Shown here: in pieces, positions 1 to 64,000 of the stretch | Numbering within the stretch: the stretch's first letter is position 1 | Layout: the number at the start of each line of letters is the position of its first letter | Assembly: GCA_047610985.1 (NCBI GenBank) | Contig: JBLFWU010000009.1 | Span: forward strand, 12,607-76,606 | Length of the DNA stretch: 64,000 nucleotides | Reading direction: 5' to 3' | Origin: Nitrospinales bacterium | Lineage (GTDB): Bacteria > Nitrospinota > Nitrospinia > Nitrospinales > VA-1 | Position numbers and translations under genes: made by a program | Notes under the pieces: model-generated | Told to the model about the DNA's origin: nothing | What the model saw: only the letters and a program-made list of their open reading frames with translations | Databases searched by the model: none

Positions 1-77
1 TTAAAGAGCCGCTCAGGGCCAAAAACAATTTTTAAAGAAGCCAATCTATAATTTATCGAATAATCGGCGCGTTTTCT

Positions 78-1238
78 TTAGCTTTCTCTCCACGAGGACG
101 CAGTATTATTGAGGCTAACCGCTTTCACCAGGATTTTGATCACCGAATCCAACTCCGCTTTTGTAGTACTGCAACCTAAGCTGAAGCGAATAGAACTGTT
201 AATTTTGATATCAGGCAAACCCATAGCCTGCAAGACATGTGATGGCAATCCACTACCAGAACTGCAGGCAGAACCCGTTGACACCGCCACGCCTTCCATA
301 TCCATAGCAATCAAAAGCGTGTCCCCTTCCACACCTTCAAACCCCAAATTCAAAGTATTGGGCAAGCTATTTTGCATATCACCCAATAACTCGGCGCCAG
401 GGATCATTTCGCATACTTTATTATAAAAATAATCTTTCAATTCCGCGACCCGCGAAATTTCCAAGGTAGAAATTCTTTCAATAGCTATTTCACAGGCCTT
501 TCCAAAGCCAATTATACTGGCTACATTTTCTGTTCCCCCTCTTCTCTTCTTTTCCTGACTTCCACCACTGATCGGCGAGAAAAGAGCCGGCGTTCCTTTT
601 CTAAGGAATAAAGCCCCTACCCCCTTTGGACCATTAAACTTATGTGCGGAAATCGACAGCATGTCGACGGGATAATCTTTCAAGTCGAACTTTAACTTTG
701 CAACACTCTGCACGGCATCCGTATGGAATAAAACTCCCTTGCTCCGCGCCAATTCACTTACCTTTTTAATATCTTGTAAAACCCCGGTTTCGCTGTTCGC
801 ATGTTGCAGTGAGATTAAAGTGGTCGATTCAGTTATTTGCGATTCCAGGTCACCTATATCAATACGTCCAAACTGATCAACATCAAGATAGTGAACTTCG
901 ACCCCCTGCCCTTCCAATTGACGGCAGGGATTGAGTATCGAAGGATGCTCCGTTTTGCTGGTAATTATTTTTTTGCCTTTACCTTGAAGCGCGACACCTA
1001 AAAGCGCAAGGTTGTTTGCCTCGGTTCCACCACTGGTAAAGATGATTTCTGTAGAGCTGGCACCGATCAAACGAGCCACCTTTTCCCGCGCTTCATCCAA
1101 TTGAACTCTAGCTGAACGACCGAACGAATGAATGCTGGAAGGATTACCAAAATTGTCCCGCAAAGCAGGCAACATCGCATTCAAAACTTCAGGATGCAAC
1201 GGGGTCGTTGCATTATGATCGAGATAAATCTTTTCCAT
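78..1238 (-). CDS. nifS: cysteine desulfurase (class V aminotransferase, NifS/IscS type)
   Basis: 386-aa ORF. N-terminal YLDHNATTP, PLP-lysine motif SAHKFNGPKGVG and active-site Cys loop STGSACSSG. Confidence 0.9.
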   Translation of the reverse strand: MEKIYLDHNATTPLHPEVLNAMLPALRDNFGNPSSIHSFGRSARVQLDEAREKVARLIGASSTEIIFTSGGTEANNLALLGVALQGKGKKIITSKTEHPSILNPCRQLEGQGVEVHYLDVDQFGRIDIGDLESQITESTTLISLQHANSETGVLQDIKKVSELARSKGVLFHTDAVQSVAKLKFDLKDYPVDMLSISAHKFNGPKGVGALFLRKGTPALFSPISGGSQEKKRRGGTENVASIIGFGKACEIAIERISTLEISRVAELKDYFYNKVCEMIPGAELLGDMQNSLPNTLNLGFEGVEGDTLLIAMDMEGVAVSTGSACSSGSGLPSHVLQAMGLPDIKINSSIRFSLGCSTTKAELDSVIKILVKAVSLNNTASSWRES

Positions 1239-1292
1239 AATAACCCTACATTAGTAAACGAACAGGAAATATACAACAGAGGCTAACAAGAC

Positions 1293-2009
1293 CTAACCGG
1301 AGCTCTTTTTTCTAGCGGTTTCGTCAATCGAGGATGAGTCGGTAATGCCATTTTCTTTTAACGTTTCTTTCAACTGGCGAATTTCTTTTTGCATTTCTGG
1401 CAAGCGATCCAACATACATTCAATAGCCCTCGCAACCGGATCAGGAAAAGATTCGGTTTCATCATCGTCTTCTAAGTCAGAAGAGATGCCAGAGAAAACA
1501 ACTCGGCCGGGTACACCTATCACTGTCGAATATTCCGGGACATTCTGTAAAACCACCGAGCCAGATCCGATTTTAGTGTTGCAACCAATTTTAATAGGCC
1601 CAAGAATCTTGGCTCCGGCACCAATAACCACATCATTAGATATCGTTGGATGACGCTTTCCCCTTTTGGTAGCCAATCCCCCCAAAGTCACACCCTGATA
1701 GATGAAAACATTGTCTCCTACTTCAGATGTCTCTCCAATGACCACACCCATACCATGATCAATAAAAAACCGATTCCCAATAATAGCAGCCGGGTGTATT
1801 TCAATCCCAGTGAACCACCGGGAAAGTTGAGACAAAGCTCGGGCAATAAATTTAAACCCGATTCCCCAAAGCCAATGCGTTATTCGATAGGTCACCAGCG
1901 CATGAACGCCTGGATAAAGAATAAGAACCTCCAGCGCATTTCTTGCCGCCGGGTCTTTTTCCAGAGCAACCGCAATATCTTCTTTTATCTGCCGAAGCAT
2001 CATAGACAT
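1293..2009 (-). CDS. cysE: serine O-acetyltransferase
   Basis: 238 aa. N-terminal SATase helical region ([16 protein letters not shown]), then left-handed hexapeptide repeats ([41 protein letters not shown]). Confidence 0.9.
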
Positions 2010-2106
2010 ATAACCTGTTGTTAATCTTTATATTATAGCGCAGTCCAGCCCATACGCAATGCCTGCATATTTGGACAAGTGGAGATCTAAATGGCGGGGG
2101 AGAAAA

Positions 2107-2787
2107 CTATTTGTACATAAGAGATACTAATTGAGCGCGGGCATGCACTCGAAACTTGGAATAAACCTTTTTTAAATGGTCTTTTACTGTGTGTGGACTC
2201 AAATTAAGCTTCCTGGCAATTTCCTTGTCACTCAAACCTTCACAAATCAAGCGAGCCACATCGGCTTCCCTTTGAGTTAAGCCTGCCTCTTGCATTAAAA
2301 AGTGTATTTGTTTTTCAAGCTTGTCGTCTTCCTTGTGGCTAATCAAATCATCATTTTCTGTTTCAGCTTTATCAAACATTTTCAGATTCTCTCGCGCCCG
2401 ACTTGAAAGCGTTTTCAAGATCGCCATCAAAGTATCTGGATAGGAGGCCAATTTAGAATGGAACAAATCATGCGTTATTTCCAATAACTGGGTAACACCA
2501 GAAGACACCACCTTCGCAGAACGGGGCTTAGACTCGATCAAAGCCATCTCTCCCAGATACTCGCCCATACCCCGAAGAGCAATCTCCGTTTGATGTTTGA
2601 TTACAGTCAATCCACCTGAAAGAATGACAAACATGGAGTTGCCTTCTTCGCCATCTTCAAATAACACTTCTCCATCTTCCAAGTTCTTAAATAAACATTC
2701 GCTGGCAACAGAATCTAAAACATCCTCAGGAAGGTTTTTCAGGAAGTCAATTTTAGACAAAAAATCTAAATTTGTTAACTCAGACAC
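2107..2787 (-). CDS. transcriptional regulator, N-terminal cyclic-nucleotide-binding domain plus C-terminal LuxR/GerE HTH
   Basis: cNMP-binding beta-barrel with phosphate-binding cassette GEMALIESKPRSAKVV. C-terminal LTQREADVARLICEGLSDKEIARKLNLSPHTVKDHLKKVYSKF is a typical GerE-type HTH. Confidence 0.85.
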   Translation of the reverse strand: MSELTNLDFLSKIDFLKNLPEDVLDSVASECLFKNLEDGEVLFEDGEEGNSMFVILSGGLTVIKHQTEIALRGMGEYLGEMALIESKPRSAKVVSSGVTQLLEITHDLFHSKLASYPDTLMAILKTLSSRARENLKMFDKAETENDDLISHKEDDKLEKQIHFLMQEAGLTQREADVARLICEGLSDKEIARKLNLSPHTVKDHLKKVYSKFRVHARAQLVSLMYK

Positions 2788-2915
2788 TCAAGCACCATTA
2801 AGTAATTAACACCGAAAATTTTAAAACACATACTGAGGTTATACGAGCGGGATTATAGCATTTTTTTAGGGGTAGATATTTTGGCAAAAAATTATAATTG
2901 GGATTGCTGAACAAA

Positions 2916-4445
2916 TCACATTTTCAAACTAAAGCCAAACAAATAAATGTTTTGAGTAAAGTCAACAGACGTTAAATTAGAATTGCTCATGACTCGTTTC
3001 ACATTAATATTAACTTCAAGGGCATCAATAATTGACCGGCTTAAACTTAACTGAACCGTATGTTTTGCATCAAAACGTCGCTCGCCTATGCTGGGTGTAA
3101 CATTTTTATAATTTGAATAATTAAAGCTGTAGTTCAAGGTAGTTTTTAATTTTAAAGGACCAGGCAAACGCAACCCCGCACTTGCCGAATGGCCTAACAA
3201 ATCGAATCTAGGATCTTCTGTATCCCCCAAGTCTAAACCATAACGTACTAGAATATAAGCTTTGCTCTCCAAAAAAAAGAAAAACTGGCTTAAGCTCCAG
3301 GAATGATTTGTCCCATCGCGAGTATTACTGGATATGAAGTTTGTTTTGCTAAAAGAATAGCTGGCGAAGGTATAAAAGTTTGGAATCGGAATAAAACTGA
3401 TACGCGGATTAATATTATGCGTCGCAACAAAATCACTTCGATCAAGAAAGCTATAACTATAGCTATAACTTAGGTCGGCATCCCAATTTTCAAAAGAATA
3501 TGATGTAGAAGTGTTAAAGCTATGAGCCTGGTAATCAAATTCAGGAAGTTTATCCCAAAGGCTCTGAGAAAAATCATAACCAATTTCAAGGCTCGCCTTT
3601 TTACTACTATATAAACTTGCCCCCACACCCACATCATAGTTCAACGACATATCTTGTTCGTTTGATATCGTATCCTGTTCCACGATTGAGACATTGTCGT
3701 CGTACTGCCAGTTCACTCCAGCAGTGATCCACCATGGCTTATCATTGGCGGCTGCACTCCCCATTTGTTCGAGTAATTTTTTTGAATGTCTAGCCGTTTC
3801 GGTTTCAGGATCGTCTTCCAGCACCATCTCGAGGGCCAGTTTTGCATCTTCCTTTTCGTTCATTTCCATATACGCGATAGCAATTTGGAATAAAGCAGTC
3901 TGGTTGAGAGAAGGGTCCAGGCTCATAGCTGTTTGAAAGTTGATTAAAGAATCTTCAAATTTCTCCATTTGCTGCAGGGTGAGGCCTATAAATAAATACG
4001 CGGAAGCATTTTGTGGCTCTTCCTCCAATACCATTTCAAATTCTTTGATAGCCTCGGTATTGGATTTGTTCTTAAAGTAAGCAATCCCCAACTGCAGACG
4101 AGCGCCTTTATAATTTGGATTGAGCTCAAGAACTTTTTTAAACGTTACAATGGCTTCATTAAACTTTTCTGCCTTATTAAAGGTCAGTCCCTTAAAATAA
4201 TGAGCCTCAAGGTTGGTGGGGTCTTTTTCTAATAGCAGAGAAAATTCTCGCAAGGCCGGATCAAACTTTCCCTCATTATAAAATTGTAAACCACGAATAA
4301 GAGAGGGGGAATTTGCTTCTTCTGCTTGGACAGGATGCAACCATAGAAAAAGGGAAAGAAATAAGAAAAGAAAATATTTCAGCACAGTTACAAGCCCGTC
4401 TAAAGAAGAAAAAAAGATATTATCTGATTCCTGACTATTTTCCAA
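2916..4445 (-). CDS. outer-membrane protein, N-terminal TPR repeats plus C-terminal beta-barrel-like region
   Basis: 509 aa. Hydrophobic signal/anchor, about 5 TPR units (aa 50-230), then about 270 aa of alternating Y/S/N/D-rich amphipathic strands typical of an OM barrel. Confidence 0.6.
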   Translation of the reverse strand: MENSQESDNIFFSSLDGLVTVLKYFLFLFLSLFLWLHPVQAEEANSPSLIRGLQFYNEGKFDPALREFSLLLEKDPTNLEAHYFKGLTFNKAEKFNEAIVTFKKVLELNPNYKGARLQLGIAYFKNKSNTEAIKEFEMVLEEEPQNASAYLFIGLTLQQMEKFEDSLINFQTAMSLDPSLNQTALFQIAIAYMEMNEKEDAKLALEMVLEDDPETETARHSKKLLEQMGSAAANDKPWWITAGVNWQYDDNVSIVEQDTISNEQDMSLNYDVGVGASLYSSKKASLEIGYDFSQSLWDKLPEFDYQAHSFNTSTSYSFENWDADLSYSYSYSFLDRSDFVATHNINPRISFIPIPNFYTFASYSFSKTNFISSNTRDGTNHSWSLSQFFFFLESKAYILVRYGLDLGDTEDPRFDLLGHSASAGLRLPGPLKLKTTLNYSFNYSNYKNVTPSIGERRFDAKHTVQLSLSRSIIDALEVNINVKRVMSNSNLTSVDFTQNIYLFGFSLKM

Positions 4446-4501
4446 TAGTAATCAATAGGTTAAAACTTGATACTGCTTAATTATTAGACGTTTTTTAGCG
4501 G

Positions 4502-4515
4502 GTTGACGGGTCAAC
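4502..4515. promoter_or_regulatory. perfect palindrome GTTGAC-gg-GTCAAC, 57-70 nt upstream of the TPR/barrel gene start
   Basis: Read directly from the sequence. The 2-nt spacer is too short for a hairpin loop, so a dimeric protein-binding site is more plausible than an RNA structure. Confidence 0.3.
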
Positions 4516-4564
4516 ATCAGAACTTTTTAAGAAGATTTTTACCCCCCCCCATGGTTTTGGGAGA

Positions 4565-6706
4565 TCATTTTTCCTTTTCCTTCTTTTCCTTGTCTTTCTT
4601 TGCTGCATCGGCGGCGGCTTGGGCAACAGCTTGTGCAGCAGCATCGGCAGCAGCTTGCGCAGCAGCATCGGCAGCAGCTTGTGCAGCAGCATCGGCAGCG
4701 GCTTGCGCAGCAGCATCAGCAGCGGCTTGCGCAGCAGCATCAGCAGCGGCTTGCGCAGCAGCATCGGCAGCAGCTTGTGCAGCAGCATCGGCAGCGGCTT
4801 GTGCAGCAGCACCTTTGGCAGATTTGTCTGCAGCATCTTTCGCGGCTTTGTCGGCGGCACCTTTGGCAGATTTGTCTGCAGCATCTTTCGCGGCTTTGTC
4901 AGCTGCACCTTTGGCTGACTTGTCTGCAGCATCTTTCGCGGCTTTGTCGGCGACACCTTTGGCTGACTTGTCTGCAGCATCTTTCGCGGCTTTGTCAGCT
5001 GCACCTTTGGCTGACTTGTCTGCGACTTCTTTGGCTGACCTATTTGCCGAATCTTTTGCTACTTTCTTCGAAACATTTTTAACTACATCTTTCGTCGCGG
5101 CTTTGACCGTATCTTTTGAAACGGTCTTAACGGCATCATTGGTTGCTAACTTCACCACATCTTTCGTAGCAGTCTTAACAGATTCTTTTGAAACATTCTT
5201 AGCCGCTCCATTTGCTTGATCCTTCACCTGACTCTTTGTTGCTAATTTTGTGGGGGCTTTTATTGGACTCTGCTCAATATTGGTATTGGATCCCTTCTCC
5301 TGCTTGGCCGTAACGGGGTTTACAGAAACTTTTCCGTCTTGTTTGCTGGCGGGCTGGCTTTCACCATTTTCGTTAGTCGAATCCGATTCTTTTTTCGAAT
5401 TTTTCGGGTTTTGCGAATCTTTATTTTTTGCGTCTTTGAAAGAAGGAAAAGGAGATGTGTTCTTTGATGTCAATTTGGCTAATTTAAATCGAGGTTTCTG
5501 CACCGATTCTTTAGACACAACCTTATTTTTCGATGTTTTCTCAGCTTTCTTTAAGCTCACACCTCTTTCTTCTGCCAGTTTAAGAGATTTGCCCTTGCCT
5601 ACTTTAACTTCCTTGGCTCCTTTGGATCCTTTTTCCTTACTCCCTTTGCCTGCTTTTCCTTTGTCAGCTTTTCCCTTATCGCCCTTTCCTTTATTGCCTT
5701 TATCCTTATTTTTGCCATTACCGTTATTGCTCTTTTCTTTATCTTTACCGAAAGCGTTTCCGTTATTTGATTTAACAACGGCAGCCGCAACCCCTTTGGC
5801 AATTTCCTGAATCTGGCCTTTCGCTACAATTGCTTTTTTTCCAAGCCTTCCGTTGGCGAGCAAGGGTGCCGTTTCAATAGAACCCGATATACCAATAAAA
5901 GATGTCTTACCCAATTTATCGACCGTCACGACAAACTCTGTACCACGCACACCGGCTACAGCCGTTGGCGTTACCACTTTAAAGCTCGATCCTTTTGCTT
6001 TCCCTTTGGTAACGACAAAGCGAACGGTTCCCAAAGCCACATGGACTACGGTTTGCCTAAGATCTTTATCGGGGTCATAAATATGTTTTTTAATACTGAC
6101 ATTGGTTTTTTCTCCAAGTGTCAAGGTACTTTTATCATCAAAAGTAAAAGTGGCTTCAGAATCAGATTTGGTTTTTATCCGGTCATTCATAAAAACCGGC
6201 GAAGCCAGTTTCACATTTGACGAATTAACTTCTCCATCATGAAATTGAAGAATATTTCCTTCCGCTCCTGTTGCGATTCCGACATCAGCAGACCTCACAA
6301 CCCCCTGCTTTTTTAAAAACAATTTTTGCTCAAATAAATTTCTTCCAGGGGGTTCACCTGATAAAGCGTAGGTAAGACGAACAAATTCCTGCTCCGTCAA
6401 CACCCCTGTTGCATCTTTTTTACTCAGAACATTAAACCCACGAATTTTCAATATTCTGGAAGTCTTTGCAAAAAGTTGCTCAGGCGATAAATTGATATGA
6501 TTTTTAGGGAGAAAGGGGTGGTCGGGTTGGTTCTTGGCAATCATTGCTACGAAATCTGCTCTGTTAACCTGGGAATTATCAGGAGTGGCAGAAGTAAAAA
6601 CAAAAAAACAAAACACCAGCGCAACCCCTTTCAGGAAGCGGGATAAGAACAGTGTAATGTTTTTCGTATAAATTTCCATAACACTCAATATTAAAATGGA
6701 TTCCAA
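4565..6706 (-). CDS. FecR-domain envelope protein with a long Lys/Ala-rich repetitive C-terminal tail
   Basis: 713 aa. N-terminal hydrophobic segment; the start could be the internal Met at 6679. FecR-type signature ...VHVALGTVRFVV...FKVVTPTAVAGVRGTEFVV. The C-terminal ~350 aa are low complexity (K/N/G-rich, 11-mer-like KDxVK repeats, then the KGAADKAAKDAADKSA and AAQAAADA arrays). Confidence 0.75.
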   Translation of the reverse strand: MESILILSVMEIYTKNITLFLSRFLKGVALVFCFFVFTSATPDNSQVNRADFVAMIAKNQPDHPFLPKNHINLSPEQLFAKTSRILKIRGFNVLSKKDATGVLTEQEFVRLTYALSGEPPGRNLFEQKLFLKKQGVVRSADVGIATGAEGNILQFHDGEVNSSNVKLASPVFMNDRIKTKSDSEATFTFDDKSTLTLGEKTNVSIKKHIYDPDKDLRQTVVHVALGTVRFVVTKGKAKGSSFKVVTPTAVAGVRGTEFVVTVDKLGKTSFIGISGSIETAPLLANGRLGKKAIVAKGQIQEIAKGVAAAVVKSNNGNAFGKDKEKSNNGNGKNKDKGNKGKGDKGKADKGKAGKGSKEKGSKGAKEVKVGKGKSLKLAEERGVSLKKAEKTSKNKVVSKESVQKPRFKLAKLTSKNTSPFPSFKDAKNKDSQNPKNSKKESDSTNENGESQPASKQDGKVSVNPVTAKQEKGSNTNIEQSPIKAPTKLATKSQVKDQANGAAKNVSKESVKTATKDVVKLATNDAVKTVSKDTVKAATKDVVKNVSKKVAKDSANRSAKEVADKSAKGAADKAAKDAADKSAKGVADKAAKDAADKSAKGAADKAAKDAADKSAKGAADKAAKDAADKSAKGAAAQAAADAAAQAAADAAAQAAADAAAQAAADAAAQAAADAAAQAAADAAAQAAADAAAQAVAQAAADAAKKDKEKKEKEK
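4600..4810. repeat. in-frame 24-bp tandem repeat, about 8.5 copies (encodes AAQAAADA on the minus strand)
   Basis: Seven clean 24-bp units GCAGCATCGGCAGC(A/G)GCTTG(C/T)GCA span 4638-4805, plus a degenerate copy upstream. Variation between copies is limited to a few positions. Confidence 0.9.
4811..5030. repeat. in-frame 48-bp tandem repeat, about 4.5 copies (encodes KGAADKAAKDAADKSA on the minus strand)
   Basis: Unit ACCTTTGGC(A/T)GA(T/C)TTGTCTGCAGCATCTTTCGCGGCTTTGTC(G/A)GC(G/T)(G/A)C repeats at 4811, 4859, 4907 and 4955, with a partial copy from 5003. Confidence 0.9.
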
Positions 6707-6764
6707 AGGTTTCCAGGATAGAGTTACTTTCCATCCTTTTTACAGTGTTCCTCCAATTTGACTT

Positions 6765-6801
6765 AATAGCAACCCCCCGAACGGGGGGGGTTATTGCTAT
6801 T
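6765..6801 (-). terminator. GC-rich stem-loop about 100 nt downstream of the GGDEF/EAL gene stop
   Basis: AATAGCAACCCCCC-GAAC-GGGGGGGGTTATTGCTATT is a long imperfect hairpin with C6/G8 runs. No clear U-tract on either strand, so it is not a canonical intrinsic terminator. Confidence 0.35.
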
Positions 6802-6805
6802 AACT

Positions 6806-6849
6806 AAGTTGTGACGAAGGGGCACACAAAGTTGTGACAAAAGATCACA
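6806..6849. promoter_or_regulatory. direct repeat AAGTTGTGAC (x2, 23-bp pitch) with TGTGA/TCACA inverted half-sites, 100-140 nt upstream of the FecR-domain gene
   Basis: AAGTTGTGAC occurs at 6806-6815 and 6829-6838. The second copy forms TTGTGA-caaaaga-TCACAA (6833-6849). Confidence 0.35.
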
Positions 6850-6897
6850 AGTGTTCCATACCAGACTTACAAATCTGGGTGGAAACAAGAATCATCT

Positions 6898-8778
6898 CTA
6901 TATTAAATTATTCAATTGGAACTTCTTCAGAATAGGGCCAAGACTTTCGGAGGGTAAAGGTTTTTCTATAATATTTCCTTGAATTGCATCGCAGTTATGT
7001 TCGCAAAGGAAACCTTTTTGTTCTTCTGTTTCGACTCCTTGAGCGGTTGTTTTCAAATTTAGGCTTTTACCAATAGTAATAATTGCATTGGTTATGGTGT
7101 TATTGGGCCCCGTGAATAATCTATTCACCAAACCCCGGTCAATATTCAAGGAGTTTAAAGGCAAAGTTGCCAGGGTTTTAAGGGAAGACAAACCCATACT
7201 AAAATTATCAAGGGTAATTTTTGCTCCCATTTCACTAATTTCATTTATCTGCTTTTTTTGCTCCACCGAAGTTTTAACTAAATTAGTTTCGGAAATTTCA
7301 ACTTCAACAAATCCCGATAGAAGGCCTGATTTACTAATAAATTTATCCAGAGCTTGATAAAATTTGGGGTTCATCAGTTGACTGTTGGACAAATTAATTG
7401 CCAAAGGTAAGGGGGACAACCCTTCTTTTTTCCATGCTTCAATTTGTTTTAGAATATTTTCGAATACCCAATCACCAATGGGAAGCATCAACCCTTTTTC
7501 TTCTGCAAAGGGAATAAAGTCTCCTGGCATAATAAGACCCTTTTCAGGGTGGTTCCACCTGAGTAATACTTCCAGACTCTTACAAAGACCCGTTTTCGAG
7601 TCAACTCTAGGTTGATAATTTAAAACAAATGCATCATCTTCCAATGCCCTGTGCAAATCATTTTTGAGATCAAATCTTTTTTGAGCCACAGAGAGCATTT
7701 CAGGATCATGCATATTATAAGTATTTTTTTCCTGTGCCTTGGCTCGATACATAGCCGCATCTGCATTTTTATAAAGTGTTTCGACATCATTACCATCATT
7801 GGGGTAAACAGCTATTCCTATACTAAAACTAGTGTAAATTTCATGCTCATCAATTTGAAAAGCAGGCTTGAGAGTTTCTATTATTCTTTCTGCAAGTGCG
7901 GTTGAATAGTTCCCGTCTTTCAATCCACTCAACAGAACAACAAACTCATCGCCCCCTATCCTTGCAACGGTATCCTCGCCTCTCAATAATCCTGTCAAAC
8001 GATTAGCTACTTGTTTTAACAACTCATCTCCAACCGAATGCCCCAGAGTATCGTTAACCGATTTAAAGTCATCCATATCCAAAAATAGCAATGCAAACTT
8101 TTGTTTATTACGGTCAGAATAAGCAAGAGCCAATTGAATTCTGTCATTGATCATGTTGCGGTTCGGCAAATTGGTGAGAGGATCAAAAAAAGCCATTCGC
8201 TTCATTTTAGATTGCATCTGCCGGAATTCAGTAAGGTCTCGCACGATAGCAACTAGGGCGCTATCATCGCGCAAGATCATCAATCTCATCTTCACTTTTA
8301 CGGGGTAAACCGTTCCATCTTTTCTCTTTTGAAAAGCTTCAAAAACCTGAATTAATTTTTGCCCGTTAATGAGTTTCTGAGCATAGACATCAAACTCCAA
8401 GCGTGAATGATCTTCCCAAAATTCATAAAGCCCTCTCCCCTTAATATTTTCCTTCCTATAACCTATATTTGATGATGCAACAGAATTGGTTTGGGTAATT
8501 TTATAATCTTGGGGATCTATGATGTAAATCTCATTGGTGGTATCGTCAAGCACCTGTGACAATTGTTCTGCATTATCCTTAGCAAGAATAAGTTCGGCAT
8601 TCATCCCGTCGATAACATCCAGATCTTTTCGAGCTCTTTGTGAAAGCGTTTTTAGAAGGGCAAATAAGGATTGAGAATGGGCAGCAAATTCTTCCTGAAA
8701 CTTTTCTTCTGTAATTTCAAGTAACTGAGATTTCATTTCAGCACGAATGGTGGCAGATCTAGGCTCAGATTCTATCAC
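6898..8778 (-). CDS. PAS-GGDEF-EAL c-di-GMP signalling protein, 3' part of a gene interrupted inside its N-terminal cNMP-binding domain
   Basis: 626-aa ORF opening with IESEPRSATIRA, the second half of a cNMP phosphate-binding cassette. PAS region, intact GGDEF (RIGGDEFVV) with an RxxD I-site (RGED), then an EAL domain (EVLLRW) with substitutions at conserved catalytic positions. Confidence 0.85.
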   Translation of the reverse strand: MIESEPRSATIRAEMKSQLLEITEEKFQEEFAAHSQSLFALLKTLSQRARKDLDVIDGMNAELILAKDNAEQLSQVLDDTTNEIYIIDPQDYKITQTNSVASSNIGYRKENIKGRGLYEFWEDHSRLEFDVYAQKLINGQKLIQVFEAFQKRKDGTVYPVKVKMRLMILRDDSALVAIVRDLTEFRQMQSKMKRMAFFDPLTNLPNRNMINDRIQLALAYSDRNKQKFALLFLDMDDFKSVNDTLGHSVGDELLKQVANRLTGLLRGEDTVARIGGDEFVVLLSGLKDGNYSTALAERIIETLKPAFQIDEHEIYTSFSIGIAVYPNDGNDVETLYKNADAAMYRAKAQEKNTYNMHDPEMLSVAQKRFDLKNDLHRALEDDAFVLNYQPRVDSKTGLCKSLEVLLRWNHPEKGLIMPGDFIPFAEEKGLMLPIGDWVFENILKQIEAWKKEGLSPLPLAINLSNSQLMNPKFYQALDKFISKSGLLSGFVEVEISETNLVKTSVEQKKQINEISEMGAKITLDNFSMGLSSLKTLATLPLNSLNIDRGLVNRLFTGPNNTITNAIITIGKSLNLKTTAQGVETEEQKGFLCEHNCDAIQGNIIEKPLPSESLGPILKKFQLNNLI

Positions 8779-9041
8779 ACCATCTCACCTATATACTCAC
8801 TGGGCTTTCTTCTCGCTATCACCTTCTTTTCCTTATAAACCAGCATTTCTCCAGAAAGAATGATATACATGGCATCTGCAATATCGCCCTCTTCAAAAAG
8901 CACTTCATAAGGCTCAAGCGTAATTATTCTGGAAGAACGTGCCAGTTTTTCAAGGGTCTCTTCAGAGAAAAAGCCAAGAAAGTCCACATTCTTCAGTTGC
9001 GCTAAATTTTCCAATTTGTTCGTTGCAAGTTCTTCAGACAT
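8775..9041 (-). CDS. N-terminal fragment of a cyclic-nucleotide-binding domain, 5' part of the frameshifted gene above
   Basis: ORF ends ...PSEYIGEMV*, exactly where the paralog at 2107-2787 continues GEMALIESKPRS. The stop TGA overlaps the GTG of the downstream ORF (GTGA). Start chosen at MSEELATNK (9041); the track start is 9074. Confidence 0.7.
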   Translation of the reverse strand: MSEELATNKLENLAQLKNVDFLGFFSEETLEKLARSSRIITLEPYEVLFEEGDIADAMYIILSGEMLVYKEKKVIARRKPSEYIGEMV

Positions 9042-9286
9042 AAAACCCAGCTCGATATAGTGAATAAAAAACAAGTCTGATATAATTATTTTTTCATACA
9101 GCGTTGAGTATAATTTCTTTTATTGAAAAAAAAACCCCCACCCTTAGGGGGTAGTGATATTTACATTGTTTTAAAAGGACTTAACCTATTATTTGTTACA
9201 CAACATTTACATTATTCATCTTGCCTCCCTTCAAGAGCTTATCGAAACTCGAATAAAAACTATAAGTAAAGAGAGCGAAGAAGAAA

Positions 9287-11560
9287 TTGAATACAAAAAA
9301 TAAAGGATACTCCACTTATATTGCAGGTTTTACAATAACCCTGCTTTTAATATTTATATATGCAGTTTCTCCCACCGCATTAACTCGACTCGATTACCTT
9401 TTCCAAAACATTCATTTTCAATTACGCGGCCCTATTGAACCCTCTTCTAATATTGTTATCGCAGAAATTGATGAAAAAAGCATAGACACATTGGGTAGGT
9501 GGCCCTGGCCTAGATCCACTTTCGCAAAAATAACTGAAAACCTTTCAAATTTAAATGCCAGTGTCATCGCATTTGATGTCATATTTTCATCTCCTGAAAA
9601 AAATCCATTAGAAGATAATCTGATTGAACTGGAAGAAATGATTCCAGAAAGCATTCCGCAAAATTCTTCAGCAAAAAATTATTTAAAACAGCTCATAAAC
9701 CAAAGTAATCCTGATGAAATTTTTTCTAAAACTCTTTCTGATGGGAGTAATACGGTACTTGGATATTTTTTCCATTTTTCACCCGATGGCCTTGGCCAAC
9801 TTACAGAAGAGAAACGTCATCATTTTTTTGAAGATATAAAAAAATCGCAATTCAGAGGATTTTTAAAATCCCATTCCGATTTAGATATTTCTCACCTACT
9901 TTTTCCAAAAGTTTATGCTATCGAATCAAATCTGGCTTCTTTCTCTGATGCTGCATCTGGTTCTGGTTATTTCACTTTTAATGTTGACCTTGATGGAATG
10001 ATTCGACGTTTACCTTTAATCGTGCGTTATCACGATAGTATTACTAAAAAGGATTTTTATTTTCCACCACTCTCCTTACGAATACTCGAAACCTATTTAG
10101 AGGGAACATTGCTCTTTCGAGTCGGGGAAGCGGGGATGGAAGAAGTCATAATGGATTCTGATGAGTCCGTAATCATACCCACCAATCCCCAAGGCGAACT
10201 AGAAATTAACCATCTGGGGCCTCGAGGGACTTTTTCAAGCTTTTCTATCAGCGATCTTTTACAACCTGAAAAACAATCGAAACTAAAAGAAAAGATACAA
10301 GGAAATATTGTATTGATAGGGGCAACGGCAACGGCTCTTGAAGATTTAAGGTCTACGCCGTTCGACCCGGCTCTACCGGGAGTAGAAATCCATGCGACTA
10401 TTTTAGACAATTTTTTCAACAAATCGTTTCTGTCGCAAGCCTCCCCTCTCTACGATTTACTTTTAATTATTATTACGGGGATTTTATGCACCCTCATCTA
10501 TTCTCGAATCAAACCTTTTTCAGGCCTCATTTTCTGGGTTTTCAGCAGTCTCATGTTTTTCCTTTTTGGTCATTGGGTTTTTGTGGAAAAAGGTTTTTGG
10601 TTAACAGATATATATCCTTTTTTTACCAATACTAGTATCGCCGCCTTAATCATGATCAATCATTATATTCGCGAAGAAGAACAAACAAAATTTATCAAAG
10701 AAGTGTTTGGTCAATATCTTTCCCCAAGAGTGGTGAAAGATTTGCTAACAGACCCCTCAAGATTAAAGCTGGGTGGCGAGCAAAAAGAGCTTTCTGCATT
10801 CTTTACAGATCTTGCAAACTTCACAACTTTTTCAGAAAAACTTTCAGCGGAAGACCTGGTATCCCTTTTAAACAGCTATTTCACTGAAATGACGGATATA
10901 TTAATAAGAAATGATGGGACTCTGGACCGCTACGATGGAGATGCAATTAAAGCATTTTTTGGAGCTCCCATGTATTTCAAAGATCATGCCAAACGCGCCT
11001 GCTGGACTTGTATTGAAATGCAGGAAAGACTCAGTGAGCTTAGAAAAGAATATAAGCAACAGGGAAAACCAGAGTTGGTCATGCGAGTGGGTATCAACAC
11101 AGGGGAAATGGTTGTCGGTAACATTGGGTCAAGCACACGTATGAGCTACGGCATGAATGGCGACTCCGTCAATTTAGCTGCTCGCCTTGAAGGCGCAAAC
11201 AAACAATATGGTAGTTGCTCCCTCATTAGCGAATCCACTTACCAGCAAGCAAAAGAGTTTATAGAAGTAAGAGAACTCGATACCCTTCGCGTTGTTGGTC
11301 GTGCGACCCCTATAAAAATTTATGAATTATTAGGGAAGAAAGGCAGTGATAATTTCCCAATAGCCTTATCTGATTATTTGGAAGGGCTGGATAATTATAA
11401 AGCTCAGAATTGGCAGGACGCGATTAAAAACTTTCAAAAAGCCTTAAAGATTGACCCTGATGATGGCCCTTCAAACACCTATCTGGAGCGATGCAAGATA
11501 TTCATGAAATCACCTCCTGGAGAGGATTGGGACGGGATATTTAATTTAACCAAAAAGTAA
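9287..11560 (+). CDS. CHASE2 sensor-domain class III adenylate/guanylate cyclase with a C-terminal TPR
   Basis: 757 aa, TTG start. N-terminal TM, ~350-aa periplasmic CHASE2-like region (IDEKSIDTLGRWPWPRS), TM cluster at aa 390-460, and cyclase homology domain (SAFFTDLANFTTFSE...RYDGDAIKAFFGAP...VGINTGEMVVGNIGS). Confidence 0.85.
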   Translation: MNTKNKGYSTYIAGFTITLLLIFIYAVSPTALTRLDYLFQNIHFQLRGPIEPSSNIVIAEIDEKSIDTLGRWPWPRSTFAKITENLSNLNASVIAFDVIFSSPEKNPLEDNLIELEEMIPESIPQNSSAKNYLKQLINQSNPDEIFSKTLSDGSNTVLGYFFHFSPDGLGQLTEEKRHHFFEDIKKSQFRGFLKSHSDLDISHLLFPKVYAIESNLASFSDAASGSGYFTFNVDLDGMIRRLPLIVRYHDSITKKDFYFPPLSLRILETYLEGTLLFRVGEAGMEEVIMDSDESVIIPTNPQGELEINHLGPRGTFSSFSISDLLQPEKQSKLKEKIQGNIVLIGATATALEDLRSTPFDPALPGVEIHATILDNFFNKSFLSQASPLYDLLLIIITGILCTLIYSRIKPFSGLIFWVFSSLMFFLFGHWVFVEKGFWLTDIYPFFTNTSIAALIMINHYIREEEQTKFIKEVFGQYLSPRVVKDLLTDPSRLKLGGEQKELSAFFTDLANFTTFSEKLSAEDLVSLLNSYFTEMTDILIRNDGTLDRYDGDAIKAFFGAPMYFKDHAKRACWTCIEMQERLSELRKEYKQQGKPELVMRVGINTGEMVVGNIGSSTRMSYGMNGDSVNLAARLEGANKQYGSCSLISESTYQQAKEFIEVRELDTLRVVGRATPIKIYELLGKKGSDNFPIALSDYLEGLDNYKAQNWQDAIKNFQKALKIDPDDGPSNTYLERCKIFMKSPPGEDWDGIFNLTKK

Positions 11561-11574
11561 TATTTGATACACTT

Positions 11575-12366
11575 TCAGGAAGATTCTGGGGAGTCCGCTT
11601 CGATAGTACGTTGATATTCTTGCAAAATAGCATCCTGCGTTTTTTGATCGGCTGCCTTATAAATGCGGATGGTTTCAAAATGCTGGCCCTGCTGAATCCG
11701 CAATAATTTTAGTCGCATCAATTCAAGAATGGCTAGAAAGGTTACGATAACCTCCTGCTTGCTATTTAGAACTGTGAAAAATGAATCGAAAGTAACACTA
11801 TCCGACGAGTTTAAAATATCCAGAACATGTTGTATTCGATCGGTGACCGACATTTCGGTGATTTCAATTTCATAGTCTTTCTCAAAAGTTTTCGTATCTA
11901 AAATATTCTGATACGCTTTGAGAAGATCGAATACGGTTGCATCGACCAGTTCGCGATTTTCTGAGCTTTCCTCTATTTCAAGTTCACCGCCTCTGGAAAA
12001 AACCTGCTGCCGGTCGTGTTCTTTCATTCGCAGTTCAAATGCGGCATCACGATAACGTTGATATTCTCGCAAGCGGCGCATCAGTTCTGCGCGCGGGTCT
12101 TCCCCACCTTCAAACTCAGTTTCCTCATCGGTTTCCTGGGACGGTAATAATATTTTCGACTTGATCCGGGTTAGCTCTGCGGCCATTACCAGATACTCGC
12201 CCACCAGTTCCAAATTCATCTCCTGCATCATTTCCAGATATCGTAAATACTGTCGAGTGATTTCTGCAATGGAAATATCATAGATATCCATTTTCTGCTC
12301 TTTTAGCAGATGTAATAAAAGGTCCAGAGGGCCTTCAAAGATTTCGAGCTTGCATTGATAAGTCAT
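11575..12366 (-). CDS. scpA: segregation and condensation protein A
   Basis: 263 aa. The N-terminus FEGPLDLLLHLLKEQKMDIYDISIAEITRQYL is the classic ScpA signature. Confidence 0.9.
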   Translation of the reverse strand: MTYQCKLEIFEGPLDLLLHLLKEQKMDIYDISIAEITRQYLRYLEMMQEMNLELVGEYLVMAAELTRIKSKILLPSQETDEETEFEGGEDPRAELMRRLREYQRYRDAAFELRMKEHDRQQVFSRGGELEIEESSENRELVDATVFDLLKAYQNILDTKTFEKDYEIEITEMSVTDRIQHVLDILNSSDSVTFDSFFTVLNSKQEVIVTFLAILELMRLKLLRIQQGQHFETIRIYKAADQKTQDAILQEYQRTIEADSPESS

Positions 12367-12478
12367 TTAAATAAACCGAAAGGTGATAAAATTCGTTGCA
12401 TTATAAAAGGGTTCGTTTTCAAAAACACTTAAATTTCAAAGAAGGGACTGATCTTCCCTCTTCAACTTTGTAACTGGA

Positions 12479-13207
12479 TTAAATATCGCCCCATTTAGAT
12501 TGCAGTAACGACAAAACTACCAGCGGCGCGGTTTCTGCGCGCAATATTCTAGGGCCTAATCCTACTGTCTGAAAACCATGGCTACGGGCTGTCTCTACTT
12601 CTTCAATAGTGAAACCGCCCTCCGGGCCGATCAACACACTCACTGAAGATGGAGTTTTTTCTGGATTAATATCTTTCAAGCCTTTCTCACTTTCCAACTC
12701 CCAAAACATCAATTTCAAATCTGTCTCACTTCTCTGTTGGCAAAAAACATCTAGCTTAATAACACTTTCTGAAACGTTAGGGATCGAACTTCGGCCGCAT
12801 TGCTTGCAACTTTCTTCCGCGATTTTTTGCCAACGGGCAATCTTTTTATTACTGTCACTTTTCACCATCGTGCGTTCCGTCATTAATGGTGTGATCGTTT
12901 CGACACCCAGTTCGACCGACTTACGCAAAATAACATCAAACTTGTTTCCCTTTATTAAAGATTGGCCGAGGTGAATTTTTAAAGGTGATTCTGTATTCAC
13001 TTTTTCCGATGATATGATTTCACCTTTTACCAGTTGGGCTTTAACATCTGTAAGCTGCACTATAAAAAGAGAACTTTCCCCATCCAACACCTGAATTTTA
13101 TCCCCTATCTGTAACCGTAGAACGGTACGGATATGGCTGGCATCGGTGCCCGTGAGAACAACCGAATCCCCTGAGAAATTTTCATTACCCGCAAAAAAAC
13201 GATGCAT
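12479..13207 (-). CDS. rsmE: 16S rRNA (uracil1498-N3)-methyltransferase
   Basis: 242 aa. MHRFF start, PUA-like N-terminus, KSVELGVETITPLMTERT and C-terminal IGPEGGFT..E...LGPRILRAETAP. Confidence 0.9.
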   Translation of the reverse strand: MHRFFAGNENFSGDSVVLTGTDASHIRTVLRLQIGDKIQVLDGESSLFIVQLTDVKAQLVKGEIISSEKVNTESPLKIHLGQSLIKGNKFDVILRKSVELGVETITPLMTERTMVKSDSNKKIARWQKIAEESCKQCGRSSIPNVSESVIKLDVFCQQRSETDLKLMFWELESEKGLKDINPEKTPSSVSVLIGPEGGFTIEEVETARSHGFQTVGLGPRILRAETAPLVVLSLLQSKWGDI

Positions 13208-13936
13208 TTATTGTATCGCCAAATCGATTCGCAACAAGTCTTCCAGCGAATGCAATTCATAATCAGGGTTAATACCTGCAGGTAAACTCTTACCGCCCCT
13301 GTTCAACCATGCACTCTTCATCCCAACACCTTGCGCCCCTACTACATCCATAGAAATATTATCTCCAACAAAAAGAATTTCTTCCGGTTTCATACCCAAA
13401 TGGGTTAGGGCCAATTCAAATATCGAGGGATGCGGTTTTCGATAGGGTGTATCTGAAGAAAATATAGTAAATTCGAAGAAAGGTTTTAGCCCTGTTGCTT
13501 GCATTTCCTTTTCTTTCATAAATACTGGATTGGTGGTATTGGAAATAATTCCCATTCGCGCACCCATATTCTTAAAAGAGCTCAATACTGATACAACTTC
13601 TGGGTACACTTTTCTTTCCGAATAAACTTCCAGATAATAAACCTCTAAAAGTTTATTCAAATTGATATCCTCATTTAATGGAATTCCAAAATGGTTTATC
13701 AGTTTTTGTAGGGCCACTTCAAAACGGGCTTCTTGATTGGTGGTACGCGAGTTTTCGATCATAGGACGGAAAGTCTTTCTCGACTTATCAAGGAACTCTT
13801 CGAAATCGGGAAGAGAAATATTTTTTTGGCCTAAAAATGAAAATACTATTTTTAGTGGCTTACGATCATCTTCTTTACCGAGATCGACCAATGTATAAGC
13901 CCAGTCAAAGCCAATTGCTTTAAAAGGAAAATTCAT
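13208..13936 (-). CDS. HAD-superfamily hydrolase (haloacid dehalogenase-like subfamily)
   Basis: Motif I variant IGFDWAYTLVDL, motif II ISNT, motif IV VGDNISMDVVGA. Confidence 0.75.
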   Translation of the reverse strand: MNFPFKAIGFDWAYTLVDLGKEDDRKPLKIVFSFLGQKNISLPDFEEFLDKSRKTFRPMIENSRTTNQEARFEVALQKLINHFGIPLNEDINLNKLLEVYYLEVYSERKVYPEVVSVLSSFKNMGARMGIISNTTNPVFMKEKEMQATGLKPFFEFTIFSSDTPYRKPHPSIFELALTHLGMKPEEILFVGDNISMDVVGAQGVGMKSAWLNRGGKSLPAGINPDYELHSLEDLLRIDLAIQ

Positions 13937-14108
13937 TTCTTACCTATTGTTGTTGTCAATATAGAGGTAGGGTTTGGGGGAAGCATGGAACGGATAAAAA
14001 AGGCAATAAACATATATAAATCAAATGGGAAGCTCCCTAAAGGCCACTAGATTTACTCCCTGGTTTTTATCTCAATGAAAAACAAATGAATTGATTTTGA
14101 ATCTTGAC

Positions 14109-14137
14109 TTGACCTATTAACTGGCACACTCAATAAT
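14109..14137 (+). promoter_or_regulatory. candidate sigma70-type promoter for the DUF2284 gene
   Basis: TTGACC (14109-14114), 17-nt spacer, AATAAT (14132-14137). Confidence 0.4.
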
Positions 14138-14150
14138 ATTAACATAACCA

Positions 14151-14714
14151 GTGAATAAGAAAAAACGAAAGCCAATGATCCCCGATAATGTCAAATCATT
14201 TCCGAAAAGCGTTCGTTCCAATCAGGAACTAATTCAAGCAGCTCTGGACCTAGGTTGTACGAACGCTAAAGTGGTTTTGACCCATACCATTTCCATGGCC
14301 CATTGGGTTAACCTTCATTGCCAATTTGGTTGCTCACAATATGGCAAACTACTTACTTGCCCGCCTTGCACACCCGACACCGATGAAATGGCTGAAATTC
14401 TCACCGAATACGAAAAGGCTCTTCTCATCAATACAACTCCCAACGCAAATGTGCAGGAAATTGTTGTTCAACTGGAAAACAGCTTCAAACAAAAGGGATA
14501 TTTAAAAGCCTTTGCTCTTGGCGCACAGCCTTGCAACTTGTGCGATCCCTGCACTGTCTCAACCTTTTGCCAACATCCCGAAAAAGCTCGACCCACGCTA
14601 CAAGCCTGCGGAATCGATGTAAAAACTACCGTAGATCAAAATGGCTGGACTGACCTCGCCCTACAGAAACCCTGTTCCGAATCTCATACCATCGGGATGA
14701 TACTACTCAGCTGA
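14151..14714 (+). CDS. predicted metal-binding protein (DUF2284-like, Cys-rich)
   Basis: 187 aa. Cys cluster HCQFGCSQYGKLLTCPPCTP plus C-terminal CNLCDPC...C. GTG start; the ATG at 14175 is an alternative. Confidence 0.55.
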   Translation: MNKKKRKPMIPDNVKSFPKSVRSNQELIQAALDLGCTNAKVVLTHTISMAHWVNLHCQFGCSQYGKLLTCPPCTPDTDEMAEILTEYEKALLINTTPNANVQEIVVQLENSFKQKGYLKAFALGAQPCNLCDPCTVSTFCQHPEKARPTLQACGIDVKTTVDQNGWTDLALQKPCSESHTIGMILLS

Positions 14715-14893
14715 AACAAAATACTTCCAAAAAAATTTAGTTCAATTCCCATCCCCGCCCCCAAAACTCACTAGCTTTAAAGATTCTAACACCCATAAGC
14801 TGTTACTTCTAAAACGTTAAAACACTAATTTACAATCAATGAAAATATGGTTACAATCAAAATTCACCAATTCAATTTCAGAGGACTCAATAT

Positions 14894-15277
14894 ATGGAAT
14901 CCATTGAATCGCAGATGACAACTCCCGTAATAAGCATTTATTCTGAAGCTACTGCACAGGAAGCAGGCCAGCTTATGAAAGAAAAAAGAATCAGCTCTCT
15001 CCTGATAAAGGGATATGAAGGTTATGTGGGAATTGTTTCAGAAAGAGATTTAGTCTATCAAGTAGTTGGTGAGGGTTTGGACCCAAAAACCGTTCCTCTT
15101 TCTTCGATAATGTCAGAATCCATCTTATCTATAGAAAAAACAGCATCGAGTTCTGAAGCAAGCATTTTGATGTTGGAATACAAAATCAACCATCTTGCTA
15201 TTACCGAGAACGAAGAAATTGTAGGCATTTTATCTATCAAAGATTTGGTTCAGACTAAGGAAAAAAAATCTACCTAA
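14894..15277 (+). CDS. CBS-pair domain protein
   Basis: 127 aa. Two CBS repeats (ISSLLIKGYEGYVGIVSERDL; NHLAITENEEIVGILSIKDL). Confidence 0.85.
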   Translation: MESIESQMTTPVISIYSEATAQEAGQLMKEKRISSLLIKGYEGYVGIVSERDLVYQVVGEGLDPKTVPLSSIMSESILSIEKTASSSEASILMLEYKINHLAITENEEIVGILSIKDLVQTKEKKST

Positions 15278-15283
15278 GTAGTT

Positions 15284-16522
15284 TCATTTTTCTTTTTTGG
15301 GCCAGGACTGGATTACGTTCTTCCCAACCAATTCATTTAATTCCTGAAGATCATCTCTGTTAATCCCTAGGAAATAGAGAATTAGTTTAAGATCATGCAT
15401 GTTGATGCTGGCCTGCGCCTGACGCTGAACTATGGGTTTAGCATTAAAAGCAATGCCCAAACCTGCTCTTGCCAACATTTTAATATCGTTGGCGCCATCA
15501 CCAACCGCGACAACCTGCCGAAGTGAAAACCCTTCTCTTTCAGCCAAAGAAACTAGCGCTTTTTCTTTTCCTTGCGCATCAATAATTTCTCCCTGCAACT
15601 CTCCTGTGACGACACCATTCTCAATCTTAAGCTGATTGGCAATACCATAATCCAGTCCATAACGGCTACATAATTTTCCAATAAAATAGTCGAACCCACC
15701 GCTGACTAAAGCTATTTTATATCCCAAATGTTTCAAAATTCTAACTAGGTTTTCAGCGCCAGAAGTAAGCGGAAGGTTATCGGCAAGCTTTTCAAGCGCT
15801 TTTTCAGGGAGTCCTTTCAAAAAACCTACCCGCTCACGGAGTGCTGTTTTAAAATCTATTTCCCCATTCATGGCTTTGCGAGTAATCTCGGCCATTTTTT
15901 CTCCTTTACCTGCAAGCTTGCCCAACTCATCAATCACTTCGCATTGCAAAAAAGTCATATCGGCATCAAAAACAATCAACCTTTTATTGCGACGGAAATA
16001 GGTTTCTTCCTGCACGGCGATATCGATCCTATAATTTTCCTTGAAGCGCACCAATGCATTTAAAACGTCTTCTGTTGAATAAGCTTTACGCGTTCCAATT
16101 ACGAATTCAAGCACATGAATATCACCCGAATCCAACTGTTCAATCCTTAGGATATTGATATCAAGGTCGGCAAAAGTTTGGGTGATTTCCAAAAAAGCCG
16201 TTGAGGGAAAAGACTCACAAAGCAGGGTAACAACGGAACGGTGTGAATAAGAAGACTCAGACTGTGACTCTGACTTCCAAGGGTAGATTGCAATCTTTAG
16301 CCCTTTCTCCTCAGCATAGCCCGCCAAAGCTTCCTTTAAGGGTGGGATCAAACTCTCATCGTCTTCATCAAGTAAAATGGAAAGGTTGAGCATTCCGTTA
16401 AAAACAAATTGCTTGATATCCACAACATTCCAGCCAACCTTGACGATAAACTCAAGAGTCTCCGCCAGAATACCTGGTCTGTCGTGTGCCGAAATTTGGA
16501 TATGTAAAGAAGATTTGGACAT
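15284..16522 (-). CDS. serB: phosphoserine phosphatase with N-terminal ACT domains
   Basis: 412 aa. ACT-like N-terminus (ISAHDRPGILA), HAD motif I LIVFDADMTFLQCEVIDELG, and motif IV AVGDGANDIKML. Confidence 0.9.
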   Translation of the reverse strand: MSKSSLHIQISAHDRPGILAETLEFIVKVGWNVVDIKQFVFNGMLNLSILLDEDDESLIPPLKEALAGYAEEKGLKIAIYPWKSESQSESSYSHRSVVTLLCESFPSTAFLEITQTFADLDINILRIEQLDSGDIHVLEFVIGTRKAYSTEDVLNALVRFKENYRIDIAVQEETYFRRNKRLIVFDADMTFLQCEVIDELGKLAGKGEKMAEITRKAMNGEIDFKTALRERVGFLKGLPEKALEKLADNLPLTSGAENLVRILKHLGYKIALVSGGFDYFIGKLCSRYGLDYGIANQLKIENGVVTGELQGEIIDAQGKEKALVSLAEREGFSLRQVVAVGDGANDIKMLARAGLGIAFNAKPIVQRQAQASINMHDLKLILYFLGINRDDLQELNELVGKNVIQSWPKKEK

Positions 16523-16525
16523 TCG

Positions 16526-16981
16526 TTAACCTTGCGGCTTATACCGCCACCCTTCCCTTTTTTTACAGGTCCAACCATCATTAACTTGAAAGGTGGAAAG
16601 GCTTTCCAATGTTTGGGAACTAAACAATGCAACTACCCCCATACCTGCTATCGGATTATCTTTTAAATGCAAGCGTTTCAGTTTTCCAAGAAATTTTGCT
16701 TTTGCCAAAATCTCCAGTCCCTGATCGCTGATGCTATTTTTATTTAAATTTAAATATTGGATATTTTCAAGCAAAGGGCAATTCACCAAATCCTGAATAC
16801 CTTCGTCTCCCAGCTGATTGTCATCCAGATCAAGCCAGCTTACTTCATTCATTCTTGGTGATTCCCAAAGCAACCTGGCTTCTCCTGCGGTGAGGCCCTT
16901 GCCGCTCAGCATCAATTGATTACCTCGTAAGCGACCTTCAAAAATCATATCAACATTTTCAAACCTAGTTTCCTGAGACAT
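16526..16981 (-). CDS. cytoplasmic leucine-rich-repeat (RNI-like) protein
   Basis: 151 aa. LRR units LDLDDNQLGDEGIQDL, LNLNKNSISDQGLEIL, LHLKDNPIAGMG. No signal peptide. The stop lies 3 nt before the serB start. Confidence 0.7.
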   Translation of the reverse strand: MSQETRFENVDMIFEGRLRGNQLMLSGKGLTAGEARLLWESPRMNEVSWLDLDDNQLGDEGIQDLVNCPLLENIQYLNLNKNSISDQGLEILAKAKFLGKLKRLHLKDNPIAGMGVVALFSSQTLESLSTFQVNDGWTCKKREGWRYKPQG

Positions 16982-17061
16982 ACTGACCCCTCATATTTTA
17001 ATTCCCCGATATCGGGGCTGGGTGAAATCTATAACATGAATCGTCGCTGATCGGCAACTCG

Positions 17062-18348
17062 TCATTCTTTTTTACCTTGCTTTGGATCGTCAACGTATTT
17101 CCGGTTCTTTAAGGCTTTCGGCAGATAGTCCTGCTCAACAAAATTCCCTGGATAATCATGCGGGTATTTATAATCCACGCCATACCCATAGGCCGCCTTG
17201 GCATCTTGGTAATGCGTGTCCTTAAGATGGTCTGGAACCGGATAAGAGCGACCTTTATTTTGAATATCATCCAATGCTGCGTCAATCGCGCAAATTGCCG
17301 AATTGCTCTTGGGTGCTTGCGCAACATAGATAACCGCCTGTGCCAGATGTATGCGCGCCTCTGGGAGGCCCAACCTATCAATGGATTCTGCCGCTGCCAG
17401 AGATAATAATAGAGCTTGCGGATCAGCATTGCCAACGTCTTCTGCCGCAGTCACCAGCAAACGCCTTACTATAAACCTAGGATCTTCGCCTCCCGCTATC
17501 ATTTTTGCCAGCCAATAAATCGCTGCATCAGGATCAGATCCTCTTAGGCTCTTTTGAAAAGCCGAGGCGTGATCATAATGTTCCGTGCCTTTTTTATCAT
17601 AGAGGGTGGCGGCGCGCTGAATGATTCCTTCAACCCGTTCCAACGAAACTTTCGATTCCTTTTTTGACAAAACCACGTCGTGCACGGCTTCAAGAACATT
17701 CAAAGCGCAGCGTGCATCACCATTGGCATGACTGACTATCAACTCCCGAGCGTCCTCTTGCAGATTGATTGTGGATTCACCCAAACCATTTTCTTTATCG
17801 CTTACCGCACTTAAAATAATATTGCGGATAGATCCTCTATCCAAAGTTTCCAAGCGAAATATCTGACAACGCGATCGCAATGCTGGTATCACCTCGAAAG
17901 AGGGGTTTTCAGTAGTGCTACCAATTAATCTTATTGTTCCGTTTTCGACGAAAGGCAATACCGCATCCTGTTGTGCCTTGTTAAACCGATGAATTTCATC
18001 CAGAAATAAAATGGTTCTACTTCCCTTTGCCTTCCATATCTGGGTAGCAGATTGAACAACTTTTCTGATATCTGCAACGCCCGCATTCACCGCACTGATT
18101 TCATGAAACACGCTTTCAGTTAATTTTGCAGCAATCCTTGCCAATGTAGTTTTGCCAGAACCGGGAGGGCCCCAAAGTATAAATGAAAGACCGGATTCCG
18201 TTTCAACAAGCTCTCTTAAAGGCAGTCCTTTCCCTATTAAATGCTCCTGCCCAAAATATTTCTCCAGGCTATCCGGGCGCATTCGAGCTGCAAGTGGTTG
18301 CGGAGGAGAACTGTTCGGCAAACTCGTATATTCAGGAAATAATTCCAT
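17062..18348 (-). CDS. rarA: replication-associated recombination protein A (AAA+ ATPase)
   Basis: 428 aa. Walker [12 protein letters not shown], Walker B/sensor [16 protein letters not shown], and the MgsA C-terminal domain ([22 protein letters not shown]). Confidence 0.92.
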
Positions 18349-18678
18349 TTTCTCTTTTACTCAAAATTTTATAAAACCTAAGCACTGACAATGCCTTCTG
18401 CTTTGACTAGCATCGACTCATTACCTCGATAGTTCATCGGTTTAAAGAGCCCTCTGGTCCAAGGAACGGACACCTGATCTTAAAGGGAAAAAAGTTGCGG
18501 CCGCAGTCAATATAAGGAGCAAAGTATAACAAATCGGCACATCAATGCTGCCAATGGTTTTAAAAAGAAACCTTTTATTTAAATTCACATAAAGCGGTCG
18601 CGCTCCCAGCCTGAGACCCAATCCAGTTAAACCTCATATGAGAGCCAAATTTCAACAGGATAAAAATTCACCCAAAAA

Positions 18679-19710
18679 TCATTTCGAAGTTCGCCTTTCG
18701 CTCATTTCACGAACCCACTCCAGTAGCACAAAATCCATCCACCGCCGATCTCCATGAGGGGTCTGTTGCCGTGATATATAACCCATATGCCCTCCTCCTT
18801 GAGGCTGATAGATAGACACATGATTATTAACTGAAATATCTTTGAATACTTCCGGTGGCACAAATGGATCATCCAGAGAACAGAGAATCGATGTCGCCGT
18901 CTTTATATTTCCCAAGTAATGCTTACCGCTGCATTGGTCATAATAATCATCCAAATCTTTGTACCCTCCGGCAGGTGCGGTATAACTGGCATCAAAATTC
19001 CAGATCGTACTCAACTCCGGGTCTATTGCATTCGGGAATTTTTTCTTCAAAGCACGCATCTGATTTCCAATCAACCTCATATAATAACGGTTGAACAACC
19101 AACAAGAACGATGAGTAGATATAATATGACTGGCAACTCGCAAATCGACAGGTGGGTTTACTGCCATTGACCCTATCAGTCCTGGAGGGGTCGAACGACC
19201 CTCGCCTAAATATTTAAGTAGTATATTTCCACTTAAAGAAAAGCCGATTAAAAGCAGATGCGGATGACGTTGCGAAAAATAATCGATCATTTTAGCCAAG
19301 TCTTCGCTTGAACCACCATTCCACAAACTGGAACTCAGCCCCATCCCCGGGCCACTACCTCGCTGGTTGATTAAGATTACACCGTATCCCTGCAACCCAA
19401 GTTTTGCAGCAATACGTTTTATATAACCGGATTCTGAACAACCTCCCATACCATGCGCCAACAAGACCGTTGGTTTATCTTTATCCATTGCTTCGATTTC
19501 AAACGCAATGGATATGGCATCCACATCAAGGTTAATGGTATGAGAAATTTTTTCTGGAGAAAATTTGGGTTTACCGGGAAATTGCGATCCAATTATCGTC
19601 TGTAAGATGCCCCCACCAGAAGCAGGGACAAAAGTACTCATTAAATGGTCGATCTCCAAAAACATCCCCCCTCTGTGAGTATCGTTCAATAATTGAATGG
19701 AATTTTTCAT
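18679..19710 (-). CDS. alpha/beta-fold hydrolase (YheT-like)
   Basis: 343 aa. HGMGGCSESGY oxyanion region, GFSLSGN nucleophile elbow, C-terminal GGHMGY. Confidence 0.75.
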   Translation of the reverse strand: MKNSIQLLNDTHRGGMFLEIDHLMSTFVPASGGGILQTIIGSQFPGKPKFSPEKISHTINLDVDAISIAFEIEAMDKDKPTVLLAHGMGGCSESGYIKRIAAKLGLQGYGVILINQRGSGPGMGLSSSLWNGGSSEDLAKMIDYFSQRHPHLLLIGFSLSGNILLKYLGEGRSTPPGLIGSMAVNPPVDLRVASHIISTHRSCWLFNRYYMRLIGNQMRALKKKFPNAIDPELSTIWNFDASYTAPAGGYKDLDDYYDQCSGKHYLGNIKTATSILCSLDDPFVPPEVFKDISVNNHVSIYQPQGGGHMGYISRQQTPHGDRRWMDFVLLEWVREMSERRTSK

Positions 19711-19842
19711 ACGCCGAATGTATCCTTATAATAGGATGTTTTTCAGCTAAGGTTGACACTTTAGCAAGGTATTGATAGATTGCAAAATTCAACTTTTAAA
19801 AACCAAATCAACCTTGAACCAACCAAAAATCTAAGCTTTCTT

Positions 19843-21201
19843 ATGCGTTTTATTTCGTTAGTATCACTGGTTTTATTCCTACTTGCTCCTGTTGCAGAAG
19901 CTTCTTCTCCTTCCATCGAAGCCAATCTTCATTACCAAAAAGCCATGAAGCTAAGCCAACAAAGGTTGTGGAAGGATGCTATCCCCGAATTTATTAAAGC
20001 CGCTAAACTAGCACCTAAAGACGGCTTACTGCATGCGAATCTTGGTGTCGCATTAAGTCAAACAGGGATGCACAAAGAAGCGCTATTTTCGTTCGACAAA
20101 GCATTAAAACTTGGATATGAATCATCCGGACTTCGTTACAACCGTGGAGTTTCTTTTGCACATCTGAATTTGATAGATGAAGCCGTGACAGAACTGGAAA
20201 AAGCCTTGAACCTTGACCGAAGAATGGTGAAAGCGGAATACGATCTTGGTGTTTTATACAACCGGCAAGGCAACAGGAAAAAGGCTCAGGAGAAAGTAGA
20301 CACTCTGTTTAAACGTAACAACAAGCTGGCAAAAAAATTATTTGACCAATTAATACCCGATTATAAAGTCATCACAGTCGATAATGGAGGAACACTAAAA
20401 GGCCGCGTTTCGCTGACGGGTCGCATCCCAAGAGCCCGTTCTTTTCATCTAGTGCATGCCCCGAACATTGAATTTTGTTCACGGATTTCAGATGGTAAAG
20501 GTCATCGTTTTCTGTACGATTTTACGGTATCGCTAAACCGAGGCTTGAAAGATACGATCATTTCCTTAACAGATATTAAAAAAGGAAAACCGTTTCCACA
20601 AAAAATGCAAACCTTTAATATAGACCGCTGTCGAGCCAATAACTACATCATTGGTATCAAGAACAGCGAAAACATCCTCATCGAAAATACCGATCCGATC
20701 CAGCACGAGATCGCAACCTATGAAGTGAGAAATATCTACTCCGATCAGACTTCAAATCGTCCTGTCATTCCAAAGTCTAGCCAGGTCAGGGCGGCATTCG
20801 TTCGTCACGATGCTAATGAATTCACTATCAAATGCAATCTTCACCCATTCCTGCAAACTCACGGATATCTGGTGGATAACCCCTATTATACCGTAACTGA
20901 CTCAGGTGGAAATTTTTCAATTGAAAACATCCCCCCTGGAACTTACGAGGTCGTGGCCTGGCACACTTATATTCCTCAAAAAAAAGGTACAATAACCATC
21001 ACCTCTAAAGGTGAAACAGAGATTAATTTTGAATTTAATGGTGCGGATGAGAGAAGAAAACTATACCACGATGATATTAAGGGTTATCGATTCAACACTT
21101 GGTATGACAGTAAAGAGAATTTTTATGGAGGCCCAAGAATTGACGATCCCGTGGAAGTATTGCAGGCCTTCTGCGACAAAGACCATATTTGTTCTGAATA
21201 A
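19843..21201 (+). CDS. secreted TPR protein fused to a cupredoxin-like/Ig-like module (paralog 1 of 3)
   Basis: Start set at MRFISLVSLVLFLLAPVAEA (signal peptide); the track ORF starts at 19780. TPR units at aa ~30-170. The C-terminal module shares conserved blocks with the ORFs at 44662 and 47752: GT(L/I)KG, xEFCS, IDRC, DPIQHE, CNLHPFL, NPYYTVTDSGGNFSIENIPPGTYEVVAWH. Confidence 0.65.
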   Translation: MRFISLVSLVLFLLAPVAEASSPSIEANLHYQKAMKLSQQRLWKDAIPEFIKAAKLAPKDGLLHANLGVALSQTGMHKEALFSFDKALKLGYESSGLRYNRGVSFAHLNLIDEAVTELEKALNLDRRMVKAEYDLGVLYNRQGNRKKAQEKVDTLFKRNNKLAKKLFDQLIPDYKVITVDNGGTLKGRVSLTGRIPRARSFHLVHAPNIEFCSRISDGKGHRFLYDFTVSLNRGLKDTIISLTDIKKGKPFPQKMQTFNIDRCRANNYIIGIKNSENILIENTDPIQHEIATYEVRNIYSDQTSNRPVIPKSSQVRAAFVRHDANEFTIKCNLHPFLQTHGYLVDNPYYTVTDSGGNFSIENIPPGTYEVVAWHTYIPQKKGTITITSKGETEINFEFNGADERRKLYHDDIKGYRFNTWYDSKENFYGGPRIDDPVEVLQAFCDKDHICSE

Positions 21202-21208
21202 TTGTGAT

Positions 21209-21817
21209 TTAACTCGATTTTTTTACCACAACCGCATTTAGTTTATGCTCCTGCCGAGCTTGCTCGGCGGCTTTTTGCGCCGAAGCTTCATCAGCATACT
21301 TCCCCAGAAATACCCGATGCCATACGCCTCCATGATTCTGCAATTCTATTTTCATTAGATATGCATCGAACCCTTTCTTCTGCAATTTCATTTTTAAAAT
21401 ACTCGCCATTTTCACATCACGAAACGAACTGACCTGAACAACAAAGCGAGGCAGTATTGTCGATTTCTTTTCTTCTGCAACAATAGCTTTTATATTTTTT
21501 TTTGGCTCTAACTTGGCGGGTTCGATGATTTTACTGTGAGAACGTGCGGGCTTGGCAGGTAAAGAAACAGGAAGCATTTCACCATGTAAACCAACATACT
21601 TGGTCATGGTCTTATCCTTCAAAGTTTCAAAAAAAGTAAATTGGTGAGAAACAGGCCCCAAAGCTTCCGTTTTATTGACAATGGATTTTGGCTTTATCGC
21701 ACTAACTTTTTTGACAACAGAAGGGTTCCCCTGAAAAAAACTAGGCAACAGCTCATCATTAAAATAGATAACCGATGAGCATACCAATATAAAAATCGTA
21801 AGATAAAGGAGTCGCAT
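21209..21817 (-). CDS. SPOR-domain protein
   Basis: 202 aa. N-terminal TM. C-terminal SPOR: FVVQVSSFRDVKMASILKMKLQKKGFDAYLMK...WHRVFLGKYADEASAQKAAEQ. Confidence 0.8.
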   Translation of the reverse strand: MRLLYLTIFILVCSSVIYFNDELLPSFFQGNPSVVKKVSAIKPKSIVNKTEALGPVSHQFTFFETLKDKTMTKYVGLHGEMLPVSLPAKPARSHSKIIEPAKLEPKKNIKAIVAEEKKSTILPRFVVQVSSFRDVKMASILKMKLQKKGFDAYLMKIELQNHGGVWHRVFLGKYADEASAQKAAEQARQEHKLNAVVVKKSS

Positions 21818-21838
21818 ATTATCTGTTCGGAATCAGGC

Positions 21839-23503
21839 TTACATCTTTTCAGGCACTGAAATTCCCATTAGGTCGAACCCGTTTCTAATAGTTATTCTTA
21901 ATCCATCCAACAAATACAGGCGCGCCAGCGTTAGTGGAACGTCATCTGAAATGACCCTGTGGCGACTGTAATAACCATGGAAGCGCGATACCAGATCGAG
22001 CAGGTAATGTGAAATACGGTGAACTTCCAACGCGAGAGCACTTTTCTCTACAACTTCAGGAAATGCTAAAATCGCTTTTATTATTGAGAACTCTTCCTCC
22101 TCAACAAGCAGGGAGAGGTCGATGCTTCCATTTCCTGCAAATTGAATATCCTTTTCCTCAGCACCACGAAAAATGCTGCAAATTCTTGCATGTGCATATT
22201 GAATATAGAAAACCGGGTTTTCCGATGTCTCCTGTTTAGCCAGTTCCAGATCAAAATCTAAATGTGCATCAGAGCTTCGCATGAGAAAATAATAACGTGC
22301 CGCATCCACACCGACCTCGCTGACCACATCTGACAGTGTTTCAAACTCGCCGGAACGGGTAGACATAGCCACCTTTTCTCCGCCTCTGAGCAAACTGACA
22401 AACTGTATCAATAATATCTTAAAGATATTTTTGTCATATCCCATCGCCTGCAAGACGGCCTCCATACGCGGCACATAGCCATGATGGTCGGCACCCATGA
22501 GGTTGATGATTTTCTTAAAACCACGTTTAATTTTATTTTGATGGTAAGCAATGTCCGAGCAAAAATAAGTCTTTTCACCGGTTTTTTTAACAATCACGCG
22601 ATCTTTATCATCGTCAAAAGCAGATGATTTCAGCCATACAGCACCGTCTTTATCATAAACATGGCCTTCATTTCGCAACCATTCAATCGCACCTTCGACC
22701 GAGTTATCTTCATATAAAGATTGCTCACTGAACCAATTGTCAAAGGTCACACGAAAAGCAGAAAGATCTTTTTTGATCCCCTCCAGAATATTGTTCTTTG
22801 CGAGTTCTTTGAAAAAGGGAACACACTCACCTTCGGGTTTATCAAAATATTCCTTGCCATGTTGATCAATGGCCAGTTGTGCAATGCCTTTTATATACTC
22901 ACCACGATAATGATTTTCAGGGAATTCCGCATCATTTCCCAATAGTTCCAGGTAACGCAACCAGGTAGAACGCCCCAAAATATTCATCTGATTCCCTACA
23001 TCATTGATGTAGTATTCGGTTTTCAGATCATAGCCTGCTTTTTTCAGTATCCGCGCCAACGTGTCGCCAACAGCGGCACCCCTGCCATGACCAATATGCA
23101 AAGGACCGGTTGGATTCGCACTGACAAACTCGATCATCATTTTTGTTCCCTGCCCAACATTCGACTTTCCAAATTCAGTACGCTGCTCAACTGCATCAGT
23201 CAATCTATCTAGAAAAAACTTTCGCGACATATTTATATTCAGAAACCCAGGACCGGCAATTTCTACCGAGTCCAACCCTGCAGCTCCCTCTTCAATATGA
23301 TTTTCAATGATCTGAGCAATTACTTTAGGATTCTTACGTTCGCTACGTGCCAGAGTCATAGCGATATTGCATGCAAAATCGCCCATTTTTTCGTCCTTGG
23401 GTTTTTCAACAACAATATCGGGAGCATCAGCAAGTTCCAACTCACCGGCATCTTTTGCCTTATTTAAGGCGCATTCAATTATTTCTTTAATGGCTTTTTT
23501 CAT
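21839..23503 (-). CDS. argS: arginine--tRNA ligase
   Basis: 554 aa. Class I HIGH motif SANPTGPLHIGHGRGA, MSTRSG (KMSKS-equivalent), and the DALR anticodon-binding C-terminus. Confidence 0.95.
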   Translation of the reverse strand: MKKAIKEIIECALNKAKDAGELELADAPDIVVEKPKDEKMGDFACNIAMTLARSERKNPKVIAQIIENHIEEGAAGLDSVEIAGPGFLNINMSRKFFLDRLTDAVEQRTEFGKSNVGQGTKMMIEFVSANPTGPLHIGHGRGAAVGDTLARILKKAGYDLKTEYYINDVGNQMNILGRSTWLRYLELLGNDAEFPENHYRGEYIKGIAQLAIDQHGKEYFDKPEGECVPFFKELAKNNILEGIKKDLSAFRVTFDNWFSEQSLYEDNSVEGAIEWLRNEGHVYDKDGAVWLKSSAFDDDKDRVIVKKTGEKTYFCSDIAYHQNKIKRGFKKIINLMGADHHGYVPRMEAVLQAMGYDKNIFKILLIQFVSLLRGGEKVAMSTRSGEFETLSDVVSEVGVDAARYYFLMRSSDAHLDFDLELAKQETSENPVFYIQYAHARICSIFRGAEEKDIQFAGNGSIDLSLLVEEEEFSIIKAILAFPEVVEKSALALEVHRISHYLLDLVSRFHGYYSRHRVISDDVPLTLARLYLLDGLRITIRNGFDLMGISVPEKM

Positions 23504-23587
23504 GCCAGGGTTCTCAAAATTTTAAGGGTCTTTGAATTTGGGTGGGCTTGGTTTTTATTGAGGAGTACAAATAATCGATGTCGAATA

Positions 23588-23899
23588 TTATTTCGAGTTC
23601 CGGACCGATTCTATTTCCTTTTCCATTTCTTCTTCAAGAGACTTTTTATCGTCCCGGAATTGAGCTTCCAGAATCATTTTTGCATCTGCAACTTCTTCTG
23701 GGGGTACGCGGTCTGTAAGTTTGCGGACTTTATCCAGCATCGTCACATCGCGGTCAGCAATTTGCGCTGTAAAATCTACTCTGATTTCAGCGATTTGATC
23801 TTTTTGCTTTTTGGTCAGCTTTTTCTTGGATTTTAGCTCTGGAACAAGATCATCCGACCGCTCCAGACTCAACTCCATTGAACTTTTCAAGCCCGACAT
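23588..23899 (-). CDS. hypothetical charged coiled-coil protein
   Basis: 103-aa K/E-rich ORF with no recognisable motif. It is the only long ORF in the gap. Confidence 0.4.
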   Translation of the reverse strand: MSGLKSSMELSLERSDDLVPELKSKKKLTKKQKDQIAEIRVDFTAQIADRDVTMLDKVRKLTDRVPPEEVADAKMILEAQFRDDKKSLEEEMEKEIESVRNSK

Positions 23900-23998
23900 T
23901 TCAACACCTCCAATTAAACATAACTAATTAATTATAAAGGAATTGTGGGCAGGACTCAATAACTTTAAGAACAAGAAGTATCTAAAGATGAAGGAAAC

Positions 23999-24781
23999 TC
24001 AATTTCCTGAAAAGGTGGTGCGTACATCGAGGATTTTAAAACGGTGTGATTGGAAAATTCGGTTGTCTTGTTTCAACACTTGATCGATTTGATGAACCAG
24101 CCAGATATTGCCAAATTTTTTATACCGGTAGGTCGAAGTTTCCTTATATTCCAGCTCACCCATGATAAAACTGGATCGGCTTTCAGTGATGGCCCATTTT
24201 CCACTCACTTTTTCATAACGAAACAAACCATTCACTTTTCGCGGAGCAGAGCGTTGCTTAAACCGTATTTTATCGACCTTCAAATCGCTCATATTTACCA
24301 GCAAATTATAGCTTTCGACATGCTTCTCCATTGAATCAGTCTGATACAGTAACCTGGCCCAACCCCCAGCCATCTTTTTCATTGCACCGCGGTAATGAGC
24401 AAACTTCTGTTTTAGCTTTAAGGGAATGATCAGCTCGCCATAGTTTTTGATCTGGTTTTTTAGCTCAAACTTGCGATTTATTGAATAACCTCTGTCATCA
24501 CCTATCAGTTCAAAATCGCGTCTTCCGTTTGCTCCATCATTCTTCCATGTAAATTCAAACTCCGGGTTTCGTAAAAATTTCCCTGAACCCGATGCGACAT
24601 CCAATTGCTCCCACTGAACTCGAGCAGTAATTTTTTCCAACCCGTTATCATGTTGAGGATAATAGTAGCTCTGATCAAGCTTGGAGAGAACCTCATCTGC
24701 TTCAGATTGCGCCCAGACATTGCTGATTCCGATAAGACAGAAGAGTATTAAAACAGAAAACCTAAAGACTGGCATAAACAA
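23999..24781 (-). CDS. secreted hypothetical protein (beta-rich, possibly LolA-like fold)
   Basis: 260 aa with a signal peptide (ILFCLIGISNVWA/Q). The start abuts the stop of the upstream thioredoxin-like gene (0-nt gap), indicating an operon. Confidence 0.5.
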   Translation of the reverse strand: MFMPVFRFSVLILFCLIGISNVWAQSEADEVLSKLDQSYYYPQHDNGLEKITARVQWEQLDVASGSGKFLRNPEFEFTWKNDGANGRRDFELIGDDRGYSINRKFELKNQIKNYGELIIPLKLKQKFAHYRGAMKKMAGGWARLLYQTDSMEKHVESYNLLVNMSDLKVDKIRFKQRSAPRKVNGLFRYEKVSGKWAITESRSSFIMGELEYKETSTYRYKKFGNIWLVHQIDQVLKQDNRIFQSHRFKILDVRTTFSGN

Positions 24782-25390
24782 TTAGTTTTGTGGATGGGTA
24801 TTTTCAACTCGCATAGAAAGCTTTTCAGTTGTCAATTCAGCAAGAGAGCCTCCGCCCTTCAAAGATAGAAGCGCGTTTTGAGAAGCTAAACTATCCCAGC
24901 TTCGAGCCCCAGATACATATCCTCTGATCTTCCCATTACCATCGATTAAATAACTGGTGGGAAGACCCATTATATAATATTGCTTCCTTACTTTCTGATC
25001 AGGGTCACGAAGAATATGAAAATTCAATTTATTCTTATCGGCAAATTCAATAATCCGGTCTTCGTTCCACCTGTCAATGGATATGGCTACGATTTCTACA
25101 TCATGTTTTTTGAGGTCGGCGTAAAGATTCTGCATTGATGCCATCTCTTCAATACAGGCCGCACACCAAGTTGCCCAAAAATTAACTAAAACAATTTTAC
25201 CTTTAAAATCAGATAGTTGAGTAACACCCCCTCGAATATTATTCAACTTAAATCCTGGGGCGGATTTAGAAATTTTAGGTGCCACTATACCCATTTCTTC
25301 AAATAGCAATGGGTTAGCCGTAACCTGAATTGGCAACAGCAAGAGGAACAAAGCTAAAGCCAAAACCTTCAAACATGTCTGAGTTTTCAT
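24782..25390 (-). CDS. periplasmic thiol:disulfide oxidoreductase, TlpA/ResA-like
   Basis: 202 aa with a signal peptide. Thioredoxin fold with VNFWATWCAACIEEM (CxxC). Confidence 0.85.
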   Translation of the reverse strand: MKTQTCLKVLALALFLLLLPIQVTANPLLFEEMGIVAPKISKSAPGFKLNNIRGGVTQLSDFKGKIVLVNFWATWCAACIEEMASMQNLYADLKKHDVEIVAISIDRWNEDRIIEFADKNKLNFHILRDPDQKVRKQYYIMGLPTSYLIDGNGKIRGYVSGARSWDSLASQNALLSLKGGGSLAELTTEKLSMRVENTHPQN

Positions 25391-25403
25391 AACTGAAATC
25401 CTT

Positions 25404-25685
25404 TTATCTTGCGTTTCTATGCAAATAATCTCTGATCAGTTTTTTCTCATCTACAGGAAAAGGCAAATCCTTCTTTCCCATAAAAGACTCCATCATTACC
25501 AAAAGATGGTCCCACTGTTCTGCTGTATGTCGCTGTGGGGCCGGCAGCCCATGGCACTGGGTGCATGTTTCCAAATACAGCTTAGCGCCTGGGCTTTCCG
25601 GTTCCGGTATCGTTTGGGTCATTGAACAACCCGTCATACAAAACAAACCAACTATTAAAACCAATGTTGCAATGCGTCTCGCCAT
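25404..25685 (-). CDS. small monohaem c-type cytochrome, probable lipoprotein
   Basis: 93 aa. Signal peptide with lipobox-like MTGC, a single CTQCH haem-binding motif, and downstream Met residues as candidate axial ligands. Confidence 0.75.
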   Translation of the reverse strand: MARRIATLVLIVGLFCMTGCSMTQTIPEPESPGAKLYLETCTQCHGLPAPQRHTAEQWDHLLVMMESFMGKKDLPFPVDEKKLIRDYLHRNAR

Positions 25686-25690
25686 CTCGA

Positions 25691-26830
25691 CTAGAATCCC
25701 AACGCCTTGGGTGCACTGAAACCTTTATAACGACGGCTTTTCTTAGTTGGAACTTCTACGTAATAAGAAAGTCGAAGCATCCAGTCATCACGCAATTGCG
25801 GTCCGTTCAAATCTTGATGAATTGGCACTGTCGCAGTCAGCTCCAAGATATGCAATGGAATTGGCTGGAACTGGGCACCGAAACTAAGTGCCATTTTATG
25901 TCCACCATAATTATGCGGATCGAACAAAGGAGTAGTAAAACTACTAGTTGGACCACCATGCCCTTGACCCAAAACTCGCTGCTTATAAGGCTCACGATTA
26001 AATCTGCCCTCATACCAACCATTCAACTGTGTATGAAGCACCACTTTGTCATGAACCTGGCGCATGGCATAAAAGTCATAGCGAAATTCTTGACCGCGAT
26101 GGTAACCTTCGTCATTGTTGTAAACATGAGCCTCAATCTGCGTATTAAAACCATACCACCAAGGATCGTGCGACCCCTGATAAGCAAACCCAATAATAGG
26201 ATCAATAGTGCCGCTGCCCAGTTGCATTTTAAAAGGCAGGAGCGTGCCATTCTGCCCGGCAACTGTATTATTGGTGAATTTTTTATCGATGGCTCCGGTA
26301 GGAAGAGAAAGTCCAAATAGCATAGACATTTGTCGGGTGGGAACCAGATTGTCGTCCTTATAAAATCGATACTTACCTAAAACGGTAGTATCTCCCATAC
26401 CCGTGGACCTCATAGTGAAGTCATTCCCACTAGCAGCCCTTACTCTCATCTGCATATTATTTTCTTGGTAATTGGTCATTGCCATCACTGCAAAATCATC
26501 GGTAAACGAGTAGGCACCGCCTATCATCGTCATATACATCTGCATAGCTTCTGGTGCAGCCACAAAAGTGGTTCCATTTGGAGTCCCAACTAATGAGTTG
26601 GTATCAATATCAGTGGTTCCGTCTCTCAGGGGTCCCATCTCCATGAACATTCCGCTGATCTTAAAACGAAATTCATGAGTTTCAGGAATTCCTCCCCCCA
26701 TAAGATTAAGAGGCATGTTGCCGCCACAATGAGCGCAGCAAAGCCCCACATAAGCTTGGGCCGCAGTCATCCAGACCAAAACGATTAAACTAGAAAATAA
26801 AGCAATTAAGCCCGTTTTTTTCTTAAACAT
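25691..26830 (-). CDS. outer-membrane beta-barrel channel (MetA-pathway/'transporter' family-like), Met/His-rich
   Basis: 379 aa with a signal peptide. The mature N-terminus carries CCAHCGG. GMGDTTVLGKY...LSLPTG...LGSGTIDP blocks resemble the PF13557-type barrel. C-terminal Phe (…ALGF). Confidence 0.6.
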   Translation of the reverse strand: MFKKKTGLIALFSSLIVLVWMTAAQAYVGLCCAHCGGNMPLNLMGGGIPETHEFRFKISGMFMEMGPLRDGTTDIDTNSLVGTPNGTTFVAAPEAMQMYMTMIGGAYSFTDDFAVMAMTNYQENNMQMRVRAASGNDFTMRSTGMGDTTVLGKYRFYKDDNLVPTRQMSMLFGLSLPTGAIDKKFTNNTVAGQNGTLLPFKMQLGSGTIDPIIGFAYQGSHDPWWYGFNTQIEAHVYNNDEGYHRGQEFRYDFYAMRQVHDKVVLHTQLNGWYEGRFNREPYKQRVLGQGHGGPTSSFTTPLFDPHNYGGHKMALSFGAQFQPIPLHILELTATVPIHQDLNGPQLRDDWMLRLSYYVEVPTKKSRRYKGFSAPKALGF

Positions 26831-26955
26831 TTTTACCTCTACAAATTGAATTAATGAAATACGAAACAGAAAAATATGAGGGTAATTGATATTAAAAAAA
26901 GCTAACGCGCAATTCAGCAGGACGCAATTCAGCCCTTATTACCAATCAAAAAATG

Positions 26956-27375
26956 CTAGGAAAGTTGTGGGGGGTGCTCAATAGAGAGGGGGAAAAGACG
27001 GACTTTATAATCTATAAGAGGATAAAACGAATGCAATGCTAAATGATGAATAAACTCATCTTGAGCTAATTGAGAGAGGTCATTTCCAAAGGAAAACCCT
27101 TTTTGATGAGATGCACCCGGATGCGAACCACAATCCGCTCTAAATTCCGCAGACTTAGAATGATTTTTTTGGTGCGGACAATCTTGCTTGATTTGATGCA
27201 GGTGAGCATTCAATAAACAGTGCAGTGGTTTATCGGCACTGACCTTATCAAAAGGGGAAACTATCTGGTGATGAGAATGATGGTTACCTGATGCCTGTGC
27301 AAAAGACGCCAGCAAAAATACGACAGCGAAAACCAACGCTATCTGCAAACAAAATATTTTTGTAAAACGCCGCAT
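26956..27375 (-). CDS. secreted His/Cys-rich small protein, possible metal binder
   Basis: 139 aa with a signal peptide, then SGNHHSHHQ. Many further His (HLHQIKQDCPHQKNH, CGSHPGASH) and three Cys. Confidence 0.45.
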   Translation of the reverse strand: MRRFTKIFCLQIALVFAVVFLLASFAQASGNHHSHHQIVSPFDKVSADKPLHCLLNAHLHQIKQDCPHQKNHSKSAEFRADCGSHPGASHQKGFSFGNDLSQLAQDEFIHHLALHSFYPLIDYKVRLFPLSIEHPPQLS

Positions 27376-27633
27376 TTAAACACCACTAGATTCGACACAA
27401 GTAATACATCCTTATATATACTCTTTTAAAGGCAATTATCAACTGTTTTTCAAAGGGATAGCTAGGACTAATCCTACCTCAGACAATTCACACAACCATA
27501 AATATATAATAATTAAAGTTAACTAAACACACATAAATACATGAAATAAAACAAATTAATTAAAACACTACCAATTGAACACCCATTTAATTGTTTGTTT
27601 TGACTTTAGCCATTTGCTATCCTCTGCCTTGAT

Positions 27634-28365
27634 ATGCAAACACCTGACCGCAACACTCTTTTAAGAGAATTAAAAAATTACCTGTTACTTTTACAGGATG
27701 CTGGGTACTCAGAAATTCCCTGTGAAACAGAATTGTTTGCTAAAACTGTTTCACTAAAATCCACCATTTCCTCTCCCGTGAAAATTATGGCAAGTGGCAA
27801 AAAAGCAACTCAATTAGTACAGGTGCGTGAAGAGCTTGGAGACTGCACCCGATGCAAGTTATCCCAGGGCAGAAAAAATATCGTGTTTGGCTCCGGCAAT
27901 CCACAGGCAGATCTTGTTTTTGTCGGTGAAGGACCGGGTGCCGATGAGGATGAGCAGGGTCTGCCTTTTGTTGGCCGAGCGGGAAAAAAGCTGACCGAAA
28001 TAATCGAAAAGGGCATGAATCTCGATCGGGAAAAGGACACTTATATCTGTAACATTGTCAAATGTCGCCCTCCTGGCAACCGAGATCCCGAAAAAGAGGA
28101 AATCGTCGCATGCAACCCTTTCCTCATTCAACAACTAAAAGCGATTCAGCCGAAGGTGGTGGTTGCTTTGGGAAAACCCGCCGCATCGACCCTACTTGGA
28201 AGAAGTGTGCCGATCACTAAAGAACGTGGTACCTGGCATGATTATGAAGGATTCAAATTGATGCTCACCCTGCACCCGGCTTACCTATTACGCGCCTATA
28301 CCATTGAAAACCGTAAGGCAGTACATGACGACATGAAAAAAGTTTTGAAAGAGCTCGGTAAATGA
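27634..28365 (+). CDS. udg: uracil-DNA glycosylase, family 4
   Basis: 243 aa. CTRCKL Fe-S cysteines, GEGPGADEDEQGLPFVGRAGKKL motif, C-terminal HPAYLLR. Confidence 0.88.
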   Translation: MQTPDRNTLLRELKNYLLLLQDAGYSEIPCETELFAKTVSLKSTISSPVKIMASGKKATQLVQVREELGDCTRCKLSQGRKNIVFGSGNPQADLVFVGEGPGADEDEQGLPFVGRAGKKLTEIIEKGMNLDREKDTYICNIVKCRPPGNRDPEKEEIVACNPFLIQQLKAIQPKVVVALGKPAASTLLGRSVPITKERGTWHDYEGFKLMLTLHPAYLLRAYTIENRKAVHDDMKKVLKELGK

Positions 28366-29288
28366 GTCAAGAAAAGATAGCACTGCTAAAACAGAATATC
28401 GGAAAGGTTATTTTCGGCAAGGATGACATCATCGAATATGCCATCATCGCCCTACTTGCAAGAGGCCACCTGATTATCGAAGATGTGCCAGGAGTCGGTA
28501 AGAGTTCTCTAGCCCATTCTCTCGCAAGCTCACTGCATCTCGACTTCAAACGCATTCAATTTACCAACGACCTTTTGCCCGCCGATATCACCGGCGTCTC
28601 CATTTATGATCAGGAAGAGAAAAAGTTTCATTTCCAAAAAGGCCCGCTGTTCGCAAATATTGTTCTAGCCGATGAAATCAATCGCTCTACGCCGCGCACG
28701 CAAAGCGCGTTGCTTGAGGCCATGAATGAAAGGCAAATTTCAGCAGATAATACGACCTACAAACTCGAAGAACCTTTCATGGTTATCGCGACACAAAATC
28801 AGGTCGAAAGTCAGGGGACCTACCCTCTTCCCGAATCGCAACTGGATCGGTTCATGCTCTACGTTTCGATGGGCTATCCTTCTATAGAAGACGAGCGACG
28901 GCTCTTGAACACAGCTCGCCCAAGCCCTGCCAGCATAGATGCCCTTTTAAACAAAGAAGAGGTATTGCAGCTTCAGGCTCAAGTCGACCAAGTCAAAATC
29001 GAACCCCTCTTAACCGATTATATTTTAAATATCATCACCGCAACTCGTGACAATCCGCACCTTACTCTTGGGGTGAGTCCACGCGGTGGATTAATATTCC
29101 AGCAAGCCATTCGCGCTCGTGCATTTATTCATGGAAGGGATTACTGCACACCGGATGATGTGAAAATTTTAGCGGCTCCTGTTCTATGCCACCGTGTCAT
29201 TCCCGAGTCGCATAGCAATTCGCGAAGATTTGCTGACACCGCCACCATCATCGAGAAAATTCTTGAGCAATTAGCCGTACCCGTTTGA
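28362..29288 (+). CDS. MoxR-family AAA+ ATPase
   Basis: 308 aa. Walker A PGVGKSSLA and ADEINRSTPRTQSALLEAMNERQIS. The start overlaps the udg stop (ATGA). Confidence 0.9.
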   Translation: MSQEKIALLKQNIGKVIFGKDDIIEYAIIALLARGHLIIEDVPGVGKSSLAHSLASSLHLDFKRIQFTNDLLPADITGVSIYDQEEKKFHFQKGPLFANIVLADEINRSTPRTQSALLEAMNERQISADNTTYKLEEPFMVIATQNQVESQGTYPLPESQLDRFMLYVSMGYPSIEDERRLLNTARPSPASIDALLNKEEVLQLQAQVDQVKIEPLLTDYILNIITATRDNPHLTLGVSPRGGLIFQQAIRARAFIHGRDYCTPDDVKILAAPVLCHRVIPESHSNSRRFADTATIIEKILEQLAVPV

Positions 29289-29295
29289 GGGAACA

Positions 29296-30228
29296 ATGAA
29301 TAATTTTGTATACACCCTCACCCTGCGTAATCGAACCCTGTCCTTAACTCGGGAGGGTCTCGGATTCATCCTGCTTTTATTCGGTGTCGGGCTAGGTGCC
29401 ATCAATACGGGAAATAACCTTCTCTATCTTGTCCTCGCCATGTGTTGCAGTTTCATTGCTGTATCAGGGGTACTGTCTGAATTAAGTTTTAGAAACCTTG
29501 TAGTTAAGGCAAAGGGACCTGCACACCTTTACTGCAATGAAACGGGAACTCTGGATTTCAAGATAACCAATAGTAAAGCATGGTCACCTTCCTTTTCCAT
29601 CTATATTCTTCTTCCCAGCGATGGAAGATATTCATTAGAGCAACCGCCCTACTTCTTTTTTATCCCAGCTGGAGAGACACTAGAAAAATCGGCTCTTTTT
29701 TCTGGAAACAAAAGAGGCCCGCTACAGATAAACTCCTGCCTCCTGGCAACCCGGTTTCCTTTTGGTTTTTATTACAAAACGAAGACCATCCCCTTAAATA
29801 TGGACATGGTAATTTTCCCCACGCTACATCCGGTGCAATTACCACCCAAAAATGAGTCCATACAAGAAGGAGAAGGAACGTTACAAACAAGAGGAGAAGA
29901 GATTTATGCCGTTCGGGAGTTTCGCCCTGGCGATTCTTTGAACTCAGTCCATTGGAAATCGTCCGCTAAAACAGGAAACCTGCGCGTAAAAGAATTTCAG
30001 AGTACTAGCGAACAAAGCTATACCGTTTTTTTGAATGTCAAAGAACCCGGCAGCAATAAAACGGTGAAAGTGATTGAAGAAAGAGTCAGTAAAGCCGCAT
30101 CATTGATTTACCACCTGGTTCAAAGAGGCAATGAAGTGAGCCTTAAAACGGAGGAGATGCAAACTGAATTTGGAAAATCAGAATCGCATTTAAAGGATCT
30201 GATGTATCAGTTGGCTTTTATAGATTGA
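29296..30228 (+). CDS. DUF58-domain protein (MoxR partner)
   Basis: 310 aa. Two N-terminal TM helices and VREFRPGDSLNSVHWKSSAKTGNLRVKEF, the DUF58 hallmark. Confidence 0.85.
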   Translation: MNNFVYTLTLRNRTLSLTREGLGFILLLFGVGLGAINTGNNLLYLVLAMCCSFIAVSGVLSELSFRNLVVKAKGPAHLYCNETGTLDFKITNSKAWSPSFSIYILLPSDGRYSLEQPPYFFFIPAGETLEKSALFSGNKRGPLQINSCLLATRFPFGFYYKTKTIPLNMDMVIFPTLHPVQLPPKNESIQEGEGTLQTRGEEIYAVREFRPGDSLNSVHWKSSAKTGNLRVKEFQSTSEQSYTVFLNVKEPGSNKTVKVIEERVSKAASLIYHLVQRGNEVSLKTEEMQTEFGKSESHLKDLMYQLAFID

Positions 30229-30262
30229 ATTGAAAAGGATATAAGAGGGGCGAGGGAGAAAT

Positions 30263-30445
30263 TCAAGCTGCCAAATGTAAAAAACGATCTGCATCTTTTC
30301 TAGCAAAATCGTTCACAGCAGCCCTGAATTCCTTTTTGAATTTACCTCTTTTATACGCTTTTTTGTTATCCTGTATTTTTACATGATAACGCTTGCTTTG
30401 CAGTTGCTTCACAACTGTGTCGATGGGTTTCTTGATAATTTTCAT
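30263..30445 (-). CDS. small basic hypothetical protein
   Basis: 60 aa, Lys/Arg-rich. A strong AGGAGG lies 7-8 nt upstream of the ATG on the minus strand. Confidence 0.55.
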   Translation of the reverse strand: MKIIKKPIDTVVKQLQSKRYHVKIQDNKKAYKRGKFKKEFRAAVNDFARKDADRFLHLAA

Positions 30446-30516
30446 AAAACACCTCCTTTAAAGATAGTTGTATTAACATAATTATAACGGTCTATACCCA
30501 CAAACTCATAATTATT

Positions 30517-31278
30517 TTACCGCTTCAGGATACTTTGTGAAAAGTAGCGGGCGGGGATTTCAACATCAAAATCTATGACATCGAATTTATAGGTGGTTTG
30601 AGTGTTTTCTTTTAGCATATCCTTAAAAACCATTGTATGAGGGAACAAACGGTTATCAATTTTCTTATAATCCATATATAAAATTCTTTTAAGAATTTTT
30701 CCACTCTTCGCAAATCGCTCTTCTTTAAGCACTATCTTACTTATTGGATTGATCCAGGCCTTTCTTGTCTGGTAGGTCGATTTTTTATCGCGGGCCTGCA
30801 AATGTAAAACTGCGCATCTTTCTCCCTCAAACTCATCAAACTTTTCCAATGTAGCAGAGTAAGCTTGGCTCAATTTATGATCTTCCATCATATCTTCATA
30901 CGACAAATCACTGCCCATCATAGACTGCCTGAGCAAATGCCCAGCGATTAGGATTTTACGATCGGTTCGCGGGGTATACATCCAGAGTTTCCCGCCGATC
31001 TTAAGCATCTTGGTTCCTTTTTCACGAGCTGGCGATTTGTAATGGCTATAGGAACGTGTAGCACCTTCCATCCAGGAGTCCTGTGTCAGAGTCCGAACTT
31101 TTCGTCCATTATCAATAATCAGTCGTCCTGAAATAAATTTTTTATTTGCCCAAAGATTATCGTCCAACTGCTCTAACAGTTTTTGGGCATTTATTTCTTC
31201 TGCCATTCCCGAAGTGATCGAAACAAAACAAAGGGCCAGATAAGCAGCGAAAACAATTGAACATCTTTTAAAAATCAT
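30517..31278 (-). CDS. outer-membrane lipoprotein-sorting (LolA-like) periplasmic protein
   Basis: 253 aa with a signal peptide. Beta-rich with the G..W.Y.P pattern (IGGKLWMYTP) typical of the LolA-like/DUF4367 family. Its start overlaps the upstream permease stop. Confidence 0.65.
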   Translation of the reverse strand: MIFKRCSIVFAAYLALCFVSITSGMAEEINAQKLLEQLDDNLWANKKFISGRLIIDNGRKVRTLTQDSWMEGATRSYSHYKSPAREKGTKMLKIGGKLWMYTPRTDRKILIAGHLLRQSMMGSDLSYEDMMEDHKLSQAYSATLEKFDEFEGERCAVLHLQARDKKSTYQTRKAWINPISKIVLKEERFAKSGKILKRILYMDYKKIDNRLFPHTMVFKDMLKENTQTTYKFDVIDFDVEIPARYFSQSILKR

Positions 31279-32576
31279 CCAGCCTCCAATTCTCGAAACA
31301 AGTTAGCTTCAGATCTTTTGAAAATCGCAAGGCTCGCCACCAGAGTTCCTGCAACACTGGCAAAAATTCCAGGCAAAACAGCTTGCACAAAACCACCGAT
31401 AGTGAGTCTTGCTCGAACCACATCGTTGATCATCATCCCTGTTTGAGCAAAGTTATCACCCATATTAACCCCCACCTCTTGAAGATAAAATGTAAATGCA
31501 CCTCCAAAAATGGAACCCGCTATCGCTCCTAAAATTCCAACCACTAAACCTTCTATTCCCAATGTGAGTATCAGTTTCCAATGAGGTTCTCCAAATGCTA
31601 GCCGAAGTCCCATTTCACCATAACGATGAATTCCGCTTAAAATTCCAGCATTCCATAGAACTAGGATCATAAGAAAAGTAAAAATTCCTACCACAAACCC
31701 CTGTATGACGTGAAATTTATCAGCAATCGCTCCGATGTTCTGCTGGTCGCGAACGCTTAAGAGCAAGGGCTCGTCGTCTTTAGCCCAGCTATCTGGAGGC
31801 GATGCTATCCAGTGTTTTAAAGGCTCTTGCATGCTCCTCTTAACTTCTTCATAGTCTTCCAGAGAATATTGTGGCGGTAAAAACCCTAGCCAATCAGTAA
31901 TCATATCTTCCATATAAAAACTGTTTTGCGCATCTGAAATATCTATTAAAACCATTTTCTTATCCATTGCAGAAACGCCAAACTTGACCAAACCAATAAT
32001 TTGATAATTGTCCGCAACCATTCCACCGTCGAAAGATTGCCCTAGCACAGTGACAGACTGTCCCAAACCAACACCGAGTGTTTCTGCTAATTGATCTCCC
32101 ATCAACATTTCATTTGATGACTCGGGCAGTCTTCCGCTAACCAGAGACTCCTCCATTTTCATTCGCTTCAATTCAATAGAGCTTTTGGTTTTCAATTCAA
32201 GGGCCATACCTACGACAGGAGTTTGAGAAAGAGTCTCGCCGTTTTCATCAGGAACATCGAGAATAGCTCCCCATCGAATTCGAGGAAACCATTCAACCTG
32301 TTCTGGAGAGTTTTTTTTCAGCCAATCTCGGGTTTCTTTCTGACCAGCTAGAGATCGGTCAAGGGGGCGCAAATGTTCTTCTTCATAAAATGGTTTATTG
32401 ACCAAACGCAAATGCCCTGCATCAAGGTTCGCAGTCATATCAATCATACCCATGAAAACCCCTTCCATAAAACCCACCAAAGAAACCACTAATGCAACTC
32501 CTATGGTCACTACAGTAAACGGAAAAAGAAATCGGGATTTATCTCGCAAAACCCCACGAAGCAAAAAAGCTATCAT
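31275..32576 (-). CDS. ABC transporter permease, FtsX/MacB/LolE-like
   Basis: 433 aa. TM1, a ~250-aa periplasmic domain, then a C-terminal 3-TM FtsX bundle. Confidence 0.8.
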   Translation of the reverse strand: MIAFLLRGVLRDKSRFLFPFTVVTIGVALVVSLVGFMEGVFMGMIDMTANLDAGHLRLVNKPFYEEEHLRPLDRSLAGQKETRDWLKKNSPEQVEWFPRIRWGAILDVPDENGETLSQTPVVGMALELKTKSSIELKRMKMEESLVSGRLPESSNEMLMGDQLAETLGVGLGQSVTVLGQSFDGGMVADNYQIIGLVKFGVSAMDKKMVLIDISDAQNSFYMEDMITDWLGFLPPQYSLEDYEEVKRSMQEPLKHWIASPPDSWAKDDEPLLLSVRDQQNIGAIADKFHVIQGFVVGIFTFLMILVLWNAGILSGIHRYGEMGLRLAFGEPHWKLILTLGIEGLVVGILGAIAGSIFGGAFTFYLQEVGVNMGDNFAQTGMMINDVVRARLTIGGFVQAVLPGIFASVAGTLVASLAIFKRSEANLFRELEAG

Positions 32577-33742
32577 GTTATAGCCCTACCCCTAAGGGCT
32601 TGAGTCGGATCTAAACGAATAATTTTTTTCACCGGTATCCAGGCAGCCATCACGACTAGAAAAACAACTATGAGTAAAGAGTAAAAAATTTCTTTAGGTT
32701 GATAATCCGGATAGATGGTTTCCCTGATAGGAAAACTGGCTTCACTTAAATGAGTCACATCAAAACCCACACCTTGAAACCAAATGAAAAAAGGAACTCC
32801 CAATAAAGCGGCAACAATTAAAGCCCAAATGGCTGCCAAAGCACCTTCTAAAGTAAATATTCTTACAATTCTCATGGGCTCCATTCCCAAAGCCATTAGA
32901 GTTCCAATTTCTTTTTGTCGTTTAAAAATATTCAGTATCTGCGTATTAAAAACACTGGTGCAAACCAAGATCATTAGTATCGTCCACAGGATTTTGGAAT
33001 TCATTCTATCCTGTTTTAACAGGGCTAAAAGGTCTGCCATAAGTGCTTCCACAGCTTGGAATTCAAACCCTTCAATAGGCCCAATATAATCCCGAACCGC
33101 CACCCAACTCACTTCCCCTTGTCTATCAGTCATAGATCGCAAATGATCCAGACGTAACCACACAACCCCATCATCAACACGCGGATTAACCATGTCCCCC
33201 ACATCCACAATAAGAATATCTTGGGCATCGACTGCACCCGACCTATCGCGCCATTTAAGTGTAAGGGTATCGCCTTTTTTCAAGTGTGCCTTCCGAGCCA
33301 TTTTTACCCCTACCACTCCCGGAATAACATCTTCAATTTGTTCGCCATATTTTTTCAAGTTATCCAAAGGTAAATTCAATAGGGATTGCTTCATTGAAAT
33401 CCCACGAATTTGAACTGGATAAAGTCTACGGTTGGGATAAAGCTGTCCCTGTTGAATCAAAACCTCTGCTTTGTCTTCATCAGCTAATCGTAAAAGAGAT
33501 TCGGCAGGTTTCAATGTGTGGTCTTCCCACTCGGTAGGAGAAAGAATATCAAATCCGGGAGCTCGGTAATGCCCTCCCCCTACATCCGTAGCAACTAGAT
33601 TTCGGGTGGCTTGCGCCTGAAATCCATTCAACAAAGAAAGCATGAATATCAATGAAATAATTGATAGAGCGGTCACCAGCACATTGAGGAATGCACGCAT
33701 ACCTTGCCGATAAAAGTTTTTCCTGGCAATGTCCCAGTTCAT
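32573..33742 (-). CDS. ABC transporter permease, FtsX/MacB/LolC-like
   Basis: 389 aa with the same topology. FKRQKEIGTLMALGM motif. ATGA-type overlap with the next gene. Confidence 0.8.
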   Translation of the reverse strand: MNWDIARKNFYRQGMRAFLNVLVTALSIISLIFMLSLLNGFQAQATRNLVATDVGGGHYRAPGFDILSPTEWEDHTLKPAESLLRLADEDKAEVLIQQGQLYPNRRLYPVQIRGISMKQSLLNLPLDNLKKYGEQIEDVIPGVVGVKMARKAHLKKGDTLTLKWRDRSGAVDAQDILIVDVGDMVNPRVDDGVVWLRLDHLRSMTDRQGEVSWVAVRDYIGPIEGFEFQAVEALMADLLALLKQDRMNSKILWTILMILVCTSVFNTQILNIFKRQKEIGTLMALGMEPMRIVRIFTLEGALAAIWALIVAALLGVPFFIWFQGVGFDVTHLSEASFPIRETIYPDYQPKEIFYSLLIVVFLVVMAAWIPVKKIIRLDPTQALRGRAIT

Positions 33743-33744
33743 TT

Positions 33745-34449
33745 CTATACTGTCCCGTTTATATTATTCTTGTCTGAAACAATGCGTCCATCTTCCAACT
33801 TAACCTCGCGGCGTACATAGCGGGTCACCTTTTCATCATGCGTAGAAAAAATAACTGCGGCCTGATATTGCTGATTCAGCTTTCGCATCAATTCCAGAAT
33901 TTGCAAAGAGTTTTCCGTGTCCAGATTTGCTGTCGGCTCATCAGCAAGAATTATAAGAGGATCTTTTACCAAAGCCCGTGCAATGGCAACACGCTGTGAT
34001 TGCCCACCCGATAATTGCGCAGGCCTTTTTTTCACTTGATCCGTGAGTCCCACCTTAGCTACGATTTCCATAACACGATCACGAACATCTTTCTCTTTAT
34101 CCCCGTTCAGTAAAAGAGGGAATAAAATATTTTCATAGACAGAATAAACAGGTAGCAAGTTATAGGTCTGGAATATGAAGCCAATATTTTCTCTTCTATA
34201 TTCAGCCATTTGTTCGCGACTCATAGAAGACAGACTTTTCTCTTTAAAAAATATTTTCCCGGTGGTAGGGATATCCAACCCTCCAATAAGGTTCAGCAAA
34301 GTAGTTTTACCAGACCCCGAAGGACCTACAAAAGACATGAAGGCACCTCTGTTGATTTCAAGACTCACATCATGCAAAGCGGTAAAGTTTTCTTCACCGA
34401 CTTTGAATACTTTTGAGACCTCGTTCAATGCGATTAGTTTATTATCCAT
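33745..34449 (-). CDS. ABC transporter ATP-binding protein (LolD/MacB-type)
   Basis: 234 aa. Walker [13 protein letters not shown], signature [15 protein letters not shown], Walker B ILADEPT. Confidence 0.92.
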
Positions 34450-34461
34450 ACCTACACCGAT

Positions 34462-35622
34462 CTAAAAATAATTTATTAACGTCAATCCCATTACAGATTC
34501 CGTTCCATTGAATGTAGCCGATCGTCTATGCAGCCTGCCGTCTTTTCTTCCTTCCGTAATATTACCACCCACTCTACCGTGTAGATAAAGAAACAAGGAT
34601 TCAGTAACGGAATATTCGATTTGTGGAATCACTTGAAAGCTTTTATCGCGCAAATCATAGAGACTAAAAACTTGCCATCTAATATCTATACCCACAGGTT
34701 GATCCATTGAAAACCCAATTTGCTGGATGGTTCTTTGCCCCTTAGGGTCCGTAAGAGTAAAGTTCTTCTCTCGTGTGGTAAAAAAGTATTCCATGAGAAC
34801 ATGGAGTCCTTCCCCAAAGTTAAAAGTATAATCCACACCTAAAACAGTATCAAAACGAAGGGCTGAAGAAGATTGTAATTCGATATCCATTCGACTTTCA
34901 CTCCAGAACCCAATTTCCATCTCACCCTTAAGGTGGTAACCCAGTTGAATCATTTCCTGATCAAAATCCGCTAAATCTTTTAGATCAGTTCGAGGATGGT
35001 ATTGCAATACAACCCCGACCTCCATATCTGCTATCAGCGTTTCACCACGCAAACCGGTGATAAAAGAGCTATTTTTTTTAGCCGGTACCAACCAACCTTC
35101 CAGGAAAGAAGATGGCGTGACAAACCATGTAGATCGGAAACCATCAGCACCACGAGTTAGCGGAACGACACCCGTAACATCCCTTGTATCAAAAAATCCC
35201 AGAGGTCTGAAAATGGTTCCAGCTCCAAAAAGAATTTTTTGCCGCCCTCCTCTGATTTTAAAATTTCCGCTGTCCAAGCGAAGCCATGCACGAAAAAAAT
35301 CCACATTAGTTTCAGGGCGAAGTCGCGACTGCACACTGGGGCCATCCACTTGTTTTACATCACCGGTCAACTCATAATCTAATTGCCATACTTCGCCCTG
35401 CCAGGCATTCCCTAAAACCCCCAGGCGCAATTCTGCTTCACTATCAAAATCTTTTAAGTCGGATGGAACTTCAAAAACATAAGAACTTCCTACCGCAGCT
35501 CGCCCCTCCAGTCGGCTATCAAAGCCTTCAACGAGTTGCGGGGCAGAAACACATAAAACCAACATCAACCAAAAGCGAGTCAAAATCAAATTGGGCATTG
35601 CGATCAATTCAATTACCTGCAA
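34462..35622 (-). CDS. hypothetical outer-membrane beta-barrel protein
   Basis: 386 aa with a signal peptide; the start could be the Met at 35598. Alternating amphipathic strands and a C-terminal aromatic residue (…LINYF). Confidence 0.5.
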   Translation of the reverse strand: MQVIELIAMPNLILTRFWLMLVLCVSAPQLVEGFDSRLEGRAAVGSSYVFEVPSDLKDFDSEAELRLGVLGNAWQGEVWQLDYELTGDVKQVDGPSVQSRLRPETNVDFFRAWLRLDSGNFKIRGGRQKILFGAGTIFRPLGFFDTRDVTGVVPLTRGADGFRSTWFVTPSSFLEGWLVPAKKNSSFITGLRGETLIADMEVGVVLQYHPRTDLKDLADFDQEMIQLGYHLKGEMEIGFWSESRMDIELQSSSALRFDTVLGVDYTFNFGEGLHVLMEYFFTTREKNFTLTDPKGQRTIQQIGFSMDQPVGIDIRWQVFSLYDLRDKSFQVIPQIEYSVTESLFLYLHGRVGGNITEGRKDGRLHRRSATFNGTESVMGLTLINYF

Positions 35623-36769
35623 GGTGGTTTAAGATGTTTTCACTGATTGTCTTCCAGTTAAACTTTTCCAACACCGCCCTGCGCCCATTTTCACCGCAAG
35701 ATCTCATTCTCTCAGGATTATTCAATAAGGATAATACAGTCGCTGTCCACACCTTAGGATCGGTTGACGAAACAACCTCTCCCATATCATGAGCCTGAAA
35801 AATCTTATCCAATCCACCCAGGGCACTTGCAATAACGGGTTTTCCACACGCCATATATTCAAATAATTTTAAGGGAGACAGTCCGGTATGTGGGGAGCGT
35901 TCATCAAAAAAAGGTGCCAAACAAATATCTGCCGCATTGATGAATTCAGGCATCTCTGCAAGCGGTCGGCGACCACAAAAGATAACATTATCCTTAATAC
36001 CTAGAGCATCAACCCGTACTCGCAATCCTGCAGTGAGCTCACCCTCCCCCACCAATAACAATTTAATATTTAAATTGCTATCGATCAGGTCAGGCATTAT
36101 CTCAATCAATTCAAGAATTCCATGCCACCTCTTGAATCCTCCCATAAAAAGAAGATATTTTGCGTTGGCGCTCAACCCCAATTGATCTCTGCAGGAACTT
36201 TGATCCATAGGGTAAAAAATATTCTCATCGGCACCATTAGAAACTACCAAAAATAGTTTTGGGTCAAGACTGTATTCCTTACAGAGAAAATCTCTGATAT
36301 GCGTGGTTGGCACCACCCAAAAATCAGGAAATCGATAACAAATCCACTCCATAATTCGAGTCACAGAAGTGATCCATCCTGAAGCTTGACTCATTTTCAG
36401 TTCGATCAATGGCAACCCATTCACTTCAATGGCGTATCGAAATCTGAATATCACTTTTAACCAGGTCGCCCACCATTCAAGGGATTGTTGCCGGGTATAA
36501 ATAGCATCCGGTTTATTTGTCAAACAATAATATAAAAGATATAAAAAGAGGACTGCGTGAAATGAAAAATAAGTAAATGCAGGATTGCGGATGAGCACCG
36601 GTACTTTAACAATAGAAACTCCCGGTATTTTTCGGGTTGCCCCCAGATCAGGAATGAAGAGAACAGTTTCGTGTCCATTTGAGGCAAACTGCTTACAAGT
36701 TTCAAGAACGTGGCGAGCGCCTGCGTCATTGCCCTCAATATCTATTCTGGCAAAATAAAAAATTCGCAT
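35609..36769 (-). CDS. glycosyltransferase family 4 (GT-B)
   Basis: 386 aa. C-terminal E-x7-E region GLSPLKLFEYMACGKPVIAS. Confidence 0.85.
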   Translation of the reverse strand: MRIFYFARIDIEGNDAGARHVLETCKQFASNGHETVLFIPDLGATRKIPGVSIVKVPVLIRNPAFTYFSFHAVLFLYLLYYCLTNKPDAIYTRQQSLEWWATWLKVIFRFRYAIEVNGLPLIELKMSQASGWITSVTRIMEWICYRFPDFWVVPTTHIRDFLCKEYSLDPKLFLVVSNGADENIFYPMDQSSCRDQLGLSANAKYLLFMGGFKRWHGILELIEIMPDLIDSNLNIKLLLVGEGELTAGLRVRVDALGIKDNVIFCGRRPLAEMPEFINAADICLAPFFDERSPHTGLSPLKLFEYMACGKPVIASALGGLDKIFQAHDMGEVVSSTDPKVWTATVLSLLNNPERMRSCGENGRRAVLEKFNWKTISENILNHLAGN

Positions 36770-36790
36770 TTGATCAGGAGAACCGAGCCA

Positions 36791-38167
36791 TCATGCAATC
36801 AATTCGGCGAAAAAATTCTTATCCATTTCCGTGGATAAATGACTGTTATGCCACAGCAAGGTAAAATCACCTCCGTACGCCAAAGACTTTTGTTTTAGTG
36901 ACAGTATTAAGTTCATCGCTTTATCACTGTAGCCGAGTCCCATATAACGATCTGCCAAAACTGAGCATTCCATCAGCACGAGAGGCCGTTGTTTTAAAGT
37001 TAATGGTTTCATTTTTTTCCAACTCCACATCGTAAATGGACGTGAGGTTCCATAACGAAATCCAGGTCGGTCTGCAAACGCGCCTGTTGTATCGTATTCG
37101 TAACCCGATGCATCGATATGGTCAGGGGTCTGAGACACATCCCATCTTAAATAGTGCTGTCGGTTTCCTTTTGCGCTTGCGTTTATTCCCAGCTTATCAC
37201 ACGTATCAATAAGTCTTTGCCGCTCACTTTCTAGTTGTCTCCTGTCCTGATAGCTATTGAAGCTGGCATGCGTACCAATCTCATGGCCACGATCAGCAAT
37301 TCGATGCATCAAGTCTTGTATTCTTGGTTCAGAAATTTTGTAACATCCATCCATTATTTTCGAGGAATGATCAACGATGAAATAGAAAGCAGCCTGATGT
37401 CCAAATCTCTCACAAGTATCCATATACCAGTCAAAAGTATTGAACGGATCATATTTAAAATTGCCGCGCTGAGTCGAAACATAATTTTGAAAACGCTGAC
37501 GAGCCAATCCAACGTTACGCCTTTTGAAAACATCAACCGCTAATCCTTTAGCCAGTCTCAGAGAGGTCTTAGTCGAACAGTCATAAGGAGCATCAACGTC
37601 ACAACTGATCCTTAATTTTCCTTGACGTGCTTTCCGTTCTAACGCAGGCCACAGATGCTTCATGCATGCCCATAGAGTTTCTACATATTCATCTACAATG
37701 GGCCTTTCAAGCAATCCTGATCTACACGCAAGTGAGGCGGTTGCAGGGAAGCGGTCATATTTATCACGTTCTTTTATAACCATCTCTTCATATCGAGAAA
37801 GGAAGTAAAACGCCGTTCCAAAGATATCGATATGACAATCAATCCGATTTGATTCAACATCTATTTTTGGCGAACCAAACACAACTGGTAGCAATGGGTC
37901 TGTCAACGAAACAGACAAACCAGACTTTGATGCATCCCATGTAGCAAGAGGAGTTTTCATCATGGGTTCTTTAATAAGCCAACTTCCCTGTAACTGGGGG
38001 AACAAGCTATCGGAAAGGTCAAGTCGCTTGCCATTCAACTGTAAGAAATACCCCTTTCCTATGTTGGGTCGAGAAATATATTCAATGCCAAGGAATTCTC
38101 CGAATATAACGGACAATATCCAATCAACAGCTTCACTCTGGATTTTAGGGTGATGTATTTCCAGCAA
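36791..38167 (-). CDS. polysaccharide deacetylase-like (CE4-type) protein with an N-terminal extension
   Basis: 458 aa. SCDVDAPYD (TFDD-like motif 1), GHEIGTHASF (CE4 motif 2), and WHNSHL near the C-terminus. Confidence 0.55.
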   Translation of the reverse strand: MLEIHHPKIQSEAVDWILSVIFGEFLGIEYISRPNIGKGYFLQLNGKRLDLSDSLFPQLQGSWLIKEPMMKTPLATWDASKSGLSVSLTDPLLPVVFGSPKIDVESNRIDCHIDIFGTAFYFLSRYEEMVIKERDKYDRFPATASLACRSGLLERPIVDEYVETLWACMKHLWPALERKARQGKLRISCDVDAPYDCSTKTSLRLAKGLAVDVFKRRNVGLARQRFQNYVSTQRGNFKYDPFNTFDWYMDTCERFGHQAAFYFIVDHSSKIMDGCYKISEPRIQDLMHRIADRGHEIGTHASFNSYQDRRQLESERQRLIDTCDKLGINASAKGNRQHYLRWDVSQTPDHIDASGYEYDTTGAFADRPGFRYGTSRPFTMWSWKKMKPLTLKQRPLVLMECSVLADRYMGLGYSDKAMNLILSLKQKSLAYGGDFTLLWHNSHLSTEMDKNFFAELIA

Positions 38168-38191
38168 TTTAAAACTCGTTTAGGAAAAGGT

Positions 38192-39121
38192 TTAAGACTT
38201 CTTTCGCAAAACCACATGGATACCATATTCATGAGGTACAGGTGGGTTAGTCAAAGCATAATATAATGTTAAAAAATAGCGCTTAATCTTTGTCCAAAAA
38301 GAGGGAAGCCTGTAATTTTCCACATCGAATAATCGAGTAACCGGTGATGATCCTAAATATGCCAACATACGAATATAGCCACTGGTCAATCTCCCCGCTG
38401 TTAAAACGTTGACTTCAACTTCTGCCAAACTGGAAAACTCTTTTTGCCAAAATTCAGGATGAAAAAGATTAACAAGGTCAGGCGGTGGAGTGTTCAACCA
38501 TATTCGCCCTAAAAAGTCACAACTCATTCTATTTGGCGCATTGAAAACAAGTATCCCACCTGGCTTGAGCAAACCAACCAGCTCTTTTGTCATTTCAACA
38601 GGTGAAGCCACACAGCCAATTGTGCCAACGTGATAAATCACATCGTATGGCGCTTCCACCTTAATTCTTGTATCATCAGGAAGACAAAAATGATCTCCAA
38701 AACTTTTAATCGCAGCCGCGACAGCTGTGGGAGAAATATCCACACCCAACACATTCCGGTCATTAGCTAAAAACCAAGCCGCCAGATAGCCCTGGGAACA
38801 ACCAATTTCAAGAAACTTACGCGCGTTGGGCAATGCATCCACCGTTTCAATAATAAAAGAGTTGGCGAGCTTTTTAGCTAATAACGATTTTGCGTTAACA
38901 ACATCGCCGTTACTCAGCAAATCAGCTATCTGTTTTTTTATATTTTCTTGATAAAGATACTTGGTGGATTGACTGTGAAGTTTCTCATGCGCATTTACAT
39001 CATGAGGTGCAAACCGTGAAAGACAGGCATCACAATCAAAAACATCTACGCCATAATCCAAATAAGGGCGGTAGTTGCTCACGAGCTTTGTGTTGGATGC
39101 GCCACATACCTGACATTCCAT
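38192..39121 (-). CDS. class I SAM-dependent methyltransferase with an N-terminal Zn-ribbon
   Basis: 309 aa. CQVCG...CDAC ribbon, SAM motif I FLEIGCSQGYLA, post-I DVIYHVG. Confidence 0.8.
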   Translation of the reverse strand: MECQVCGASNTKLVSNYRPYLDYGVDVFDCDACLSRFAPHDVNAHEKLHSQSTKYLYQENIKKQIADLLSNGDVVNAKSLLAKKLANSFIIETVDALPNARKFLEIGCSQGYLAAWFLANDRNVLGVDISPTAVAAAIKSFGDHFCLPDDTRIKVEAPYDVIYHVGTIGCVASPVEMTKELVGLLKPGGILVFNAPNRMSCDFLGRIWLNTPPPDLVNLFHPEFWQKEFSSLAEVEVNVLTAGRLTSGYIRMLAYLGSSPVTRLFDVENYRLPSFWTKIKRYFLTLYYALTNPPVPHEYGIHVVLRKKS

Positions 39122-39124
39122 ATT

Positions 39125-40345
39125 TTACCCCTTAAGCAACTTGCAGAATAGTCTGGCGTTTTCTACGGACTGCTCACTGACTTCATTTTGATATTTTTTG
39201 ATCATCACGCCTAATTGATCTTTATGCGTATTAATTTTTTCAAGCATTCTTGCAATAACCTCGCTACTGCTATTTTCTTCAAGCACATATTCTTCCATTC
39301 CATAACAGCGCATTAAATCTCGATATTTGGAGTGCCATGATATTGAAATAGCTGGCACACATGATGACAGTGCCGCAACTACACTGTGATATCTTGCTCC
39401 CACATGAAACTCGACATTAGAAATAATTGATTTTAGCTCTTTCGGAGATAAATTTTCGTCAACGATCATTACATTGAGGTCAGAGGTTGCACTCACCACA
39501 AGTCTAGCAACTGCAAGGTCGCACACACGGGGATCAAGCTGAGCAGGGCGATACGTATGAGGAATCAGAAACACTGAATAATCCATGCTTACCAAAATCC
39601 TAACGACAGACAATAACTGAGTAATGTGTTGATTTTCTCCATTTATCATTCCAGCTCGCGAGTACAACACCGCACTGGGTGACAAACTAACGACAGGTCG
39701 CATTGCAGAATATTTTTCAGAAAGATATGTCGCGCCCCATTCTTTGTCAAAAGGTAAAGTTACCGCTACATCTGGAAAGCTTATGGCATCTGCTTCAGGT
39801 AACAGTTTTCTAACCTCATCCCGGCAATCATTTCCACGACAAAATATTTTATTTTGCCGTCGCAAATCTAGTCGAGCAAAAAATCTTACATATTTAGTAG
39901 AGAAAGGGCCATAGCTTTGTGTCCATGCAAACATTGAACGACATGCCAGCTTGGAAATAAAAAAATCTTGAACACGAGTTGACCCAATCATAGATAAAAA
40001 GGTACCCGGCCCTGATGGTGGGCCTGTGTAACAAATGGCTGACATTTGTATCAAGGCATCACACCCTTTTAAAGTAGACCACCATATTTTAAGTTGCTGA
40101 AATCGCCCAGAAGCAAAACAAAACGGTGGCACAATATTATGGAGGCTGATATTTTTTACGATCTCCACACCATACTTCTCAGCCCACTCCTGTTCATAAG
40201 GCCATTCTTTATTATCTCCGGGAACTGAAAAAACAAATTCCGCATCAGGAACATACTGCCGTAGCCGACTCATCAAAGACAAAGCCAATGCGGGTCCACC
40301 CTTGTTGCCCTGCATGCAAAGACCTGACACAAAATAACGAGACAT
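39125..40345 (-). CDS. polysaccharide pyruvyl transferase family protein
   Basis: 406 aa. VGARYHSVVAALSSCVPAISISWHSKY resembles the conserved RxH...P.i.i.Y..K block of PS_pyruv_trans. Confidence 0.6.
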   Translation of the reverse strand: MSRYFVSGLCMQGNKGGPALALSLMSRLRQYVPDAEFVFSVPGDNKEWPYEQEWAEKYGVEIVKNISLHNIVPPFCFASGRFQQLKIWWSTLKGCDALIQMSAICYTGPPSGPGTFLSMIGSTRVQDFFISKLACRSMFAWTQSYGPFSTKYVRFFARLDLRRQNKIFCRGNDCRDEVRKLLPEADAISFPDVAVTLPFDKEWGATYLSEKYSAMRPVVSLSPSAVLYSRAGMINGENQHITQLLSVVRILVSMDYSVFLIPHTYRPAQLDPRVCDLAVARLVVSATSDLNVMIVDENLSPKELKSIISNVEFHVGARYHSVVAALSSCVPAISISWHSKYRDLMRCYGMEEYVLEENSSSEVIARMLEKINTHKDQLGVMIKKYQNEVSEQSVENARLFCKLLKG

Positions 40346-40348
40346 GAA

Positions 40349-41686
40349 TTACTTTCTCAGAGAAATAATATCGCGCAAAAGATGCAATAGTAGCAAAGGA
40401 TGTCTCGCCACCGTTAAAGCCCGATACAACTTAAAATGTTTTTTACGGACAACCCCTCTAAAAAAAGTTTCAACATTAAATCGCAAACGATCTAAGAACG
40501 AAACCGAAACAAAATCATCAGAATCATTAAATTTATACTGCGGTGAAGTATTTCCGTCTTCTCTTAACTGCTGATTTATTTTTCTGGCAATGGTATCAAA
40601 AACAAGGTTTCTACTTTGACTTTCGATCAAATCTTCAAACGATGAAGGTTCCAGATTAATCTGGCCCGAATTCTCCAGCTCCCGCACCATATTTTCACCG
40701 ACACTTGTGCGAGCAACCACCACACTGATCTTTTTTGTGCTCGTTTTACCGAGCCACGCATCCCCAACAGCAACATCTGCCAACATATTTAAATGATCTT
40801 CACAACCTCGACATCGAAGTCGATTGTAATCTGTAGAAAAACTTGAGCGGTAGTCTATGCGTTCTTGCGCTGACTTAAAGTCTCGCCTATCAAATAACAA
40901 CTCCTTATCCTGTGTTATCAGCTTCAATTTCCCAACCCGGTCCCCTCCTCTGTATCGAGCATCCACAATCGGTTCCGATATCTTTTTGTATTTAGCAAAA
41001 GCAGAAAGTGAATGATGACTGAACATCCAGCCGCATATTAACCCGGCTATGACTTCAATATTTTTAGATAGGTTTTTCTCGTATGTAGAAATATATTGAA
41101 GAATCCCTGCCAACTGACATGGAATAGCGACGAGCATTACAGGTCTCTCTGCCATACGAATCAGATCAATGGCACCTGCAAAGCTGGTAGAGTGATAAAT
41201 GGAGCCTGGAACGAACTTCAAATCTTCTATATGGGTTAAAAGTCTAGGTTTTAACTTGTCATCAACGGGATCTATGGCAAGGCATACTACAGGCCTATTC
41301 AATTTAAGTGAATTCGCCACCATTGCCCGTAAAATGCCGCCCGAACTTGAAACCCCATCATCTCTGTAATTCGCAGACCACCCAAGCTGGACAGAGCGAA
41401 CCCATCCATCACGTGACGGGTTTGAATCATCTGGGTCACCACGATTGATCATGGCCCTTGCTTTAACAAAATCTATTGAAATACTTGGGCACACATTATC
41501 GCAAGGCTTATCACATCCATCACAGCACTCTGGCGCAACAATCTCTGCTTCAAAAGCACCGTGTAAGCTATTGAATGTAGACCGAACATTATCTGGAGGA
41601 CAAGCCGATATACAAGCCCCGCAAGCTATACATTGATCATCTGCGATTACGCGACTTATTAAAGGCGCAGTTATTTTTTCAGACAT
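40349..41686 (-). CDS. FrhB-like (coenzyme F420 hydrogenase/dehydrogenase beta-subunit family) Fe-S flavoprotein
   Basis: 445 aa. Two ferredoxin-type Cys clusters (CIACGACISACP; CDGCDKPCDNVCP), SSSGGILRAM and VAIPCQLAGIL blocks typical of the FrhB N/C domains. Confidence 0.7.
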   Translation of the reverse strand: MSEKITAPLISRVIADDQCIACGACISACPPDNVRSTFNSLHGAFEAEIVAPECCDGCDKPCDNVCPSISIDFVKARAMINRGDPDDSNPSRDGWVRSVQLGWSANYRDDGVSSSGGILRAMVANSLKLNRPVVCLAIDPVDDKLKPRLLTHIEDLKFVPGSIYHSTSFAGAIDLIRMAERPVMLVAIPCQLAGILQYISTYEKNLSKNIEVIAGLICGWMFSHHSLSAFAKYKKISEPIVDARYRGGDRVGKLKLITQDKELLFDRRDFKSAQERIDYRSSFSTDYNRLRCRGCEDHLNMLADVAVGDAWLGKTSTKKISVVVARTSVGENMVRELENSGQINLEPSSFEDLIESQSRNLVFDTIARKINQQLREDGNTSPQYKFNDSDDFVSVSFLDRLRFNVETFFRGVVRKKHFKLYRALTVARHPLLLLHLLRDIISLRK

Positions 41687-42912
41687 ATCAAATTCAAGTA
41701 AAATAAGATTCCATAACTAACAAGAAATACAAGTGACAAATAAAAAATCAATACATGAAGTTCTCCACCCGCTTTAGAAAAAAGGATAATCAGCAATATT
41801 GTTACGACCAGCTTTATTGCATCTAAGTAAAATTTCCATATTTGCTTTTTGTGGACAATCAGGTGAGTTAAAGGTTGAACAATAATCATCCCGACTAGCA
41901 TCGGAGCCAGAGCCATAAGAATATCTCCAGCACCAGCCCACTGAGCCTCACCAAGAACCGGCCCTACGAATAAAGGCCCAGACACACATAATAACACTAC
42001 GGGAATCGCAGCTAAGATTAATAACTTTGTAGATTTGAGAAATAAACTCTTAAGCTTTACAATGTCTGTTTTTACCAGTTGAGCCGCTTCAGCCCAAAAA
42101 CTTTGGCTCAAGGCACTTGTCAATAATCCAATGGGTGTGATAGCCAATCGATACATCAATGCATACCAACCTACTTCTTTGGCACTGTAATACTGGACAA
42201 GCAACAGAGGAATAGCAGCCAGGCTTGCAACATTAACAACAGCAACCATTGTCGATGAAGTAGACTCCCACCAATATCGGGCTATACCCACTTTGATTCG
42301 ATTCAAAGAAAGTCTGGCAAATGAACGTTTCAAATTTTGAGCACCGCTAACCAATAGCCCCATACCCACCCACACCGAGATCACAGAACTTCCAATTAAT
42401 CCCCAGGCTCCTAGCCCAGTATATCCTCCAACTATATTTAGCCCCGTTCCCGTAAAACTCTGCGTAATTCGTACAGACGCTACTTTTGACAATTCTGCCT
42501 GACGCACATACCAACAATGCATGAGTTCATGAAGACCACCACCTAGAATTATCACCGGAAGAAATAATAATAGAGGACCAAGCACATCAAACCCTTTCCA
42601 AAAAGTCCACTGCTCAGCCCAATTCCAAAGAACAAAAAATGTAGCGACTGAAAAAAACAATAATGCAACGATCCCAAATAGCAACAGCACCGCTGCTAAA
42701 GTTTTGGATGAAGTGTTTGGAACAGACCAGTCAAAACGCCAGGATGAAAATGCAAGTAAGAGACTGACCGCAGCAGAGAAAAGAGCCAAGGCACCAAAAT
42801 CTTCAGGAGTATATAAACGTGCCAACAAAGGCGCAGCCAATAGAGGCAATAACTGAGCCAACATATTTGCCTTCGCTATCTTAAAAAAATTTGAGCGGAA
42901 CCGAGTGTCCAT
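41671..42912 (-). CDS. oligosaccharide flippase (Wzx/MOP-family polysaccharide biosynthesis protein)
   Basis: 413 aa with about 12 predicted TM helices. N-terminus ...LLARLYTPEDFGALALF is typical of the family. 16-nt overlap with the next gene. Confidence 0.7.
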   Translation of the reverse strand: MDTRFRSNFFKIAKANMLAQLLPLLAAPLLARLYTPEDFGALALFSAAVSLLLAFSSWRFDWSVPNTSSKTLAAVLLLFGIVALLFFSVATFFVLWNWAEQWTFWKGFDVLGPLLLFLPVIILGGGLHELMHCWYVRQAELSKVASVRITQSFTGTGLNIVGGYTGLGAWGLIGSSVISVWVGMGLLVSGAQNLKRSFARLSLNRIKVGIARYWWESTSSTMVAVVNVASLAAIPLLLVQYYSAKEVGWYALMYRLAITPIGLLTSALSQSFWAEAAQLVKTDIVKLKSLFLKSTKLLILAAIPVVLLCVSGPLFVGPVLGEAQWAGAGDILMALAPMLVGMIIVQPLTHLIVHKKQIWKFYLDAIKLVVTILLIILFSKAGGELHVLIFYLSLVFLVSYGILFYLNLICLKK

Positions 42913-43002
42913 ATCTATACAAAAATCGATTTCAAGGAGTTGGAACCTTACGGTTTCCAGGAAGGAGGTCGATTATAAACAGACCTGTCTTGCAAATAAT
43001 TT

Positions 43003-43719
43003 TTAAGAAGATTCCCAAGATTCTTTAACAATTTTCCAGCGATCCCCTTCATTTTTCCAAATGAGAACCTTCTTGCCGATATCAGAAATTCGATCTGACT
43101 TATAGTTCTGGGTAAAAGACATCTCCACCGCATCATCTGCGCGAAGGATTTGAATATCACTGACTTCAATCGAAACGCCAGAACTACTGCCAAACGCTTT
43201 TCGGCGTTGAGCTTCCCAGTTTTCTTGGGGTCTTTTAGAATCTTTAAAATCCTTCGAATAAAAGGATAGGTAGGAGTTTATTTTTTGAGCTTCCCAAGCT
43301 TTAAGCCAAATTAAAAACTGAGAGACCACGACATCTACCGAATCAATCGGTTCCTCTAAATCGGGAGGCATCTCATCGGAAACTAAAGCGATAGCGGTTA
43401 TTCCCTGTGCATTTTTTAGATCCAGCACCACTTGATCGGCCTCTTCCTTAGAGGGGTAGGGCCCTACACGAGTTTTATACCATTCGGACTCCTCGTCGCT
43501 TACTATAAAGGGAGTGTAGCCCTTCTTCTTAATTTTGTTTATAAAGTCCTGAGCATTTTCCTGTTTTTTAAAGGAACCCAGTTGCACAACCCAGCCATTA
43601 TCGATCGTGTTAGCAAATGCGATTCCAAAAGATAAAAACCACCCTATCAGAAACAACACAAACATTCTTTTGCAGAAATTTTTAATTTTCGATGGGCCTG
43701 GAACGGGAGTCATGAACAC
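43003..43719 (-). CDS. SPOR-domain protein with a C-terminal NTF2/SnoaL-like domain
   Basis: 238 aa. SPOR: WVVQLGSFKKQENAQDFINKIKKKGYTPFIV...YKTRVGPYPSKEEADQV. The C-terminus resembles a Cds6/DUF4440-type NTF2 fold. Confidence 0.7.
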   Translation of the reverse strand: MFMTPVPGPSKIKNFCKRMFVLFLIGWFLSFGIAFANTIDNGWVVQLGSFKKQENAQDFINKIKKKGYTPFIVSDEESEWYKTRVGPYPSKEEADQVVLDLKNAQGITAIALVSDEMPPDLEEPIDSVDVVVSQFLIWLKAWEAQKINSYLSFYSKDFKDSKRPQENWEAQRRKAFGSSSGVSIEVSDIQILRADDAVEMSFTQNYKSDRISDIGKKVLIWKNEGDRWKIVKESWESS

Positions 43720-43740
43720 CCCAATAGTTATTGCGCTAAA

Positions 43741-44226
43741 TTAAAGCATCTTTTTCAAATACGGTACCAACTGGTCAGCGCTAACACCGGGTGCCCGGGC
43801 ACTGAGAATACCCTCTTTATCAATGATCAGCACTGTTGGCATTTCTCTTTGAAAATAGTTCTGATAAAAAGATTTAACGGGATCCAGCAAATAAGGAAAA
43901 CGGACCTTCTCAGGAAACTTGGAAAGATAATCAGCAACCGCTTCTTTTGAGTCACCATTGGTATTTATTCCAACAATAGCCAACTGCTCCTCATTGAGCT
44001 GATCACGCACCTTGTTAAATTCCATCGCTTGATTCATGCAGGGAACACAGATATGGAACATGCCTATCAATACTACTTTGCCCTTCATATCGGAGAGCGA
44101 TATCTGCTTGCCATCCAAGGTTTTTAATGAAAAATCCGGAGCCTTGTCGCCAGGGCCAGGAGCACCTGCAAATGCAAGTTCAGCCATAAATACCAATAAA
44201 AAGACTAGCGGCAATACTTTTCGCAT
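43741..44226 (-). CDS. periplasmic thioredoxin-like protein (TlpA/redoxin family)
   Basis: Start set at MRKVLPLVFLLVFMAELAFA (signal peptide); the track start is 44271. CxxC motif FHICVPCMNQ in a redoxin fold. Confidence 0.8.
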   Translation of the reverse strand: MRKVLPLVFLLVFMAELAFAGAPGPGDKAPDFSLKTLDGKQISLSDMKGKVVLIGMFHICVPCMNQAMEFNKVRDQLNEEQLAIVGINTNGDSKEAVADYLSKFPEKVRFPYLLDPVKSFYQNYFQREMPTVLIIDKEGILSARAPGVSADQLVPYLKKML

Positions 44227-44661
44227 TTTTAGCACGACAAACTCCAATTGAGGGAATATTTCAAGAAACAAAAAGGTCTAACAAAAGCTGGGTTTCATTT
44301 AATACTATATTTTAGATCAATGGGGAGAAATTTAAAAGTAATATGATTTTTGTATGGATAAACATACGAGCAATATTAACTTGTTAAAATTAAGATTCAA
44401 ATTCGAAAAACTAGCATTAATTTGTAGCCAAACTCATCCTTGACTTGGCCTTGAATTTATAATAAAAAAAGGAGTAACCCTTTTATTCTACAGGGGTTTT
44501 ACAAGAAAGCTCAGGCTGGATTTCTGTCTAGGGCCTTTTTCGGCAAAGACCTCCTAAGCCATTATTTTATGAAGGTTTAGGGTTATTCATGGATTGAAAG
44601 ACAAAATATATATATTTTTCAAATTGCTCCCCCAACGCGCTAACAATTGAGGCTCTTAAGA

Positions 44662-45510
44662 ATGAAAAAAAATCTATGGCTTGCCGCATCAGTATTTTCA
44701 ATATTTTCCATTGCAATAAATGCATGGGCTTATCAGGAAATAGAAGTAAATAACGGGGGAACAATAAAGGGCAAAACCACCTTAATTGGAAAGATGCCCT
44801 TTCCACGAATTTATCACCTTATTCTATTTCCGAATATTGATATGTGTGCCGAGGTAGATACCGATGATGAGATGAACCGAGTTCTTGATGATTTTAAAGT
44901 TTCTGCCGATGGCGGATTCAAAGATGTGGTTATCACTCTGAAACATGTAGAAGCTGGTAAGCCGTTTAATAAAGAGCCTATTATGATTACTTCGGAAAAC
45001 TGTAAATTTCTTCCTGATGTCAATATCATTCGTCAAGATGAGGAGTTTAAGGTCGACAATCTGGATGCAGTTATGCATAACAGTCAGGTCTACCAGAAAG
45101 AAAGAGGAAAGATTCTTTTAAATATCCCGATCCCTGCAGAAGAAGTTTCTAATGGTAAGATACACTTCAAAAAACACTATAAAATAATGCAGATGATCTG
45201 CGGTATGCACGAGTTCATGCAATCATGGGGTTACCGCGTACAAAATCCTTATTACGCGCAAACTCCCATTGACGGAAATTTCATCATAGAGAATATCCCT
45301 CCGGGAGAATATGAAGTGACGGCTTGGCATTATTTAATGAAAAGACAAACCCGAAAAATTATAGTCGCAACCGGGAAAACCATTGATTTGAACTTTGAAT
45401 TCGATGCCGACAAAGTAGTACGCCCTTTCTATGAAACTATAAAATCTGGAAGAATCAAAAAAGATGCTGTTATCCCTGGAACCGCAAAAGGTAAAGAAAT
45501 GGGGCGGTAA
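44662..45510 (+). CDS. secreted cupredoxin-like/Ig-like protein (paralog 2 of 3)
   Basis: Start at MKKNLWLAAS (GAGG 9 nt upstream); the track start is 44647. Signal peptide. Conserved blocks GTIKG, DMCAE, ENCKF, DAVMHNSQVY, ICGMHEFM (C-x2-H-x2-M), NPYYAQTPIDGNFIIENIPPGEYEVTAWH. Confidence 0.7.
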   Translation: MKKNLWLAASVFSIFSIAINAWAYQEIEVNNGGTIKGKTTLIGKMPFPRIYHLILFPNIDMCAEVDTDDEMNRVLDDFKVSADGGFKDVVITLKHVEAGKPFNKEPIMITSENCKFLPDVNIIRQDEEFKVDNLDAVMHNSQVYQKERGKILLNIPIPAEEVSNGKIHFKKHYKIMQMICGMHEFMQSWGYRVQNPYYAQTPIDGNFIIENIPPGEYEVTAWHYLMKRQTRKIIVATGKTIDLNFEFDADKVVRPFYETIKSGRIKKDAVIPGTAKGKEMGR

Positions 45511-47418
45511 TTGACAGCACAACCCAAATCTCGACTCCACTCTGGTTTGTATTTGCTTGTAGCCGTTTTCCTTCTGGCTACCCCGTATACAACTTGGGGT
45601 TTTTCTGCGCCGACCTCTAAAGACACACCAGAGGCCATCACCCTTGACAACAAAAAAGTCTTATTAAAAGACTTGAAGAACCCCCTCCCCTCCAGCCCAG
45701 AGATTGTCAAAGAAGGCGGAGAAATTTACATCAAAAACTGTTTCCTCTGCCACGGCGACCTATTGGATGGAAAAGGAATTTTTGGCGAGAGTTTTTTTCC
45801 CTCGCCAGCCAGCTTTATCCAAAAAGACTCTGTTGTTTCTAAAACTCCTGCTTATGCATTCTGGAGAATAATGAAAGGCGGGAAAGGACTACCAAAAATA
45901 TTCGCACCCTGGAACTCCGCGATGCCTTCATGGGAAGGTGTTTTAACTGAAGTAGAAGTTTGGAAAACGATTCACTACATAAACGAAACAGTAAAAGAGC
46001 GCAGCCAAGCTCCCTCAAAAAACCATGAGCCGTCTTTAAAACGTGGCAAACAAATCTATTTAAAAAAATGTGCCTTCTGCCACGGAGAAAAAGGCAAAGG
46101 CGATGGTCCCTCTGCAGAATACAGCTTGCCACAACCTAGGAACCTGACCAAAGGGCATATCAAGATTCGCTCAACCTCATTTGGCAAGATACCTACTGAC
46201 AAAGACCTGTTTAATGCCATCACTCATGGAATGCGCGGAACCACCATGCCCGGTTGGAAACATCTCTCGGAAAGCGATAGACAAAGTCTGGTTATCTACA
46301 TCAAGTCATTATCGAAAAAATTTGAGAAGTTCCAGAAGCGCGGCAAAAAACATAAGATCGTAAACGTCCCAAAACCTCCTACATTTTCTTTGGAAGGTGT
46401 GAAGCGCGGCAAAAAATCCTTTATGATAAATTGTTCAGGTTGTCATGGAGTTAAAGGCAGGGGCGATGGAGTTACCACCACTCGCATTGTAGACTATTCA
46501 TCGAATGCCATCTGGCCAAGAAACCTCAGTGAACCATGGAACTTTCGAAGAGGCGCAACTCGAGAAGATGTCTTCTTAACATTACGGACCGGGCTTTCAA
46601 CCACCGCAATGCCAAAGTTTTCTCCACGGGTGTTCAAAGACAAGGAAATCTGGGACATCGTAGATTTCATTTGTACTCTTGGCTCACCCAAGAAGCGGCA
46701 AGTAAAACCCGTGATCCTGGCTATGAAAGTCAACGGGCCTTTATCTATCGACCTCAATGCTTCATTTTGGAAAAAAACGCAATCATTTAACATCCCATTA
46801 GGTGGACAGATTTTACAAAAGCCAAAATCCTATTTTCCAACAGTAAAAAACTTGACGATTCGAGCCGCCTACAATGATAAAGAAATCGCTTTCAATATTA
46901 AGTGGGACGACCCTTCTTATGATCCCGCTCTTCTAGAAAGAAATAAGGTTGAGGCATCGCCGACGCCACCATTGCCGGATCATTTAAAGGGGGGAAAAGA
47001 GGAAAAAGCTATTGAACCTGTGATTCCAGAATTCCCAGATGCTTTTGCACTGCAGTTTCCCGTTAATCTGGACACTCAAAAACCCTACTTCCTAAATGGT
47101 GACCCTGAGCACCCAGTAAACTTATGGAAGTGGACTTCATCAGATAATAAAGTTCTTGAATGGAATGCTACCGGATTAAAAAAATGGTCGCTACAAGACG
47201 ACCTGAGTCAGGTAGTTAAGGCTCAAGCAAATTATAAGTTTGGTAGATACTCTTTAGTAGTAAAGCGCAAACGAAGGGTCATCCACGAAAAAATAGACAT
47301 CCAATTCCAAGCGGGAAAACCTATCCCTATTGCTTTCAATATCTGGGATGGTTACCAAGGTGAAACAGATACTAAAAAATCAATTTCAAGTTGGTTTGAA
47401 TTGCAATTCGCTGAGTAA
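45511..47418 (+). CDS. trihaem c-type cytochrome fused to a C-terminal EB_dh/DOMON-like (putative haem-b-binding) domain
   Basis: 635 aa. TTG start directly after the upstream TAA. Signal peptide. CFLCH (45739-45753), CAFCH (46069-46083), CSGCH (46432-46446). The C-terminal ~230 aa carry NLTIRAAYNDKEIAFNIKWDD, FPDAFALQFPV and VNLWKW blocks resembling the ethylbenzene-dehydrogenase gamma-subunit family. Confidence 0.75.
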   Translation: MTAQPKSRLHSGLYLLVAVFLLATPYTTWGFSAPTSKDTPEAITLDNKKVLLKDLKNPLPSSPEIVKEGGEIYIKNCFLCHGDLLDGKGIFGESFFPSPASFIQKDSVVSKTPAYAFWRIMKGGKGLPKIFAPWNSAMPSWEGVLTEVEVWKTIHYINETVKERSQAPSKNHEPSLKRGKQIYLKKCAFCHGEKGKGDGPSAEYSLPQPRNLTKGHIKIRSTSFGKIPTDKDLFNAITHGMRGTTMPGWKHLSESDRQSLVIYIKSLSKKFEKFQKRGKKHKIVNVPKPPTFSLEGVKRGKKSFMINCSGCHGVKGRGDGVTTTRIVDYSSNAIWPRNLSEPWNFRRGATREDVFLTLRTGLSTTAMPKFSPRVFKDKEIWDIVDFICTLGSPKKRQVKPVILAMKVNGPLSIDLNASFWKKTQSFNIPLGGQILQKPKSYFPTVKNLTIRAAYNDKEIAFNIKWDDPSYDPALLERNKVEASPTPPLPDHLKGGKEEKAIEPVIPEFPDAFALQFPVNLDTQKPYFLNGDPEHPVNLWKWTSSDNKVLEWNATGLKKWSLQDDLSQVVKAQANYKFGRYSLVVKRKRRVIHEKIDIQFQAGKPIPIAFNIWDGYQGETDTKKSISSWFELQFAE

Positions 47419-47696
47419 CAGATAATCTCACCCCAGCATCGACTTCTTATTACATCATCGCGCCATCAACTTGATGCCAGCGTAGTATTTTTAGGTTTGT
47501 ATTAAACGGGGCTATCAATACGTTCCATTTAATCCTTCAGCACGTCATCGTGAACGACCGGAGGGAGTGCGGCGAACCAGACGCAATCGTACTCCACTTT
47601 ATTTTTGGTAGAGGCAGACCCTAATTTGTTCTGAGATTGTCCGAACTCTATCCCTGAGGAGGGTAAATTTTAGGGATGGGGTCACCCGCATCAGGC

Positions 47697-47737
47697 AAAA
47701 AAAAAGCAGCACCGGAACCGAAGTTCCGGTGCTGCTT
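47697..47737 (-). terminator. rho-independent terminator of the cupredoxin-like gene at 47752-48558
   Basis: On the minus strand: GCAGCACCGGAAC-TTCG-GTTCCGGTGCTGC (13-bp perfect stem, UUCG loop) followed by T9. Confidence 0.9.
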
Positions 47738-47751
47738 GATTGAAACGCTTT

Positions 47752-48558
47752 TTACTTAGCTGCCAGGGTGAAGTCAGCTTTAGCTGCACCAGCAGCCACT
47801 GTTACTTCCTGGGTTGATTCACCTACATAAGGCTGCCATGCGGTAACTTTATATTTACCAGCAGGAACGCCGTCAATTGTGAAAGCACCATCAGCTCCCG
47901 TAATTGCGTAGTAAGGGTTCCAAACAATGCGTGCATCGGCTTCCATGAAGTTATGCTGATCGCACTGCAAAAAGAAATGCTTATCTTTGCTAGACTTTAG
48001 ACGACCGATATTTTTGGACACTTCCGCAACATCACCCTCATTTGGAAGAGGCTTGTTGAACAATGTTTTACGACTTGCACCAACAACGGAATACCCATGT
48101 GGGTTATGCAAAATATTTGCATCGTTATTCTTTACGGTAAGAACTCCACCCGATTTCTTTTCAGCCTTGGTAGGCTTGCGAATAACCAACATTTTCTGAA
48201 CAATGTCGCATTTCGTGAAATCGTAAGCAGCTTTACCAGCATCACCCCAAGGCTTGCCACCGTCAATCTTTTCGATAAATACGACTGCGTCTTTCAGCTT
48301 GCCGCCAGCAGCTGACACTTTTACACGAGGGCGGATTCCATCTTTAGCATCCGGATGCGTGGTGCAGAACTCAACGTTCTTACCTTTTGATAAATCTTCC
48401 ATGATCGGAGCCATCGCAGCACCCTTTAACATGACTGTTCCAGTAATGCTACCCGCACCTGCTGTGCCTTCTGCATAACCTTTTTTCTTGGCGAAACTCG
48501 TAGAAGCTAGTGCCAATGAAAAGGCAACAACCATTACACTAAATACAATCTTTCTCAT
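47752..48558 (-). CDS. secreted cupredoxin-like/Ig-like protein (paralog 3 of 3)
   Basis: 268 aa with a signal peptide (LALASTSFA). AGGAGG RBS. Blocks SITGT, VEFCTT, FTKCD, ANILHNPHGY, LQCDQHNFM (C-x2-H-x2-M), NPYYAITGADGAFTIDGVPAGKYKVTAWQ. It has its own terminator. Confidence 0.75.
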   Translation of the reverse strand: MRKIVFSVMVVAFSLALASTSFAKKKGYAEGTAGAGSITGTVMLKGAAMAPIMEDLSKGKNVEFCTTHPDAKDGIRPRVKVSAAGGKLKDAVVFIEKIDGGKPWGDAGKAAYDFTKCDIVQKMLVIRKPTKAEKKSGGVLTVKNNDANILHNPHGYSVVGASRKTLFNKPLPNEGDVAEVSKNIGRLKSSKDKHFFLQCDQHNFMEADARIVWNPYYAITGADGAFTIDGVPAGKYKVTAWQPYVGESTQEVTVAAGAAKADFTLAAK

Positions 48559-48691
48559 TCTTTTCTTCCTCCTTTAGGAAATCAAAAAATATACACTACA
48601 CACATTTGAAGTGATTGAACACAAATTCGATGAAAAACCGCGCACTACAGAATTGCGGGATTCTATCATAAAAGGAAGGTACTTATAACGT

Positions 48692-48730
48692 AAAAAAGGG
48701 GCCCCATCAAGGGGCCCCTTTCACTTTTTT
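48692..48730. terminator. bidirectional rho-independent terminator downstream of the giant multicopper oxidase gene
   Basis: AAAGGGGCCCC-atcaa-GGGGCCCCTTT hairpin flanked by A6 upstream and T6 downstream, so it has a U-tract on both strands. Confidence 0.85.
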
Positions 48731-48754
48731 GCAATAAATGCCAAAAATCGATGC

Positions 48755-51700
48755 TTATCTCATCGAGAGCCGGTCATCCTCAGCTTTTGAGGCAGATTTC
48801 TCTTCCTCAGAAGGCTGAGATGCAGTTTTCACACCCTTTGGTGTAACCTTGCCAAGCGGCAGGATAGAACGGTCACCTGAAGATAGAACCTTAAAGTAAC
48901 CCCACTGACCCGCTTGTTGATAAGGTGTACGAGCGTTAAACCACAAGTACGTACCAGGGTTCTTGTACGTGCCGCCAGCATTGAAGAAGGCTTGAATGTA
49001 CTCGCCTGCTCCAAATTGCTCGGTGTCAATCATATCAGAGCCTTCCTGATCCATATGACGCCTCCACTGATGGCCATCCAAATTGAACATCTGGTTTTGT
49101 TCGTTATGAGCACCAAAAATATTGATCATAACCCTATCTCCTGCATGGGCTTTCAGAGTCGGTGTTGCAGGATCTTGATCTGCAGCAACACAAGCTGTGA
49201 ACATGTTACCAAGTTCACAACCCTCGTCTTCCCGATAGAGCCAAGGCTCCAGGCGATAGTTAACCCCTGTCAGGCCCGCTACGTTTTGCAGGTAAGGCAT
49301 GAAAGATGTACCAATGATATTGTCTTCATCCTGGAAATACAGTGCAAAATCCCTGTAGTTCTCAATGTTAGCGTTTTCAGGATAAGACTTGTCGATGATA
49401 ACGTCCGCTTTCCAAGAATTACCGAGAGAAATATCTTTCCCGGTTTCAGGATCGCGATACACCGAACCACGTGGGCCGATGATGATACCACCGAACATAC
49501 CATCGCGTAAGTTGGTCGTCAGGTTACCAAAGTCCCAAATCAATGAACCATTGATTTTGAAACCTGGATCTGCGTAGAACTCGTAGTTCTTCGATTTACC
49601 CGGAGCCACCGTCTGGTCGCCTGGGTTATTCCCAACGTTGATACCCTGAGAAGTCAGAGGATCAAACGCAATGTTGTTAAGATGCATTGAAGCATTGCCC
49701 GCTTTCAAGCGATTGGTCAATTTGATTTTGATACAATCGCCAATGTTGGCGTGCAAGGTCAACGGATGCGGCATATGCCCATCTGCTGCGGCTTGCTTGG
49801 CTTCACCTTCGAGAGCATAGATTTTGCCCGCTGCATTAGCGAGTAATAACTTACGCTCAAAGTCGACCTCGATTTCACCTTCGGTATTGGCGTTGAAGTT
49901 CAACTCTTTATCAATCGCTACAACACTGAAGCTTTTAACCGGTGAGCCTTTCGGACAAAGAACTTTCTTAACTTTTTTCTTAAATTCTTCATTACCCGGA
50001 AGCACTTTCAGGTCTTTTTGCAATTCATCGTGTACACGGATGATGCCCCACTCTCCTTCTGACAACTTTGAAGTTCTGCCGTCGTAGTAGAGATAGTCAC
50101 CTGCCATGCCCTGATAACCACCAGCAGTGGTTGCCAAGTCATAACGTTCCGCAATACCAATATGAATCGTATTGGTAACACGTGAATCTTTGTCGTAACG
50201 CTCAGGGCGGTAGCCATGACCGGATACAACAAAGGTGTGTGTTTCATTTTGCATACCATGAAGGAGACGGAAAACAATATTGTCTCCTACATAAGCACGT
50301 AACATTGGTGTTGCAGGCTCTCCGTGCACTTTACTATCGAACAACCTGGACGCGTCTTTATTATTCAAAAGACGTGAAGCCAAGGAAGCAGCACGGAAGT
50401 TGAACCCACCGCCGGTTGTATGCGTTCCGCCATTGAGATGCGGGAAAGCAACTTCCAGCATATCCGAAGGCATCTGGAAAGAAATCGACTGACCGGCAGC
50501 AATCGCGTTTTCACGTGTCAGCCCCGCTGGATTTCCTGCTGTAACCAGCTGTGCCGTATGAGGAACAGTGTCATGTAACTGCGCAACAAGTTCGCGGAAG
50601 CTACCATTTCGGCTATATGCGAAAGGTTCGGTTCCATGAATATCGGCAACTGGACCACTGCGGATCTCCTCACCGGTTTGCGGGTCATGATAAGTAGAAC
50701 CCCAAGGCTCAACAATAGTAGATCCGATTCCGCCATGCGGCCAGGTGGTCGCACCAAACGCATGATCGTGCCAGAAAACCAATCCAACATCTGCATCTAC
50801 CCACCATCGGTAACGCACATACTCGGTGGTTATAATCTGGTTAGCTGCATGAGCATGAGTCATACCCTCACTAAAGGTGATGGTGTACTTACCATCTTTA
50901 GCTTCACCTTTGTTTGGGTCAGGTGTGATGTTAGTGATCCAGCGCGCGTCTTTACCGTTAGGAACTTCGACACCAACAATGATATCAGCTCCAACATGGT
51001 AAGTCGGCGAACCTTTAGCCATTTGAAGCTCGACCTTCGTGTCGCCTGGCTTCGTCGCCTTCAACAACTTGGCGTTCATCGGCATCGGCATACTGACATG
51101 ATGACCGTCTTTCATCTTCTTAGTGAACTGCGTGTAAGACCTCATGGACTGGTCATATGAGAAACCAGTGATAACTCCATCTGAAGCCTGATTGTCGAAC
51201 TGGAAGAAATGCGGATGGATATTCACCTTAGACATTTGGAAGTTGGTGAAATCATCATCATCCCACTCACTGGTCAACAACACATCAACACAGTCATAAA
51301 CGTTGGCACGAATGACCAGAGGAATAGCCCTTTTAGGATCAGCTTTAACCTCAGCCATCTCTTCATCGATCACATAGATCAAGCCATACTTATCCACTAC
51401 AGGTGGCGTCTTGCCCACCGCCGGTGAAAGCTCAATCGGAGTGTTGATAAAATGTAGATTGTATTGTTTACGTCCTGCTCCTGGAGGACAAAGGCTCCAT
51501 CGCCCCTGCTCACCTGGTTTTGCAGGTGCACTGCTTTCAACATTGATTCCAGATCGACCACTACCAGATTCGGAACCTGTAATGATGTCTGCATCCGGTC
51601 TCATATGGAAAGGCTCCAACCAAGGAGCTCCACCATGGTGTCGAGCAAATGGAACACGCTTACCAAAATGCGGATTCAAATGCGGCCATGCAAGTTTACC

Positions 51701-53704
51701 GTGTTGATCAAACATGATCGGATGTCTCTTGCCTGGATGTGGAGATTTATACTTAGGCCATTCAATTATAGATTCTCGTTCAGAGAGTACCTGATTGCCT
51801 TTCCAGTCGTAATCCCATACAGAGCCATCATAGGCCTTAATCTGTTTGATTGGATCATCATAATGACCAGGCTGTCCCTTTGGAGGAAGCATGTACTTAA
51901 CCCAGTCTTTGATGTTAACGGTTGGATCCTCTTTCGACCAATCGCTTTTACCTTTATCAACAATATGAAACTTCTTGCCAAACCAGTCCATGGTTCTACC
52001 AACCAGTTTGTCTGAAGTTTGTCCATGAGGAATGCGTCCCACACGATCAGGAAGCTCCTTCAATGGACGCATAACATCGGTACTACCTGTTGGATAATTA
52101 CCGTCCTGTAGAACGTTATAAACTCTCCAATATCCCCACATGCCTGCAACATAGTGATGCGCTACATGACAATGGAAAAGAAAGTCACCTGCTAAACGCT
52201 GACAAAGACCAGACCCACATTCAGTCTCGAGATCCACAACTTCAGATGGACCAATAACTTTAACGTCAACACGGTCGGTCGTAGTACGAACAACAGGGTA
52301 CTTGACGGGACCATCATAAGCCGCACTGATGAGGTTGGCGATTTGCACTTCCCGTTTCGGGGAACGCGTCCAACGAATGGTTCCACCATGTGGATGATGT
52401 GAATGAAACACTTCACCACCACCATGAATCAAACGGAATTTTGCAGGATCACCCAGATAAGAACGGGGAATCGTGGTCGGTGCATCTCCGAAAGTATAAG
52501 AACTATATGCCAGTGACTCATCTTCAAAATGAAACTTCTTTTCCTGAATTGCCAGATTGTTGATACCAAATGGTTCAGAACGAAAGTTCAATGCTCTTGC
52601 AGAAGGACGATAAGCGTCTGTCTGCGGATCGCGCTGAGGAATCATTTCACCATGACGATTCAAGGGACGAAAAGATTCGTCACCGACTTCGTGATAAATC
52701 AAACCAAATTCACGAAAATCTCTTTCATCATCATTAACGATCATGGCCATCCAGCCGCTTTCCAGCGGGCCACCGGTCCATGGATCGACATAACGAGAAC
52801 CTTTAGGCTCTACAACCATCGCGCCGATCAAACCGAGAGAAGAAGGATCACGACCTGCATGGTTTTGAATCATGTGTCCGCCTTCTTGCTCATCAATAGG
52901 AATGTACCACTCGTATTCCTGCGTTTCACCAGCAGGAACTATTGCACCAGGTGTAGCAGCCGTATCAGGCTGACCTGTAGAGCTGATGATCATTGCAGAA
53001 CCGTTTACCTGAAAGCCTGCATCTTCATCTTCTAATTGGTTCGTGAATTTAATACGTAAGCAGTCGCCTTGATTCGCACGAATCATAAACGGTTGAATAG
53101 CATCTCCCTGAAGTCCGTTAGAAACGGCACCAGGGTCCAACGCGTCTTCACGAGCTGCTGCATTCTTTTCTTCTTCAGCTCGAACTTTATCAATGTCCTT
53201 ATCCAGAACATACATATAGCCCGGATAGTAATCGCCCCATTGGTTCAGGGTGATTTCGACGTTAATAGCTGAGACTTCGTAGGTTTTTGTAGAGGCGTTG
53301 CTCGGACAATGTGCACCTCTGTATACCTTGGCCGCAGCTTCTGTCGGTCCAAGCAAATAACTTTGACCTAATTGATGTCCCGCCCAGGAATCGTGGAATC
53401 CGCCGCCTGAAGATGCGGGACTCGCGTGTTCCTTAAGCTTTGATTTTAACTGATCCATAACCTTCATAAAGGTTTGGTCCAGTTTTTCTTGGCTACCTTC
53501 CAGCCCACTCATAACATCTTCATGCTCGAGTTGCTGATCAAGTTTTTTCAGCCAATTGGGTCTGTCAACTGCTGCGTTGCCAGAGTCATGACCGTCATGC
53601 GAATGGTCGGTCGAAATTGCACTAGCGGGAACAGAAAGTCCCAGGGTCAAAAAAACGACCGCAAGCGCATACAAGCTTTTCCACCCTTTTTTGACACGAA
53701 TCAT
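48755..53704 (-). CDS. giant secreted multicopper oxidase, six cupredoxin-like domains
   Basis: 1649 aa, AGGAGG RBS, Sec signal peptide (…SVPASA), His-rich mature N-terminus STDHSHDGHD. Type-1/trinuclear signature FHCHVAHHYVAGM (aa 510-522, nt 52139-52177) preceded by FHSHHPHG (aa 433-440). NIHPHF (aa 828-833) and FWHDHA (aa 977-982) lie downstream. Internal repeats include IRANQGDCLRIKFTN / LHANIGDCIKIKLTN and LHGMQNETHTFVVSGHGYR / FGAHNEQNQMFNLDGHQWR. Confidence 0.85.
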   Translation of the reverse strand: MIRVKKGWKSLYALAVVFLTLGLSVPASAISTDHSHDGHDSGNAAVDRPNWLKKLDQQLEHEDVMSGLEGSQEKLDQTFMKVMDQLKSKLKEHASPASSGGGFHDSWAGHQLGQSYLLGPTEAAAKVYRGAHCPSNASTKTYEVSAINVEITLNQWGDYYPGYMYVLDKDIDKVRAEEEKNAAAREDALDPGAVSNGLQGDAIQPFMIRANQGDCLRIKFTNQLEDEDAGFQVNGSAMIISSTGQPDTAATPGAIVPAGETQEYEWYIPIDEQEGGHMIQNHAGRDPSSLGLIGAMVVEPKGSRYVDPWTGGPLESGWMAMIVNDDERDFREFGLIYHEVGDESFRPLNRHGEMIPQRDPQTDAYRPSARALNFRSEPFGINNLAIQEKKFHFEDESLAYSSYTFGDAPTTIPRSYLGDPAKFRLIHGGGEVFHSHHPHGGTIRWTRSPKREVQIANLISAAYDGPVKYPVVRTTTDRVDVKVIGPSEVVDLETECGSGLCQRLAGDFLFHCHVAHHYVAGMWGYWRVYNVLQDGNYPTGSTDVMRPLKELPDRVGRIPHGQTSDKLVGRTMDWFGKKFHIVDKGKSDWSKEDPTVNIKDWVKYMLPPKGQPGHYDDPIKQIKAYDGSVWDYDWKGNQVLSERESIIEWPKYKSPHPGKRHPIMFDQHGKLAWPHLNPHFGKRVPFARHHGGAPWLEPFHMRPDADIITGSESGSGRSGINVESSAPAKPGEQGRWSLCPPGAGRKQYNLHFINTPIELSPAVGKTPPVVDKYGLIYVIDEEMAEVKADPKRAIPLVIRANVYDCVDVLLTSEWDDDDFTNFQMSKVNIHPHFFQFDNQASDGVITGFSYDQSMRSYTQFTKKMKDGHHVSMPMPMNAKLLKATKPGDTKVELQMAKGSPTYHVGADIIVGVEVPNGKDARWITNITPDPNKGEAKDGKYTITFSEGMTHAHAANQIITTEYVRYRWWVDADVGLVFWHDHAFGATTWPHGGIGSTIVEPWGSTYHDPQTGEEIRSGPVADIHGTEPFAYSRNGSFRELVAQLHDTVPHTAQLVTAGNPAGLTRENAIAAGQSISFQMPSDMLEVAFPHLNGGTHTTGGGFNFRAASLASRLLNNKDASRLFDSKVHGEPATPMLRAYVGDNIVFRLLHGMQNETHTFVVSGHGYRPERYDKDSRVTNTIHIGIAERYDLATTAGGYQGMAGDYLYYDGRTSKLSEGEWGIIRVHDELQKDLKVLPGNEEFKKKVKKVLCPKGSPVKSFSVVAIDKELNFNANTEGEIEVDFERKLLLANAAGKIYALEGEAKQAAADGHMPHPLTLHANIGDCIKIKLTNRLKAGNASMHLNNIAFDPLTSQGINVGNNPGDQTVAPGKSKNYEFYADPGFKINGSLIWDFGNLTTNLRDGMFGGIIIGPRGSVYRDPETGKDISLGNSWKADVIIDKSYPENANIENYRDFALYFQDEDNIIGTSFMPYLQNVAGLTGVNYRLEPWLYREDEGCELGNMFTACVAADQDPATPTLKAHAGDRVMINIFGAHNEQNQMFNLDGHQWRRHMDQEGSDMIDTEQFGAGEYIQAFFNAGGTYKNPGTYLWFNARTPYQQAGQWGYFKVLSSGDRSILPLGKVTPKGVKTASQPSEEEKSASKAEDDRLSMR

Positions 53705-53919
53705 TATCTACCTCCTAGTAGAGCGTCTAAAAATGGACAATAAAAAACAGTAATACGTAATATATTTCTTCTAATTATTGTGTGGCCCCATCCATCCTTT
53801 TTGGCGGGCTACAATCTATTAACCTATTACAATCAAAGGCTTATGTATAACATTAAAAAAAAACGAAACAATCCCTACAGATAAAGACCCTATATTTCGG
53901 GTGGGCAACTTTAACAAAT

Positions 53920-55224
53920 TTAATTTTCCCTTACAAGCCCCAAGTTGATTTTTTTATCGTCCCTCAAAACCAGTAGAAAAACAGAGCCACCTTTAGTCAC
54001 CCCGCTCAAAATACTCTCGAATTCATGTTGATTTTTCACCGTTTCTCCATTGACCGCCAAAATCTGGTCACCAACTTGTACGCCTTTTATTTCGGCATAA
54101 CTTCCTAGCTTTACAGTAGCTACTTTTGGGTTATTTTCAGCAAGAGGATCATCTGTTACCGAAAAGCCCAAAGATGAGGGGTCGCTGGGAGTCAAAGAGG
54201 CCAAAAGGCTGGTTTTCTTTTTCTTCGATTCAAGTTTCACAGGAACTGTCTTACCTTTGCCGTTTCTCAGAATATCCAGGTTAATGGTTTGTCCAGGAGT
54301 GATTGTGCCAATAATGCGGATCAGGGTATTGGGTGAGTCAACAACTGCGCCTCCAATTTTCAAAATAATATCCCCCACTTTCAATCCCGCTTGATGAGCC
54401 GGATCGCCTTCAAAAACAGAAGTGACGACAACGCCTTTCTTACTACCTTTTATTTCAGTCATCTCTTCGGGTAGCGGATCAATACCCACACCCAGCCAAC
54501 CGCGGTGCACTTCTCCGTGCTCCACCAATTGAGCAACAATATGCGAAACCATATTTGATGGGATGGAAAAACCAATGCTTTGCGCATAATTGATGATAGC
54601 GGTATTGATACCAATAACTTCACCTTTGATATTCAGTAACGGACCACCGCTATTCCCAGGGTTGATCGAAGCATCGGTTTGGATGAAATCTTCATATCGA
54701 GAGAGGTTGACGTTCTCTCTTTTTAATCCACTGACAATTCCAAAGGTTGTCGTATCGTTCAGCCCATAAGGATTGCCCACCGCCACTACCAATTGCCCTA
54801 TTCTGACCTTACTGGAATCTGCAAACTTTACCGCCGTCAGCGGCTGCGCGGATTCGACTTGCACCACAGCGAGATCAGTATCTTCATCAGCACCTAAAAC
54901 TTCACCGACAATCTTACTACCATCTTTAAATGTCACCAGTATCTTCAGGACATTACGCACTACATGGCTGTTAGTAACGATCAATCCTTTTTTTGCATTG
55001 AAGATAACACCCGCTCCTGCATTTGCAGGTCGACCTTTCCTAGGTAACCCCTGCCCCACAGCGCCTTTTGCAATATAGGGAGAAAGACTGACCACTGCCG
55101 GCCGAACTTTATCCGCCAACGCCACAAGCTCCTGCTCAACCTGCTCCAAAATTCCCGCACTGCTGGATTGCGCCAGTAGCAGGAAAATTATAATTGCGCA
55201 GACTTTTATAAGCGGATTGTTCAT
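53920..55224 (-). CDS. htrA: periplasmic serine endoprotease HtrA/DegP/DegQ family, two PDZ domains
   Basis: 434 aa with a signal peptide. Catalytic triad context TNSHVV, DLAVV, GNSGGPLL, followed by two PDZ segments. Confidence 0.92.
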   Translation of the reverse strand: MNNPLIKVCAIIIFLLLAQSSSAGILEQVEQELVALADKVRPAVVSLSPYIAKGAVGQGLPRKGRPANAGAGVIFNAKKGLIVTNSHVVRNVLKILVTFKDGSKIVGEVLGADEDTDLAVVQVESAQPLTAVKFADSSKVRIGQLVVAVGNPYGLNDTTTFGIVSGLKRENVNLSRYEDFIQTDASINPGNSGGPLLNIKGEVIGINTAIINYAQSIGFSIPSNMVSHIVAQLVEHGEVHRGWLGVGIDPLPEEMTEIKGSKKGVVVTSVFEGDPAHQAGLKVGDIILKIGGAVVDSPNTLIRIIGTITPGQTINLDILRNGKGKTVPVKLESKKKKTSLLASLTPSDPSSLGFSVTDDPLAENNPKVATVKLGSYAEIKGVQVGDQILAVNGETVKNQHEFESILSGVTKGGSVFLLVLRDDKKINLGLVREN

Positions 55225-55370
55225 AAATTATTTGGAGAGAAAGTAAGTGAGTGGGTTTCGAAGAAAAGCATTTTCGAATCCGTACTTGATTTTTCAATTA
55301 GGTCGTGAAAAAGTAACTACTTAGCGTTTTTATATAAACTATCCCTTTAACTGTCAAGCAGAACTGAATT

Positions 55371-56081
55371 ATGACTATATCCTCTAAAGACCTCGAAACC
55401 AAATCGGCAGAAGAACTGATCCAATGGGCTATGGACGAATATGGCTTGAAAGCCGGCCTCGCTTGCAGTTTTGGTATGGAAGACATGGTTCTCATAGATA
55501 TGATCGCCAAACTCAAAGGCCCGATCACCATCTTCACTCTCGATACAGGTCGTCTGCATGAGGAAACCTACGAAATAATGGAACGTGTGAGGTCGCATTA
55601 CGGACTGGAAATCAAAACCTATTTCCCGGACTGCAAAAAGGTAGAAAAACTAGTGCGAGGAAAAGGCTTCTTTTCCTTTAAAGAGAGTATTGAGAATCGG
55701 AAAGAGTGCTGCGCGATTAGAAAGATTGAACCTTTAAATCGTGCACTAGCCGAACTCGATGCCTGGGTCACGGGGTTAAGAAGAGACCAAGCGGTTACTC
55801 GCACCGAGACGCCAAAGGTTATAGAGGATTCCGATCACCCGCCTCTTATAAAAATAAACCCTCTCGCAGACTGGTCGCAAGAGCAGGTAGAGTCTTATAT
55901 CGAAAAACATAAAGTTCCTGTCAATGCTTTACATAAAAAGAATTATCCCAGTATAGGCTGTGCTCCCTGTACCCGCTCTATCGAGCCAGGCGAAGATATT
56001 CGTGCTGGAAGATGGTGGTGGGAAAACCCCGAACATAAAGAGTGCGGCCTTCACCGTGGGCCAACAGCTGGGGGCAACTAG
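55371..56081 (+). CDS. cysH: assimilatory adenylyl-sulfate (APS)/PAPS reductase, Fe-S type
   Basis: 236 aa. PP-loop-like region, KECCAIRK plus GCAPCT (the CC...CxxC cluster typical of APS-specific enzymes), and the C-terminal ECGLH motif. Confidence 0.88.
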   Translation: MTISSKDLETKSAEELIQWAMDEYGLKAGLACSFGMEDMVLIDMIAKLKGPITIFTLDTGRLHEETYEIMERVRSHYGLEIKTYFPDCKKVEKLVRGKGFFSFKESIENRKECCAIRKIEPLNRALAELDAWVTGLRRDQAVTRTETPKVIEDSDHPPLIKINPLADWSQEQVESYIEKHKVPVNALHKKNYPSIGCAPCTRSIEPGEDIRAGRWWWENPEHKECGLHRGPTAGGN

Positions 56082-56161
56082 CTGAGCAGGCACAGCAACC
56101 TAAAGTTTATACTTTCTAATTGATACAATTCCCTCAAAGCTTCTGGCTTCTTAATATTTCT

Positions 56162-56839
56162 CTATTTGAGTCCAGCATCACGCTGGTGTATGTAGTCTGG
56201 GATATTCGAAAACACAGAAACTATAAAAGGCACAACCTGCTGAACCGCTTTTCGAATGGTTTGTACCAAACTTGTTTTTTCCATAGATTTCAATTCTGCC
56301 AACTGGCGTTCTGCCTCCTTAAAAATAAGTGGCAAAACCTCGATAGACATCACAGCTATTTGAAGAATCTCTTTTAATTTTCTCCCCAATTTGCCCTTAA
56401 AGAATATCAAGCTGTCCAATCCAGTCAAAAAATCAGAGGTGGTTTTTATCAACACCGTTGAAAACAGCACGACAATAACCAACCGGGAACAAGACTCTAT
56501 AGCAAGGACCAAGCCTTCTACTGAAATGTTGAAGGGTATCCATGCAGGTAAATCCACAAAATAGCCGGGGGTAAACAGCAATGGGAAAATAATGACTGCA
56601 ATGAAAAACCAGGTTAACTTCCGCAACGTCAAATAAATTTCACGACCTGAAATATTTGCTGTCCATGCCAGACCAAACCCCAGCAATGTTAAAACAGCAA
56701 GCAAAGCTCCATCACTCATCCCGGAAAGCCCAAGAAATACCAGTGTCCCACAAATTTTATAATCGGCCCTCATTCGGTGAATGTAAGTTGAGCCCGGAAC
56801 AAAACCACCCGCAATTGGAGAAAACAGTTTTTTGCTCAT
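56162..56839 (-). CDS. energy-coupling-factor transporter transmembrane subunit (EcfT/CbiQ-like)
   Basis: Start set at MSKKLFSP; the track start 56881 would overlap the divergent HD gene. GFVPGSTYIHRMRADYKI resembles the EcfT N-terminal motif. 5-6 TM helices. Confidence 0.55.
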   Translation of the reverse strand: MSKKLFSPIAGGFVPGSTYIHRMRADYKICGTLVFLGLSGMSDGALLAVLTLLGFGLAWTANISGREIYLTLRKLTWFFIAVIIFPLLFTPGYFVDLPAWIPFNISVEGLVLAIESCSRLVIVVLFSTVLIKTTSDFLTGLDSLIFFKGKLGRKLKEILQIAVMSIEVLPLIFKEAERQLAELKSMEKTSLVQTIRKAVQQVVPFIVSVFSNIPDYIHQRDAGLK

Positions 56840-56937
56840 CTTTTCGCGATCTTTAGAAAATAAACACTTCCTGAATGCCACTTGAACCCCGGCTCAGGTT
56901 ATGGAATGATTATGAATCTACTAAAATAAATATATAT

Positions 56938-57588
56938 ATGACTTCTTCCATTATAAATAAAACTTGTGCGTTTGTAGAAAATAAACTTGCCGGTGATGGA
57001 TCGGGGCACGATTGGTGGCATATTTATCGCGTCTGGATGATTGCAAAAACAATCGCAGCTGAAGAACAAGCAGATATGCAGACCGTTGAGTTAGGTGCCC
57101 TGCTTCATGACATTGCCGATTGGAAATTCCACAATGGTGACGATTCGAAAGGCCCTACTGTTGCCCGGGAATTTCTAAACAATAACACTGCCGATCCTAT
57201 ATTAACGGAATCTGTTGTAGATATAGTATCCACGGTTTCATACAAAGGTGCCGGAGTCGCCACTCCTATGAAAACTCTCGAAGGGAAAATTGTGCAGGAT
57301 GCAGACCGCCTCGATGCAATTGGTGCTTTAGGGATAGCGCGCACCTTTGCCTATGGCGGATATAAAAATCGTTTAATATATCATCCCGATGAAAAACCTG
57401 TCCTTCACCAAAGTTTCGATGATTACAAAAAGAACGAAGGACACACCATCAACCATTTTCACGAAAAACTACTTTTGTTGAAAGATCGGATGAATACAAA
57501 AACGGGCAAACGGATGGCTGAAGGACGCCACCAGTTCATGCAAAATTTCCTCGACCAATTTTATAGAGAGTGGGATGGCATTGCTTGA
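56938..57588 (+). CDS. HD-domain metal-dependent phosphohydrolase (YedJ-like)
   Basis: Start at MTSSIINK; the track start is 56875. H...HD motif (WWHIYRV...LLHDIAD) and DADRLDAIGA. Confidence 0.8.
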   Translation: MTSSIINKTCAFVENKLAGDGSGHDWWHIYRVWMIAKTIAAEEQADMQTVELGALLHDIADWKFHNGDDSKGPTVAREFLNNNTADPILTESVVDIVSTVSYKGAGVATPMKTLEGKIVQDADRLDAIGALGIARTFAYGGYKNRLIYHPDEKPVLHQSFDDYKKNEGHTINHFHEKLLLLKDRMNTKTGKRMAEGRHQFMQNFLDQFYREWDGIA

Positions 57589-58393
57589 AACATTGCATAA
57601 ATCGGCAGACCTCATAAGAAACTGCAAGCGCATGTTGTTATTAACCAGCGCGGGTATGAGTGCCGACTCCAATATTCCGACATTTAGAGATAAAGATGGC
57701 TACTGGAAAAACTTCCCTCCCTTTAAAGAAAAAAATCTGGAGGCACAAGATTTAGCCAGTCCCTGGGCATTTCGCAATGAACTTCCCCATGCCTGGGCGT
57801 TTTATGAATGGCGCCGGCGAAACGCTAATGAGAACCAGCCGCATGAAGGCTATCGAATTATCAATAAATGGTTTGAAAAATGCGATGGGTTTATCCACAC
57901 CACCAACACAGATGGCCTACACCTGATGTCGGGTTGCGACAAAGATAGAATTCTGGAAGCTCACGGTTCCATGTGGCGTCTTCAATGCCTCGACACCTGC
58001 ACACACCAGTATTGGGACGATGTATCTGTGCCGCTATGCAACCTGGACAACGAAACCATGCGCGCCTCCAATTTTCCTAAATGTATTCATTGTCATAGCA
58101 TTGCGCGTCCGCATATTTTGATGTTTGACGACGGCGAATACACAGGCCACCCGGAACAGGGAATCAATTTCAGAAACTTTATACAGGAGTCGGTGGACTT
58201 GGCAATTCTAGTAGGAAGTTCTGGAGCCGTGCCGACCAATGATTATATAGCCCTTCACCTGATAGAAGGAGGAACTAAGGTTATCAATATTAACTTGGAC
58301 TCCTCTTGCAATCAAATTGTTAACACGGACTTATTTATTAAAATGAAAGGCAAAGACGCTTTTGTCGAGTTGAACCAAATAGCCTTTGGGTAG
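57575..58393 (+). CDS. cobB: SIR2-family NAD-dependent protein deacylase
   Basis: 272 aa. TSAGMSADSNIPTFRDKDGYW, TTNTDGLH, catalytic EAHGS, a 4-Cys Zn ribbon (CLDTC...CIHC), RPHILMFDD. 14-nt overlap with the HD gene. Confidence 0.85.
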   Translation: MALLETLHKSADLIRNCKRMLLLTSAGMSADSNIPTFRDKDGYWKNFPPFKEKNLEAQDLASPWAFRNELPHAWAFYEWRRRNANENQPHEGYRIINKWFEKCDGFIHTTNTDGLHLMSGCDKDRILEAHGSMWRLQCLDTCTHQYWDDVSVPLCNLDNETMRASNFPKCIHCHSIARPHILMFDDGEYTGHPEQGINFRNFIQESVDLAILVGSSGAVPTNDYIALHLIEGGTKVININLDSSCNQIVNTDLFIKMKGKDAFVELNQIAFG

Positions 58394-58542
58394 CCGCCCA
58401 AAATCCTGAACAAACGAGGCAATATTTATATTCTCACAGGATCAAGAAGTATAGTATCCTCAACGCAGTCTTAACCTATACAAACAAGATCGGCCTTTAG
58501 ATCTGCAAACCTGTTTTCCGTACTAATCTAAGGAGTTTGAAA

Positions 58543-59178
58543 ATGCGAATCGTGCTTTTGACGTTGGTGGTTTTATTTACCCAGGCGGTTCCCTCTTTTG
58601 CAAAATGTAGCCAAAAAGAAATTTGCTCCATGATGCAGAAAATGGATCACTTCTCTATACTTAATGCCTGCCCAAATTCGGCAGCCATGCTAAAAGAATG
58701 TAGAAAGGTTTCCGATGAAACTTTACCTGATCTCCCTGCTCCCGCATTTATTGATAATGGCGATGAAACTGTTACAGATACGGTCAACAAGCTCCGCTGG
58801 ATCAAAAAGGGCTTAGTAAAAAAAATAAAACTTAAGGATGCTTTAATCTTTGCTGAAAATGAAAGTTTTGCAGGAAGCTCAGATTGGCGTCTCCCGACCC
58901 TGCCGGAATTAAAAACACTCATCTATAGTGAACGAACAATAAATGCCAGCGGTAGGAAAGCCTGGATTAATCCGATTTTTGATGATGGCCTCGGGCATTA
59001 CTACTGGACTACGACTACTTGTGACCAACTTTCCTGGATAAAAGACCGATATCAGAAGAAGATGTGCCAACAAGGTGAAACGGCAGCTTGGATGGTTCAT
59101 TTCAACGTCAATGCAATTTTATGGTTTCACGTGACACAGGAAAAACCCAATGTCTGGCTGGTGCAAAACGTCGAATAA
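58543..59178 (+). CDS. secreted DUF1566 (Lcl C-terminal-like) domain protein
   Basis: AGGAG lies 7 nt upstream of the ATG at 58543. Signal peptide. The SDWRLPTLPELKTL motif is characteristic of DUF1566. Confidence 0.7.
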   Translation: MRIVLLTLVVLFTQAVPSFAKCSQKEICSMMQKMDHFSILNACPNSAAMLKECRKVSDETLPDLPAPAFIDNGDETVTDTVNKLRWIKKGLVKKIKLKDALIFAENESFAGSSDWRLPTLPELKTLIYSERTINASGRKAWINPIFDDGLGHYYWTTTTCDQLSWIKDRYQKKMCQQGETAAWMVHFNVNAILWFHVTQEKPNVWLVQNVE

Positions 59179-59344
59179 CAAAATCACTTCGCAGTTATAT
59201 TTTTAGCATTTTTCTGCCCCACCTCATTTCCGAGGAAAGCGCAACGCTGAAAAAACCATGCGCAAAAAAAAGAATCCATCCCCCCTCTATTTTCATCCAC
59301 AATGAGACAAAGCAAGCTTCTTTAATTATGAACTGTGAAACTCA

Positions 59345-60799
59345 TTGACCAATTGCCAAAACCTGAACTTTAAAAATCGTTTTATCGATCTGGGCCCCGA
59401 TTTCTATCAGGAAAAACAACCCGACCCTGTAACCGACCCTTATCTGGTAGACTACTCTCCATCGGCAGGACAGTTAATCGATCTCCCTGAAGGGGGTGGA
59501 GAAAATTTTCTAGCAAATTTCAGCGGCAATCAGCCAATGAAAGCTGCCCAGCCATTGGCTATGGCATACTCCGGTCACCAGTTCGGGTCTTATAATCCCA
59601 AATTGGGAGATGGCCGAGGTCTCTTGCTAGGAGAAGTTTTAAATAAAGAAAATATAAGTTGGGACGTTCATCTTAAAGGTGCCGGGCCAACCCGATTCGC
59701 TAGAGGATTCGATGGGAGAGCCACACTGCAATCTTCTATCCGCGAACATCTGGGAAGCGAAGCTTTGAACGGATTGGGAATTCCCACAACCCGCTCTCTG
59801 GCAGTGATCGGCATTCGCGAACTCATCTATAGACAGAAACCAGAATTGGCAGCCATTTTAGTGCGGGTAGCCGACTGCCACATTCGTTTTGGCAGCTTCG
59901 AGTTTTTCCATTATACAAAGCAACCCAAAAATGTCGAACGTCTGACAGATTTTGCCATCGAACATTATCATAGTGATATTTGCAATGAACCTGATCGGTA
60001 TCGAATTTTCTTCAAAAGAGTTTTAACCCTTACCGCAAAATTAATTTCTAAATGGCAATCGGTTGGCTTTGTTCACGGAGTTATGAATACCGACAATATG
60101 ACGATAACGGGTACAACATTTGACTACGGCCCTTATGGTTTTATGGACGGTTTTAATACTCGGTACACTCCCAATTCATCGGATACTCATGGGCGATACG
60201 CTTATCAGCAACAGGCCGAAATCGGCTTTTGGAACCTGAACAAATTGGCAGAAACATTGACACCTCTAGTGGGAGCAGACGAACTGCAAGAAGAAATCAA
60301 ACAATACCAACCTATATTCAATGGGTTTTACCAGGAAGAAATGGGACGCAAACTTGGGATATCGATTCTCGATTCGGAGTTCAGCGAATTGACGCAGGAA
60401 ATGCTCCAACTGTTACAAAGTCAGCAACTGGACTACTCAAATTTTTTCCGCGACCTTGCAAGTTATCCAAGCGCAATGAATTATGGTGTTGAATTCCGTT
60501 CATGGCTAGACCGCTACGTAAAGCTTTGCGATCGAGAAAGCATCAGTCATGATGAACGCAAAAGTAAAATGGATGCCGTTAACCCAAAATTTATTTTAAG
60601 GAATCATCTGGTTCAACGAGCCCTGGAAAAAGCGTTAAAAGAAGCTGACTTTTCAGAAGTGACCCGACTACGAATTCTTCTGGAAAATCCATTTGAAGAT
60701 CGCCCAGAGCTTTTTAAAGAATACAATATAGACGCTGATTTTTATTCTCAGGATACGCCGCAAGAGTATCTTGGTCGTCAAACCAGTTGCTCCGCATAA
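59345..60799 (+). CDS. selO: protein adenylyltransferase SelO (YdiU family)
   Basis: 484 aa, TTG start. YSGHQFGSYNPKLGDGRGLLLGEV, LKGAGPT, GVMNTDNM pseudokinase-fold motifs. C-terminal …TSCSA. Confidence 0.92.
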   Translation: MTNCQNLNFKNRFIDLGPDFYQEKQPDPVTDPYLVDYSPSAGQLIDLPEGGGENFLANFSGNQPMKAAQPLAMAYSGHQFGSYNPKLGDGRGLLLGEVLNKENISWDVHLKGAGPTRFARGFDGRATLQSSIREHLGSEALNGLGIPTTRSLAVIGIRELIYRQKPELAAILVRVADCHIRFGSFEFFHYTKQPKNVERLTDFAIEHYHSDICNEPDRYRIFFKRVLTLTAKLISKWQSVGFVHGVMNTDNMTITGTTFDYGPYGFMDGFNTRYTPNSSDTHGRYAYQQQAEIGFWNLNKLAETLTPLVGADELQEEIKQYQPIFNGFYQEEMGRKLGISILDSEFSELTQEMLQLLQSQQLDYSNFFRDLASYPSAMNYGVEFRSWLDRYVKLCDRESISHDERKSKMDAVNPKFILRNHLVQRALEKALKEADFSEVTRLRILLENPFEDRPELFKEYNIDADFYSQDTPQEYLGRQTSCSA

Positions 60800-60828
60800 T
60801 GCCACTTAACTAGAAAGGAAACCCAAGA

Positions 60829-61059
60829 ATGATTTTACTTGATGGAGAAATAACTGAAGTAACGACTCCGCCCAACAAGGCAGACCAATTTAGAGAGTTG
60901 ACCATCTGGGTTCCTGAGACCGGAGAACATATCGAGTTGACCTGTTTTATTCATGAGCTTCAGAAAGCCGGACTGGAAGAAGGCAGTAAAATATCCATCA
61001 AAATCGAAAAGAAATTTGATGTTGATGCCCTCACTCGCGACCTTCTCAAACCGCAATAG
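60829..61059 (+). CDS. hypothetical small protein
   Basis: 76 aa with AAAGGA upstream. No recognisable motif. Confidence 0.4.
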   Translation: MILLDGEITEVTTPPNKADQFRELTIWVPETGEHIELTCFIHELQKAGLEEGSKISIKIEKKFDVDALTRDLLKPQ

Positions 61060-61127
61060 GCTAGCAATTATTTTTGCGTCTGATAACATAGAGATATAAA
61101 CCAACATTGTATGCATCTTCCTCGGCC

Positions 61128-62141
61128 ATGAAAAGAATCAAAGACCTGGGTGAATTCGGGTTGATTGACCGTTTATCCAGAAACTTCAAGCATCACTTTA
61201 GCAACACGGTTCTACCGCTTGGTGATGACTGCGCCGCTTATTCAGCAAGTTCATCAAAAAACCAGCTCGTCTCTACGGATGCATTGGTAGAAAATATTCA
61301 CTTCAAACTCTCAACCATCTCGGCAGAGCAGTTAGGTAAAAAAGCCATTGCGGTCAACATAAGTGATATCGCAGCAATGGGGGGAACCCCGACACGAATT
61401 TTAATAACGTTGGGGATATCCAAAAAAAATTCAGCTTCGTTTCTCGACCAATTGTATAAAGGAATCCATAAAACTTGCGAGCTTTACAATATTGAACTTT
61501 TTGGTGGAGATACAGTTTCATCGCCAAATTGCTTTTTTATTAACGTCACGATAATTGGCGAGACAAAAAAAGGAAAGCTTTTCACTCGAAAAGGTGCAAA
61601 AAAAGGAGACCTTATTTTTACGACCGGGACATTGGGAGACTCGAGTCTGGGGTTAAAAATACAATCTGGCAAAAAATGGAAGTGCTCTGCAAAATCAAAA
61701 AAGTATCTTCTTGAAAAACATCTCACTCCCATTCCACGATTAAAAGAAAGTCAATTGCTGGCACGATCCACCAGCAAAATAAATTCCATGATAGACATCA
61801 GTGATGGACTCGTGCAAGACCTGCATCATATCTGCAAACAATCTGGAGCTGGGGCTTTAATATTTGAAGAGAAACTACCGCAATCGCCTGCATTTTCAAA
61901 AGTTTGTTCAGATAACAGCTTAAACCCTGAACCTTTCATTTTGAACGGTGGTGAAGATTATGAATTACTATTTACTTTACCAGCCGATGGTGTTAAAAAT
62001 TTATATAGGCAGTTTGAAAAGGCCGAAGCACTTGTGACACATATTGGGGAGATCACTCAACCGTCCGAAAAAGTTTCTCTTTTAAAGAAAAATGGAAAAA
62101 GAGAAATTCTCCGCCAAGCATCCGGTTTCAATCATTTTTAA
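61128..62141 (+). CDS. thiL: thiamine-monophosphate kinase
   Basis: Start at MKRIKDLGEFGLIDRL; the track start is 61107. GDDCA, NISDIAAMGGTP, GGDT and ISDGLVQDL are PurM-superfamily motifs. Confidence 0.9.
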   Translation: MKRIKDLGEFGLIDRLSRNFKHHFSNTVLPLGDDCAAYSASSSKNQLVSTDALVENIHFKLSTISAEQLGKKAIAVNISDIAAMGGTPTRILITLGISKKNSASFLDQLYKGIHKTCELYNIELFGGDTVSSPNCFFINVTIIGETKKGKLFTRKGAKKGDLIFTTGTLGDSSLGLKIQSGKKWKCSAKSKKYLLEKHLTPIPRLKESQLLARSTSKINSMIDISDGLVQDLHHICKQSGAGALIFEEKLPQSPAFSKVCSDNSLNPEPFILNGGEDYELLFTLPADGVKNLYRQFEKAEALVTHIGEITQPSEKVSLLKKNGKREILRQASGFNHF

Positions 62142-62228
62142 TAACGCCGGTTACAATAAATTGCCCCTATCGAGATTCATATAATTCGATATACAAGTGC
62201 CAGCCAAACTTGAGGTTTCTTAAAAACT

Positions 62229-63542
62229 TTGGACGACTCATTATTTCCGCGGTCGCTATTACTCCTATTTTTGTTTTCTTGCTCAGCCTTTTTTTCAGCG
62301 TGCGAAGTCGCTTTTTTTTCACTCAATCCTCTTCAGCAAAGAGAGATGGAAGAAAAAAAAGGACGTTCCGGTCGTCTGGTTCATTCCCTCCTGCAAAAAC
62401 CACGTGAACTGCTGATCACTATTTATATCGGTAACGAACTGGTCAACATTGGTATTTCTGTTGTCATCACCTCCATCACGATTTCCATGTTTGGCAATAT
62501 CGGTGTAGGAATTGCCATTGGTGTTGGCACCCTGCTACTCCTTTTCCTTGGCGAAATTGTACCTAAAAGTATTTCCCTGAAATATGCACAACCCTACGCT
62601 CTGTTTGCAGCGTTTCCTCTAAAAGCATTTGCTAATATCGTTCAGCCTGCGCAAAAACTATTCAACTCCTGGACGGAAAAAATAATGCGCTCCATTGGCA
62701 TTTTGACTCATTCCGAAAAAGAATCCTCCATATCTGACGAAGAATTCCGAACTATGGTGCAGGTTGGCGAAGGCGAAGGTGTTATCGACTCCGATGAAAG
62801 AGATTTGATTCAAAAGGCCATAGAATTTGGAGAAACAACCGTGGGCGAAGTTATGACACCCAAAATTGATATGTTCACAGTAAATATCATTGATAGCCTT
62901 GATGAGATTCTTCCCAGAATTGTTGCGAATTGTTATTCCAGAGTCCCAGTGTATGGAAATGATGATGAAGAAATTTTGGGTATTCTTTTTACCAAAGACC
63001 TGACACGCCTCAAACATTTACCACGAGAAAAGGTGAATTTAAAAGGCATACTTCACCCCGCTGTTGTTGTTCCAAAAACCAAAATGATTAAAGAGATGCT
63101 CGAAGAATTCAGGAAATTAAAGAGGCATATGGCAATAGTCCTGGATGAGTACGGAAGCGTATGTGGCCTCGTGACTCTGGAAGATATCATTGAAGAATTG
63201 GTCGGCGAAATTGACAGTGAAATGCGAAGAGATGAGCAGCCACTATCAGAAATCAACGAAAATCAATTCAGAATTTCAGGGGCCTACAACCTTGCTGAAT
63301 TCAATGATTTTTTCAAAAGCGAATTACCAGAAGAAGATTATGATACTGTAGGCGGCTTGGTTTTTGGACTGTTTGGAAGAATTCCCCGATCAGGAGAATC
63401 AACAACTGTGGATCACTTCAAATTCCGTGTGGAAAAAATGAAGGGTTCAAGAATTCTTAACCTTCACTTAACCCTCCTCAAACGATCGGGCACATCACCT
63501 TTGCCTGCTGAGTCAGAACCTATTAAGAGCGTAACAACATAA
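62229..63542 (+). CDS. CNNM/TlyC-family hemolysin-like protein (DUF21-CBS pair-CorC_HlyC)
   Basis: 437 aa, TTG start. DUF21 TM domain (GEIVPKSISLKY), CBS pair (VMTPKIDM..., ILGILFTKDL), and CorC C-terminus (DYDTVGGLVFGLFGRIP). Confidence 0.88.
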   Translation: MDDSLFPRSLLLLFLFSCSAFFSACEVAFFSLNPLQQREMEEKKGRSGRLVHSLLQKPRELLITIYIGNELVNIGISVVITSITISMFGNIGVGIAIGVGTLLLLFLGEIVPKSISLKYAQPYALFAAFPLKAFANIVQPAQKLFNSWTEKIMRSIGILTHSEKESSISDEEFRTMVQVGEGEGVIDSDERDLIQKAIEFGETTVGEVMTPKIDMFTVNIIDSLDEILPRIVANCYSRVPVYGNDDEEILGILFTKDLTRLKHLPREKVNLKGILHPAVVVPKTKMIKEMLEEFRKLKRHMAIVLDEYGSVCGLVTLEDIIEELVGEIDSEMRRDEQPLSEINENQFRISGAYNLAEFNDFFKSELPEEDYDTVGGLVFGLFGRIPRSGESTTVDHFKFRVEKMKGSRILNLHLTLLKRSGTSPLPAESEPIKSVTT

Positions 63543-64000
63543 TGGATCCTGCAACCACAATCTTTTGGGTACTGCTCGCTGTAATTTTAGAGGCATTTTT
63601 TTCTGGCTCTGAAATTGGAATGGTTTCAGTCAATCGGATTAAAATGAAGCAGCTGGCAGAAGAAGGAAATTCTGCCGCACAATCCGTTTTATCTCTTCTG
63701 GACGATCCCGAAAAACTTTTCACAACAACATCGCTGGGCACCAACCTCGCAATGATGACTAGCACGGCTATATTCACCGCATTCATGGTTTCTCAATTTG
63801 GTGCCTTCGGAGAATGGATGGCTATGGTGATTATTTTTCCTCTCGTATTTTTTGGCGGAGAAATCATTCCTAAGGTAATTTTTCAGAATCGCGCTGACAG
63901 CATCATGTTGATAATGATCTATCCCTTGAATCTTTTTTATAAGATCATGAGCCCTTTTATCAACTGGCTATCGAAAACATCGCAAAGCCTAACCAGCCGA
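63542..64000 (+). CDS. second CNNM/DUF21-family protein, 5' part (runs off the window)
   Basis: Not in the ORF track. My own translation from the ATG overlapping the upstream stop (TAATG) gives MDPATTIFWVLLAVILEAFFSGSEIGMVSVNRIKMKQLAEEGN...GGEIIPKVIFQNRAD, open to the window end (153 codons). Confidence 0.8.
   Translation, partial: MDPATTIFWVLLAVILEAFFSGSEIGMVSVNRIKMKQLAEEGNSAAQSVLSLLDDPEKLFTTTSLGTNLAMMTSTAIFTAFMVSQFGAFGEWMAMVIIFPLVFFGGEIIPKVIFQNRADSIMLIMIYPLNLFYKIMSPFINWLSKTSQSLTSR

Follow-up and report, generated by a model that had tools for sequence, protein, structure and literature searches.

Which enzyme is encoded by a 1649-residue multicopper oxidase (MCO) gene of a Nitrospinales bacterium, in which the copper-ligand motifs L3 and L4 precede L1 and L2, and what would such an enzyme oxidise? 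We analysed the 64,000-nucleotide stretch of DNA that carries the gene (the window). The gene is very probably the Nitrospinaceae ortholog of the MnxG-type six-domain MCOs, which is exported by the Sec route and has one copper-bearing interface, between domains 2 and 3 (D2/D3). The gene and its immediate features are as follows:

48755..53704, minus strand: coding sequence of the MnxG-type six-domain MCO, 1649 aa, stop codon included (ORF list and translation)
53618..53704, minus strand: Sec-type signal peptide, aa 1–29, MIRVKKGWKSLYALAVVFLTLGLSVPASA, with a putative cleavage site (translation)
53585..53614, minus strand: His-rich mature N-terminus STDHSHDGHD, aa 31–40 (motif scan)
48695..48721, no strand assigned: GC-rich hairpin AAAGGGGCCCC-loop-GGGGCCCCTTT with T-runs (sequence and pattern scan)

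The ORF, whose strand was absent from the first-pass annotation, starts with ATG on the minus strand and is preceded by an AGGAGG ribosome-binding site ~7 nt 5´ of the start codon. The signal peptide, read directly from the translation, contains no twin-arginine motif, and the ortholog in Nitrospina gracilis has been reported as an MnxG-like periplasmic oxidase (Lucker 2013). The His-rich run is weakly kept among orthologs, as DHxH. The hairpin begins 34 nt past the stop codon, and we infer a terminator-like function from its sequence. Pfam detects Cu-oxidase_3 in three stretches of the oxidase, the best at residues 1296–1412, and Cu-oxidase_2 at residues 505–528.

The copper ligands are contributed by four motifs:

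52385..52408, minus strand: L3, FHSHHPHG, aa 433–440, HxxHxH (MnxG alignment, ortholog conservation)
52139..52174, minus strand: L4, HCHVAHHYVAGM, aa 511–522 (MnxG alignment, conservation, Pfam Cu-oxidase_2 505–528)
51206..51223, minus strand: L1, NIHPHF, aa 828–833, with H830 and H832 (alignments, family survey)
50759..50776, minus strand: L2, FWHDHA, aa 977–982, with H979 and H981 (alignments, family survey)

In L3, H434 is the predicted type-1 copper ligand, and H437 and H439 are predicted to bind the trinuclear cluster. H511 and H513 of L4 are likewise assigned to the trinuclear cluster, C512 and H517 to the type-1 site, and M522 to its axial position. HCH occurs once in the oxidase, which contains one complete HxxHxH / HCHxxxHxxxxM / HxH / WHxH set. 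The ortholog alignments contain 16 and 66 full-length sequences (the query plus 15 and plus 65), with 55–98% identity, from Nitrospinota and Nitrospirota, and all 12 ligands (H434, H437, H439, H511, C512, H513, H517, M522, H830, H832, H979 and H981) are invariant among them. The wider family, which comprises 1065 clusters at 50% identity, was sampled by 68 long representatives; all 12 ligands are present in the same order in 67 of these 68 diverse homologues, and the L3 ligands are kept in 68–69 of 69 surveyed sequences. Invariance in orthologs, together with presence in 67 of the 68 distant homologues, indicates that the ligand set is not a chance occurrence. L4 and L1 are 318 aa apart, within a range of 170 to 1052 aa across the family, and L1 and L2 are separated by 149 residues. 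The first-pass annotation had quoted the four motifs, a Met-rich patch (aa 868–879), four peptides from duplicated domains and the His-rich run, and the motif scan finds every one at the residue given. Its claims of a lone complete ligand set, of an L1–L2 distance of about 150 aa, and of a type-1 site with half of the trinuclear ligands in domain 2 and the other half in domain 3 agree with the sequence and the family alignment, and the conservation of His and Cys in orthologs, which it had named as a check, is found in all 65, across two phyla.

The motifs are distributed over six cupredoxin-type domains and one linker:

52730..53302, minus strand: domain 1, aa ~135–325, odd-type (hhalign; aligns to MnxG domain 1)
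52085..52729, minus strand: domain 2, aa ~326–540, even-type (hhalign; aligns to MnxG ~190–378, including both motifs)
51521..52084, minus strand: D2–D3 linker of about 190 aa, aa 541–728 (conservation, hhalign)
50615..51520, minus strand: domain 3, aa ~729–1030, odd-type (hhalign, family alignment)
49985..50374, minus strand: domain 4, aa ~1111–1240, even-type (hhalign; aligns to MnxG 682–817)
49415..49957, minus strand: domain 5, aa ~1250–1430, odd-type (Pfam Cu-oxidase_3 1296–1412, hhalign)
48869..49414, minus strand: domain 6, aa ~1431–1612, even-type (hhalign)

A BLASTP self-comparison of the oxidase finds no internal repeats. Profile-profile comparison of ortholog sub-alignments with hhalign matches D1 to D5 with a probability of 99.5% and D4 to D6 with 98.6%, the two pairs that had been picked out by eye as internal duplicates. 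The odd class is completed by D1/D3 (98.1%) and D3/D5 (98.3%), and the even class by D2/D4 (97.9%) and D2/D6 (94%). By these alignments, the oxidase is a tandem triplicate of a two-domain cupredoxin unit, (D1-D2)(D3-D4)(D5-D6). D2 contains the sole type-1 copper ligand set and four trinuclear-cluster histidines, and D3 contains the remaining four; the motif order is L3-L4-L1-L2 because D2 precedes D3. The other domains are degenerate at the ligand positions. In D1, L1 reads Q-V-N and L2 reads Q-N-H, which leaves H281 as a lone His. D4 has Y-D-G for HCH and no Cys, and only H1156 remains, at the first type-1 His position. D5 has H-L-N at L1 and W-D-F at L2; its counterpart in the alignment is domain 3 of MnxG, which reads HIH and FFHDH. 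D6 is without copper ligands and has W-F-N in place of HCH. The D2–D3 linker, which hhalign matches to none of the six domains, contains many residues that are invariant in the ortholog alignment (e.g. H614, H679, H690 and H700).

By sequence, fold, triplicated domains and ligand layout, the oxidase is an MnxG-type bacterial six-domain MCO. phmmer aligns it to chain A of the MnxG structure (PDB code: 9bxa) with E=2e-98; residues 142–555 are colinear with MnxG 5–378, and the HxxHxH and HCH...GM motifs match residue for residue. The AlphaFold model, which covers aa 130–1240 (D1–D4) only, has a pTM of 0.75, with pLDDT <50 at all four copper loops. Its top Foldseek match is 9bxa_A (E=3.7e-50, TMq 0.53), followed by ceruloplasmin (E~1e-16) and then by factors V/VIII. 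The first-pass annotation had noted that the size fits the large MCOs that oxidise Mn(II); sequence and fold now make the homology firm. Against the NCBIfam equivalog model of Pseudomonas MnxG (NF041487), the oxidase scores 109.3 bits and the cutoff is 3100, a gap that leaves its functional equivalence with any demonstrated Mn oxidase unproven. None of the five candidates for a true Pseudomonas-type MnxG among the representatives reaches the NCBIfam cutoff.

The first-pass annotation measured the motif order against three-domain laccases and regarded it as an unusual permutation, a claim that does not stand. The order L3-L4-L1-L2 does differ from that of three-domain laccases, but it is shared by 67 of the 68 family members, and a published analysis reported it for algal Fox1 and for every bacterial six-domain MCO that it covered (Vasin 2013, PMC3600357). 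In those bacterial enzymes, the trinuclear ligands are divided between D2 and D3, and D2 has the lone type-1 site. Moreover, the structure of MnxG has been solved, and D1–D2 with L3 and L4 aligns colinearly with it; the colinearity and the family-wide motif order rule out a circular permutation. A novel, truly permuted MCO with its trinuclear cluster at an unprecedented position is thus refuted by Vasin 2013, the MnxG alignment and the family survey, and we give it next to no chance. Six-domain MCOs have three equivalent inter-unit interfaces (D6/D1, D2/D3 and D4/D5), of which ceruloplasmin keeps copper at D6/D1, and the analysed bacterial enzymes and Fox1 at D2/D3 (Vasin 2013, PMC3600357). 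Both the protein family and its motif layout have been known since their publication in 2013, and the arrangement, a published hallmark of bacterial six-domain MCOs, adds nothing new.

The long L1–L2 spacing is due to an insert in D3:

50810..51142, minus strand: insert of ~100 aa, aa ~855–965, between L1 and L2 (hhalign gap against D1 and D5)

The patch HHVSMPMPMNAK (aa 868–879) has three Met in 12 residues, a low count beside the extended Met-rich segment over the type-1 site that marks CueO-like cuprous oxidases. P873, P875, M876 and N877 of the motif G-[ML]-P-x-P-M-N-A are invariant in the ortholog alignments, and the HHV part of the patch is restricted to Nitrospinae. The insert is modelled as a β-rich subdomain, with a block-mean pLDDT of 74–94 over most of it (AlphaFold model residues ~750–840). 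Most relatives with ≥40% identity have a long L1–L2 spacing (115–177 aa), which indicates that the insert is a subfamily trait.

The genes downstream of the oxidase encode putative electron carriers:

47752..48558, minus strand: 268-aa secreted cupredoxin (the partner), with a C-terminal CarboxypepD_reg β-sandwich fused to it (Pfam, alignments)
45511..47418, plus strand: 635-aa periplasmic tri-haem cytochrome c with a type-II DMSO-reductase gamma (NxrC-like) haem-b domain (Pfam)
44647..45510, plus strand: paralogue of the partner, a 287-aa cupredoxin fusion with C-G-M-H-E-F-M (Pfam, alignment)

The partner ligands H151, C199, H202 and M205 (H...C-x2-H-x2-M) are invariant in 60 sequences. Its AlphaFold model has a pLDDT of 90.7, and the top Foldseek matches are amicyanin (probability 1.0, TMt 0.57). 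By modelled fold and ligand set, the partner is a predicted amicyanin-like type-1 cupredoxin that would bind copper. A sequence search of the PDB with the partner gives no match, and hence none to the Mnx chains of 9bxa. A haem-c site at CDQH was considered and ruled out, as the partner contains no CxxCH. In N. gracilis, Ca. Manganitrophus and two Nitrospirota MAGs, the partner gene comes immediately after that of the oxidase, and in nine further oxidase/partner pairs the two members are on contigs of identical length. The gene after a more distant oxidase, P0122, encodes another kind of protein, in which the cupredoxin motif reads CFIHPYM; a cupredoxin neighbour is not universal, being absent beside the distant relative P0124. 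The 635-aa cytochrome, with three CxxCH motifs and a match to NCBIfam TIGR03477, corresponds to the 'alternative NxrC' of Lucker 2013. A TlpA/SCO1-like thiol-disulfide oxidoreductase gene is located near the oxidase, and a CopD/DUF4149-like gene near the Nitrospirota orthologs. No MnxE/MnxF-like genes directly adjoin the oxidase, which stands between HtrA and the partner.

We infer which copper sites of the oxidase are filled, how electrons travel through it and what it oxidises, and the path is modelled on the canonical MCO mechanism. A one-electron donor would give up its electron to the lone type-1 copper, in D2 (H434, C512, H517 and axial M522). The electron would pass through the H511-C512-H513 triad to the trinuclear copper cluster, which would be held by H437, H439, H511 and H513 from D2 and by H830, H832, H979 and H981 from D3, and there O2 would be reduced to two waters. 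D1, D4, D5 and D6 would serve as copper-free scaffolds with vestigial ligands.

The likeliest physiological donor is Mn(II), which would be oxidised to Mn(III)/Mn(IV). This assignment is based on homology to Bacillus MnxG, and we hold it tentatively, at somewhat less than an even chance. MCOs are substrate-promiscuous, Mn oxidation is unconfirmed for Nitrospinae according to the literature (PNAS 2022), and no nitrifier is known to carry it out. A role in ROS defence has also been proposed (Lucker 2013). A minority possibility is that the same enzyme accepts electrons from a protein, either the cupredoxin partner or the nearby NxrC-like cytochrome c, and works as a periplasmic, non-pumping O2-reducing outlet (for O2 scavenging or as a redox-overflow valve) wired to the carriers of nitrite oxidoreductase (NXR). 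The recurrent adjacency of the partner in Nitrospina, Ca. Manganitrophus and Nitrospirota MAGs, its invariant H/C/H/M set and confident amicyanin-like model, and the CFIHPYM protein next to P0122 all favour a protein donor, as does the membership of the cluster in an NXR-associated carrier set (Lucker 2013); in addition, MnxG of Nitrospinae and NxrA vary together at the protein level within the oxygen-deficient zone (PNAS 2022). However, gene adjacency is not proof of interaction, the terminator-like hairpin separates oxidase and partner in the window, P0124 has no cupredoxin neighbour, and periplasmic O2 reduction saves no energy.

That the oxidase instead serves metal homeostasis is improbable; in this reading it would act on Cu(I) or Fe(II), as CueO and ceruloplasmin do, and its Met/His segments would pass the metal on to the type-1 site. 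Such a role would account for the G-[ML]-P-x-P-M-N-A motif that orthologs keep in the D3 insert and for the His-rich N-terminus, and it is consistent with the CopD/DUF4149-like and TlpA/SCO1-like genes and with ceruloplasmin as the second-best fold match; but the patch has just three Met, only Nitrospinae have its HHV part, the His run at the N-terminus is weakly kept, and the substrate of the nearest characterised relative is Mn(II) rather than Cu(I) or Fe(II). A copper-depleted, non-catalytic scaffold like coagulation factors V/VIII, which are among the fold matches, would fit the four of six domains that lack ligand sets. It is extremely improbable, since only selection for copper binding would be expected to keep a full set of 12 ligands unchanged in two phyla. 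Quite unlikely, too, is a joint reading in which oxidase and partner form a two-component module of Nitrospinota/Nitrospirota, a copper-only periplasmic O2-reducing branch. The electron source would be a protein carrier of the NXR chain or, in Ca. Manganitrophus, Mn(II), and the clade-specific β-rich D3 insert with its invariant P-x-P-M-N would be a docking or metal-entry site; the oxidase would then not be a simple Mn oxidase.

The remaining interest of the MnxG-type oxidase is ecological. In Pacific metaproteomes the Nitrospinae protein, named 'MnxG', is reported as the second most abundant Nitrospinae oxidoreductase, with a peak at the edge of oxygen-deficient zones (PNAS 2022). Nitrospira-related bacteria and the Mn-lithotroph Ca. 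Manganitrophus carry the oxidase as well. With Mn(II) as its substrate, the enzyme would turn the principal nitrite oxidisers of the sea into a large hidden source of Mn(III) and Mn oxides in the ocean; with the neighbouring cupredoxin as its substrate, it would represent a new kind of respiratory side branch.

Among known systems, the closest counterpart is the 'putative multicopper oxidase' of N. gracilis 3/211, an ortholog of 1634 aa (1649 aa in the window) with 78% identity over 98% of the query. Its gene is flanked as in the window on one side by HtrA, PAPS reductase, CbiQ, HD, SIR2, Lcl_C and SelO, and on the other side by the cupredoxin fusion, alt-NxrC and a TlpA-like gene. In N. gracilis, a 424-aa tri-haem cytochrome c is located between the partner gene and alt-NxrC, which is missing from the window. 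MnxG from Bacillus sp. PL-12 / SG-1 (9bxa), which oxidises Mn(II) and Mn(III), likewise has six cupredoxin domains and a lone type-1 site in D2, and its motifs come in the same order, L3 and L4 on D2 and then L1 and L2 on D3. However, it shares only ~20% identity with the oxidase and is shorter (1227 aa); the oxidase has an extra N-terminal ~130 aa, a longer L4–L1 stretch (318 aa vs ~190) and a longer L1–L2 stretch (149 aa with the ~100-aa insert vs ~46–48). Whereas Bacillus MnxG resides in the spore exosporium in a complex with MnxE/MnxF (MnxE3F3G), the oxidase is predicted to be Sec-exported and periplasmic, and its gene adjoins that of an amicyanin-like fusion. The MnxG of the Pseudomonas putida GB-1 type belongs to the same superfamily, and its model matches the oxidase in six stretches with a sub-cutoff score.

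Ceruloplasmin and hephaestin share the six-domain triplicated architecture. The oxidase has its cluster ligands on D2 and D3 and its one type-1 site in D2; in ceruloplasmin, by contrast, the cluster sits between D1 and D6, and each of D2, D4 and D6 has a type-1 site. The corresponding positions of the oxidase read Q-V-N/Q-N-H in D1 and W-F-N in D6, and D4 lacks the Cys. The Chlamydomonas Fox1 and Dunaliella ferroxidases, compared here by published description, have trinuclear ligands in D2 and D3 like the oxidase, but are eukaryotic and have more type-1 sites (Vasin 2013). The two-domain SLAC-type laccases stand for the ancestral two-domain unit, in which the cluster forms between units; their matches to the oxidase in sequence and fold are weak. 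They assemble from separate chains as a homotrimer with three clusters, whereas the oxidase is one chain with a single predicted surviving cluster.

The oxidase is encoded by an ORF of 1649 codons on the minus strand (48755..53704), which starts with an ATG preceded by an AGGAGG ribosome-binding site and is followed 3´ by a GC-rich hairpin and T-runs. The translation begins with a signal peptide of the Sec type, which has no twin-arginine motif. Pfam detects Cu-oxidase_3 in three stretches and, weakly, Cu-oxidase_2 at the HCH motif, which occurs once in the whole protein. All peptides quoted in the first-pass annotation, including the paired peptides presented as duplicates, were found at the residues assigned to them.

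Motifs and segments of the oxidase (D1–D6, cupredoxin domains; L1–L4, copper-ligand motifs)
aa 31-40, STDHSHDGHD
aa 433-440, FHSHHPHG (L3, in D2)
aa 511-522, HCHVAHHYVAGM (L4, in D2)
aa 541-728, window 51521-52084, minus strand, D2-D3 linker of 190 aa
aa 828-833, NIHPHF (L1, in D3)
aa ~855-965, window 50810-51142, minus strand, D3 insert
aa 868-879, HHVSMPMPMNAK
aa 977-982, FWHDHA (L2, in D3)

The suspected kinship with large Mn(II)-oxidising multicopper oxidases (MCOs) is confirmed by alignment. Among PDB sequences, only the MnxG chain of the Bacillus Mnx complex matches strongly (9bxa_A, E=2e-98); its residues 5–378 are colinear with oxidase residues 142–555, and the HxxHxH and HCH...GM motifs match residue for residue. 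An Ala stands opposite H517 in this alignment because 9bxa_A is the H340A variant, a type-1 mutant. The NCBIfam equivalog for Pseudomonas-type MnxG matches distantly, scoring 109 bits where the cutoff is 3100. Residues 130–1240 were modelled with AlphaFold from an input alignment of 66 sequences; the model has a pLDDT of 74.6 and a pTM of 0.75, with each of the four copper loops below 50 pLDDT. In a Foldseek search of the PDB with this model, 9bxa_A again ranks at the top (E=3.7e-50, TMq 0.53), followed by ceruloplasmin (E~1e-16) and then factors V/VIII.

Profile-profile comparison of ortholog sub-alignments separates the domains into an odd class (D1, D3 and D5; probability 98–99.5%) and an even class (D2, D4 and D6; 94–98.6%), while segments 541–728 and 1031–1110 match no oxidase domain. 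Judged from sequence, the oxidase is the classical two-domain unit in triplicate. The ligand positions outside D2 and D3 are degenerate: D1 has Q-V-N and Q-N-H, D5 has H-L-N and W-D-F, D4 keeps the first type-1 His alone, and D6 keeps none. The proposed six-domain architecture with a single complete ligand set is thus borne out.

Full-length orthologs (1620–1658 aa) share 71–98% identity in Nitrospinaceae/Nitrospinota (78% for N. gracilis 3/211) and 55–62% in Nitrospirota, including Ca. Manganitrophus. All 12 ligand residues, on whose conservation the first-pass reading depended, show no variation in either of two alignments (16 and 66 sequences); this invariance counters the notion of a non-catalytic scaffold, which is effectively excluded. 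When D2-D3 was used to query 1.84 billion cluster representatives, 1065 clusters were matched at E<1e-3, 213 of them at E<1e-30. The order L3-L4-L1-L2 with all 12 ligands is present in 67 of the 68 long representatives surveyed (27–80% identity). The axial Met is replaced by Phe in eight. Vasin et al. (2013, PMC3600357) place the sole mononuclear site in D2 and the trinuclear histidines in D2 and D3 for every bacterial six-domain multicopper protein that they analysed, and for algal Fox1. Vestigial ligands persist in other domains, and the layout is explained by differential loss from a three-cluster ancestor (D1/D6, D2/D3 and D4/D5) (Vasin et al., 2013). The motif order, initially taken for an unusual permutation, is therefore the known norm of bacterial six-domain MCOs, and the family-wide order effectively rules out a genuinely new permutation here.

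The long L1-L2 spacing is real (149 aa) but not peculiar to the oxidase: it is 115–177 aa in most representatives with at least 40% identity and 45–46 aa in the most distant, Bacillus-like ones. The ~100-aa D3 insert is therefore a subfamily trait. It is covered by no Pfam family and is predicted to form an independent β-rich subdomain (block-mean pLDDT mostly 74–94). P-x-P-M-N, H903 and H952 are invariant in the insert among orthologs, and its HHV part is found in Nitrospinae only. The D2-D3 linker, which is unrelated to the cupredoxin domains, is strongly conserved among orthologs, with H614, H679, H690 and H700 invariant; across the family the spacer ranges from 170 to >1000 aa.

Genes of the redox cluster beside the oxidase
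43741-44271, minus strand, TlpA/ResA-like thiol-disulfide oxidoreductase with a weak SCO1/SenC match
44647-45510, plus strand, 287-aa partner paralogue with C-G-M-H-E-F-M
45511-47418, plus strand, 635-aa protein with three CxxCH haem-c motifs and a type-II DMSO-reductase gamma-subunit (NxrC/EbdC-like) haem-b domain
47752-48558, minus strand, secreted 268-aa partner

The partner gene lies directly downstream of the oxidase gene in the loci examined from N. gracilis, Ca. Manganitrophus and two Nitrospirota MAGs, and in nine further oxidase/partner pairs both members are on contigs of identical size. Homologues were located at L001 15091-15903, L003 14985-15914, L004 15027-15965 and L006 11018-11590 (loci in other genomes). 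Pfam annotates a C-terminal CarboxypepD_reg β-sandwich alone. On the AlphaFold model (pLDDT 90.7), the unannotated N-terminal part is an amicyanin-like cupredoxin: amicyanin is the top Foldseek match, with NirK cupredoxin domains and other cupredoxins among the best, and the invariant H151, C199, H202 and M205 form H...C-x2-H-x2-M with amicyanin spacing. C65 and C117 are likewise invariant. The partner can probably be equated with the "cupredoxin-like copper-binding proteins" of Lucker et al. (2013). Behind the more distant oxidase P0122 (42–48% identity) lies the gene for another protein, of 587 aa (L007 5357-7120), which has no Pfam match and bears an N-terminal cupredoxin-like H...CFIHPYM motif; no cupredoxin gene follows P0124, a further distant oxidase, at its locus.

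The stop codon of the 287-aa paralogue abuts the start codon of the 635-aa cytochrome gene, and the N. gracilis region holds three such paralogues. The TlpA/ResA-like gene, which is also conserved close by in N. gracilis and one Nitrospirota MAG, could serve maturation of the copper site or of a cytochrome. Beside the redox cluster runs a long co-directional series of cell-envelope/polysaccharide genes (30517-43719, minus strand). It has a LolA-like protein at 30.5–31.3 kb, and six genes scanned at 36.8–43.7 kb encode a Polysacc_synt_3 flippase, a pyruvyl transferase, an FrhB/FdhB-like protein, a methyltransferase, a DUF7033 protein and a SPOR-domain protein.

The protein is very probably a periplasmic MnxG-type oxidase in enzyme class and copper topology. 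From the ligand pattern and the established MCO mechanism, we infer copper occupancy and the electron path: the donor would lose one electron at the D2 type-1 copper, the electron would reach the trinuclear cluster, between D2 and D3, by way of the H-C-H triad, and O2 would be reduced there to water with four electrons. Homology makes Mn(II) the candidate substrate, though only tentatively. Donation by the neighbouring cupredoxin or cytochrome is unlikely, and oxidation of Cu(I) or Fe(II) is less likely still.

The Nitrospina oxidase family is already known from the literature and from databases, where its members are named "manganese oxidase". The N. gracilis ortholog was described as a periplasmic multicopper protein that resembles Bacillus SG-1 MnxG and is conserved in Nitrospira defluvii, with ROS defence via Mn(III) proposed as speculation (Lucker et al., 2013, PMC3578206). 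"Nitrospinae MnxG" is the second most abundant Nitrospinae oxidoreductase in a Pacific metaproteome, with a maximum in the oxygen-deficient-zone cline and an unconfirmed function (PMC9477243). Two "novel MCOs" occur in all Manganitrophaceae (Yu and Leadbetter), and a 2025 study describes Mn oxidation as still undemonstrated for these families. The remaining interest is ecological and concerns the substrate, with Mn(II) as the candidate by homology, and the conserved cupredoxin neighbour.

At the two loci examined from Nitrospirota, one of Ca. Manganitrophus and the other of a MAG, the oxidase-partner pair has beside it a CopD/DUF4149-like membrane protein of 150 aa and a hemerythrin (L003 9248-9700 and 16028-16594; L004 17159-17611 and 17709-18281), with sigma-54 activators upstream. 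In contrast, the Nitrospina-type locus of the window lacks all three. The surroundings of the oxidase gene show synteny between the window and N. gracilis: one flank in both carries HtrA, PAPS reductase, CbiQ, HD, SIR2, Lcl_C and SelO, and the other carries the partner, the tri-haem cytochrome c/NxrC-like haem-b fusion, the partner paralogue and the TlpA/SCO1-like redoxin. N. gracilis has a 424-aa tri-haem cytochrome c between the partner and alt-NxrC, whereas the window has a 333-nt gap (47419-47751); this cytochrome is absent from the window, where tblastn matches are paralogous and lie only inside the 635-aa gene. The 635-aa protein itself agrees with the "alternative NxrC", a soluble protein reported from N. 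gracilis.
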